NCBI GenBank assembly: GCA_030704615.1
Contig: CM060733.1
Span: 41,540,001-41,604,000, forward strand
DNA length: 64,000 bases
Direction: 5' to 3'
Origin: Takakia lepidozioides
Lineage: Eukaryota > Plantae > Bryophyta
A program made the position numbers and the translations under genes. Below are positions 1 to 64,000 of the stretch, piece by piece (positions within the stretch are counted from its first letter, which is position 1; the number at the start of each line of letters is the position of its first letter). The notes under the pieces were generated by a model. That model was not told the DNA's origin and made no database searches. It was given only the letters and a program-made list of their open reading frames with translations.

Positions 1-313
1 TAGCACATTATGAAAACATAACGTGTTTGAATAACTTGCAGGCCAATGAGAGGGCGGCAGACGCAATCCCTTACGTTATGGATGGGCCACAACATGCCAT
101 TATGGCGGTTTTGGCGGCAGCTCGCCACCACCGTACCCGCACAATGTCAGGTTGCGGCCCATTCCATAGTACAAAATATTTGTATTACGTTCAACATTTC
201 AATCTCGAAACAAACGTCTGAGTTGGCAACTTGGGATTGGGTGATTCAGAAGTGACAGGGCTCGCTTGTTTGTGAGGGAGGCACGAGAGTGTGTCGACGG
301 GAGAGTTTTGGAG

Positions 314-2370
314 ATGGCCGCTGCTGCCTCACTCGCTGTCACCCCCTTGCCATGTCTCATCAACACCCATCAAGGGTCCTCGCGGTCCATCACACCTCGC
401 GCCTTTTACCATAAGGAATTGCAAATCCCTGATTTTTCTGCAAATAAGTTCTCTCTCCTTGGAAACTTATCCAGCAGATCATTCCACATCGGGGTGAAGC
501 AGACAGACGAAGGCACATGGAAGAGATGCATTTCTGAGCTTGAGAAAGACGATTCTTATTCTCACAAGAGGAGATCGAATATAGTAAGGGCTAGTAGGAA
601 TAGAGAAGACAGCAACACAGATGATGATGGGGTGATTAGGGATATGGAGCGTTACCTGAATGACTTGTCGATTGAGTATGACAGTGTCTGGGACACCAAG
701 CCAGCATGGTACGTGGGTGTGTGGTCATCCTTACTAATCATTCAGGACAAATGTAGTAGTAAAGGGATTCATCGGTAGGGGTCAGGGTTTTGATGGCAAT
801 CACAAAGTGTGCTCTCAGGAACAAAACAGAGGGAAAGAAAGAAAGTTTTCAGCGTCCAAGGCCCCGATTGTAAGCCAAGCGGGAGAGAGGACACCTTTTC
901 AAGTGGGAAGTCAGGTGGAAAAAAAATGGTAGCAGCCCGCCCCTCACCATTAGGTACACCAATTGGGAAACAACCAGTATATAGCGAAAGATATGTACAG
1001 ATCGGGTAGAGTAATCTTGGTGGCTTTTTGCAGCCTAGGCTTCGGGTTGCCAATCTCCATCATGGTAGTGTAGCTGGTGTGATTTTTGAAAGGTTTGTTA
1101 AATACAGTAGTCTCTGTACTAAAAGAGTTTGTATGTCTTTGTTTCCTAAGCATTATACTTGCTTGGGTGTTCTGTCTGTCTACTTTTCTCTGTCTCTCCA
1201 TTGCAAATGGAGGAATCCCCTAGTGAATCGTGCCTGGAGATCCAAGGAGCTGGGACAAGTACCCGCACTCCTATGGGCACCCATTCTAAACCTATGTCCC
1301 GATGCTGTGTCAGTCGGAAGGTCAATATGAGCGGACAGAAAAGTGGAGACTTCTGGGCCTGTAGATTGACCTAGATACAGCTCTTTGATTACACTTCTTT
1401 GGCTAATGAGTTTGATACCCCAAGGATCGAAAGCAGTGTTGTGGCTGTTGGTTGCTGGCAGGTGCCAGCCGTGGACAATTATCTTGACAGGAGTGATAGG
1501 GGTCAGTGCATCCTGGTTGCTGTTTCACTGGGTGGTGCTCACTGTGGTTTTGTCACTGCTGGTGGCTGCATGGTGGTTCATTTTTCTCTACTCTTACCCA
1601 ATGGTGAGTTGGCTTGGGCCTAGTATTTGAGGAAAGATACAAAATGCATTCGGCATGTCAGTAAGAGGTGAAGTTCTAACACAAGGACTTTCCTGGATTT
1701 AAGAGTCTGTGTGACCTGAGGGCAGACTAGAAAATCCAGGAAAGTTCTAGGGTAAGAAGCACTGGTTTCAAAGTACCCCCTGCCCCTGCCCAAATTATGA
1801 GAATGTCCGGGGCTTAGGGCTGTAATCCAGAACTGCCCGGGACAGAACAAGTAGTCCTGTGACAGGAAAAATGTGCTCGGGGATGTCCCTATATTAAGAA
1901 GAGAATTTTCGAACAGTGCTTGACAATGCCTTAGCATCGCAGTAGCATTTCCTGGTGTGTAGTTTGCTCTCAATCGCAGTTTCCTCCAGCTTGTGAACAG
2001 CATGTGAAAGTGGGTAGTTGTGTAGATCATTAGGTCTCCAAATGTTGGTCTTACGTATTCAAAGACGAACCAAACGAGGCAGTTGTGACAGGGAAATCCA
2101 ATCATGTACCATGGCTCACTGTGGCAAGCATGGCTCAGGTACCTGGCCCATGATTGAACAAATGCATAATCTAGCATGAAGATGGTTTGTACAGGGAGCC
2201 TTGGTCTCATTCGAAAACTTACATACCCCATCAACTGGTCAGGTCATCTGTGATCCCGTTGTACATTGCATGGTGTGGTGCAGAGTTATACCGAGATGAT
2301 TGCACAACGGCGAAAGGATCAAAGGGACGGGGTGGAAGACACCTTTGGAACCAAACAGAGCAACAATTGA
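314..2370 (+). CDS. DUF6737-like small membrane protein with probable plastid transit peptide; exons 314-708, 1462-1603, 2284-2370
   Basis: GT-AG introns join in frame to give ...IEYDSVWDTKPAW/CQPWTIILTG...WWFIFLYSYPM/SYTEMIAQRRKDQRDGVEDTFG...stop. The SVWxxKPxWCQPW(T/S)I motif and hydrophobic helices match the plant/cyanobacterial DUF6737 family. The N-terminus is Ser/Ala-rich. Confidence 0.85.
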
Positions 2371-4529
2371 TGTCGTTTGTGTTACCTTATACGAATTTTA
2401 CACATCATGTTGCTTCCATGTTTGTTAATGAATTTTACCCACTATTGCGAAAAGGGTTCCGACCTGAACAATGGAAACAGCTTGAGTGTAAGAGAAGGTC
2501 GGATCTATCTGTTCTTAGATCAACCACCTGGGTCAAGTGATTACTGCCAGTGGCTCTTGAAGTGGACCTCAATGGATCCAAAATTTCATCCTCTGAGTGA
2601 GACAGTTGGCCTTCTGCCAGTCGCAACGCAGGGAACAGTACAACCTGGCAAATTTTCATGGAAACCTTGGTGCAGCTTTGAAACCAAAACTTCCACTATC
2701 ATCAGGAACGTTTGTCTAGTTCATCAATGCCAGAGCTATCAAGCATATTAATTAAGTTGTTCAGAATTACCTCTTAACTCCACTGTACTATCTAATTCCT
2801 ACACAGGAGAAAACTAAAAGTACATGCTTCAAGGTTCCAGTATGATCAGGTCATTCAGGTGATCTTCGTTGATGCATTTGAACACAGAAAGTGTCATTTG
2901 GATGTAGCCCTCCAACACCGCAGTAATGCAATAAAAGAGCACTGGCAAGATTTATCATAGCTAATGGTCTTGTACCTTATTCATCTTTATGCAGGTAATC
3001 CAGAGTATATCCCAAGTGAAGTCCAGAAACAAGCTAGTGAGCATAAACTGGTCAAAACTCTGCATTCAAAAAGATTTTATATTTGAAATTCAGTTTTTCC
3101 ATCTCGAAAGTACACCGGATCGCTGGGCGAGTACCGACACTGACTGGTACTACACAACCCTAAAGTAATCTTCCGAACAGTCTCACCCTCACAAATCATG
3201 GCAAGCAATGAGTTAGCTGTGAGTGTGATCCCACCTGCATGATAACATTTCTCCAGATCTTATTGAGAAAATTAGTCAATAGGGCTGCATTATATACATG
3301 CATGTGCCTATGAGATAGGCAGAGATCTGCTAGAGTGCACTTCATTGACAGACCCTCATGCGGGAACAGCCAAAGATTGCATCCAACTGTGTCTGACATG
3401 CTGGAATACAAAAGGGACATCACAGGCACCGTCACTTACGACCTGTTGTCTTAGACGAGGCTGGAGCCCGTGGGGTCGTATAGTAGGCGTATAATAGCGT
3501 CCCAGGTTGCACCACATACTCTCCAAGCAGCGCAAGCCTGGAAATAAACGTAGCACCCATCGCTCCTCGCGTGCAACCTTCACCTCCTTGCTTGCTCTCC
3601 AGATCAACGCTACCCGCCCTGCTTGGCTTGTAGGTTGCAATCCAGCAACCTTCACCTCCTTGCTTGCTCTCCACCGGCCCTGCGAGGCTTGGCCAGCAAC
3701 ACCTGCAACCATCCATGGATGGATGCACTACGGATGATCCTGTCCTGACTGAGTGGATGGATGATTATGGCAAGGAGGGGGAGAGGAGGCGATGCGGGCG
3801 GGGTGGGTGGTGTGTGCGCGCGCTGGGGCGATGGCGGTCGCTGTGGCCACTCCCATCTCCGAAGGCCTGTCTGCGATTCTTGGGCTTCAAACCGATCCAT
3901 CCATTTCTGGAAAACTTGTAGCTTTTGTTTCTGGCTTCACCTGGTACGCTGCTCTGAATTCAACTAGTTTGTACTTCGATGCCGACATTTTGGCTGTTTC
4001 TTGCTACTCCCCTCAATCTTGCTATCATCAATATAAACGAAGGGGGAGAAAATTTATGTGGCTTTCTCAATCATTCGTGAGAATCAGTCTCCTGGCAGCA
4101 CTTTTAGAATTCTGAGCATTGGAAATGGTCATGAAGCGCAGTGTAGTAGAAAGAGATCTGGTCCGAGAAACAACGCCCGTTTCCCAGGACCTTCGGAGCT
4201 TGGTGTGTTGAAGCTTCTGGCGTTGTTGGTGGATGACGGGCGAGCACTTAATTCTAAACCCACGCTAGTTACATTGTTTGGCTGTAAGGGAACGATACGT
4301 GAGCCCTTCAAGTAGCAGGCTGGCTGTGTCTGTAATCATGCGCTGGGTTAGTGGAGTTTTAGACTTTGGTGGTAGTCATCCCCGAAAAGGGGGAGTACAG
4401 ATTAAACAAAAAAATTGAAGATAGAAGAGTGTCAGAGCTGGCAGGGGCAAGCTGTTTGAATCCTTCTGTAAACAGTGAAGGCATGTTCTCTTTTTTTCGT
4501 CTTATATTGGTGTGGGAATGTTGTGGCAG

Positions 4530-7500
4530 CAAAGTGCAGGTGGAATATCCGTCTGAGGAATTAGCTAGGGTTGTCATGACAGCCCTCTCTGTGGATACTG
4601 AGGTAAATTACTTTTATGGCCATTGATTATGGGCCTCTGTCATCAATTTGAAGATCTTTTGTTCTTTTGTCCTGTAGGAAATGATGCCCTGAAATCTTCG
4701 TGCACTTCTACCGTGGAGAAGGAAAGAGAAGAGAGAGAAAAGTGTACTAGACCGATTAGTTCCATCAAATCTTGACTACCACATCTTTTTATGTGTGTGT
4801 GAGTGTCTTATTTTGTGGCCATAGACCCCGCACCCACTTTGGACGGAAACATAGGCAATAGGTACTACCTTTGAATGGCTTCCAGTAGTCTGACTTACCT
4901 TGATATAAACAATTAGTTCGGGCTTTCCAGATACCCTCTAGAAAGCCCTTCACACAAGCATCAATCTGCTGTGTGTGAGCAGCTTAACAATTAGACCTCA
5001 ACTGGGCCAGGGCTTTAGGCTCTGAGAGAGAGATAGGGCTTGCCTTGTCTTGACAAGAAAGGATCTATCTATTCCAGAACTATTCCATTCTAACCACAAA
5101 TTCATAGACACCAACAGCCTTCGAAGAAGGCAACCATCACATGTCCTCTTGATCCAAACTCAGCATTGACTCCATATCCATAGAGGTGATCAGTGTGGGT
5201 GGGTGGGTGTACTTGTATGTGATCAAACATCCATCTTCAACATGCCACAGGGGTAGGCAGCTGCTTCATGGTTTGTCATGATTGCTATACTGCACCATGA
5301 CAGAGAGCTCGAGATAGCTCTGTGTAATGCAGATTGCTGCTATATCAACCAGCATTGTATTGTACTTTTGTTTTCAAACCACACCTATCAAGTCACTTAC
5401 CATGCATATGTTTTGCAGGAAACGTGACCAAAGAGATCCGAGCTTGGACAGCGTAGGTTCTGGAAATGAGCTCATGATAAGATAACATACCTCATAGTGA
5501 TATATAGCGACTATGCACTGTATTACTAACCTAGCAGATAGGATGAATCTCAGAGTACAGGTTAGATTCAACCCGCTGTTATTCTTTCCTGACGTCCTCT
5601 CATAGGTAGTGGCACCTTAACATTGCTAGTAAGCAGTGTTCTCATACCTGCAAGACAACTCCATATCCACCTTTCGGATTTCAGACAAGCACCCAAAAAT
5701 CCATAGAGGAAGAGAGGCCCTCACCTTCACCCGTTCCAAAAAACATTTCAAGCATAGGATGTGGGTTAGAGAGGATGTGTGAGGTAATGGCAGGCCCTCT
5801 TGCAGCCTATAGCTTTCCAAAATGAACCAGCAAGTATAATGTCCAATAGCAGAGCATAAGCCCCACTTGGGTTGAAGCATGCAAGGGAGTCATAGGATTG
5901 GATCACTTAGCCACCACCACCTGAAGCATTCCTGTAGGAAGGGGTTGCGACATCTTCAGCAAAGCTGGATAGAGCCAAGAAGAATTTCTAGAGGCCCCCT
6001 CTTGGTCAGAACAGAGTGACAGAATTACTGCTTATTTCATACTTCATTAGCAGCTCATAGAACATTACCACTGATTCTATTTCTAAAGGTAGGTGGCTAA
6101 TTTGTAGGAAAGTCTACCTACCGCTGATACTGATTTTAGAGTCAGTGGCTGGCAGTAAGGAGTGCCTCTGACTCAACTTAATCAAAAGTCGAGTGGTTGG
6201 TACTAACTTTACTCCAAAATTTGTGTAGGTGGTTGGTGACTATGAGAAAAACCTGGAGCCTCTCATTTTCAGGTTTCCTACTTCTGACACAGGGCATTGG
6301 CTACAGTAGACCAGCCAAAAGAGCAATGTACATCGACCAGATCATGTAGAAGGTGTACACACGTACTCCAGTATGCTGCTGCTGCAGGGCCTAGCACAAG
6401 ATATCAGGGACTATTTTGCCATCAAATGTCATGTTGGTTCATTAGAAACCTGCATGGACGTACTTTCTCCTATCTCTCTTCACAGGCTATGTATGTAGTA
6501 GCAGATAGTGGAAGGCACAAAGCCCTAATTCCACTTTGCCGTAAGAAAGGATAGTCTATAAAATTTCTGCTAAGAGAAATATAAGAAACAGATATGTGCT
6601 GCATTCAATCGAGTTGGGCAGAACAAAAGGGAACAGACTACCTTCGGGAGGGGTTCACTCCGGTAGTGGAGCTTACCTTGGTCTAGACAATTAGTTCGGG
6701 CTTTCCAGATATCCTCTAGAAAGCCCCTTCAGACAGGCATTAACCCGCTGTGCGTGAACTGCCCAGCAATTAGACCCCAATGGCGCCAGGGCTTCAGGCT
6801 CAGCCTCCAGATTTTCGAAGTTGGTGAACAGAGGAGCAGGAACAATGTTGTTGATGTTCCTGAAGAGGGTTACTCTCTGGTGAGAATATCCCGGGCAATG
6901 TATCAGAAAATGAGCATTGTCTTCAGGCTGCCCGCACATTGCAAATACAATCTCCTTTTCCTCTCTGCATCTTTTTATTGTTCAGGCTTACCCTCAGCTT
7001 AAATTTCAGTCTATGCTGAGGGTAGGTAGACTCTTCAGATTAGAGAGAGACAGAACGATGGCTAGCTAGGGTCTTCTGACCTAGTTAGCAAAAGGGGAAA
7101 GATAGAATGGGGGTAGGTTAAAAGCACTGACTTATCGTGCATGGTGTGACATGTGGATTGCAGTTGCAGCCAGACAAGGTAGTGAGGGAGATGAGCGTGG
7201 AGGGTCAACAGCTCTGGATGTAAGTGGTTTAATACTTGTATCCTCTAAACTAGCAGGTGGTTTTGGATTAAAGTGGCAGTTGTAATCTTTTGCATGCAAG
7301 CTCAGTGAGCTTCTACAATCTGAGGCCTTGAGGGAAAAGCTTGCATTGCTCATCTCAGTTTATCTGTAGTGACGAGCCAGTAACATTTTCGTGAAGTCAA
7401 CCTAGTCAATTGATCCAGCCAGGATTAGGTGGAAATTCATACTTTATCCTGTTTCCATAAATCATGGGGACCTCATGCCAAGGAAATATTGTATGGAAAG

Positions 7501-7661
7501 GGGCAAGAATGGATGGTGAATAATCTGGTGCTCTGTGTGACAGAACATTTACGGCGGTGGAGGCCAGGTTCTTGAGAGGATCATTGAGTGCTTTTATGGA
7601 TGTGCTGGTTCTGGCCACACGGACAGTAGAGGAATTTGGGCTTTGTAAAACACCTTCATAA
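4530..7661 (+). CDS. PCC1: EKC/KEOPS complex subunit Pcc1/LAGE3-like; exons ~4530-4602, 7164-7219, 7544-7661; first exon and start codon not resolved
   Basis: Spliced translation KVQVEYPSEELARVVMTALSVDTE/LQPDKVVREMSVEGQQLWI/TFTAVEARFLRGSLSAFMDVLVLATRTVEEFG matches plant Pcc1 (ALxVDxELQPDKV, EARFLRAS motifs). Splice sites are canonical. Confidence 0.85.
6672..6960 (-). mobile_element. Non-LTR retrotransposon 3' remnant (C-terminal CCHC zinc finger) in the Pcc1 intron; a shorter diverged copy lies at ~4894-5022
   Basis: Translation CGQPEDNAHFLIHCPGYSHQR fits the LINE C-terminal C-x2-C...E...H...C motif. About 130 bp (6672-6801) is repeated at 4894-5022. Confidence 0.6.
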
Positions 7662-8911
7662 AATACCCATCCATGTACCACAGGTTGTTTGATATTTGAC
7701 ATTGTTTCCTCGCAGCATAGGACATGGGGATGTTCAAAAGGATGGCACAGTCTTTACTACTGGTTCCCTCGTACAGTATGCAACTGTGTTGCCAAAGATA
7801 AGATAAAGTTTTTTTTAATGTCCAGTGAATTTACAGAGCCTACTGCTCAACACATAGGTCATCGAGGGCCCAATGGACGGTCTGAAGGTGCATGGTGAAG
7901 GATTGAACCCAGGATCACCTAGGTTATGAACAGGCAAGGTACAAACACCCAACCAGTAGACATATGCTGAAGTGCTATTCTCATAACTAGGGCTTCGGGT
8001 TGCTCCGCACTACCAGCGACGACTTCTGAGAACATCAGATAGATGGCAAGTTTTATGAAATGATGAACATGTATTGGCTCTCTCGAATAGAGAGATTACG
8101 CAGCATGTTAAAGTGAAGGGAGAAAATGTGGTCAAAGAAAACAAGAGGGTCCATTGCAATTTGAGGCTTGTTTCATTTGATTTTAATTTGACCAGTGTAA
8201 TGACTTTGGCTCACTTTGATACAACAAGTAGATTTGGATTTTTTATTTTATTTTATTTATTTTAAATGAAACCTCGGAGCAACAGCCCACAATTCAGGCC
8301 CTTGAGGAGGGGGAAGAATGATATCTTTTGTTTATGTGATATCTTTTTCATCTTTATTTTCAATTGGTTTTGATTTGAAATCATTTGAATTTTGATTTAA
8401 TGTCACATTTTCATGAAAAAGCTTGGTTGCTTTTTTTTTAATGCATATTTGTTGCAGCCTTCATCATTTATTTTGTCTCTATTTAAAGCGTAATTTTTTC
8501 CCTTCAACTTAACAAAGTTCACAAGGGCTACCTCCCCTTTATGTGAAAAAAAGGAAAAAAGAAAACATATTTTATCGGTCTCTCCGCATTAACCCTTAAC
8601 TAACCCTTGCTTGTAGGTAGCTTCTAATTTTGTAGATAACCTATCTACCACATACATCCACACACCTAATCTTGGAGAATTTCACCATAGAGTTGCGAAG
8701 ATTATAATGTTTTAGTATGAGAGATTTGTTTTTCAAGTTTTTGAAAAAAAAAAATTGGGTTTGACCAGAGAAATTGACTGACAGGTTGATTTTTGCTGCC
8801 TATGAAAGTGACATATCCACATTTCTAAAACTTGTTAGAGGGGTCTCCAGAAATTTTGAAGGCAAAACTCCCAAATTTTGTAAATGCCCCTTGTATCTGA
8901 AGTGGGGGAGA

Positions 8912-9182
8912 TTTATTATTATTATTATTATTATTATTTATTTTATTTTATTTTATTTTTAAAAAAAAGGAAACACCTAGACGGCTCACTAATCAGGCCC
9001 CTTAATAGTGAGAGGAGAAAATAACCTCTTTCACAGTAACCGCGCCATGGAAACATTGAAATAGGACATCGGCCAGGGAAGGGGGAGAAGAGTATACTTA
9101 CCACACACATCAAGTAGCAGTATCTGACCCCAGATTCATCTTGGTGGCACTCAGTGCACTAACCAATTGAGTTACTGACTCG
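8912..9182 (-). mobile_element. tRNA-derived SINE copy
   Basis: The minus strand starts with an A-box-like sequence (gtaactcaattgg) and ends in an A-rich (AAAAT/AAT)n tail. It is colinear with 56515-56773. A 3' fragment lies at ~8238-8330. Confidence 0.65.
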
Positions 9183-9799
9183 GTGAGAGTTCAAAACCCA
9201 TGAATATCCTTGAACTTTTTTCTTAATTGGCCCTGCCTTCCTAAGGCAGGACTACGCAATGGGTTTCAGCTGCTTTAGCACCAATACTTTTGATTAGACT
9301 TCCAATTCGATCGAGACAGTTGTCAGGAGAATATTCTATCTTTTAATCAATGACATCCGTTCAACTTCTTGTGCATGCCATAAATGAAAGTCCATTGGAT
9401 ATTACCGTGCGTGCCACCTGGGTGAGTCAGGGCTCAAATCCTGGTACCTTGATATTTAGACTAATTATGTGATCTTCCAGATTTTTACTACCTATTCACA
9501 ATTACTATACGGCAGGGCTTGCATGAATTCCATGCAGATTGTAGCCCTGATTAACTTTATTATTTATTGCATTGGGACAAAGCCTTTACAAATTATTTGG
9601 GGATTATTCTGGGGAAAAAAATTAAACCCCCCCTTAAGTCACCATAAGGCACACACACGGTAATCAGTGTTAAAAGATCTTTCATCCTATAAAGGCGGAT
9701 TACCTGCGACTCATGCTAGGGACCAAGTCCCGAGAACACCACTTGAATACTACAAGCCTGTTTGGAACCTATTGGTCCATTGAAGACCAACCAAGAGGT

Positions 9800-12700
9800 T
9801 AGGGAGATGAAGAGGAACTGAAGTTAAGTCCTTTGACTTTTGAACATTGGCTGAAATCTATTTATAATTAAGCCTAGAGGCGCTCGTGGATGGCTTGACA
9901 TGTTTCCATTTCACTTCGCGCTCGAACTCAGGGGACAGTGTGCAAGGGGTTGCGATGGTCTCGTCACGCTGCTCCTGCGAGGGGCTGTAGCAGATGACAC
10001 CCTGGCGGCCCTAGGACTTTTGAAATGATTCATGGATCGCAGATGCATTCCTCCCGTCTCTGGCGATATCTGCACACGTTTTTGCCCATGCCTTTCTGGC
10101 TTCAGTCTGCAGGTCATAGAAAATGTTGGAGAGCAGAGAGGAGATGTGGTGGACTGGCCTGAGAATGTGTTTTTGCATCGTATTTTCCACAAGTGCCAGA
10201 GTGTAGAGCTTCTAAGGGTTTCATATATCGGGCAGGTAATGGCTCTAGACTTTGAAGATGGTTCATAATTGAGCAACAGGTTGATAGCCGAGAGGTTTCT
10301 TGGATTCCAATAGAGGTAGAAGGCTTTGATGGCCAAATCGCAGCAGGTCGCTGTACAGAAGAGCCAGTGCTCTAAGGTTTCCAAGGTTCCAAGTGAGCAG
10401 CAGGCACATAAGAGGGCATCCTGAAATTGGAGCCATTCTCCAACTTTGAGTACCCTGTTGACTACCTGCCATAGAAACGCCGATATTTTGGCTGGGCGCG
10501 TTTTAATCCAGACTGAGCCCCAAATGGCCGACCAGTTCTCATCTTGAAATCCATGAAGCCCCCACTTTGATTCCCATTTCATTTTCATAGGTGGAGTATG
10601 TGGTGAGCAGTATAGCCTTTCTTAGTGGTATAAGCGAAGATGAAAGGAGAAGACAGAGAGCTGGTTTGGTGATATGTCAGTGACAAAGAGGATGGCTAAC
10701 TGGCCATTGAGAATGGCTAGAGCCCACGAGTTTGGAGATGGAAGAGGAGGGCCATTGGCCAAGGTTGTTAACCAGGGTATTGGGATACTTTGTAGCAGGG
10801 TGTGGTAGCCTTTTGTTGCTCTTGGCTTCCCCACTGAAAGAGCAACAGATTCCAGGGTTTTTACAGAGTTGTTGTTCCACATGTCATTTATCCTACATAT
10901 ACCCTGGCTGTCCCACACTGATCATCTCTTTGCTTGGTTTTCTGGGATGGGGCAGGATTGTTGGTGTTCAAGAAGAGATGTTGTCTTAGGGTTTCAGAAT
11001 AGGTGCTTGGCTCGGATCTAGACAAGAATCTCCGCATTCTGCCCACGCCGACCAGATATTGGACCATAGGGAGGAACCCACTTTTTTGAGATTGAAGCCA
11101 TGAGCTATCCACCTCAGTGAAGCCTGCCAAGATGAGTTCTTAAGGGGAGATGACATGGAAATATGATCGTGAATAAGAAATTTCCACCACCCCCCTTCAG
11201 GGCCTAAGAATCTAGGTATCCATTTGGCAAGAAGGGCAGTTATCTGTGTTTCAGGGTCCAGAAGGCCAAGCCCTCCTTTCTTCTTTGGCATACAGATTTA
11301 TTTCCAGGAGACTTGTGGCCTTTTGGATTGGGTTGAACTTTCTGCCCCCCATATGAAGTTCCTCGTGAGACGGTTTATCTCTTTGATCTGTTTGGTGTTT
11401 GGTCTCCAAGAAGAAAAGAAATACCAAATCCCTGCTGACATGATTTGGTTGGCTGCAAGGACACGGCCTATGATAGATAAGTGTTTGGAACCCCAAAAGG
11501 CCAGATTTCTTTTGTACTTGGTTAGAGTTGGGGCAAATTTCTGATTGTCCGAGAGGTCCATCCCGAAGGTATATCCCAATAAGGTAGTGGTTTCCCCTGG
11601 TTTCAACCATTTCAGGCCCTGTTCCACCCCCCATGAGGGTTGAGATCCGAGCATGGAAGCTGAGAGGTCCCCCACAAGGAGGGCTGCAGTCTTATTCCAG
11701 TTAACTTTGAACCCTGATGCCCCACAAAATGTATCCAAAGTTTGTCCTGCAGCAGTAAGGTTGTTTGGTGTGGCCTGCAACATCAGAAAAGTGTCATCTA
11801 CGAGGTAAGTATATTGTCTGGTTATGTAGCTGGTAATCCTAAGGCCTTGGATGACAGGGTTTTGCTACAGCATATACCCTAAGGAGTCTGCCATAACCAG
11901 AAACAGAAATGGAGACAATGGACATCCTTGGCGGACTGACCTCTGAAGAGGAAACGCAGAAGATAAATGGCCGTTGATGATCACTCTGCTAGAGGAGGTG
12001 GTGAGAAGAATTGTAACCCATCGACAGAAAGAGGCTGGAAAGCCAATCTTAGCCAGCGCAACCAGGAGGTAAAGCCCAATCCACTCGGTCAAAAGCATTT
12101 TCGAAATCCAAAAGAATCATTGCAATGGCTTGATTAGTTTTGGCTGCATATTCAGGGAGCTCCTGTGCTAGCAAAAGATTGTCCAGGATGTATCTACCTT
12201 TTATAAACCCAGTTTGATTTGGTCTAATACTCGATGGCAAAATTGGCTGTAGTCTCATGGCTAGAGCTTTGGCTATGATTTTATATGCGACATTTAGCAG
12301 AGTGATCGGCCGGTAATTAGCTACATTAGTTCTATCTTCCTTTTTGTATAGCAGGATGATGACACCTTGGGAGAGAGAGGGGGGCATAGATCCCTGCTCA
12401 TACAAATGATTTGCCATGGAGACAAAGTCATAAGATATTTCTGGCCAGAGGGCTTTAAAGAACTCAACCGAAGTACCATCTATGCCAGGCGATTTGTTAT
12501 TTTGAAGCTTGTTCAAAGCATCTTGCAACTCCATATCAGTGAACTCCCCCTCTAGAGAAGAAATGTTCTGGGCAGTAAGGACTGCAGGTGTATGTTCTAG
12601 ACACGAGAGCTGGGAAGGGGATGGTTGCAGGCCAGCGCGGTCACTATGAAAGAGCTGCTAGAAATGGCCACAGGCCAACTCTGCCATGGCCTTTGGAGAA

Positions 12701-15200
12701 GCTGCCAGGAGCCCCGATGATTGATCTATCAGTTCCGTTATACTTTGAGAGGCTTTCCTGAGTCTGGCTTTGTCGAAAAAGTATTTTGACATTTTTTCAC
12801 CTTTGGAGGACTAGTTGATCCCAGCTTGTAACTTCCACTTGCGTTCTTGGATTTTGAAATGGATGTCTAAGTTGCATCTGGCCTCCAGGTAAGTGCGGTA
12901 GGTATCCTCATCACATCGAGTGGATTCAAGTCTAGATTGACAGACCTTCAGGCATTTGGTCAAAGCCACCACTTTCCTTTTGCGAACCACTGCCAGAGCG
13001 TGACTCATTTTTTGGCTTTCAATATTGGCTGCTTTTAGTTTAGCCAGGAATCTATCTGTGGGGTTTTGCGTATCTGCACTGGCCAAGGTCCAGGCCTGAA
13101 TGAGACCATTCTTGAAAGAAGGTAATTTCAGCAGCAGGTTGTTAATTTTGTAGAGGCCCCTACCCCTGCGTTGCGAATCCTGAATGGAAATATCAACAGA
13201 GATTGGGGCATGATCAAACCCTAGCGGAATTGGGTCTTGGGGCATTCGTTTGGAGCTTTGAACCAGATTCAATGACACATAAGCTCTATCCAATCTAGCC
13301 ATGCATAGATCAGAGAGGGCTCTGTTATTTGTCCATGTAAAGGATATTGGTGAGGTTTGACCGGTGATTGGAAGTGTTTCTGCCAGACTATGTGTTTGAG
13401 CACAAGAGAACCAGTGATCCATCTCCTCAGAGTTGGGGTTAAATGAGCCCACACCACGCCTGTCATCCTGGGATTCGACCATGTTGAAATCTCCTGCGAT
13501 TATCCAGCTGGTAACTGAATGCTGCTCCCGCATCTTGGTGTCTAATGTCAGCCAGAAGCTCTATCGATGAATTTGGCGCGTAGATGTTAACCAATCCTAT
13601 TGTTCCCTGGTTATTGGGTAGGGCAATTGAGCAGAATTGAAGCCTTTCCGAAAGCCAGATGGCTTCATTGGAAAGCAAGGGGTGCAGGGAGGGAGCTAGC
13701 AGAATGGCTGTCCCCCCTCTTGATCCTACTGAGGTGGGTTTCCATAACGCTGAAGCCATAGCCATAAGTGATCATTGAGCATGTCTATTTTTAATTGGTC
13801 CAGTTTGTGTTCTTGAAGGAGGATGATGGCATCCTCCCGCAGAAATGGAACTAGCAGGATTTGATTTTAACCCTTTTCAGCGATGCAGGATCTGCTCCAA
13901 GCCGGCGAATGTTCCAAGAATGCAGCCTAAGTTCCATCAGGAAGGTATGTCAGGCTTTGACAAGGAGTCACATTTGATGGCCCAGGGTGGAGAAAGGAGA
14001 ATTTGACTCTTTTGTCTCTTGGACGAAGATAGTTTATCCAGACCATATTGTCTGGGGGTTTAGGCAATTTTTTGGCAAGTTGGATGAGGATCCCTCTGTG
14101 GGAGCTAGATGTGGGAGATACTGGCGATATTTGGAATTGATCGGCTGAGACTGTAGAAATGGTCACTGTCTGAATAATGATATCATTTGGAAAGAAGTCA
14201 GCGTTTAACAAGGAGTCTAGAGAAGGGTGCCACTTAGAGAGAGAACCGTCTGAGGGTTAAGTGCCAGAGGGTATAAAATCCGGCAGATCGAAAGCAGGCC
14301 TAATCTGTTTCCCTGATTGCTTCTTGATTTTGCCACATAACATCCAGCTCTGCTAGGGTTTTTCAACTGAATTTGAAAAAGAAAACAAGGAGAAGGAGAG
14401 GAGGGGACCTGATTTGATGAGAGGGGTGGGATAGGTGGGACAACCAGTGATGGTGAGTTCTCCAGGGGCGGTGGTTGACTGGTGTTTATGACTGTTGGAG
14501 GAGAGATGTGCAAAGCATTGACGGTGGTTGCCAAATCCTCCCTTCCTCCAACTACTACTATTGATGAAGAAGCCCCGGGTTCGTCTGAAGAGGTCGATGA
14601 TGCCTCTTGGACCGCAACACCATTAAGATAGTCTCTTGTTCTTTGAATCTCCATCCGGTGATTCTCCTCGTCCATTTCCATATCCAGAAGAGCTCCCAAC
14701 AACTGGAATCCGCTAAACAAAGTGTCTCGATTCCTGATTTGAAGTCTGTGTGATCCCCCTGGGCTTTCCAGCTGTTCTTCATAAGTCCACATAGCTCCTA
14801 TGGGAGGTGGTGTGTGGTAAATCTCTGCCTCCTCTATGAGGGCAAGAACTTGCGTGGAAGTTTGCAACTGAGTCCTGGATGGTCTTCCAGGTATGCCCCC
14901 CACGAAATTTTGGTTGTTGAGTTCAAGAGATAATGTGGTAAGACCGACTGGAAGAACTCCCGGATTTTGAGCTTGAACAGTGACTCTGGATTGTTGTCTG
15001 GTGAACATGTTTGGAGAAAGTGTTTGACATCCGCAGCTGTGATCTATAACGATGCCACACACTCGCAGTCATCTGATGTAATGAGAATTCCTGGTGGTTT
15101 TCCTCTTCTGAAGATAAGGGGAGTAACACATGAAGCTTTGGGGGCTTCCCAAATTTCAAGTGCCGAGCATCCTTTGAGGTCTTGAACTTCAAAATGGCAT
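9800..15200 (-). mobile_element. L1-clade LINE, near full length, with frameshifts and stops: ORF1 remnant (~14200-15200) and ORF2 with APE endonuclease, RT and zf-RVT
   Basis: Endonuclease motifs SWNIRRLG (~13920), LLQEH, NIYAPN, WIIAGDFN, ARLDRAYVS, DHAPI. RT motifs KSPGIDG, YRPITLLN, QTGFIKGR, LDFENAFDRV, VRQGCPLSP, degenerate xDD at ~11800, SGFKVNWNKT. C-terminal C..C...ETLEH...C. Confidence 0.93.
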
Positions 15201-15289
15201 CTTGTTTTTCCATATTATTTAAAGTTATTCACATGCCCAAGGTTGTTTTGTTTACGATGGATATTGGCGTTTTGATTATATATTTTTTG

Positions 15290-17800
15290 ACATCCTATGA
15301 CATACACTAAGTCTGTTTTCAAGCCCAAGTGGTGAATTTGATTTGTAGCCTGTTCTGCTACCTCCCCCTCGCCATGAATTCTGCAAGAACCAGCAAATCC
15401 CCCCACTGAAGCATCTAGTTTGATTGGCATTTTGTTAATGAGGTCCTCTGCCTTGTCCAATTTCCCTGCACGGCCAAAAAGGTCTACCATGCAGCCAAAA
15501 TGTTCCATTGTAGGTGTGAGATCATGTTCTTCGACGGAATCAAAGCAGAACACAGCCTATTTACTAGGCCCGCATGGCTGCATGCAGACAGGATGGAAAC
15601 AAAAGTGAGCAGACTGATGAACGTAACCTTGTCAGCCATCACTTAGTCCCTTTGCATTTGCTCATAGATTTTGAGGGCCTCTTCACCATGACCACACTAA
15701 GCATATCCTGCGACATTGTACTCCATGACACCACTATCATGATTATCCATTTTGTCAAACACTTAACGTGCCTCTTTCACACTCCCGCATTTAGCATACA
15801 TATGGACTAGGGTAGTCTCCAAATTAATATGTGACATAATTCCAGCTTACTTGATGTCAGCATGGATCTGCTTCCCTTTTTCCAGTGCTCTAAGCTAGCA
15901 CAGGAATCGAGAATGGTAATATATGTGACTCTGTCAGGTATCACCCCTTCATGTTGCATTTGCTCATAGATTTTGAGAGTCTCTTCGCCATGTCCAAGCT
16001 GAGCATACCCTGTGATCACGGCACTCCATGAGACCACATCGTGCTTAGACATTCTGCCAAAAACTTCATGCGCATCCTTCACACTCCCGCAACTGGCATA
16101 CATGTGGACAAGAGCGGTGTCAAAATATTTTCTGACTGAATTCCAGTTTTGATGATATCAGCATGGATTCCCCTGCCACTTTTCAGGGCTCAAACTCTAT
16201 AACTAGGTACTCGGTCACCACAGATTTGAGCTTACACACAGTGGGAGAACACAAACCTATTGCTTCTTGACACGGATGGTGCCCCATCATACCCAACATC
16301 ACCCACATGCCCTGCAATAGCACAATGACTGCCGCAAAGAAGGAAGATAAATGTCAATCCAAACTGCCACATTGGCTAGAAATTGTCTGCAAAAAACAAC
16401 GTGGATGAGTCTCTCTTGTGATGCATGCAATTTCAAGAAGATGCCATTCGCAGTTGACATGCAAGTGTCCACGAGAGGATTTAGGGTAGGAGTTGCACCT
16501 GCATACTCCTGGAGGAAATCCATTGTGGATGGTGACAAAGCAGCGTTCAGATTCCACCATGCACGGTCAAAAAGGTCCACCAAGCAGCCATAATGTTCCA
16601 CAGTAGCATGGAGCCCATGATCTCGACTCATGGAATCAAAATAATGCTGGCCTTCATCCAGTAGGCCCCTGATTACATGCCAATAGAAGACATTCAAAGG
16701 TGATACCATTCACCCTTCCTGTTGCATGTGTTCAAATACATGGAGAGCCTCCCTACCATACCCATGCTGGATATCCGTGTCAATATCCCAGCTTTGGTGA
16801 TGGCAGCATGGATCTCTATGCCCTTTTCCAGGGCGGCAAGACTGGCGCACATATTGAGAATGCAAATCAACACAACACAACTTTGTTGGGCTTGACACAT
16901 TCCTTATCATTTGCTCACAGATGTCTATAGCCTCTTTATTACACCCATGCTGAGCATATCCTGTTAACATTGCACTCCATGAGACAGCATCGTGTTGAGC
17001 CATACTGTCAAACACTTGACCCGAATCCTTTAGGCTGCCACACTTCGCATGCATGTCTCCACAAGGGCATTCTCGAGAATGAAATCTGGTATAATCCCAG
17101 TTTTGATGATGTCAGCATGTACCTTTTGCCCTTTTCCAGGGTTCCCAGGCTGGCATATGCATTGACAAGGCCATTGAACGTGACCATGTCAGGCATCACC
17201 CCTTTCGCTTGCATTTGCTCATATAGTTGGAGGGCCTCCCACCCACACCCATGCTCAGCATATCCTGCCATCATTTGCTCAGAGGTCTCCAAAGCCTCCA
17301 TCCCGTGCCCCTGCCGTGCATACCTGCAAGCATCGCGTTCCACGACATCATATCTCGTTCAGCCAGAGTGTTGAAAACTCCCTTCGCATCCTTAATGCAC
17401 CCACATTTGGCAAACATGTCCACCAGGGCAGTGTTCAGGATGACATCTGGTACAATTCCAGCTTCGACGATGTCACCATGGACCTCTTTCCCCTTTTCCA
17501 GAGCTCCCAGGCTTGCACACGCATTGCAAACATAAGCAAACATGATGTGGATACATGTTGACAAGGGTGTTGGGTAGAAAAACATTTGGCGTGAATCCAC
17601 TTTGGATAATGTGAGTGTGCACCTGCTTTCCAGCTTCCAGACCTTCCATCTTGATGCACTTAACATACATATCTGAATCTGCTGGAATGCCTACTTGGTT
17701 TAGAGTCTGTAGAGCCTCTGTCAGTCTGCCTGCCGCACAAAGTATCTTCACATGCCCAGAAGTGTCGTCTCTGCGAACTTCCGTTACAGCCGACACACAG
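15290..17800 (-). pseudogene. PLS-class PPR (RNA-editing factor type) pseudogene with E-domain remnants and no DYW domain visible
   Basis: Repeated motifs LVDMFAKCGCIKDAKGVF, DVVSWSAVITGYAQLGHGEETL, ACASLGALEKGKEVH and EHFGCMVDLFGRAGKLDKAEDLI are split across many frames. Confidence 0.9.
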
Positions 17801-19549
17801 AAATGACGACGATGACGTGGCTGACGATGATGACGTGGTTATGATGACGTGGAACTATGGCACCCTATATCTGCTCTACGCCAAACTAGCTCTCGACCCT
17901 TTGGTGGTCGCTAGAATAAAGTTATCCGCTTGAAGTGATCCAGACTTTTGGACATCAGATTCTTGTTTAATCCACAATCTGAGTGAAAACTGGGGACGGG
18001 TAAGCGAAACTCTGTACCAGTCGTGCCAGGATATTCTCTCGTCTCGCACAGCCCGAACTTCATCACCCGTGTAGCTTGGCAAAACCAAAACTGGGTACGA
18101 AACTGCCCTGACCCCAGTTTTGGTGAAGAATGAGTTTCATCTCCACTTTTTCCTCTTTGTATTTGTTTGATCTCCACTTTTGCAACCCCTCCTCTAGTTT
18201 GGCCAAACTAGGGATACTCATCCCCATTTTGTGGGACTTTACGGATAACTTTAATATCTTGGAAGAAAGGTCTAGGGTCTGGTCTCCGGCGTACCTTGTG
18301 AAAGGCTAAACCACCCAAGGCTGGGTTGTTGCCTAGTTGTAGTTCCACATCAGCCTGGCATACCACACGATTGGCAGCTCTTTACATAGTTGATCCCCAT
18401 GCTGGCAGCCACGCAGGATTCTGTAGCCGATGTTTTAATGTTAGCCGATCAATGAGCTACATGTCCATTTTTCCACCAAATGCAGCCGGTCGTGTCTAAA
18501 AGCTCTTAAGGCCGAGTTTAGACACAAGCAATGAAATGAGTGGCCAAAATTGCTTTGACAGTTTCAGGCACTCGTTGGGATGACATGAGAGGCTGAAACG
18601 AAATGCGTGTAAAGGCTTTACTCCAAAGATCCTTCCTCTATTTTTGGCAGCCCTCCACAAACTCCATCGCGGACTCCATCTCCATCGCAGGTGAAAAAGT
18701 AAGCGCTTGGCAAAACAGCAAAACCTCTTGGCCACTCGACCATGTCGGGATGAGCTAAAACGCGGTTCTCAATTTTGGCACACATGCATCCCGCAGTGCC
18801 ACATAATCCGCGACTTCTTCATTGAGAGGCCGAGTCTAAATCCTCCCCTGGCCTAAACCTGAAATTTCATCTAATCATGGACCACCACCACATTTTGGTC
18901 TCTGGTTTCGGCTGTCTAACAACCCAAACTCGGCCTAACTCTGAGGGGTTGAGAAGATTTATCATGTCTCATGTTTCACATGTTCCACACGTTTTTTAAT
19001 ATATTGGGCGATCGAAATGAGTGCATGCTTCATGCACGACCTCGCCCTCCACGACCTTAGCGCTTTTGCCTGACTGCTTCAAAATTCAGGTGTACATAGA
19101 TTTTGGAGTCCCGATTAGTGCGGTGCGTCCAGTTGGTATGTCTATCTTCTAGATCCAGCAATAACACCTCGTTTTCCAAATGTGCCACGGAGATAAAAGC
19201 CACATGCGTCCCCTCTACAATACATGTGACCCCAAATAGGTGCATTAATAATTTCTCGCAAGCCCAGATCATCGGTAGAAATGAGTGTACTACGACAGTT
19301 GTCGTGCGCATATGTATCGCTACACAACTACATCGTTGTCTATACCACACAACACATAGATAATACCCATAAAAAGTCCATCATACTGATAAATAACTAA
19401 AAACCATCACTCGCACACAGAGTCGAGCCAAGTGCACCCCACCATGGGGAATCCACACCTAGCGCCATAGCCATCGCGCGAGAGGCTCAACTCGAGAGAG
19501 ATGAGCCTCTCCACGATTGTCGTGAGGATAAGCATCCTCACGTGCCAAA

Positions 19550-22500
19550 ACATGTTAACACATCATTTTGGCACTTGACCTGCATGGACTAGGACTAGTC
19601 ATCTTCATCCTCAGTGGAGGACTCAGAGCTATCCAATGAGCCTGATGACTCTGCGCCCTTTGCCAGAGCACCTAAAAGAGGCGGCGTTCCCCTAAGTCCC
19701 ACAAAGCTCTTATCCAATCCCTGGCCATGACCCCCGACCTCGTCCATACTAGTGCCATGTAGTGCACTCATCCCCTCCGTGTTGGCCATGTTCTTCATGA
19801 GGGATTGTCAACCATGCTCCTTGGCGTAATTGTACTCTACCGGAGATGACTTCCTCTCAAACGTGCGTTGCTACACATGCCACAAATTAAGTCAGTTCTT
19901 CACGATGATGGAGCCAGAAAGAAGACATAACAAAATTCATAGGGAAGTACGACTTACAAATCGCAAGATAAAACCCTTGGATCCGCCGGCGCCCCACTTA
20001 TGTGTGGATTCGTGCTTGTCAAGGTGGACTGTTGTTGCTCCGCGTGCCCGCTCAAATTTGGCATTGTTTGCCGCATCATTCTCTCCAACAATGAGTGCAT
20101 CCCACGATACCTATGCACCCCACCCCACCCCACCCCACCTCCCAACAATTAGTGAATTACACACATACGTTGCATCGAATCCACCTCATTAATGCACATG
20201 CAACAAATGGAAGGTAAAATGATTCAGGATTTACTAACCTGTGTAATTCCATAAGGTGGTTTGGATATGGCCCCCTTTTCCATTGCCCTCCGAATGATCT
20301 GTCTGGCTCGGTATCTCCTGTCCTTCAAGTTTCGCCCCACCATCTCCATTACCCTTGTGTCACTCCAATTGCCCGGAAACCGGCGGTCTAACTCACGAGC
20401 ATACGCCCGCTTCGTGCCAAAGTGTTGATCAGCCCATTCAATGTGCAAAGGGAATCACCTCATTACGAGTTCGAGGGCTAATCGAAAGAGTGACTACTGC
20501 AAGTTTAATGCAAGAAATGGAGGTGGACAATGAGATTGGTGAAGAGTTTGACAAAGACAGCAACAGAGAAGGGGAAGAAGAGCTTCTTCATAGCCTCCCA
20601 GAACGCACCGCAGGGGTCACCATGACGATTCACCTCCACCGGTGGCACCACGATCTTTGCCAACTCCACGTCTTGTATTGCCAAGGCCATGTTCTTCTTC
20701 CCACCCTCTCCCTTCTTTGTAGCCTCCTTCCCCTGCTCATTTGTTATCCCACTGCCCTCCCCCGCATGCATTCTCACCCCTTCCTCTCCATGGGACGACT
20801 TCTTTTTCTTCTTCTTCTTTTCCTTCCCCTTCTCCACGACCATCTCCTTCCACTTTCAGGCAGTTGCAGGGTTGAGTGGACCAAAAACAGCAGATCCTGC
20901 TCCATGAAAGTCCATGACCAAAAAACAAAAAATTGATGATATTATCCAAAATATTTTCTTAGTGATAAATAATGGTATACTGAACATATTTAGTAAAGAG
21001 TCCTACCCCAAGTATTAAAGATATAATTCATTAAACATTTTAATCTATTATTTAGAGAAATTATGAAAAATTAAAAATTAGAGTTTACAAAAAAAAATCA
21101 ATAAGCCATCAGGCCATTAAAGATTATAGGTTTTTATATTTCTAGAAAACAATGATACCCAAAATCCAAAAAACAAGGTGAACTATAGGATTTTCAAAAA
21201 AACGCCTATTTTTTTACATATATTAGTCCATATGAGTCAAATGACAAATGATTTTGCCACTTCAAATCCATACCTATGATGTGGACCAAAATGGCCACCT
21301 TAAGTCCAAATTTCAATGGAATTCACCAATGGCACATAGGAGAACTTGAGTCCATTGTAATTCCATTTACAGCGGTAACAGTCCACAATGACAGTGTTCA
21401 AAAGTCCATAGCAGAGTCATTTGCTATGGGTGCGTATTGAAGCTAGGAATCCAATGACATATATATTTGCTGATTTTAATGAGTTAATTCAAATTCAATT
21501 GATGACACCATTAATTGCAATCATCTAAAACTGTGCCGGTAATGTCCATTTTGGTCCAGTCAACCCTGCATTCACCCTTCCCCACTACTTCCTCTCTCTC
21601 CTTCTCCCTCTCCCTTCTCTCTCTCTCCTCGGCAGCCCCTTCATTGATGGTAAAAGGGATCTCGGGAGGTCGAGGTCTCTCTTCTTACTTTTGGTGTTCA
21701 GGTCCTTCATGAACACCACGTGCTCTCCCTTACTGTCACCCTTCCCCACTACTTCCTCTCTCTCCTTCTCCCTCTCCCTTCTCTCTCTCTCCTCGGCAGC
21801 CCCTTCATTGATGGTAAAAGGGATCTCGGGAGGTCGAGGTCTCTCTTCTTACCTTTGGTGTTCAGGTCCTTCATGAACACCACGTGCTCTCCCTTACTGG
21901 CAACCCCACCGGACTGCACAAATAAGGCGCCATGTTGCTGCCTTCTGAAGCCAAATAACCCCTCCAAATTCAAAAAAAGAAACAAACAACAAAGAAAATC
22001 ATGCATGCAAAAGAAATGATAAAACATGGAACAAGGTGCGATAATTGTACTTTTGCAAGCTTGTCCGACTCGCCTCCGGTGTCACCCGATATGACAGGAG
22101 TCCCCGTTGCCGGATGTGCCCGCGCTATCCCCTCCCGGAGCGCCACTAGAAGTAGATTCCAGATGTGGAGCATAGCCGGCGACGGCGCCCCATAGTCCAG
22201 GCCCTTCTTTGCTGACCGCTCAGGCTAAGAGGGCGGCGTCGCTGATCGGCTAGGCCGCTCCAAACCGGCCCATACCTCCTTCCTCCCCCCCCAATGCGTA
22301 GCAGGGTAGAAACCCTCACCCGACTTGACTACTTCGAGGCACTTCGCTATCTCGGCCACTTCATTGGCCATCCTCGTCTCCTCCTCCCTCATCGACAACA
22401 TTAGGCTAGCAACGACCACTTTCAAAGGCCATTGAACCTGACGTTGGGCCTTGGCAAGTGCAGCCTTTGCTGCGGAGGAAGGGATCACTATGGGGGTGAC

Positions 22501-22650
22501 ATCCAAAAGTTGTCCATACCAGGCCCCCGAACGGGTGATGTGTTTGTCAAGGTACATTTCACCCGTCTTGGCGGCCAGGGGTGCTCAACTGAGCATCCGG
22601 CTCAACAACAACCTCCCGAATATGAGAGCTGGCTGAGCCGGCCCTTGACG
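19550..22650 (-). mobile_element. Putative CACTA/En-Spm TnpA-like (Ptta/Tnp1) accessory gene remnants
   Basis: Fragments VEVNRHGDPCG...IEWADQH...LKDRRYRARQ and PIVIP...VQWPLKVV resemble Ptta/En/Spm and Tnp1-type domains. Lys/Glu low-complexity stretches are present. No terminal inverted repeats were identified. Confidence 0.35.
21572..21899. repeat. Tandem duplication, 2 x 164 bp
   Basis: The unit beginning tcacccttccccactacttcc occurs at 21572 and 21736 and is nearly identical. Confidence 0.95.
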
Positions 22651-22911
22651 CATCCAAGATGTGGACAAGAGGGGAGTGTCGAGAAGCCCAGAAATCAGCG
22701 GCAACGGATAACGATTCTTAATACAACCAAGCATGAAAAAAAAAAAAAAAATGTGGGGGGGGGGGAGTGACTGAGCATCACGGGCTCAATCACACACAAC
22801 CCCCCCCCTCCACCTACTTTTTTTTTTTTTTTGTTTCCTGACCTATCTCTCTCTCTCTCTTGCTACTCACAAAAATAAACAAACCACAAGGGAGAGAGGG
22901 TGCAGAAAAAG

Positions 22912-23472
22912 TGAGACCTACTTGCGAATATGAGGTGTGAAAATAATTTAAAAACATTCGAAAAACTTTTGTTGTGTCAGGGATTGATCCTAAAATCTCC
23001 AAGGAGTGAATTTGGAGGAAAAACAAAGAAATTATTGGATTCCTGGAAATTAAAAGGTGCCAGAACAGAACATTAAAGTGACCAATGAGAAGGAAGGAAC
23101 CATTGGTATCTAAGAAATAAAGCGTTGTCCCTTGAAAGCAAATGATGAAAAAGAAAAATGAGAAGAGGACAAGAAGGCAAGAAAGAGAGAGATGACTGAA
23201 GGACATGGAGCGGAGTAGGAATCAAGGAAGAAGACCAGATGAGGGGTGGTAGTATGAGAAACTATGATCCAAGACTATGAAGAAGGCTATAAAAGTAGAT
23301 TGAAAATCCCATTGTGGAAAATTGCCTAGACGATGTACACATTTAAATATAAATAAATAAAATATTTATCAAGCTATCTATTGAGTTATTGATAACATAG
23401 TCATTTCACTTGTCCAAGGATCCGTAAGCCGGACATGGAAAGGTGGGTATCGGATCCATGGTGGCCAAATTC
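22912..23472 (+). repeat. 5' LTR or LTR part (probably 3'-truncated) of the first Gypsy
   Basis: About 560 bp highly similar to 30651-31205. It starts with TG, but the shared sequence ends at ggccaaattc with no CA end and no PBS. Confidence 0.75.
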
Positions 23473-23858
23473 ATCCAAGCCATGCATCAATTGGTGTGGT
23501 TTTAATTGATCCGTTCGGTCTAATATATAAGCAATTAGCTGAGTATATTGGTTTCCCAATTTCTAATAATGTGGCAGAATATAAAGCTCTCATAAGGGGT
23601 TTGGAGGAAACGAAGCTTCATGCCATTTCTAGTGTTGAAATTAATACAGACTTTGAATTGGTCTACTGTCAAATCACTAGAGAATATAATATTTATGATA
23701 TGAAACTTTGCCAATTGAACGAAGAAGTCCAGAAGTTGTTAAAATTATTTGACTCTGTCACAATAAAATGTATTCCAAGGGAAGAAAATCACCTAGCATA
23801 CTCATTAGCAAACATAGCTTTGACTGCTAGAGTGGGGTTAGAAAGAGTGTTACATTGA
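23457..23858 (+). pseudogene. Archaeal-type (RVT_3/aRH) RNase H ORF upstream of gag; N-terminal catalytic Asp region missing or degenerate
   Basis: Translation PSHASIGVVLIDP...SNNVAEYKALIRGLE...INTDFELVYCQI...CIPREENHLAYSLAN matches the aRH motifs TNNxAEY, GDSxLV and PRExNxxADxLA. Confidence 0.88.
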
Positions 23859-23941
23859 ATTCATACAACTGAATTATTGAGCGTCATGCCCAATGCAATC
23901 TCTTTAAACCAATTCCATAATACTACATTTTATTATGACTT

Positions 23942-26900
23942 ATGTCAGAAAATCCTGGAGCTAACACTTCTGGAAATTCTAAAATTGATTTCCTTAATGA
24001 AGTTCGTTCAAGACATTTGACGCCAAGACAATTACGTGTCGAAATAAGAAGTAGATCTAGGCAGCTTGCGTTAGCACGAGAAGAAGCCGAAAGGGAACGA
24101 AGAAGGATCCTAAGAACATCTAGACAACCAGAAGATGCAGAACAACCTCAAGAATCTCTATCTCCTAGAATCCTTTGGCCTGCCTTTATTAATTTGAATA
24201 TTAATACCTCAAATGTTAGTGTCCCATCCAACCCAAATCCTAGTGTAATTAATATCTATCATGGCTGCCCAACAAGCCGCGGCAGGTTTGCCTATCGTCA
24301 TTCCAGCTAATACAGCTGCACCACCTAATATAGTAAGGGATATACCGCTATTTTATGGTTTAGTTACTGAAGATGCTGAACAACACATTCAAAAAAATTT
24401 ACATGTGTGTGCAGTCAGCCTTGTAATAGAGGATGCCCATAAAATGATGGTTTTTCATTATACTTTACGAGGGCAGGCTGACACATGGTATTATAGACAG
24501 GCTGCAGCCACATTCGCCACTTGGCCAGATTTACGCACTGCGTTCCAATTGGAATTTAATGCTGTAAAAGACCCCCAAAGTGCAATGATGGAATTATCTC
24601 AGGTTAGACAAGGTATTGATGAGACAGTCGAAAATTACGCTGATATGTTAAAAGACCTAGCAAGAAAATATGAAACAACATTGAATTTAGATCAGATGGT
24701 TTTGAAATGATTTTTTATTCAAGGGCTGAAATATGAACATCAAATTCATGTAAGGTCGGCTAATCCAGTCACTTTGACTGATGCCATTGCCAGAGCAATA
24801 TTATATGATCGTGCCATAAGAAGCCCAAGGGTAAATCCCATGGTTAATGCAATGCAACCTTCTATGGTACCTATGGGGTCCACCAATATGGTAGGATTTA
24901 ATGGAGGACAGCTCAATGGTGTTAATAATCAACAATCACAAGCATATTTGAACCCAACTCCCTTAAATGTTCTGCCACCCTCTAGACCTTTTGATTTTTT
25001 TAATCAAGCAATTACTCTAGCTCCAAAGCACAAGGAAACACATTGGGAGGGCTTCAGGGACTGGATGAATACCGTCACCGAGAATTTAAAATTTGTAAAT
25101 AAGAATATGGTTTTTATGCTTAAAACGCAAAATTTAATGGGAGGTAGGCCTGTGCAATCAAATGAGAAAAATCAGCTCATTTGTACCACATGCAATGGGA
25201 GAAATCATACTGCGCAAAATTGTAAAGCCCATGTCATATGCGGCTATTGCCATAGACCTCACCATTATGAGTCAGAATGCTTTCGTAAATAAAAGGATGA
25301 AGCGACAAGAAATACAGCTCAACCTGGTCCTATAAATCATAGAAACCAAGAAGGGTCACATCCTAACCCGCATATTCTTGTTCAAATCGTAACAAAGAAT
25401 GTTTTAACGCGGACAAAGGTGCTTCTTCTTCAGGTTTGAATTTAATTATGGTCGAAAAATCTTCATCTATACCGAAGGACGGGATTAGGTCTAAAGTAAG
25501 AAATAACACACGGGAAGTGTGGGAAGTAAGCACTCGGTCTAAAGTCAAAAACCCTGTTAAACAACCTGAGCCCGTCCCTGAGGATGAAGATGAAACTAAT
25601 GAAGAAATAAATGACTTTAGTATACCCAAGCAGTCTCCTAATGAACAAGATCAGAAAAATAATCTGGTTAAGGAAAAGAATATTGTAGAAGAACACATTC
25701 CTAAAGTCAATCGACCAAAGAGTGTCACTTTTGCTGACCAGAATCGGGAGTTCAAAAGGAAAGAAGAAGAACTTCCGATAAAGAAATACGCAAAACCTTA
25801 TAGTATATTAGAAGACTTGGCAGAAAATAAGGCCAATATTACGTTATCCCAGTTGATAACTATTTGTCCAGCTATTCAAAAAGAATTAAAATTTGGTTTA
25901 GTAAGAAAACGTAAACCAGTAAGGGTCATAAGAGCGTTGGATTCAGCCATTATAGATAGAGATTGCCCTAAGGTAAATTGTATTGTGAATGAATTGGAAG
26001 TACCTGGAGCTTTGGTTGATGCAGGGTCGGGGGTAAATGTGATGACTTTAGTAGCCATGAAGGAACTAGGGTTGAAATTGCATGGACCGTCTCCTTACTC
26101 ATTGAGAATGGCTGAGCACACTTCCGTGAAACCAGAAGGTATCATAATGAATGTAGAAATATCGGCGGCTGGTCAAATCATTAAAACCCACTTTCATGTG
26201 TTAAGAGTAGATAATCCTCGTTGTGGATATTTACTTCTTTTAGGAAGGCCGTGGCTTCGAGAGGCTTACATCATAGTACATATTCCTAGAGGCATTCTAG
26301 CCATACGCAAGGGTCCAAAAAGAGTGGTTATCCCACTAAGGAAGAAGTCTGACAACCTGGAAGTACAAACTAAAAGTTTGAAACCAGATGTTATTGAGCT
26401 AAATATAGGTATTGAGTTAAACCAATCAGACTAAGCAAAGAACTTGCAATTAATGAAGTCAACGAGTTCACAGCTTTGTGTAAGGAATTTAAAGACATTT
26501 TTGCTTGGTCATATACGGACTTAAAAAGAATACCACCAAGCATTGTGACGCATAAAATTCCTTTAATGCCAGGAGCCAAGCCTATTCGGCAACGCCAAAG
26601 GATGGTTAATCATGTGCGCTTAGAAGCCTTACAAAAAGAGGTGATGAAATTAAGGGATAATGGTTTGATTTTTGAAGTAGATAATTCAGAATGGGTCTCG
26701 TCAGTAGTAGTTGTCCCCAAGAAAACTGAGGGTTTAAGGGTTTGCGTGGATTATTCAGATTTAAATAAGGTAACCAAAAAGGATTATTATCCATTACCTT
26801 TTATTGATCAAATTTTAGACTCAGTGGCCGGGAAAGAATGTTATAGTTTTATGGACTGCTTTTCCGGGTACAACCAAATAGCTTTGAGGAGAGTGATAAA

Positions 26901-29174
26901 TTAAAAACAACATTTTCCACTATTTGGGGTACTTTTGCTTACCACGTCATGCCCTTTGGTTTGTGTAATGCTCCTGGGACATACCAATGGATGATAAATA
27001 ACTCTTTTCAAAGAATATTTGAATGATTTTGTAAGAATTTTGTTGACGATTTATGTTGTTGCACTACTAAAAAGGAACACCTTAAAGCTTTAAGAAAATG
27101 CTTTGAAAAAAGCAGACTGTATAGCATAGCCCTCAATCCTATGAAGTGTTCTTTTGGGGCTAGGTATGGAGTTTTGCTAGGACACGTGATTAGCTAAAAA
27201 AGACTTCAGATCCAGCAAAAATTGAGTTAATAATGAAAATGTCACCACCAACTACTGTGAGAGAGACACACAGATTTAATGGGTCAACTGGTTATTATCG
27301 AAGGTTCGTAAATCACTTTACATTAATAATGTGACCTTTAACCAATTTGACCAAGAAAGGAATAGTGTTTGATTGGGAGGGAAATCCTCTTTGTCAATTA
27401 GCATTAAACTATTAAACAAGAATTAGTAACTGCTCCAATAATGCTAGCCCCAGACTTTGGAAAAATATTTTACTTATATGTGAGTGCTACTGAAGTTTCG
27501 GCGGCTAGTTGTTTAGCCTAGAGAGTGGAGTTGGATCATCCGATAGCTTATGCTAGTAGACCATTGATAACTGTTGAAAAGAATTATACCCCTTCCGAAA
27601 AGAAATGTTTGGCTCTGGTGTTTTCAGTAGCTCGTTTTCGCCATGATTGGTAGAAAATTTGTAATTTATATTGATGATCGAATAATCAAACTCCTCATGA
27701 ACAAATTAAATCCTCCAATAAGAATGATGAAGTGGATAATATTTTTGCAGGAATTTGATTGTGATCTAGTTAACAAACCTAGTAAAATTAATTCCTTGGT
27801 TGATTGTGGGGCAGGATCATGTGTACGATCTGAACTAGTACCCCCAGAAGAAGAATTTCTGGATGTTGAATTGTTTGGGATAGAACCTTTTATGAATTTA
27901 TTTTATGTGAGAGAAGTAGCTTCGTGGTATAAAGAGCTGACAAACTTTTTATCTACACGTAAGTACCTGGAAGGATCTACAAAACTTGAGCGACGAAAAC
28001 TACGCTTACAATCTGTCAAATTCAGCATTATTGCTGGAAAATTGTATCGAGAAGGTGTGGATGGGATGTATAGGCGTTGTGTTATTTCCAAAGAAATTCC
28101 AGTAATTTTAGAAGCCTGTCACAATAGTTGTTGCGGAGGTCACTTTGCGGGACTAACTACAGCCCAAAAGATTTTAAGAGCGGGGTATTGGTGGCCAAGT
28201 ATGTTTAAAGACTCATTTGAGTATGTTCAGAAATGCGATATTTGTCAGCGGTTCACAGGTACTTTTATTAAGAGTCAAACTAGACCGCTTGTGCCAATCA
28301 TAGCTTTGCTTCCATTTGAAAAATGGGGCATAGATTTTATGGGTCCATTTCACCCTACCTCAAGTTCTAGAAAAACTTATATTCTGGTAGCCACAGACTA
28401 TTTTACAAAATGGGCTGAGGCAATAGCTGTTAAGAAAGATGATGCCAAAACCACGGCTAATTTTTTATTTAATAATATCATCACCAGGTTTGGAGCCCCA
28501 TATGAACTGGTCTGGGACAGAGGTTGACATTTTCTTAATGATGTGATAAGCGATCTTACATAGACCTTTAGTATAAAACATAGGAAAAGTACGCCTTATC
28601 ACCCACAAGCTAATGGGTTAGCCGAGAGCACTAATAAAACGTTGGCTCAAATTTTACGAAAAATTGTAGATACCAATAAAAGAGACTCGGACTTAAAATT
28701 ACAAGGGGCAGTTTGGGCATATAACACTGCTATCAAAACTGTCACGGGTTTCACACCATATGCATTGGTCTATGGGACAGAGTGTGTGCTTCCTATAGAA
28801 CATGAAATCCAGACCATTAGGACCGCCATGGCTCATGACTTACCACTAGATGACTCAGTGAAAGAACGGTTAATTATGTTATCTCAGTTGGATGAATGGC
28901 CGACAGCCGCTCAACAAAATATAGAGACCCAACAAAAACAAAGGAAAATCAGATTTGATAAGGGCTCAAACCGGTATCGTGGGAACCAGGGGACTTAGTA
29001 ATGATAAATGAACCCAGACAAAAGTTGTTTCCCGGTAAATTTTCACATAAATGGTTTGGTCCTTTCATAGTAGAGGAGGCTTTTAAAAACGGTTCTTTAC
29101 AGTTAAAGGATACTGACGGTATATTGTTTCCAACTATGACGGCTGGAGAACAGGTGAAAAAATATTATGTGTAA
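23942..29174 (+). pseudogene. gag-pol of the first Gypsy (gag, PR, RT, degenerate RH, INT) with stops and frameshifts
   Basis: ORF pieces 23942-24310, 24261-24710, 24774-25292, 25436-26434, 26476-26904, 27643-28527 and 28642-28998 carry the expected motifs in Gypsy order. Confidence 0.92.
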
Positions 29175-29345
29175 TGTTTAACCATCCGGACTGTTCATAA
29201 TCGTCTTTCCAAGGTTTTTAGACTCCAATTTCTTAGAAGCTTCACTTAACATCATGATTTCAATTGTTTCTGAAACGGAGTCTGAGAGGATATATGAGGT
29301 CAATATTCATTTTGATTTCCGTATAAAGGCTGAAGTCATGATCCC

Positions 29346-29741
29346 TTGGTGTTACCAATAGTATGGACTTTACATTATGGACTTTCACGCAGTGGTTGGA
29401 ATTGGGTGATAAAAGATGTCAAAAATCATGGAGATGAAGAACATGTTGATTTTTGGACAGTAGTTAATGGTGACCATCTAGCTTACTTCTTTCCACCTTT
29501 AAAATTTCCTGGATATCGTAAGGTAGAAATTGGAAAGAATGTGTTGATGCAATATATCATTGACCCAATGGAGTTTTTTGGAAGACAGGCAGGTACAGTC
29601 AACATACGCTCTATGGTCAGTGAAACCTACTATGAGGAACAAGGCGAAGAAAAACAAATTCTAATAAAAGAAAATCCATGGGGGGTCTTTATTTTTTTAT
29701 TTTTGTCACACACAATCAGCCTAACATTCACTAAAGATTAA
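29346..29741 (+). CDS. Extra ORF of unknown function between integrase and the 3' LTR
   Basis: A 131-aa open frame with globular-looking composition in AT-rich surroundings. No motif recognised. Confidence 0.35.
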   Translation: MVLPIVWTLHYGLSRSGWNWVIKDVKNHGDEEHVDFWTVVNGDHLAYFFPPLKFPGYRKVEIGKNVLMQYIIDPMEFFGRQAGTVNIRSMVSETYYEEQGEEKQILIKENPWGVFIFLFLSHTISLTFTKD

Positions 29742-30650
29742 TGGGACCAGTTGGGGAGAAGGGGGTCCGATGGGAAAAAACTTGAGCAAATGGCTCATAC
29801 CTTATTGCATTTATTTCAAGCAATCCAAGCATTCTTGCATTTACACTTAACGCACCACTTGGATAACTTTCCACGGGCTTAAAATAATTGGTTCTAACCC
29901 AATAACCTTATATTAGGGTATGTATATTTATAAAGTACTACACAAGGATGATGCAGCATACACAAGAGTCCATAATGGACTGCAGTATATCATGGGAAAA
30001 AGATTTGGGTGCATTTGTTTGATAATATGAGTATGAGAATTTCAACCTTGCTCTCACCTGTTTTGGAAGAATAAACCCATGCATGCATCCTGGCATAAGC
30101 CGGTGGACAAGGAACCAGAGGGGGTAACCTTTTCCGGATTATATCACTTCACTGCTCCTAACCACTTTTAAAAAAAAAAAATGGGAAGATCTCTCATATG
30201 AGGGACGGTCACACACTTTGCTATCATCACTTACAAAATATAAACGTGTAAAAATGTATTTTCTGCACAGCACAAAAATAATGCACAAAAGATAAAGAGC
30301 AGAATATTTAAAAGACATAAAGTTCTTGTAAGTTAATACAAGTTACTGTCAAGGTTGGACAGTAAATCTTGAATTCCAACAAAGTTCTTCTTACAGCGTC
30401 TCCTTGAGTTTATAACGAGTGAATCATTTTATTTAGATTTCCATATTTATTTTACAAAGAGATTATTTGGGTATATATGATAATAGTTTCATGTTATTAT
30501 CTCTCTCACACTAACCAGGGATTCTGGGTTCGTCGTCAAGGGACTAACTGTATCGGTATGATCGCCAAAAATGTTAAGTGAATCTACAGCCTTGTGCTAA
30601 AATCATGATCTATAGAGAATATTAGCACCAATTGATATGGGCTTTGAACT

Positions 30651-31205
30651 TGAGACCTACTCCGCGAATATGAGGTGTGAAAATAATTTAAAAACATTCG
30701 AAAAACTTTTGTTGTGTCAAGGATTGATCCTAAAATCTCCAAGGAGTGAATTTGGAGGAAAAACAAAGAAATTATTGGAATCCTGGAAATTAAAAGGTGC
30801 CAGAACAGAAAATTAAAGTGACCAATGAGAAAGAAGGAACCATTGGTATCTAAGAAATAAAGCGTTGTCCCTTGAAAGAAAATGATGAAAAAGAAAAAGG
30901 AGAAGAGGACAAGAAGGCAAAAAAAAAAAAATGACTGAAGGACATGGAGCAGAGTAGGAATCAAGGAAGGAGACTAGATGAGGGGTGGTAGTATGAGAGA
31001 CTACGATTGAAGACTATGAAGAAGGCTATAAAAGTAGATTGAAAATGTGGAAAATTGCCTAGACGATGTACACATTTAAATATAAATAAATGAAATATTT
31101 ATCAAGCTATCTATTGAGTCATTGATAACATAGTCATTTCACTTGTCCAAGGATCCGTAAGCCGGACATGGAAAGGTGGGTATCGGATCCATGGTGGCCA
31201 AATTC
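30651..31205 (+). repeat. 3' LTR of the first Gypsy (may extend to ~31472)
   Basis: Direct repeat of 22912-23472. AT-rich LTR-like sequence continues to gggaCA at 31472. Confidence 0.75.
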
Positions 31206-32854
31206 TTGGCTGCCTGAGATCAGATCTGCCGGAACACCGCAACTCCTTGATCTTAAGTGGAAGGCTTAATTACATAAAGGAAATAAATAGTAGCATAGGA
31301 AACAGGAAAGCGATGAAGGAAGAACTATAATATTTGTCATCATTTTCAATATTATAATGAAGTTAGTTTTCCATTCCCTTCATTTGTGAAATAAATAAAT
31401 AATTATGTAGCGGGAAAATATGGACAAACACCATTGACCCCGCGCCCAGTTTGAGCGGAAACAAAAGGGACAGAACCTGCTTCTGTCAGGGGTTGACGTT
31501 GGTAGTATGACTTACCTTCATATATAGAATTAATCCGGGTTTTCCAGGTGAAGTAGAGTTGTTACGCTTTGCTTTGTCGGTAGGAATTAGACTATCTAGA
31601 TCCGTCCATAACTGCCACGGACCCCTGCACTTACCGCAGCCGCGTAGGCGGTTCGTTGAGCCCAACCTACACCGCAACTTGTCACGACCCCCTAGGCTAG
31701 TATGTCGTCACCCTGGCCGCGCGCGACCAGGGCTCGTCACTAAGCAGTCTCCCTCATATGAACAATACTTAGCCTCTGCAGCGTTGTTCGATCGGCTAGC
31801 ATAAGCCACTACGAACTTTCTTCCCTCATCATCCACTTGTGTGAGCACCACTCCACCAGCATGCTCCAATCTGTATGCAGCTGAAAAGAACGCTCCTTGA
31901 TAGGTCGTCTTAAGATATGCGCTGAGGTCAACCTCGCCTTGAGTTCTTGAAAAGCTCGTTCTTGCTCATCTTCCCATTGCCACTCCTGGTTCACTTTGGT
32001 CAGCTTGGTTAGAGCCTTTGCAATGGCACTAAATCCCTTGACAAACCGTCTATAATAGTTTGCCAACCCCATGAAAACTCGAACTCGGCTCACATCCATG
32101 GGGCGTGGAATCTGTGCAATGGCCTCTACCTTAGTCTATTGTACCCCCAATCCTGCAAGATATATCATGTGACCCAGATACTCAATCTGGTTGTGGAAAA
32201 AATTGCACTTCCCCGGATGTAACTTTAGTCTGTGCGCCCTCAAGCGCTCAAATACCACTTGAAGGTGTCTCTCATGCTCCTCCACCGTAGCACTAAAGAT
32301 GATGATACATCATCTATGTAGCACCGAGCAAACTCCACCCCTGCTAGAATCCTGTCCATGACTCTCTGAAACTCTGCAAGAGTGTTCTTAAGCCCAAATG
32401 GTAAGAACTGCCATTGGTATAGGCAATCCTTCCCATGCTCATTGATCCCTCGGAATGCCGTCTTCTGCTTATCCGCCTCCTTGATCGGCAACTGGTGATA
32501 TCCGGATCGTAAATCCAAAGTGTTAAAGACCTCGGCATGCCCAATGGCATAAAAAATCTCCTCTAGTGTTGGCATGATATACCTATCGGACTTGGTCTGA
32601 CAATTTACACGCCGGTAATCACAACACATACGTCTCTGCGTCCAATTGCCATAGACATCTTTCTTGGCTAGCATCACTGTGGCTGAAGCATGCTCTTCAC
32701 CAGATAGCTCCACCAAACCAGCCTCCCAGAGGTCCTGAATCCTCACCTGAATCAAGGACCTCTCCATGTCACTGTATCTATAGGGTCTCCGAAAGATTGG
32801 CGTGTCAGTGGCCAATTCAATGCGAATCTCTTGACCCTTCAGTGCTCCCAAGTC

Positions 32855-33451
32855 TGTCAAGGACGAGAACATGACAGAACACAAACAAGAGATCAGACTA
32901 GAGGTACAAGACTAGACAAGAAGTCAAGGTCGGCGTGGCCGAATGCATGGTAGGTGAACATGAATCAAAATGATCTTTATAACAATGAACAAGAGTACAA
33001 AATACTGGAACTCGACTCGGATAGTGGAATGCTGGAAACTGGACTGGATACTGGAAGCTGGACTGGAGTACTGGACTTGGAATTGGAGTAGCTTGAACTT
33101 GTGTTGGCAAGACTGAAGAGTGTCCAGTCTCGCCTCCTATATATACTGGCTACTAAGAAGCTTCCCCAAGAAGCTTCCCCTATGGAGGTTTCTTGTTGGA
33201 GAAGTTTTCAAGATTAAACAAAGGTTTATTGATGGAGAAGCTTCCTTAAACAAATGAGGTATCTTGATGGAGAAGTTTCCTCCAAAGGAAGCTTCCTGAG
33301 TAGTTTCCCAAGTTACTCTTGGTAATTTGGTAAACTCCCGATAATTTGGTAAGTAATGATAAATCATGGTAGATCATGGTAAATCATGGTAATTTGATAA
33401 CTTCTGGTATTTACTCCTGGTGCTAAGTTCCTCTGGGCTATGTCTGTGACA
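32855..33451. mobile_element. Solo LTR (597 bp) of another family
   Basis: Starts TGTCA and ends TGACA. Flanked by a perfect 5-bp TSD AAGTC (32850-32854 and 33452-33456) inside the RT start of the minus-strand element. Confidence 0.9.
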
Positions 33452-33670
33452 AAGTCTTTCAAACTGAAGACAAGCAGTTCTTGTAACCTTCAAGAACCGC
33501 CGTATACGTCGTCTCTTTCCTCTGGTTACTATGGGTCCAATATCAGGCTCCCAGTTGTCCTCTGTGACTGCAACCTTGAGTCCAGCAGGCTTAGAGGTAG
33601 AAGACGCGTCCCGTGGTTGTTATGCCGTAGCCTCTTGAGGAATCCCTGTCTGCTCAGTCCCTGACTGCTC

Positions 33671-34037
33671 TGTCATGGTTTTAATCATGGTTATCTAGAA
33701 TTACCTACTTCTAGTTAACTAGAACATTTTAGATATTTATATTTATATTTTGTGTGTTGGGACTTCATTTGGTCTCACATGCCAAGTGAGGTGTCGAGCC
33801 TCACTTGGGACATGGGGATAGGTTTTCCCCTTGTGATGATGGATGAGGCTCATCTTCTTGTAGTTGAGCCTCCATGAGCCTCTCCCACCTCCATAGCTCT
33901 AGGTATTGAGAGGGAGTGTGGTGAGGGCTTTGTAGGGTGGATTCCCTTAGCAAATGTGCCCTTGGCTTGACTTAGTTTAATTGATTGAGTGGATTCATGA
34001 GTGGAGTGTTTCCATTGTGTGTTCACTTCCATTATCA
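33671..34037 (+). repeat. Terminal repeat A1 (367 bp)
   Basis: Matches 44291-44657 with 9 substitutions counted by eye and no indels. Confidence 0.95.
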
Positions 34038-35504
34038 CTACAAGAAGATCACCTTATGCTTGTGAGTGCGGAGTGTAAGGATTAGTTTTAGCACTTGTGT
34101 TGGTGTACACCAAGGAATGAGGGAGCTAGGAAAGCTCAAGTATCTCACAAGACTTGCAAGGTGTTGCAATGAGGAGTGTTTTTGCATTGCATCAAAGAGG
34201 TGGAGAGCTCAAGAAGAGAGCTCTTGAGTTACAAGACTTTGCAGAGGTGGAGAGCTTAAGGAGAAAGCTCTTGTATCACAAAGCTTGCATGGTTTTGCAA
34301 GGTAAGTGCTTGTATGTGCACTAAGGGTTTGAGAGCTTGGAAAAGAGCTCTTACATCACAAGAGAAGTGTCTTGTGTGTGGAGAATTTAAACACTAGGGT
34401 TTCAACAGCAAGCTCTAGTACTTGTTCATGGTGTGAAAGAGAAGCCAAAGAGCGGCACATGCTTGGGTTGGAACACCATAGGAGGAGTACAACAAGGGTA
34501 GCTTGATGAGCATTGAGTAGCTCAAGAGAAGCTAAGAAGTGGTTGTTCTATCCATGGTGAAATGAAGCCAAGTGGGGTTTCATTTGGTTGACAAACAAGC
34601 AAGCGAAGGCGGCGCTAGAAGAGAGTGATTTTGCTAGTTCTATGAGTTCTTGGATTGCTCTTGGTGAAGCAAGTGATTGACCAAGCAAGTGGCGTATGTG
34701 TGGAGCATGCTTTCCAAGTATGGCTTCCAATTCAAGCTTGAGGAGAGCTAGAAGGTGAAGTGAGCAAGTTCATTCCTTGTGTATGAGGTGGTGCATGTTG
34801 TGGAAGAAAAGCCAAGGAGCTACATAGGTTAGGGCTTGAAGACAACAAAAGCAACCAGTTGGAGAGCATCAAGAAGCTCCAAAGGAAAGCATGTGGGTGA
34901 GAATTCTATCCATGATGATGTGAAACCAAGCCTAGAGTATTAAAGAGCTTGGAGCGCATGTGGGAGATCATTGGAGGTGGTCTTCATGAAGAAAAGAGAT
35001 TGTGGCTCACGGCATGCATAGCAACTTCAACCATACATTAGCATGTGACAAGACAAGGAAGGGGAAGGTGAAGCTCATGTATTCATTCCTTTTTTGCTTA
35101 AGTTTTGTGGTGGATGGTTGATCAAGCAAGTGATGCTTATGTGGAGCATGCTCTTTAGGGCTTGTGACTTCAAGTTTGAGAAGATGAGCTCTTGAATAGA
35201 GGTGTGGATACACATTATGATGAATGAAGACAACACCTAGGTCAAGAGGTGGAAGTGTGTGTGACTAGCCCACGCAAGGGAAAGCACATGGAAGATGGCA
35301 TACAAAATTCAAATTCAAGCAAGGCTTGGCACTTGTCATTGGGCACATTAGCGTGCTATGAGTTCCAAGGAGATCAAGAGGAACTTGTCAATTTGGGATG
35401 AATGCATTGCAAAGTAAGATAATGCAATCTTGCATGCATGCTAGGGGGGAAGATACCATGAAGAAGGTGTTTCTTACTATACTTTACAAACCCTAGTCCC
35501 CATA

Positions 35505-35690
35505 CTCTTCAAGAAACTGTGTATGGGCTCCCTCTGCCCATCATACACTTTTGTGAACAGAGTATGGAACCCCTCTGCCCAACATACACTTTTGAGAACA
35601 GAGTATGGGCGCCCTCTGCCCAACATACGTTTTTGTGAACAGTGTATGGGCTCCCTCTGTCCCGCCATACACTTTTGTGAACAGTGTATG
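35505..35690. repeat. Minisatellite of ~38-39 bp units, about 4.5 copies, in the element leader
   Basis: Unit approximately catacacttttgtgaacagtgtatgggctccctctgccc. Confidence 0.85.
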
Positions 35691-36591
35691 AATACAAGTG
35701 GAGAGACTTTGTCTACCATACGTTTTCATTAAAAGTGTATGACATCTAGGGTGTATCTGGAGGAGTATTGCCCAATATTTGGCAAACATTTGGAGCTTTG
35801 GAGGGCTATTTGGAGGACTATTTTGGGGTCCTTGGAGGCTAATATTTGGCGAGCTTAAGGAGTCTTTGGCAACTTGTCTGAAGGACTTTTTGGGGTCCTT
35901 GAGGGCCAAGATTTGGCAGGCTTTGGGGGCCTTAGTGAGATTGTTTGAAAGACATCTTGAGGGCTCTTGGAGAGTTATTTGAGAGACCCTGGAAGGTAGT
36001 TATGTCTGTTGGTCATGAGCAAGAGCGTTTAGAGATAGGGGGAGACTAGTGGGATGAGAGCATTCTAGGATTAGGAATTGCTTTAGTCTCTCTTCCTCCT
36101 ACTCTTCCACCCTCTATGTAGGCCAAAACCTTTCCGTAGGTGGAGGCAAGAGTCAGTCCGGGTTTAGGCTGGGGTGTCCTTGCAGGAGCGACACTGTGGA
36201 GTGTTTTTTTGGTGTGGGGAGTTACTGTCTTGATTTTCTTGTGTTTGGATCCCCCCCACACCTGCATGCTTGACTGTGCGCCATGTCAGTTTTGTGTGGG
36301 CGCTTGTTTTCATAGGAGGTTGGTCTGGATTTGATCACCGGCCAATCCTAGAGCATGTTGTCGGTGGTGAGGCTGGGGTGATGACCAGTCAGACCATCAT
36401 TGTTTCTCTTATGGTGAGGCTGGGTTGATGACCAGCAGACCATATGAGTGCTTGCGGTGGATGCAGGTGCAGGTTTATGCTACAAACCTAGTAGTCTAAG
36501 CCATAAGCCGCAACAGGTTCTCTACCCGGTTACCTTGTGGAAAGGGGGATTAGAGACAGGTTTACAACAGGTGTGGTTGTGAGTTTTCATC

Positions 36592-38700
36592 ACGGAGGTG
36601 CCACCAATTGCTGAGGAGAGTGCCGGTACGAGCACCAGCGATACTAGTGGGTATACAAGACGAGGTGTGCGGTTTAGGCCACCTTCACCTTCAGTGTCTT
36701 CTGAGGAAGGTTTAGACTCAGAGTTAGGAGGATTCTCGCCGAGGGTGCAAGCCGTTTCCGTGCCATTGTTGTGGGATAAAATGGAGGAAATGTATGGAGC
36801 TACCAAGGGGCCACGTCGGTACTTTGGAGCTGTGTGCACCATCGAGCTTGATGATTTCATACAGGAGTTTGATAGTTGGTGTGATTTGCAGCAGATGCGC
36901 AATCCATAACTGTTTACACATTTTATGGCGTGGAAGGGGCTGTTTCAGCACCTTGAGGGGCCGCCCATGGATGACTACCATGAGTTTAGGCGGGGACATG
37001 AGGTGGAGATTGAGGAATGGCGGGTGTATTGGTCACCTGACTATGTCTCCATCACTAGAGGCACAAGGGCAGTGGTGACACCGGTAGCTACACCGGCAGC
37101 TTCTGCAAGCAGTAGTGGGACGTCAAGTGGAACATGAGCTGGGAAGTCCACCCAAGTTCTTGCTGCAGCACCAACACCCGTGCCTGCTTTTAACCCAGTT
37201 GTGGAGTTCTTCGAGGAGTTAAGGAGAAACTACCAAGGGATAAGGATAGAGAAATTGCGGAGCTTGCAAGAGTTCCAGCGCAAGCCTACTGAGAGTTTGA
37301 GGGAGGCTTACACGCGCATGAGGCGATTGATAAATGTAACCCAAGGGATTACGGAAGCTCAAGCAGTCCAATTGTGGTATGGGATATTGGACAAGGAGTT
37401 GAGGAGAAGGGTGCAGGATGCAACTCTCCTACAAGTGGTCCAACCCACCTTAGCAAATGTGTTTTTGCTGGCAGAGCGGATAGAGCTCAATATGGTGGAG
37501 GAGCGAGTGGTCATGGTGGGATTTGGTAAGGAGACACAATGAAGTGGGGCTCCTAGCCAACAACAACCACTACCCCAACATGCTCAAGGCAACAAGGGGG
37601 CTCAGGCGAAGCCCAGGGAAGGACAGAAAGGATCTCAATTTTAGAGGTCACTTCCTTCATTCTCAGGCCAACAACAGTCGGGTGTGACATGTTGGGATTG
37701 TGGAGGACCCCATGTTAAGAGAGATTGCCTGGAGAGAGGCAAAGGGCCGACACAGGCACAGCCTACACAACTACAGTGTGGGCATTGTGGCAAGTATGGG
37801 CATGAGGAGGCCCATTGTTATGACTTGCATCCTGAGCTACGGCCAGGCCAGTTCCAAGGGAACAATGGTGGCCGAGGACGAGGCAATGTAGTCCAGAGAG
37901 GTAGAGGAGGCAGAGGTCGTGGTGGAGGACGTAACCAAAACCAAGGAGCACAGGGTCAGGGTCAAGGTCATGACCAAGGCATGGTGGATAGACTTGCCCA
38001 GCTAGAGCAACGTCTTGCTGCCATGGCCACTACTCATGTTGCGCCAGCTCCAAGGCTTGAGGTTCAAGCCCCACCTGCACAACCTCCTATGCCTAGGGAA
38101 GACCAGATTGGTATGGGCTTCATGTGTGGAGCCACACTTGCAGGACCATTGCATGTGGACTCTGCAGCTGCTGTCACTCGAGCAGCAACGCGTGCTCCTG
38201 AGCCAAGAGGAGCGGATGTGGATTTTGATCCACAAAGAGGGGAAGCAAGTCGGCAGACAAGGCTTCCACAGTCTTTCACATTGGCTGAGACAGGGCCAAC
38301 TATGCCATCGATGGCACCCGCTCGCCCAAGTGTGTCAGAAGTAGAGCCACGAGTGTCATTGGGGAGAGTTGGTGTGGCTCGGAAAATGCCAGTGGGTGGT
38401 GCAGCAAAGCAAGGTGCAGCCAGTACATTGTTGGGGGCGGCTACGGCAATTTGCCAAGCTCCATTGTTTTCTGCCACGACAATTGCAATGCCGGGGATAC
38501 GGCCAGCTGCAGTGTTTAGACTGGCAGCTGCACTCTGTGAGAGTGGTGATGCATCGGCACTATCTGCGGGGATAGCGGATCAGGTGCAGTGCATGGATGC
38601 CTTGGATTCAAGGGTGAAACAGCCACAGCTGCGCCATGGCAAGCGGCAGCTGCAAGGTTGCAGGAGTTGCCAGCTAGACCAGCCATTGAGCGTAGTATGG
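36592..38700 (+). pseudogene. gag with two CCHC zinc knuckles and an RGG/Q-rich region; interrupted by in-frame stops
   Basis: LDDFIQEFDSW, QKPTESLREAYTR, CWDCGGPHVKRDC, CGHCGKYGHEEAHC, GRGRG repeats. Confidence 0.88.
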
Positions 38701-39150
38701 TGACTCCCGGGGTAGTCCTGGTGGACAATCAGGATGGTGTGTTTCAGTTGGGTGGCCCAGCCGGGAGGAGGTATAGGCCACTGCGGGTCTTGTTGGACTC
38801 GGGAGCACAACCATTGATGTTGGGAAGAGCAGCAATTGCAGGCTTGGGCCTTACAGAGGCGGATTTGGAGCCTTGCCCTTTCCAAATTCAAACATCTTTG
38901 GGCGGTTTAGAGAAGGCACGAGGGATTACACGCCATGAGCTCTTCATTCGATTGCAGCCAGATCATCCTACAGATGGCTCTGTCATGAGAGCTAAAGCCA
39001 TTGTTACGGACGCGATGTCTTATGATGTACTTGTTGGTGGGGCTGTGTTATACCCGATGGGCTTTACTTTGGACTTTTGGGAGGAAACGGCATCCTACAG
39101 GCCGGAATGGCAGTCAGGGGATGGTCGACGTGCACTGCTCCCAGTGCGGT
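38690..39150 (+). CDS. Retropepsin-like aspartic protease domain
   Basis: VLLDSGAQPLML active-site motif and YDVLVGGAVL C-terminal motif. Confidence 0.85.
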
Positions 39151-39513
39151 TTATTGGGAATGTAGCGGTGGATCATAGGAACATGATGCCCACATTGGCT
39201 GCATTCTCAGGGGTGGTGGCTTGGGGTGGTGAGCTCTTGGAGGGCAATAGCCATGCAGATGATAGGCCACCACCTGATGAGGACAAACAATTGGCATACA
39301 AGGCTGATTTGCTTCCTCATGTGTCTGTTCATATTCCACTGTGGGGTACAGTTAGGAAGTACCAGGCGAGTGTGTGCACCAAGCATGGCAGGAGGCATAT
39401 CCATTGGTGAGTGAGGGGAGTTCAGTGACATCACCTGGACTTCAGTGACATCACCTGGACTTCCTCAGTTAGCTCCTTTGGATACAATGCCCATTACCTG
39501 GCAACCATCTGAC

Positions 39514-40460
39514 TGTTTGCTAGACCTGTTTGGAGGCATGAGCACTGGGCTTGCAGGAGTGTTGCAAGCTGGGATTAAAGTACGCAAGTACTTGTATGTG
39601 GAGAAGGATGAGATAGCTCGGCGTATTTCTATGCGCCACATCGCCTTGCTCACACACCGGTACCCTGAGTTGTTGCCTCTCTCAGCAATTCAAGTGTATC
39701 AAAAGGCCTTGCCAGCAGACATTACCTTGCTGGGGGCGGATGATTTGGACCGGCATGGTGCCATTGACTTGGTGATAGCTGGATGGCCTTGCCAAGGACA
39801 CTCTCCCGCAGGTCATGGGAACGGCTTGCATGATGCACGATCGCATTTGTTTTGGGAGATGTTGAGAGTGTTGCGTGACTTGCAGACGAGGCAAGTGCAA
39901 CCTCTAGCCTATATCTTGGAGAATGTTCCTCTTATGGGGGACTCTCGGGCCAGGGTTATGGCCAGTGTGCATCAGGTGCAGTCTTGGATTGGATCGGCGG
40001 TGCTATTGGATGCAGCAGCGGTGGGATCACGAGCGCATCGACCTCGATTGTGGTGGACCAATCTTGCACCACCAGAGCTGCTAAAGAGAGCATACGATTC
40101 CATTCAACGGCCACCCAATCTCACAGTATATGGCATTTTGGACCAAGGGAGGCAACCACAGAGGGTGCGACATGATGACCGTCCACCTCTAGCAGTGGTA
40201 AATCGAGTGGGGCAGCCATGTGCGGCCTTGCCTACGCTCATGAGCTTTCCCTCGTCTCATGCTTTTCGAGACAATGGTCCTGGGTTGATTTGGGACAGTG
40301 TGCTACAACAATTGGTGGAGCCCAATGCAGATGAGCGAGAGCAGGCAATGGGATTTGCCACGGGCACTACAGCTGTGCTAGCTCTGTCAGAGGCATCACG
40401 TCGGCATGTGTTGGGTCAAGCAATGGATCTAAATTGCTTGACATGGGTCATTGGCTTGTG
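39514..40460 (+). CDS. DNMT3-like C5 cytosine DNA methyltransferase domain embedded in pol; frame uninterrupted
   Basis: Motif I LLDLFGGMSTG; II YLYVEKD; III ADIT; IV DLVIAGWPCQGHS; V SHLFWEMLR; VI YILENV; VIII SRAHRPRLWWTN; IX EREQAMGFATGTT; X SRRHVLGQAMD. Confidence 0.95.
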
Positions 40461-40959
40461 CATGGCTGAGCAACGGAGGTTGCAGACAGTGGTGGCTACT
40501 TCTGCACTCCCATTTGGTATTGTATCCCCTCTGCCAACCGGGACGGTTGAGGCAGTGGCGAGCACAGGATCATGGGGTGCAAACACCCATGGCAGATGTG
40601 GGATGAGATGCGGAAAGAGAGAGTCCTTGGATCTCTCAAGCAGCAGTATGAGGAGTGGGGAGAGCCATACACTGAGGATCAGTTGGAGGCCAAGGTGGCC
40701 AATGTTTTTAAGAGGTTGAGAATGCTTTTTCCCCAGAGGATGTTCTCAAGGTGGTTATGGCAGAGCAAGTGGAGGCTACGCCACAGTCAGATTGGGCGGA
40801 CAAGGCCCAAGAGGTTGCTATCTAGCAACCAAAGGATTCGTCTCCTACCTCCAAGCCTGATGTACCCAAGGTTGCAGTCACTGAGGACAATTGGGAACCA
40901 GATGTTGGACCTACAGTCACCGGAGGAGAGAGACGGAGGATCCAGCGATTTCTAAGGGC

Positions 40960-42310
40960 TTATAGAAATTGCTTTGCCTTCGGTTTGAAGGATTTGGGGA
41001 GTTTGAAGGGTCAGGAGATTCGTATTGATTTGGCAAGTGACACGCCAATCTTTCGAAGGCCCTACCGGTATAGTGACATGGAGAGGTCATTGATCCAGTC
41101 ACGGACTATGGAGTTGTTCGAAGCTGGATTGGTGGAGTTGTCAGGCGGGGAGTATGCCTCGGCAACGGTGATGCCAGCTAAGAAAGATATCTATGGCAAT
41201 TGGACAGAAAGAAGATGTGTGGGGACTATCGTCCTGTGAACCGTCAGACTAAGTCCGATAGATATGCCATGCCAACTCCAGAGGAAATCTTTGATGCCAT
41301 TGGGCATGAAGGTGTTTAGCACATTGGACTTGCGATCCGGTTACCACCAGTTGCCAATCAAAGAGGCTGACAAGCAAAAGACGGCATTCTGGGGGATTGA
41401 CCAACATGGGAAGGATTGCTTGTACCAATGGCGCTTCCTACCGTTTGGGTTGAAGAATGCTCCTGCAGAGTTTCAGAGGGTTATGGATAGGATTCTCGCG
41501 GGGCTAGACTTTGCCCGGTGTTACATTGATGACATCATCGTCTTAGTGCTACGGTTGAGGAGCATGAGAGACACCTTCAGGTGGTGTTTGAGCGCTTGAG
41601 AGCGCATGGGTTGAAATTGCACCCTGGGAAGTGCAAGTTCTTCCACAACCAGATTGAGTATCTGGGCCACATGATATACCCTGGAGGATTGGGTGTTCAA
41701 AAGACGAAGGTGGAGGCCATTGCACGCATTCCACGCCCCATAGATGTTAGCAGAGTTCGTGCTTTCATGGGGTTGGCAAACTACTATCGACGGTTTGTCA
41801 AGGGATTTAGCAGCATTGCAAAGGCTCTTACTAAGTTGACCAAGGTGGGTCAGGAGTGGCAGTGGGAGGAGGAGCAGGAGGAAGCCTTTGAGGAACTCAA
41901 GGCTTGATTGACTTCTGCACCTATTTTGAGGCGGCCTTTCCAGCTACATACGGATTGGAGTATGCTGGGGATTGGAGCAGTGCTTACACACATGGATGAT
42001 GAGGGAAGAGAGTTCGTAGTGGCATATGCTAGCCGCTCAAACAATGATGCCGAGGCGAAGTATAGTTCCTATGAAGGGGAGTGTCTAGCTGCGGTATGGG
42101 CAGTGGCACATTTCAGATGCTACCTCTATGGCAATCTCTTCACCCTTGTCACGGATCACCAACCATTGAAGTGGTTGATGGAGTCAGACAAGCTTACAGG
42201 GAAGCTTGCACGGTGGGCACTTATGCTTCAAGAGTACGACTTCCAGGTGGTGCATCGAGCCGGTATAGTCAATCGGGATGCAGATGGATTGAGTCGTAAT
42301 CCATGCACGA
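40960..42310 (+). pseudogene. Gypsy reverse transcriptase and RNase H (frameshifted)
   Basis: LDLRSGYHQ, PFGLKNAPAEFQR, YIDD, LHTDWS, YEGECLA, VTDH, DADGLSR. The RNase H catalytic residues are retained. Confidence 0.95.
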
Positions 42311-42639
42311 GCGAGCATGATGATACTGGAGCTCGGTGGCATGGTGAGACGGATGAGGAGATGGTGCCAGGATGGCACGCATCTGCCTTTTTATGCATTC
42401 TAGCAATGGGAGCTCAAGCTGGTCCATCCCATGTGATTGGTCATAGAGATAGTGTGCATGACGATCCAGAGATCAGTGAGGAGCTTGGTGGTGCTAAGGA
42501 TGTGCATGAAGATGCAGCAGTGTTGGCCTACTTTCGTATTGGAGAGACAACAGCCAGTGTGACTGCTAAGGAGAGAGATCGGATCCTACAACGAGCCAAA
42601 AGGTTCAAGTGGGAGGGGACTCACCTACTCCGAGTATGG

Positions 42640-43946
42640 GAGGATGGACGAGTGAGGATTGTGCCTCATCCAACACAACGAGCGCGATTGGTACGCCATG
42701 CCCATGAGGAGTTGGGACATTTTGGGTGCGGCGCACTCATAGTTTGCTGCAAGGACAGTATTGGTGGCGGGGCATGCACACGGATGTGCAACAGTTAGTG
42801 GCAAGGTGCATGGTGTGTGATAGAGTGCGGGCTTCTTTCAATGCACCTACTCCACAATTGCATCCTTTACCCATTATGGGTTTGGGCTATCGTTGGAGTC
42901 TTGACTTCGCAGGCCCATTGCCACTGACGATTCGCCATAACAAGTATGTGCTGGTGATGGTGGAACATTTCTCCAAATGGATTGAACTGGTGGCATTGCC
43001 TGACAAGGCAAGTGAGGGGGCTGCGTATGCATTCTTAGATCGAGTGCTTAGCCAATTTGGTGCTCCAGCCGAGGTACTCACGGACCAGGGGAGAGAGTTC
43101 TTGGGGGAGTTTCAGGCTTTGTGTGAGCAAGCCTTGATAGATCACCGCACTACTTCTCGGGATCATCCCGAGGCTGATGGCTTGGCGGAGAGAGTTGTTC
43201 AGACAGTCAAGAGAGGTTTGCGCAAGTACGGTTTGCAGAAGGGACACCTAGGAGATTGGGACCTTCAGCTGCCTTGGCTAGCTATGGGCTATAGGTTCAG
43301 CAAACAAGCTTCACTTGCCTCCTTCTCACCTTACTTTCTTCTCTTCGGCCGAGAGCCAGATTTGCCTGCATCTATTCGCAGGGAGACTGCAGTCCTCAAC
43401 CTTGATGATCCGGATGTGTGGACACAAGCATGTGCCCAACGGGCAGAGTTGTTCAAGAGAGTCATGCCTATGGCTTTTGAGAACCTTGCTATTGCCCAAC
43501 ACCGAGACACATTGAGGTACGCCACTATACGTGGAGGGGGATATCGGCCAAGTGTTCGGCGTTTCCATCCTGGGGACTATGTGTATCTGCAGCAGACAGC
43601 GCCTACGACTTTGGATGTCACAGCAGGTCGTGTGATTCTAAGGGTCCGGGAGGTGTTGCCTTCAGGAGTGTTGATTCTGGAGGGTCGAGATGGCATGGTA
43701 TGGAAGGACCATGTGCGCAATTGTGCGCCATGTCACCTTCCACATGTGGATGGGAGGATAGATCCCAACCTTGCAGTGGTACCTGCAGGGTTGCGTTGCA
43801 TGCTATGTGGGCATGCTGGTGGTGCCGCGACCATGTTGGTGTGTGACAAATGCTCAAGGGGGTGGCACATGGGATGCTTGACACCGCCACTTGAGGAGGT
43901 TCCTAGTGGAGAATGGTTGTGTCCACGATGCCTTGGACAGAGGTAG
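42640..43946 (+). CDS. DDE integrase with a C-terminal PHD finger (~43796-43933)
   Basis: HHCC (HEELGH...CMVC), WSLDFAGP, LTDQG, DGLAER, followed by CMLC...CDKC...WHMGC...WLCPRC (C4HC3). Confidence 0.93.
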
Positions 43947-44191
43947 TGGGGGCATGACAGTGGTGAGGTTGACAAGTGATCCAAGGTCTAGCTAATGGGA
44001 GTTCAATGCCATGACACCCAATTGAAGCCATGGATTGCAGGAAGGCGAGTAACGATGGGGCTACTTTTGCACCCGGCCTCTTGATCTATTGCCTTCAGAT
44101 ACTGGGACTTGGGCGATTGATGACCAAGCGATGATCTTATTGGGATGGATACTTGTCAGCTATCCGGTGTTAGAGGGACCTAATCACCAGC

Positions 44192-44203
44192 TAGGGGGGC
44201 GAT
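44192..44203 (+). promoter_or_regulatory. Polypurine-tract-like plus-strand primer site directly before repeat B1
   Basis: taggggggcgat immediately precedes TGTGGTATAGC at 44204. Confidence 0.6.
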
Positions 44204-44743
44204 TGTGGTATAGCTTTCTAGGATTGTGTGCTTAGATTGTGTGGTGGACATCGATGTATGTTGTGGCACGATGCTTAGGTGCACGACAGCTGTCATGGTT
44301 TTAGTCATGGTTATCTAGAATTACCTACTTCTAGTTAACTAGAACATTTTAGATATTTATATTTATATTTTGTGTGTTGGGACTTCATTTGGTCTCACAT
44401 GCCAAGTGAGGTGTCGAGCCTCACTTGGGACATGGGGATAGGTTTTCCCCTTGTGAGGATGGAGGAGGCTCATCTTCTTGTAGTTGAGCCTCCATGAGCC
44501 TCTCCCACCTCCATAGCTCTAGGTATTGAGAGGGAGTGTGGTGAGGGCTTTGTAGGGTGGATTCCTTTAGCAAAGGTGCCCTTGGCTTGACTTAGTTTAT
44601 GTGATTGAGTGGATTTATGAGTGGAGTGTTTCCATTGTGTGTTCATTTCCATTATCATTGTGGTATAGCTTTCTAGGATTGTGTGCTTAGATTGTGTGGT
44701 GGACAACGATATATGTTGTGGCACGATGCTTAGGTGCACGACA
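44204..44743 (+). repeat. 3' repeat block B1 (44204-44288) - gc - A2 (44291-44657) - t - B2 (44659-44743)
   Basis: The B copies are 85 bp with 2 substitutions. A2 matches A1. Confidence 0.95.
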
Positions 44744-47700
44744 GCTCTGTCAGTGACAATGCCTCATCCAGCCCTATCATCTCACCCTTGCGGACCTCCT
44801 TAACCCGAGAAAAATCCCCAACCTCATCCATCATTGCTGCCTTGGCTGCCAACTCCCTCTGAATCTCAAGCACTTCCCACGTATGTCATGGATGTCTGCA
44901 CCCTGTGGTCCTCACCTGCTCGCCCCCACTCACTGCCTATACATTCTCGGTAGGCAATGAGATTGTCAAATAAAGGGTAGTGACGAAAGTTATCCGCATT
45001 CTACGCTGCTCAGCCATACCTAGGTTGACAATCCAGGTCAAGCAATTGAGATCCATTGCTTGCCCTAGCACCTGACGACGTGATGCCTCAGAAATAGATG
45101 GCACCGCTGTGGTACCAGTGGAAAAACCCATCGCCCGCTCGCGCTCGTCAACATTGGGCTCTAACTGCTGCAACTGGACATCCCACAAGAGACCAGGTCC
45201 ACCATTCCGGAAAGCATGATATCCTAGAAAGCTGAGCAGTGTAGGCAATGCTGCTCGTGGGTGACCCACTTTATTAACCACTGCCAAAGGTGACCGGTCA
45301 TCGTGTCTTACACTCTGAGACTGCCTCCCTAAGTCCAAAATGTTATCCACCGTGAGGTGCTGGCCGTTGCATCCCATCAAATGCACGCTTGAGTAGTGAA
45401 TGTGGCATCAAATTGGTCCATCACAGCAGTGGACGATGAGCCCGTCACCCCACTGCAGCTGCATCCAGCAACACTGCTGACCCAAGCCAAGACCGCACTT
45501 GATGCACACTGGCCATTACCTTGGCCCAAGAATCACCCATCAATGCCACATTATCTAAGATGTATGCTGGAGAGTCCATCTACTGAAGCTGTAAGTAGTG
45601 CAAGATCCTCAACATCTCCCAAAACAAGCGCGACCGTGAGTCTTGCAATCCATTGCCATGCCCGGCCGATGAATGTAATTGGTAGGGCCAACCTGCCACT
45701 ACTGAATGAATGGAGCCAACCCGCTTCAAATCCTACGCCCCTAGCAAAGAGATGTCTGCTGGTATCCACAAACTGCAGACACCGGCAACAACTCAAGGTA
45801 CTGCTGCACCAGTTGAGTAACATGGCGCAGTGAGACGCATCATGCAGTCTCATCCCTCTCCACATACAAGTAACGTTGTATTCGTACACCTGCTTGTAGC
45901 ACAACAGCCAAACCAGTGCTAATCCTGCCAAACAAGTCCATAAGGCAGATGCATTTTTTCGGGTACTGCCACACAATAGGTGTGGTGTCCAATGGTGACA
46001 ACTGAGGTGGTCCTAGTGCAATCACCGCACTCTCCTCCTCTTTTGACGGTACAAAGGCCTCTACCCAGGCTTGTTGCACCCGTCTATCAACAACATGCTG
46101 CAAATCTTTGCTTGTGCCATACAATGGAGTGTGAGCAACCATGGCAGACAACTCCGCCGTACTATGCATATCATCCTGTTCTGCTGAAGGTGGCACATCC
46201 TCTGTATGAGCATTTCCTTCTAGCAACTCTCCAGGCCATCACATAAAGTTGCATACGCCGACCATCCCTTGACTGCCATCCAGGCCTGTAAGATGCTGAC
46301 TCCCCCAAAAAATCCAGGGTGAAGCCCATGGGGTACAACACTTCCCCACCAACAAGGACATCGGAAGTGACCGCGTCTATCACAATGGCCTTGGCTCGCA
46401 TCACTGAGCCATCTGTAGGGTGATCCGATTGTAGTCTAATGGCCAACTCACGTCATGTTATGCCCCGAGCCTACTCTGATCATCCCAGAGATGTCTGTAT
46501 CTGAAAAGGACATAGCTCCATATCCGCCTCTATGAGCCCTAAACCTGCGATAGCTACTCTGCCTAGCATAAGTGGCTGAGCACCCGAGTCCAATAATACT
46601 CGTACTGGCCGACACCTCCTGTCCGTCGACCTACTCAAACAGAAAAAACCATCCTGGTTGTCAAACAAAACAACTCCAAGTGTCACCATGGTGTGTTTAA
46701 TGGCTGGCCTAGCTGGCAGCTCTGTCAACCTGGCAGCTGCAACTTGCTAAGGCGCAGCCATGGCAGTCTTGACCCTCAAATCCAATGATCTCTCCAATAC
46801 AACACCTTCCACTAACTCCGCAGAAGAAGATCTTCCCACTCTCACAGAGTGTCACCGCCAGTCTGAACACTGCAGTTGGTCGTACCCCCGGCGTTGCAAT
46901 CATAGTGGCCAAGAACAATGGGGCCTGACATACAGATGTGGCCGCCCCCAGCAGCACACTGGCTGCACTAGCCTTGGCAGCAGGTATTGGTGCTACCCCG
47001 TGTGGCTCTCCCCAAGGGCACAATAACCTCTGCCTCGATATCCGTCGGGCGAGAACTAGGTGCCATGGATGGCGTCGATGTTGTCTCCGTCAATGTGAAT
47101 GATTGAGGCAGTCTGGCCTGACAGCTTGCCTCCCCACGCTGTGGATCTAACTCCACCTGATCTGCACCTCGTGGCTCATGAACTCGTGCTGCTCCTCGAG
47201 TCACAGCTGCAGCAGAATCCACCTATACAAGTGGTCCTCCGAGTACTGCCCTGCATATAAATCCCATGCCTCCCATGCCTGCCATGTCTTCTCCGTCAGG
47301 ATAACACTGCTGAGGAGGAATAGGAGGTGGACCCTCAGAAAGTCATAACACTGTGCCTCTCCATGTCCATACTTGCCACAATAGCCACATGTCAACTGTG
47401 CAGGTTGTGCTTGTACCGGCCTTTTGCCGCTCTTTAGGCAATCCTTCTTGACATAGGATCCTCCACATGTCCAATACACCACCAGGCTGGTTGCTGTTGG
47501 CCTACAAAAGAAGCTACTGGCCTCTGCACCTGAGGTCCCCTGTAAGCTCTATGGAGTTTGGGTTGGGCAACCTTGCCCCTCTGACCACGCTGTGGTATGG
47601 TATGTTGCGCTTATTGGTTGGTAGACACACCCCATGGCATGTCCTTGCCAAACCCAATGGTCACTACACGCTCCTCCACCATGTTAAGCTCAATCCGCTA

Positions 47701-50700
47701 GCCAGCAGAAACACATCTGCTAAGGTTGGTCGGGCCGCTTGTAACAGGGTTGCATCCCGCACCCTTGTTCTGAGCTCTTTGTCCAATATTCCATACCAGA
47801 ATTGGACTACCTAAGCTTCAGTGACCCCTTGGGTCACACTTATCAAGCACCTCATACGAGTGTAGGCCTCTCGTAAGCTATCACTGAACTTGTGCTGGAA
47901 GTCTTGAAAACTTCGCAGCTTCTCTGTCCGTACTTCTTGGTAGTTCCTCCGCAACTCTTGGAAGAACTCCACCATCGGGTTGAATCTAGGCACATGTGTT
48001 GTAGTCGTGGCAACAGGAGTGGTAGCACCTTTAGAACTAGTTCAACCTGCAAAAGTACCGACAACACTTGTTCCACTACTAGTGCTTGCCGTTGGAGTTG
48101 TTGGTGCTGATGCAGCTACTGGTCGCGTTGTGCCTTGAGTAATGGAGACGTAGTCAGGTGACCAATACATCCTCCACTCCTCAATCTCTGCTTCATGTCC
48201 TCGCCCGAACTCATGATAATTATCGTCCATAGGCGGGCCTTCCAAATGTTGGAATAGTCTCTTTCACGCCCTGAATGGGGTTGAACAGCTGTGGATTGCG
48301 CATCTACTGCAAATCACACTAGCTATCGAACTCCTGGATAAAGTCATCCAGCTCGATTGTGCCCATAGCTCTAGAGTACCTACGAGGCCCCTTGGTAGCT
48401 CCATACATCTCCTCCATGTCATCCCACAACAATGGCAAAGGAAACTGCACACCTATTGATGAAGCCTCCGAGTCTGTGTCAGACTTTACACTAGATGAAG
48501 GTGGGGGTGAAGGTGGTCTGAACCGAACCCCTCGCCTCGTGAACCCACTGATAGTACTGGTGTTAGTGTTGGCATGTCCTTCTGAACCCTCTGGCAATTC
48601 CGTGATGCCCGTTGTTATCCAAACCTGTCCACGTGATACTATAAGGCTCTATAGCGAGCTCTAACAGTGACACGGGTGGGCACATGTTGTGCTTAAAAGG
48701 TCATGTCCCAATGGCTAAAGGCACCTGCACCTGCATCCACCGCAAGAACTCATATGGTTGGCTGATCATCAACCCAGCCTCACCATAGAAGAAACACTGG
48801 TGGTCTTGCTAGTCATCACTCCAGCCTCACCACCGACAACATACTCTAGGATTAACCAGTGATAAAATCCGACCTAATCCCTATGAAAGCAAGCGCCCAC
48901 ACAAAACCAACATGGCGCACAGTCCAGCATGTAGATTTAGGGGGGATCCAAACACAAGAAATCAAAACATCAACACCCCCACATCAAAATCCCTCTGCAG
49001 TGCTGCTCCTGTAGAACATCCCAGCCTAAAAACCCCGGACTGACTGGCCTCCACCAAGAGAGGCTTTGGCAATTACAACCACAAGTAATGAAAATAGTAA
49101 AGAAAGGGAGGGGAAAAATAGAGGCCCGACCAAGCAAGATCTAATCCTGATCTATGCTATCAACTGCCAGACTTCTCTCAAAATGCCTCGCTCTTCATGA
49201 TGGTAAGGTGTAGGAGGTATATCTATGACCCAAAAACCTGCCAGTAACCTTATTCCAAGCTACAGTAGCTCGCTCTAACCAGCCCTCCTCCTCTTTGCCA
49301 GGTAGAGACAAAACAATGCTCCCCTATCTCCTGCTTACTGAATACTAAAGAAAATAAAGGTAGGGTCTGACAGTCTCTCAACTCGAAAGCTTTGAGACGG
49401 TTGCGGGTGTCCTCATTGCGAATGACTGCATCTCCTTCAAGCAGAACAAACTGTTCATTGCTAATGAACCCCCGCTCGTGGTTGCCTCGTGAAGAGCGTG
49501 TCCGGCTGCAACTACGTCTGATTGCAAAAACTTGTGCAGCTCCTGCTCCAGTACAACACGGCCTTGAGGCTGAACATCTGGTCCCCGGGGCTGTTTTTGG
49601 CTGTGTTCTAAGCCTAGCTTCCACCCACTTTGATATTTCACCTACAGCTGCAAAATTGCTTTCTCCCACAGCACTCTGCCCGTTGCCTGACTCCCAGTAT
49701 GCCACAAGGTCATCCAATTGGCTTCCACTTAGCTCAGCACGTGTGCCTTGGGAAATAATTTTTTTTTCCCCAAGTGTTTGAAGACTCAACGAGGAGATGA
49801 GCCATTCAATGGCATCATCATCCCCTCCATCCATACACTAATCCAAAACAGCGTCAGGTGTGTTACCAACACAAAGCTCACTGATCATCCATTCAGTTGA
49901 AGCAGTTTATTCAATAGGCCTCAAATAGATATGGGGAGGGTCTAATTTACATTAGAAAAAATCTATAGATTTTTGGCCAGGTCCAAAAAACTAAAACCTA
50001 GGTAGGTAGATTAGATAAGTATTAGATTAGGTAGGTAGGTAGATTTTCCCTTTCTGCAGGTCCCTGCGCAAGTTTGAAGCCAAACAGGCTTTGTACGCCA
50101 AAGGTATGGCCAAACAGGCTCTGTAAACATAATATTTGACCTTAAATGGTAACAAATACAAGGAATTTTTTTTTTTGCTTTCCTTTGGTTCCCTCTTCCT
50201 ACGTTTTATGCGATGCCCTGCAGGTTCCACGTACAGTCACCGTTCCCAGGTGCCATCGATTAATGCACCAACCAAATTGAATTCACCAAGGCAATGGTCT
50301 CCGCTGATGCAATACATCTGATGTCAGCCGCCTCTGTGAATGGATTGAAAGAGCCAGACATATGATTATCAAGGTCAGACATGAACCTGAATTGAGACCA
50401 CACTGCTACCCGTAAGCACTTACACGGCCCCAACAGGTCACCTCGCGATGAAGTAACAACACACTAGCTGCAACACATCCAATATAGGTTCATCATGTAC
50501 ACCTTGTAAGAAAACCCTCTTGGAAATCTGAATCCGTGGACCTGGTGCGTGTAGCAACTTCCAAACAGCCAGTCTTATACCACAGTCTCAAGTGAGCTGG
50601 TCGCCTCAGACTGTCATGCGTTGAAGAACTTGCAAATTGTGTCTAGCAGATTCGGCCTCCCAGTGACATCTCAACTCACAGTGGGCTATGGGCTTACCAC

Positions 50701-52976
50701 TGCAATCACGGGCAGGGCAATTTCCGGGTCTAGCCCACCAGCCAGAGCAAAGAAATAAACAAATCTCGGCCAGCCTTTAACTTGTATCATATGGGAGTTA
50801 TGCAAAACACCTCCCCTGGAAGTTTCGAAGCATTCCTGCAGCAGTTGTGCCTAGCATGCATCTGGATAATTTCAACTTGTTTGAGTTTCCATATTCTAAT
50901 TCCAACCCCAGCGCTTGCTTGTCAAAGCATGGAAGCAGATTGAAGGCTGAGGAGGAATGGAGCTGCAGACCCACATCTAATCGACGTACCTAGACAGCCC
51001 TAGCTTATTAATAGAGCCTCACCGTCACCATGGCCCCCCATCCTTCTTTGCCACCGTGGTGATGGTGCATGTCACTACAAGCAGGCTACAAGCACTCAAG
51101 TTTTCCCTGACATCATGGGAACTAGCGATTGACGAATCTGAACCATTCTGGATCCACAGGTACTTGCTTCGTGCCCTCATTTAAATCTTCAATCGCCTCA
51201 CTGGCTTTCAGCTTAACCCCTAATGGACGAGGCGACCCGTTTCGGGTCGCCGTCAGGGTGGGCTACAGAATTCATCCACGATGTAACTTCGTCCCATGAC
51301 ATCAGATGAAAAAAAATTCTGAACGAAAGTTGTGCGCCTTGATGTTATGCACCCGCCTGTCTTTATGGCACCCTAAGATAATAAAATCCCTGCCGTCAGT
51401 GATTTTCTTAATGTGCAGGGGTACCCAAAATTGGGTGGTTCACGGCCCTCCAGCACCTTTGACCGAGTGACGTGGCAGGCTAAAGGGGTGAGGGGGCGAT
51501 CAAAAGCCGGCGATGGGTTTAGGCATGGGGCTGCATGTCCGCCCGTGCGGACACACCCAGGCACCCGAGATAATGATGATGACGGGCCCGGCAGGTGGCG
51601 GGAGCGGCTGGGTATCTTCTCGGGCACATTCTCCAGCCTTCCTTGCACCTTGCTTACGGGCATTTCTCTCGATTGTCGCTGCTTTATGTTTTTGCTGCGC
51701 TTGTTTTTGCTATCGTCGCATGCAGGTGATTTGCAGGGGGGTTTCTATGTGTGCTCATTATGAGCGTAGCTCGAGCTGCACAGCCACACATTTTCCATGC
51801 AGAAAACCAGCGGGAGCTGTTCCGTTTTGCGAGATATGGCCTTGGAACTTGATCTTCCTGCATTTTGTGCATTGACGATGCTGTCAGGGTTCAATTTGGA
51901 GGCGTTGCTGCTTGTACTATCTGCCGTCACAGATGCTAATGCGCGCTGATTTTGTGTGTGTTCATGTGTGCTGCATTTCTGTATCTTCATCTCGCCTGTT
52001 TTCTACATAGGCTTGCATTCATTGGGGTGAGTTGGGGTGATCTGTGTGGGGGTTAGGTAATGGATGGCACCTAAACGCAAAGCCTTGGATGCAGGTGAGC
52101 CACCACCAACTGGATGTTCTGAACTTGGCAGGCAGTCAGTATGAAGCCTATCGAGAAAATTATCAGACGAACAAGGTGGCCACAACCCCCATGTCAAGCT
52201 TCTTACAGTTTGTCAGGTCAAAATTGGAAATATTGGCACCAAGTATGAAGGAAAAGGGTCACATTCTGTGCACGGACTTGCCTAGTAAATATATTAGTAG
52301 GGACACGATTCAGAAATTGGAAGCCACAGGGAATCAGATAACAGAGCTCTTGAGGCTCGTGACTGATGCCACCTTGACGGATGCAGAGGTCCAGCTTTGG
52401 TTTGATTTGTAAGGTAGGTAACTGTATTCTTCTGATGTTTTTAGATAGGATTTTTAGGTACCCTCAACTCACCTGAAGCTTGGAGTCCAAGTCCTTGTGA
52501 AAAGAAGGTTGTCCATGTATTGTGGCATCAGACCCAGACTTCAAGGGGAATTGGTTACTGACCTCCGCATAATACTTGAAGTTCAACCCAAATGGTTCTT
52601 TCCTGGTGATTTTCTGTGCTCTCTTGCAATGTATGTAGCTATCAGGATTAGATGCTTGGGATTTACTTCAAGGAACAGAGGGGTAGAGATTGCTGGTATG
52701 CACATATGCTACAGCGATAGAGGATTGAGCAAGCAGAGTAAGAAGGAAACAGGAAGGACTGGGAGACTAGGGGATGGAAGACCAAAACTGGCAAATCAAC
52801 TCATAATAAGAACAGTAATGGTACAGAGGGACATTACTGAGAGGTGACGACTGTGCAAGAGAAATGACAGACAAGCAGAGAGACCAAGAGCCAGATTCAC
52901 AAGTGGATGTGCACTTGTGGATTGTTAAAAAAGCATACAATAGTTAAGATTTGTAGTGCTGTGTTGGATTGGACAG

Positions 52977-53131
52977 ACATGGAGCCTCAAAGTCCCACAT
53001 TGGATGATCTATTCAAGAAGACTCGAACAAAATCGCATATTTATTATCTCCCTGTTACTGAACATGACATCGCAGAGAAGCTTTTGGCTAGGAGCCAGAC
53101 ACCCTTGGTGAAGCCGGCTCTCAAGGTTTAA
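52977..53131 (+). pseudogene. Acinus-like terminal exon fragment (RSB motif)
   Basis: After an AG acceptor: PTLDDLFKKTRTKSHIYYLPVTEHDIAEK, matching the Acinus RNPS1-SAP18-binding motif LDDLFRKTKxxPxIY(Y/W)LPL. No SAP or RRM exons are seen upstream. Confidence 0.7.
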
Positions 53132-56100
53132 GTAGTGGATGTTTAGTTGGAATCTCAGAGAGCTTCCACATCAGCTCATTAGGATGTTTGCATGTAAGTT
53201 GTAGCTTCATCCTTGCATCAATCTATGTTGTCTTCTGGATTAGAGAAATATCATCATAGGAGATGTGAATAAGATTGCCTCTTAGTTGGATCGGAAGATA
53301 GACATTCGGAAGAGAGTTAGTCTGTTGCTTGGAGTGAGCCCTTACTGGCAGGGCGGTAACCAGGGAAGCTCTGGATTCCATTTTCAGAATGTAAGACAGT
53401 CTCTTTGCCAGATGTTGACCTCACTAACGGAGCCTGGGTCTGCACCCCAAAGATCTGCCAGTTCAGCAGCGTTGCTTGTAGGTGATGCTGCCATCACCCG
53501 TGACAACGCAGGGAATTTTGTTCTTCTTCGGGCTGTGTACTGAAGCTTCGAGAACGGCTGTGAAATGAGGAACAAGCTGCTGGTTTGTGTTGGTGGCAAT
53601 CTCCTGCAGCCCTCGTCTCTCACTACGACTCCACAGCGGATGTAGGTTACGGAAGGAAGCTGTGTGCCCACGCACGAATTTTCTCTTACCTCGACCTGTG
53701 GAGGAGCTGCTGCAGGAGCTTTGTCCGGAAAATGCCTCCCTTGTATTCTGCACTGACATCTCAGACGGTTGGCAGTTGGTTACTTGCAGATTCGCACGAT
53801 GAAAGAAAGGGCCTGCCTTCGCGTTCGTCGGGTGCTGCGTTTCGGGTGCCCGGCAATTCCCCATGAATCGATGACGTAGCCCGATTTTTTGGGCCGGAAT
53901 CCTCTGTCGGCTTAGGCATGAGTTCCCCGGAATTTGGATTCAAGTAGAAATAGGCCCATATGGAAATCTATGCATGTAGAGTGGTTAGAATGCTTCCAAA
54001 TTTTGTTATGGTGGTGAGTTTCCACACAAGGAACAATATGACCAGAGGAATTGACATTGTGATGAAAATTTGGACACATTTGAGGCAGATTTGGGGTCAA
54101 TTGTAATGGAGAGTATTTTTGACCCACCAATTTTCCCATACAAAGCAACCCTCATGTGGTTTTGGAATTAGGTTCTGGAATCTTGGCCCAAGGTGTTGTA
54201 CATGCCAGGCAATTAGAATCTGGGTATGCTGTATCAATGAAAAATCATTTTGCCAGGCCAATTGCTTGGTCAAACCATTTTTTCACTCCAAAACTAGAGC
54301 ACAATAAATATTTACAGCTTACATTTTTGTTATAATCTTCCTAATGACACTGTGAAATCACTTGAAAATCTCACAGTAGGTTCCTGAAGTAGGTAGGATT
54401 ACTTTCATACGGTTCATCCCCCTGGATGTTTGCCAAATGTCAGATATGCCCTCAAACATGAGGGCATGTTCAGTTTTGGCATGGGCCCACCAAAAACGGG
54501 CTAGTCCATTAGGGGTTAATTGTTCCATTCTGGAACTACCCTGACGCAGGTAATTTACTTCTCTTATAGTCACCATGCTGAGATGTTGAGATTTCTACGC
54601 TCTTCCACAAGGACGTAGGCTTTTTGACGAGAAATGAAACGAAATGGTACTTTATAACGTCCGCGGAAAGCTCAAAGAGCTTATGGGACAAAATAACCCC
54701 GTGGAGCTGTGATCACCCACTATCAATCCCAGTGCTCTTTGCGATGCAGCTCTGGCATACTAGCAGCAAAGCAGATGTCTCGGACTAGGTATATACTGCA
54801 AGAGAACCATCCACTTTTGTGCGATCCATGTCTCTAGCTTGCTCTCTTACTCTCTGCTTGGAGGTTCACTCTGTCCCTCTCATGGCTTGCCGTGTAGGCG
54901 GCTCCGCACATATGCTCAAGTGTGAGGAAACTTTGCTGTAGCACTTGTCATATTCGAACCCATTGGGGTGTTATAACAGCGGAGAGCACGCCAGGAAACA
55001 TCGGCAGCCAAGCACAGAGAAGGAGGGACTTCGGGAGCGTTTCAGCTTCAACCTCACTAACTCCATGGACAATATGCCAGCATAACGTCATTCCATTTCA
55101 AATACCATCGTCCTTTCCCACGCATCCTCTAGCTTGGTTCTCAATTTTAAATATTATTCTGTATTGACAAGAACAACCTCCAGGGAGTTTGCCAAGCTGC
55201 TGGGTTTCTATAACTATTCCCCCAAGACTGTAAAACATTGGCAAATTTTTTTCTTTGTAATTCAAGGAGCCTCCCTTGCCATAAGGTTCCCCCGATTTAC
55301 GGGAAGTACCTTCCGCGCCCCGATTTGCCGGGCAAGGAGCGGGAAAGAAAAATTTCCCAGTTTTTCACGTTGAGGAAGGGTCGTTCCCACAGCCCTTCCT
55401 GAATTTTCGAGCACCTGGAACTCGAGCTCCGCCCTCGTTGCCAGTGCTCTCAAATTCAGGAAGGGCCTTGGGAACGACCCTTCCCTAATACAAAACAATG
55501 CGACGCCGCTGCTGGGCGGCTGGTTGCAGCCGCATCACTAATCGAACAACTCCATAATGCTACCACGGCCTGCCCTGAAATCACCACTCCAGTGGTCACC
55601 CCATTGGCCGCCTCCTCTTGTGACATAAGGCTATGATCATGGCCAAAAGTTCCTACAAATATCACCAATTGTTCTTGCGGCTAGTATTGCCACGAGCATC
55701 CTGGATAGCCCGATGTAGCAGCTATACACGATCATTGCATTACCCATCGCACCGACTGCACCACCGGTGACCAACAACGTCTTCATTTATATAGTGCTAT
55801 CAAAATCTATCTAGCCTAGCACTACAAAAGCTAGACATCATCTCTCTTGAATGATAAATAACTAAAAACCATCACTCACACACAGAGTATAGCAAGTGCA
55901 CCCCATGCCATGGGGAATCCACACCTAGCGCCATAGCCATCTCTCTCGAATTAACACATCGTTTTGACACTTGACTTAATTCCAAGTGTCTAAAAATATT
56001 AACCGGTTAAATTTTAGCTAATTTCACACTATATGCATAAATTGCTTGACACTGTCAACTATGCATCCATCATCTAATTAAAAAATCTCTTACAATGCAA

Positions 56101-56514
56101 CAACAATAATATGTAAACCCAAGTTTCATTCCAAAGAAAATTGGCGAGTGACTAGATAGGCAGGAGTAAAGGGGGGCCCTAGTGTAGAGGCAGGAGAAGG
56201 ACACGCAGGACCGAGAGAAAAGGGGGGCTCTTGAGTAGAGAGGTGGTCCGGGCTGTAGGACACCTAGAGAAAAGGGGGAAGGAATAAAAAAATAGAAGGT
56301 TAAGAGTAGGCCCACCATTGGAGCAGGCAATGGTGGGTTAGGATTAGAGGTTATGTAGGGTTAGAATTAGTGGAAACTTGTCGAAGGGTAGGGTAGGGTA
56401 GGACACCTGGGGGTGTCTCTAGGGTCTTCTAGTCTCTAGGGTATTGTTACTCAATTAACAATAAACATCATCTAATTTCTTTTGCAAATGTTCCGCACCA
56501 CATTTTGAGTCGTT

Positions 56515-56773
56515 TTGTTTTATTTTATTTATTTTTTTAACTTTTTAATTTTCTGAAAAAGAGAAACACCTGGGAGCGAGACAAATCAGGCCCCTTGATA
56601 GAGAGGAGAAAATAACCTCTCATTAACCTCGCCATGAAGGCTTTCCGATGCAACTCCTCTGCGGGGAAGGGGGGAAGGGGGAGAAGAAGGTACCGCACCC
56701 GTCGAGTAGCAGGATTGGACCCTAGAGTCATCTGGGTGGCACTCAGTGCATTATACCAACTGAGCTACTGACT
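56515..56773 (-). mobile_element. tRNA-derived SINE copy
   Basis: The minus strand reads gtcagTAGCTCAGTTGGtat...aGGGTCCAATCCtg (A and B boxes), then a body homologous to 8960-9182 and an A-rich tail. Confidence 0.75.
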
Positions 56774-58325
56774 GTTGGTTTTATTTTTGGAGCGAGCAAA
56801 TTTTGTTGTGCAAAATGGGCAGCCTTGTTGGCCCAACAGTGGACAGAGACTGGTGACCGCACATAATGATAGTTCATTGGTGAAATGAAGAAAAATCAGC
56901 ACATGTGGAAATTCTTATTTTCTAATGGGGCCTATTTGCAGAGCCCACCAAAGGGAGGCGTAAGAAAGCTAATAAAATGTATACCCCTTACACCGGCTTT
57001 GGTCAGAGTCTTCTCTCTCTCTTTCTCTTGTTTGGAGGCGTGGAGCCTTCTAGAAGGGGCCACCTCCTCATCAAGCCTCCTCCTCATCAAGCCTCCTCAT
57101 CAAGCTCGCATGTTTCCGCCCCACCGCCCCCATCCCATGCCATATAAAAAATACTTGTACAGCTGTCTACCTCCCCTCGACCCTGCTACACTAACCTAGA
57201 CGCACAGGTGCCCGCACCCTGTCAAGCCATTTCCCTCCTCTCCCCTCCTCTCCAAGCCTCCTACAGCCCAACTGATTGGCTCTTCCCACAGAGTCGGATT
57301 GCCTAACCTTCCCAAACTGGCCAAACGAATTGGGGTACATAGGTTGGATTGTATTTACTATACTGATAGACATAGTCCAGAAATGGATGAAATCTTGGAA
57401 GTTATAAACTTGCCCACCCCCGCAAGCACTACTGTGTACTGTGTGCGCACCAGATACCATCCCCCAAATTAAGGCTTTCAGATGACGGTCACTCTTGCTA
57501 ATTGGTTACCTCAACACTGCTAAAAGTTCAAAGGCCTCACACAATGCATCTTGGGTGCCTTCTATGCTTGTATAACCATGTGTTTAAGCTACACCATAGA
57601 ATCATACCTGGATGCAGCTCGACAACCCGGAACTGTGCTGGCCTCAGCAGTGATTACCACAACACTTGGGTGGCAACAGGTGTTGTTAGTGTCATATGAA
57701 TGCAGGGATGGGAATTTACATGGAATGAAAGCATGGACAATCAAAACCATATCAACTTGCCATACTCTGGGGGCCTTGGTCCTTGCCACTTGTGCAGATC
57801 TTAAGAACATATCTTTGGAATAGGGTAGTGCTACCACACATCCACCATGCGGTACCCACTATCCCAATCCTGCATAACTCTGAGAGCACTGCTCCCAATA
57901 GTCATGTGATAGCCATAGTAGCAGAAACTACAGTCAAGAGCTAACAAGCTCATAAACAGCATCGGCAAAAAAGGAGAACAAAAAAGAACAAACAGGCCAC
58001 CAAACCAAAAAACAAAAGTGAAAAATATCCTGCGCCAAGAATGTGCAGAAGTCCAACCACTAACATAAATGGTACAGGTTATACACAATTGAATTTCACT
58101 TTGAGGACTAACTGTTGGACCTTACTGAGCTCCAGATCCCTCGACGAATTACGATTTTCCTTTTTAGAGGCCATTCTCATTGCGTAGGTACACAAGGATA
58201 GAGTGGACCACAAATTGGTTGCCACCATCCATTCCGTCACAGCATTTGTGCCTTACTCCAAAGCCAAAGAACGGCAATAGCTCAAAAATGCGTCCTGTGG
58301 TTTAAAAAGGTTAATGAGATGGTAA

Positions 58326-61300
58326 TCATGGAGATATTGCAGGTTGAGGTCGCAAAATTCGGTGCAGATAGTCATGTATTTCAGGTATAATTCGCTGGAT
58401 CAAGGCAGGGTACCTGTAAGAGTGGAAGAGAAAGTTATCCACTGTCACATAAGTTGACATACTAGAGGACCAAGGCACGGTGCAGGAAGAAAGAGGGAGT
58501 GTCCTTGGATTCACTAAAGAATACCAGAGAACCTGTAGTAAACAGATTCTGAAATATGCCCACTCAGCCATGGCAATAGTGGCATTGAACTAATCCTATA
58601 ACAGATTGATAAAGCTACAGCCAACCTTCAGACGGAACAGTCTGACTGCGTAACTCAGACATTGACCTTTCATTGCATACTTGTCAAATCAAGAAACATC
58701 ACACCTTCATAAACCTTCTTGATGACCCATCGATAGAGAACTTTTGGCCTCAACATCATTGGATGTACGTTCCCTAAAAGATATCTTCTAACACTGTAAG
58801 ACGCACTCACCAGATTCCCCAAACATGCGACATGGCAATAGATGTCTAGAGGGACACCTTTGAATCCAATTAAAGAGGGAAATGAACCCACTTCTGTTGA
58901 TAGAACTATAACAGGCCCTATGTATATAGACAAGAAGGGGCCAAGTCCGGAAGGACAAATGGCCCGAGTGTGGTTACTACATCTCAAGGAGCAAACAGAC
59001 GGCACAGTTGCTTACCCAGTCATGTTGCACATCTGCTCATGCTGTTTTAGGATGAACAAGACACAAGTGTGTTGCAGAGAGAGAGCATGATATGCCTCGG
59101 CCAAATCATACACGTTTGCAACATTCTCCACTGTCAAATCCTGCAATTCATAACCAACGAATCCTCACATCGATCTTGAAGATGCTGTCCCAACCTAGTA
59201 ATGACCAAACTAAACCATACAGGCTATTCAGAATTGAGTTAACCATCCATCAGAGGTAGGATCATTATAGCTAAGAAAATAAAACACAGACCAAAACAGG
59301 CTTCCTGACAGAGTGAATTAAACACTTCAGCATATCCCAACTTAATCAGGGATGTCAGAGACATTGAAGACCTACCTGGGCTATGGCATACTCGCACAGA
59401 CGTTTCAGACCTTCAAGGAGATACTGATCTGCAGCCCTCAGCAGATCTTGTGCAATGTCTGTCGTCACTTCCACTGTCCCTGTATAGATGCACCTGTTCC
59501 GATCCCAAAGTATATAACCAACTCGACATAAAGAAGACCACTTCCTTCCATCATCAACTTGCTTAACATATTCTTCACAACTTGTTCTTTGGCTGAGTCC
59601 AATTAAGCAGACTCACTTTCTGGCAGGTCCTGATCAGGAGCAATCATCATTATTTGGGAAGAAACTACAAAGCATTGCATACCTCATCATTAGCTCAAAT
59701 ACTTTCCAACTTATGTTTGGAATCTCTATATCCTTTGCCTCCTTCTCCTGCAACATACAAAAATGACTAGTCAACCACCCAGGGACTTATCCTCCTGTAT
59801 ACGAGCGTGCCTTGTGTCTCCTATATCTTCATTAGACTATGTGCAGTATATTATTTAGTCCTGACTTCTGACCACACACTACCTATCTCCACAAAAAAAT
59901 TCTCTTCATTGCTAAAATGTGGTATGGGCCATAAACCTTGTGCACATTACACGTAACCGTGCAATGTAACAAATAACACAGAATGTCAAAAGTATATCCT
60001 TACTATTTTTCAAACCAAACTCCTTGCAAAGCTTATTGCTACTGCAGAAGTTGATCCATTCTGCTCCTCCCTCCCACATTAGGAAGGGAAGTTGTGCAAA
60101 ATACCAGATCATTGGCAACTTTTTCATTTAGATCTTTCATAGCCTCTTCAAGAACCTAGCACCAACATATTTGGCTTTCCATAAAACCAGAGAAAGGATC
60201 TGGAAGTAGAAAAATTCAGAGTGTACCCTGTAGCCCCCATCGAACATGGCCCGAAATGCGTCAGATGACGCCAATAATGCAATCCTGTGTGCATAGAAAC
60301 GGCTCCCTGTACCCAATTACCCATGTTATGCAGCTATTACAACACCAGTACTCCTTCCCACGAGCCCAGGTACAAGTTACTTGGACACATTGTAGTCCCG
60401 AGATATATTCAGAGCAGTGTTGCGAAACTGAGAGTCCACCCAAAGATTTTAAGAAAATACAACAACATAAGACACCACATACCTTCTATAAGAAAGGTTA
60501 CATCTGAAAGCGTGCTGCTGTTGACATACTGTTCACCCAGATAAACCTGCATGATGCCATATATATCAGACAAACTCCCTACCATCATCAGTGAGGCTCT
60601 GGCAAGTATTGAATTAGTGCATAAAAATGACTCTATGAGGGCATGTGCCCTGCCATCACATATTCACCTCAAACATGATTAAATTGCATCAGGACTATTT
60701 CATCACTATGTACCTACATACCTTAGACATTTCATACAATGCACATCACTAAGGGAGTAGCCTTCCAAGATGGCTCAGACAACTGAACCTTTCTTTAGAA
60801 TGATTGAAAAGGGTGTTGTTCACTAACCTGTGGTGTAGGAGGAGGTGGGGCAGCATCAATAGGTGAAAGCGCCGTGGCCTTCTTAGCCAATGTACAAAGT
60901 GCTAAAGCACCATCACGTTGCTGTTTGGGGCTTGCAAATGCACTTAACATTTCCAACAGCACCTCCATCCCTGCACTAACAATGTTCTTTGTCACAACAC
61001 AAAACAACCCAACTCCCTCCTGTAGGAGCTTGAACAGCCAACAAGTCTCCAATTTGGTGCTAAGATGATGCAATAACTCAAGTGGGCTTCACCATGACCC
61101 AGTAAGCTTCAATATACTGAGTGTACAAACACCCTGCCTCATGACCCTGTGCAAGAAACATTTCCCCTAAAAACAAAGGTGTAACAGCCTCAACCAAGAA
61201 CACAGTGATACTTCCAGTGGTTACCGTTATTCTCAATGAAAATAATTCGCTGGTCATCAGGGGAACAAAGATGCGCAAGGGTAGTGGCAACCCTTCTCTG

Positions 61301-64000
61301 CACAATCTTGTCTGATGAACGCATGAGGTAAAGCAGATGCTTCAAAACCTGCAGAAGGCAACATTTAATATTACAGCACAAACTTGGGATACCATAACAT
61401 ATGGGTCTTTTGAAAGCAGCATCTCTACACCTCCACTCACATAATTACATACCCGTCCATGGATCTTTTCTTCCAACCTCTTCAACGTTTTCTGTACACA
61501 ATCTTTAGATGCCTGCAAAAGCAACAGGTAGGAGAACACACGAGAGTCAGAAAGAACTTCAAGTAGAACTTTCAGACCTACTTGCTATTGTTGGGATGCA
61601 CTACACCAAACAGTGATACAGGTACACCCGATTTCCAAGGCTGTAGAGATTGTACTCATAAGACGTTGTTTGCCGTAGCCTTGTGGCCATTGACCCCGCG
61701 CCCAGTTTCAGCGGGAACAAAAGGGATTTCCAAGGCTGTAGAGAGAACATGCCCTACACAAAACTGTATGTTCAAAGCAGGGAAAATCTCCTTTACATGA
61801 CATCCCCCACCTTAGTTTTACAGATTGATAGAAAGAATGCAAAGACCCCTGAGTGAGGAATCACAGAGATCCACGGCTAGCAACAGCCAAGGGAATGACA
61901 CCCTAGGACAATTTTCACTAATTGACCAACCAGAGCAAACCATAGAAGTACCTGAACAATAAGATCACCATCGTATAACCTTTGCACACCGCCCTCCCTG
62001 ACTATATCAGAAACATTATCCTGAGTGACACAAAAGGTGGGTGACCATCAGACTTTCACATCACCAATTTATTATTTCAGACAGGTCTGAAATGCAAAAA
62101 AACTGAGATGCTGATCGATGCTTTGTAAATTAACATACACATTCCAGAATGGCAGTGCAGACTGCTTACCTCATTGTCCGCCAGACCATATAGAGCAAAA
62201 GCAGCATTATGCTGCAAGGATCCATTTTTGGAGTCAAGAAGCTCAAGCAAGGGCCTCAGCCCACCATCATGTACAATGCCAGCTTGATTGTGTGTGTTCT
62301 GCGAGGACTATAATCCAAGTGTTAATACTACAGCAAGGATTGGCCAAAGACTTGAGAACTAGAGGACTGTCAAGCAAATCCGGAATAGAACTCTCAAGAG
62401 GAACAGGAGAACTGCAGTAATCAGAACCTGAGCCAAGCGCCCCAAAGCAAAGGCTGCCATTTCACGAAGTTGAGGATCGGTAGCTTCAAGCATCCGTATG
62501 AGTGGTCGCACTGCGCCACGTTGCACAATATGTACCTGACGTTTCACAGAGTTAGGTGTAGAAGGTCACATGACAGGTCCCACACGCATTGTTCTCATGA
62601 CCACGAGACTGCTGAAAGGCTACCAAGAAAAGCTCTCAGGGAACATGACTTTAAAATCTGCTCCACCTAATGATCTTGACTAAACATTCCACACATCAGG
62701 CCTGGGTGACTGACGGGGCACACTCATTCTAAAAATATCTGATCAAGACTCGAGGCTAGTCTCCCACATATCAGAGCAAAAATAAAGTTTGCCAGCATAT
62801 ACCATACTGGAAAGGCCAATTAGACTCTCAAATCACAGTAACACGAGGCTCTCACAACTGTTATCATTCTCAAATACATCACACCCGACACACATTTACA
62901 CAACAGAGAGTTCAAATCCTTAACTACATGGTTCACACGAGCTGAGACATAAGCACAAAGTATCCTTTGCCCTTGGACAGGCTCCTCATGAGCCCAAGAG
63001 AGTACTATCTACTGGCCTGCATTTTGAACGCCCCATTAGTGTAGATTTAAGGTGAAAGAGAGAGGTCCACTGACGAAGGACCGAAACAAGTACCTTGCAC
63101 TCTGGATCTGTTGTTGCAAACTGTCCTAACAAGAGGGCTGCCTCCCTTTGACTTTCCTGGCACCTTGAGCTGCAACAACAGGTAAAGAGCAACATTAGAG
63201 CGGGATCTAATGGAACAGCTAAAGAAGACTCCCTCACAAAAGAATGTGTGGACATCCTGTAAATCCTAGCGATTAATCCATTACCCTGCCATTTTGAAAT
63301 AAAGCTTTTGCAAGACCCAGGCCATGTCCAAATTGAATGGTACATTAGGACTGATACCCTGTTTGCTGCATTGTACCCGTGCTGGGCGATCTCCTGGGGA
63401 TGCGCAATGGCGGCGCTTTGTTTTTTAAAGTTTTCTGTGGTTGACAATTGAAAGTGTAGGCTGTTGTGGGTATTGTGAGTTGCTCTGAGTAGCCTAAGCT
63501 TCCCATCCACAGGAATGGACATCAATCCAAGGACATATGGCTAAGCGACATATGAACCTTAGAAGGCCAATGACAGGCTGGAGTGCTCCTGCTGCAAGAA
63601 CTTCTTTCTTGATATTGACTGAAGAATGCACCAGATTGCCAATTACTCCAACCTGACACAATGAAAAGATTGAAAACAGACATCAAGCCGGAGTAATATC
63701 AATTTGGCACTGTAAGTAAATCTTCGAACAGCATCATTGCGGTGTGGAAAGCAACTCGGACCTCAAAGGTTTAACAGCCACAAATACTACCAATAGTTCC
63801 TCACCATGATCCGTACAACGACAACGCAAACCACAGCTAAATCAAGCAGACACCACGGTTAAGCCCATTCTGTCATGTCAAAATGGCCATCCCCGTTCAA
63901 GAGAACAACAATGCTAGTTCTCAGAGAAGCTTGAGAGTTACATACCGCCTCATAATGGATCCCAACATCCTCTGAACGGAGCATGAATATCAGAGTTGGA
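58326..64000 (-). CDS. ARIA: ARM-repeat plus BTB/POZ protein, ARIA/ABAP1-like; about 15 exons in the window; 5' part lies beyond the window end
   Basis: Exons encode PTLIFMLRSEDVGIHYEA / VGVIGNLVHSSVNIKKEVLAAGALQPVIGLL / ESQREAALLLGQFA / VHIVQRGAVRPLI / ... / VYLGEQYVNSSTLSDVTFLIEG / FYAHRIALLASSDAFRAMFDGGYR / ...LLRAADQYLLEGLKRLCE. Introns are GT-AG and the stop is at 58326-58328. Confidence 0.95.

Follow-up and report, generated by a model that had tools for sequence, protein, structure and literature searches.

The locus described here raises the question of what a cytosine methyltransferase might be doing in a Gypsy retrotransposon of a bryophyte, and in which of the element's proteins it is made. 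The window, i.e., the whole stretch of 64,000 nucleotides of Takakia lepidozioides DNA that was analysed (assembly GCA_030704615.1, contig CM060733.1, positions 41,540,001 to 41,604,000), had been predicted to hold such an element with a DNMT3-like enzyme inside pol. The kind as such, DIRS-like repeats included, is already known from the alga Klebsormidium nitens as KnitGypsy-Dnmt3 (de Mendoza et al., 2018; available text of PMC5890265), whose authors left the role of retrotransposon DNMTs open, without a tractable Gypsy-type host. According to the available part of a 2019 opinion piece (PMC6338049), land plants such as tracheophytes have no methylase-coding transposons.

Organization of the element and its surroundings

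The element of interest (copy 1) is 11,073 bp long (33671-44743), has the ends TGTCA...GACA and is flanked by the 4-bp target duplication GCTC. Its domains follow the order gag-CCHC, protease, methyltransferase, stop, reverse transcriptase (RT), RNase H, DDE integrase and PHD finger, with the following features:

33667..33670, + strand: 5' target-site duplication GCTC, repeated at 44744-44747
33671..34037, + strand: repeat A1, 367 bp, TGTCA...TATCA, left end of the element; likely core promoter and R-U5
33852..33863, + strand: predicted self-primer and 5' end of the transcript, complementary at every position to the 12 bases that follow A1
34038..34049, + strand: primer-binding site of the self-priming type, first bases not TGG
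34050..36780, + strand: long 5' leader with short tandem repeats
36781..38586, + strand: gag with CCHC knuckles; stops at 36907, 37135, 37540 and 37642; frameshift ahead of the protease
38655..39365, + strand: aspartic protease region, DSG at 38796
39421..39462, + strand: 21-nt tandem duplication in the protease/methyltransferase linker, site of the frame change in copy 1
39514..40458, + strand: DNMT3-like C5 cytosine methyltransferase domain, motifs I-X, without stop (profile, structure-sequence, fold and motif evidence)
40823..40831, + strand: conserved stop with readthrough-type context, TAG CAA CCA, in the RT frame (motif from PMC2754532)
40889..42330, + strand: RT and RNase H, with frameshifts and one stop
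42636..43700, + strand: integrase (H2C2 and DDE core), one frameshift near the start
43797..43946, + strand: PHD finger at the integrase C-terminus, then a stop; no chromodomain
44193..44202, + strand: polypurine tract immediately 5' of B1, the same in relatives
44204..44288, + strand: repeat B1, 85 bp, TGTGG...GACA
44285..44294, unstranded: palindrome GACA-GC-TGTC at the B/A boundary, its halves equal to the two ends of integrated copies
44291..44657, + strand: repeat A2
44658..44658, + strand: A2/B2 junction, one base here
44659..44743, + strand: repeat B2, right end of the element
44744..44747, + strand: 3' target-site duplication GCTC

The PR-RT-RH-INT order, the DDE integrase and the Ty3-type RT (the latter assigned on a Marchantia relative, P0015) place the element in Ty3/Gypsy. 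It has the TG...CA ends, short target duplication and polypurine tract of this group but not a whole LTR at each end, there being A on the left and B-A-B or B on the right instead. No tyrosine recombinase match was found in the five element ORFs scanned; a DDE integrase and a 4-bp duplication are present instead. A1 and A2 are identical at 358 of 367 positions and B1 and B2 at 83 of 85, and since the repeats differ at just 9 and 2 bases, respectively, the insertion is fairly young. Copy 1 is nevertheless dead, with four stops in gag and frameshifts around the methyltransferase, in RT and in the integrase, while contigs of four public runs held many further copies free of several of these breaks.

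Copy 1 sits between the methyltransferase and the RT of copy 2, an older element on the minus strand, which is accordingly split in two:

44748..49070, - strand: 5' part of copy 2, with leader, gag, protease and a broken methyltransferase (about 45006-45950)
31745..33666, - strand: 3' part of copy 2, with TAA CAA CCA at 33622-33614, RT and part of RNase H

The insertion of copy 1 explains the displaced position of the second part, and a contig of run X1 joins the two sides. The original prediction had named a second, diverged copy with the same domain, and this copy is real (69% DNA identity); its methyltransferase is broken, however, by frameshifts and five stops, and of the changes in its catalytic motifs (C>Y, E>D, R>L) the first removes the catalytic Cys. 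An unrelated solo LTR (TG...CA, 32855-33451, 5-bp duplication AAGTC) interrupts the copy 2 RT. Copies of the family lying inside or beside related elements were seen in the window (33671-44743), in L048 (from 14630), in L020 and in L066/L069; such nesting may reflect insertion into silent, repeat-rich chromatin.

Elsewhere in the window, a spliced ARM-repeat/BTB host gene occupies 58329-63999 on the minus strand, one exon being 90% identical to Sphagnum proteins. Over 454 columns, identity was 93% to Sphagnum, 90-91% to ferns, 86% to a lycophyte and 80% to an alga, the columns having been picked against Sphagnum, which inflates that value; in a tree whose rows include no liverwort or other moss, the gene groups with Sphagnum (bootstrap 94). 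It points to a likely bryophyte host, and its spliced structure spoke against a bacterial source of the window. The remaining repeats comprise a decayed LINE with endonuclease and RT (9900-15100, minus strand), an unrelated AT-rich Ty3 element (22912-31205) whose repeats measure 560 bp (95%) and which has an additional RNase H-like ORF (PF13456, 23385-23858) upstream of gag, and, between these two, a degenerate array of ~300-bp units (15464-17643).

The methyltransferase domain

The methyltransferase had been described as complete, with catalytic PC, ENV and RxR and no stop, and this proved correct. The stop-free ORF 39415-40719 encodes a C5 cytosine methyltransferase whose match to PF00145, the profile proposed for checking, lies well above the cut-off (E 1.3e-13, 51.5 bits, cut-off 22). 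Motifs I, IV (PC), VI (ENV), VIII (RxR), IX and X were all found in unpermuted order, with the codons for F at 39529, the catalytic C at 39790, E at 39919, R at 40039 and 40045, and the motif X G at 40414. The domain is flanked by the protease (DSG at 38796) and RT (YIDD at 41522), and in copy 1 its frame differs from that of the protease.

The motif words originally quoted for the DNMT3 affinity (LSLFDGIATG, DLVIGGSPC, LFFEF, HRARYFWGN, ERVFGFP, RQRLLG) turned out to be those of human DNMT3A; the window itself reads LDLFGGMSTG, DLVIAGWPC, LFWEM, HRPRLWWTN, EQAMGFA and RRHVLG. The affinity was nonetheless confirmed at three levels. A sequence search of solved structures ranked DNMT3A/B/C first (E 6e-12), a 21-sequence profile searched against solved structures gave E 4e-21 for DNMT3, 8e-10 for DRM-type enzymes and 2e-6 for M.HaeIII, and Foldseek with the predicted model (moderate pLDDT of 63.5) returned DNMT3A/B/C as the top fold match (E 1e-12). 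The window domain is thus nearer to DNMT3 than to DRM-type, DNMT2 or bacterial enzymes. Residues 211-266 of the model, corresponding to the target-recognition part, have a pLDDT below 50 and are unreliable, so that the sequence context of methylation is not predictable from it. Host DNMT3 (animal DNMT3A/B/C and bryophyte DNMT3) shares the unpermuted motifs I-X and provides the best sequence and fold matches, whereas the element domain is only ~20% identical to it, has no introns, lacks PWWP and ADD, contains longer insertions and is fused to Gag-protease.

Distribution and conservation of the family

The closest named relatives of the domain are from Marchantia polymorpha (69%), Calypogeia fissa (68%) and Sphagnum (67%), with further ones in M. 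paleacea and Riccia, which establishes a presence in land plants; relatives in Closterium and Klebsormidium agree with the algal precedents named in the original prediction. A metagenome scan with the domain returned 346 related loci, the best 80 of which were kept; 77 of these 80, called peat-moss-like below, match a Sphagnum-named protein best among the 12 proteins tried. In kept loci of at least 5 kb, the protease lies directly 5' of the domain in 50 of 52 and RT lies 3' of it in 45 of 52, in line with the proposed family trait, although these loci were selected by containing the domain, so that relatives without DNMT would be missed. In run X1 the summed contig depth was lower for the domain (89,000-170,000) than for the RT-to-integrase part (217,000-661,000); depth is not equal to copy number, but relatives lacking DNMT may exist. 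A host gene nested by chance was ruled out by the lack of introns, the conserved frame and the 346 metagenome loci. Viral contigs searched with a single protein gave no match.

A profile search yielded 480 clusters at E 1e-30 or better, falling into two layouts. The first, PR-DNMT-RT, includes Klebsormidium nitens and Closterium; in the second, RT-RH-DNMT-INT-PHD (47 long proteins checked), the methyltransferase lies between RNase H and integrase, and this layout includes a chlorophyte, Scenedesmus sp. PABB004 (proteins P0035-P0047, P0254-P0391). The DNMT tree, a quick tree with SH-aLRT support only and with element domains as its sole rows, separates the layouts (43 vs. 37 rows, SH-aLRT 100) and assigns copies 1 and 2 to a group of 14 rows that also contains Marchantia, Calypogeia and peat-moss-like sequences (SH-aLRT 99). 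The RT tree agrees with this split, its streptophyte side being weak (0.58) and represented by Closterium only, with one partial outgroup. A partial Klebsormidium protein (P0336, GAQ93235.1), in which a protease is followed by DNMT, shows 37% identity across 323 columns and groups on the same side of the DNMT tree. A single ancient capture of DNMT would be the simplest reading of these trees, while two captures, or horizontal transfer, may also underlie the two layouts.

Two annotation matters emerged from these searches. The protein P0075 carries the label of a metagenome-assembled genome of a bacterium, but in the tree it hardly differs from element locus L056; that assembly likely contains plant or algal DNA. 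The Marchantia gene models Mp4g09160, Mp8g17980 and Mp6g11220 (P0001, P0004 and P0006) are the element's first ORF annotated as host genes, and the family inflates DNA-methyltransferase gene counts in bryophyte annotations.

Over 308 codons of the methyltransferase, copies 1 and 2 differ with dN 0.205 and dS 1.47. The resulting dN/dS of 0.139, below the Ka/Ks of 0.2 used for KnitGypsy-Dnmt3, is comparable to that of gag (0.112) and RT (0.083), the protease having 0.107; it indicates purifying selection, and neutral evolution of the domain was not borne out. Between the window and the metagenome loci dS is close to saturation, and close peat-moss-like copies (dS <0.3) gave dN/dS of 0.4-1.0 for all domains, which is the expected outcome of decay once copies have inserted. 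Conservation across 67 distinct copies is highest at the catalytic and SAM-binding residues: the catalytic Cys is present in 62 of the 65 copies covering the site, Glu in 64/67, F in 61/62 and N in 67/67, at a mean column majority of 0.82. The arginines of motif VIII, encoded by CGN codons, have decayed in a pattern typical of CpG deamination.

Split repeats and the predicted route of integration

The repeats are arranged as A...polypurine tract-B-gc-A-junction-B. Among relatives, the A after B is reached in 5 distinct loci and 14 distinct loci end after the first B, with 4-bp duplications in both end forms, perfect in 7 of the 10 relatives with both ends; among 20 distinct 5' ends, not one has a B ahead of its A. 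A conventional round of reverse transcription, starting from the primer site that follows A and using the polypurine tract that precedes B, would instead yield B-A at both ends. The GACA-GC-TGTC palindrome is kept in 7 loci, the diverged clade included. Its central GC is altered by transitions (AT, AC, GT and GT) in four of the seven (L052, L054, L058 and L048), which fits the expectation from CAG/CTG-site methylation after insertion. A more distant PHD-bearing element (L048, 16564-17216) likewise ends in B-A-B, and its palindrome is longer.

The A2/B2 junction is different in all 5 independent copies, being T in the window and AT, GT, 17 bases or 21 bases in the relatives, and the long junctions contain bases following A1 and bases preceding B1. 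As this content matches a linear cDNA whose right end has been joined to its left, we infer that integration would proceed from end-joined cDNA, cut at the internal palindrome. Retroviral integrases can cleave palindromic LTR junctions. Random opening of a free 2-LTR circle would also be expected to give the form A-B-A...B, seen in 0 of 20 5' ends, and its absence requires either an end-to-end jump of RT or a biased integrase.

The A...B-A-B ends might instead be copied from RNA as in PAT/TOC1-type DIRS, without an end-joined intermediate, the A...B form arising by later recombination only. The repeat pattern of DIRS is indeed identical (PMC5890265, Fig. 4 legend), the A-B-A...B form was not seen, and recombination between two B repeats would preserve the target duplication. 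We still consider this origin unlikely: an inherited junction should be common to copies 92-95% alike, yet it differs in each; the junctions carry bases from the primer site and from the polypurine side; the element has a polypurine tract ahead of B1 and a primer site behind A1; and there is a DDE integrase with 4-bp duplications. Overall, PAT/TOC1-type DIRS resemble the window family in the A-coding-B-A-B repeats, and SymbioDIRS-Dnmt3 in the capture of DNMT3, but these elements have a tyrosine recombinase as opposed to the DDE integrase, 4-bp duplications and Ty3-type RT found here.

The 12 bases after A1 are exactly complementary to 33852-33863 within A1 (1 of 20000 shuffles was as good), and the predicted RNA fold closes this primer pair in a 13-bp stem (z -3.5). 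The best fold-back occupies this position within A, ~30 bases past a TATA-like box, in 12 of 22 peat-moss-like 5' ends; the four base differences from the window in the peat-moss-like fold-backs are all compensated, and the diverged L058 has its own version. In the other 10 of the 22, the best fold-back scored below 9.5 of 11 or lay elsewhere, with control 11-mers reaching 8.5-10.5. Taken together, the complementarity and its compensated changes point to a self-priming of the Tf1 type. A tRNA primer was excluded by the lack of a TGG start and of any tRNA gene in the window, and a CACTA insertion after A1 was dropped, the bases in question being the primer site. In the available text of PMC4600332 and PMC6317226, the same layout, with a primer site that pairs with a stretch of the 5' repeat, is given for Tf1, Tj1 and plant Tcn1, and Tj1 in addition has a stop between gag and pol. 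These elements differ in having ordinary LTR pairs, where the window family has split repeats, a PHD finger and a methyltransferase; in the chromovirus Tcn1 a chromodomain follows the integrase, as opposed to a PHD finger and then a stop.

A conserved stop between methyltransferase and RT

A stop in the RT frame lies 3' of the methyltransferase in both window copies (TAG CAA CCA at 40823-40831 in copy 1, TAA CAA CCA in copy 2), the consensus being TAG-CAR-YY(A/C). Such a stop is present in 58 of the 62 kept loci that reach the region; with near-duplicates collapsed, 47 of 52 distinct loci have the stop with CAR, two have it with a mutated CAR and three have none. The 50%-identical clade has TAG CAG TTA or TAG CAA TCA within otherwise unrelated flanks. 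Fourteen related gag-PR-DNMT proteins (Marchantia and Calypogeia included) terminate 96-149 residues past motif X, and four proteins of a clade sister to Closterium continue into RT; for Marchantia, Calypogeia and Klebsormidium the stop context and ends are deduced from protein ends only. Tobacco mosaic virus uses CAR YYA after UAG as its readthrough signal, which is functional in plants (available text of PMC2754532). The peat-moss-like copies mostly have CAA CCC, one base off this motif, followed by ATG.

Because the stop lies 3' of the methyltransferase, the enzyme belongs to the Gag-protease ORF. The original placement inside pol is therefore not supported as worded: the domain does lie between protease and RT, but in the bryophyte family it ends the gag-protease ORF and the conserved stop precedes RT. 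This is unlike KnitGypsy-Dnmt3, whose domain shares one uninterrupted ORF with RT according to its authors (peer-review file of PMC5890265). In bryophytes the methyltransferase would thus likely end the abundant first protein, Gag-protease, and be made in bulk, with a minority readthrough of the stop yielding the predicted RT-integrase-PHD product; a leaky stop would mean many enzymes per particle instead of one enzyme per RT. That RT-integrase arises by re-initiation, or is translated from an RNA of its own or a spliced one, with the methyltransferase still in the Gag protein, is quite improbable: most peat-moss-like copies do have an ATG two codons past the stop, but both window copies, L004 and the diverged clade have no such ATG, and all keep CAR-YYA.

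Possible role of the enzyme

On balance, we lean towards the following reading. The window element belongs to an old and abundant Ty3/Gypsy family of bryophytes, of the KnitGypsy-Dnmt3 kind, and is a decayed member of it. The methyltransferase of this family ends Gag-protease, is likely packaged in many copies and likely methylates new cDNA, so that the insert arrives already marked. The starting point is the observed order gag-CCHC-PR-DNMT-stop-RT-RH-INT-PHD with a domain under purifying selection. Most ribosomes would end at TAG-CAR-YY(A/C) and few would continue to RT, integrase and PHD, leaving more methyltransferase than RT. Transcription would begin inside A1, and the 5' end of the RNA would pair after A1 and prime as in Tf1, giving a linear cDNA with B-A at both ends. 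The right end of this cDNA would then be joined to the left, either in a 2-LTR circle or by an end-to-end jump of RT, and the integrase would use the halves of the internal GACA/TGTC palindrome, producing A...B-A-B copies; A...B copies would result if two palindromes were used, or from B x B recombination at a later time, and, having no 3' repeat, would be dead ends.

The weakest part of the scheme concerns what happens to the cDNA itself. Methylation of cDNA before integration would be the likeliest use of Gag-tethered methyltransferases, and the PHD finger, likely reading unmodified H3 tails, would steer insertion to silent chromatin, where a pre-methylated insert would blend in. The nesting of copies in their relatives fits insertion into such chromatin. 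The PHD is closest to the fingers of CHD4, KDM5 PHD1, PHF21A and ATXR5, which bind unmodified H3 tails and prefer unmodified H3K4. In the available text of PMC9940879, Chlamydomonas Gypsy-7a_cRei likewise has a PHD finger in a green-lineage Ty3 polyprotein, but no methyltransferase is reported for it, and its domain order and ends differ.

The enzyme could also act on chromosomes and not on particle cDNA, methylating the insertion site, sibling copies or competitors and so limiting or timing the activity of the family. Being encoded before the stop, it is not tied to RT or integrase, and the DNMT3 of a Symbiodinium retrotransposon methylates CG on yeast chromosomes and a plasmid (available text of PMC5890265); the fusion to a Gag with nucleocapsid knuckles favours packaging instead, and we regard a chromosomal action as rather unlikely. 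Least convincing of the proposed roles, and doubtful in our opinion, is that the domain binds or shields cDNA, or marks the internal palindrome or RNA, with bulk DNA methylation not being its job. It would agree with the Klebsormidium enzyme, which gave no methylation in yeast, a result that its authors call inconclusive (available text of PMC5890265), and with the dependence of the family on an unusual internal palindrome containing CAG/CTG. It would also agree with the CpG observed/expected ratio, which at 0.46-0.50 in the element versus 0.37-0.56 in neighbouring repeats and host DNA shows no extra depletion; neither by CpG nor by CWG ratios is the element singled out from its surroundings. 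The yeast result and the CpG ratio also count against the preferred reading. The SAM-binding and catalytic residues, however, are exactly those kept best in the family (F, C and N as given above, against the column mean), which speaks against such a role.

Beyond the preferred reading of a particle-borne enzyme that marks cDNA, a wider one is put forward only tentatively, its odds being clearly on the low side. The family would belong to a green-lineage-wide Ty3 branch that predates the chlorophyte/streptophyte split and is abundant in mosses and liverworts, with DNMT3 in the capsid protein and cDNA methylated in the particle, and for which end-joined cDNA cut at an internal palindrome would be the normal, productive precursor and not a dead end.

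Relation to published elements and significance

KnitGypsy-Dnmt3 and the window family share the Ty3/Gypsy domains, a divergent DNMT3-like domain under purifying selection and the DIRS-like A...B-A-B repeats (available text of PMC5890265), and the homologous domain follows the protease in both, as compared via the one partial Klebsormidium protein. The host here is a land plant, as opposed to the acquisition in the K. nitens lineage given in that text. The available text on KnitGypsy-Dnmt3 (PMC5890265) mentions neither a PHD finger nor self-priming, and no target duplication, palindrome or variable junction. No report of a bryophyte DNMT-Gypsy element was found in the openly available papers searched, nor in the available text of PMC6453930, PMC9985172, PMC10952607, PMC11982613, PMC6317226, PMC2774666 and 10.1101/2021.11.30.470311; PMC12344493 and 10.64898/2026.05.21.726589, as far as their available text goes, speak of 'streptophytes', citing the 2018 paper, and their supplements may hold land-plant rows. 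Within the same scope no published description of the stop, self-priming and variable-junction features was found, and the conserved stop, the compensated Tf1-type fold-back and the A...B-A-B ends with palindrome and variable junction appear to be new.

Since close relatives occur in Marchantia polymorpha, for which methylation mutants exist, the question of the role of retrotransposon DNMTs becomes testable. DIRS-like repeats in an element with a DDE integrase had been unexplained, and the ends of this family would supply a mechanism for them. The ends also touch on a long-standing question, whether cDNA with joined ends may be a real precursor of integration.
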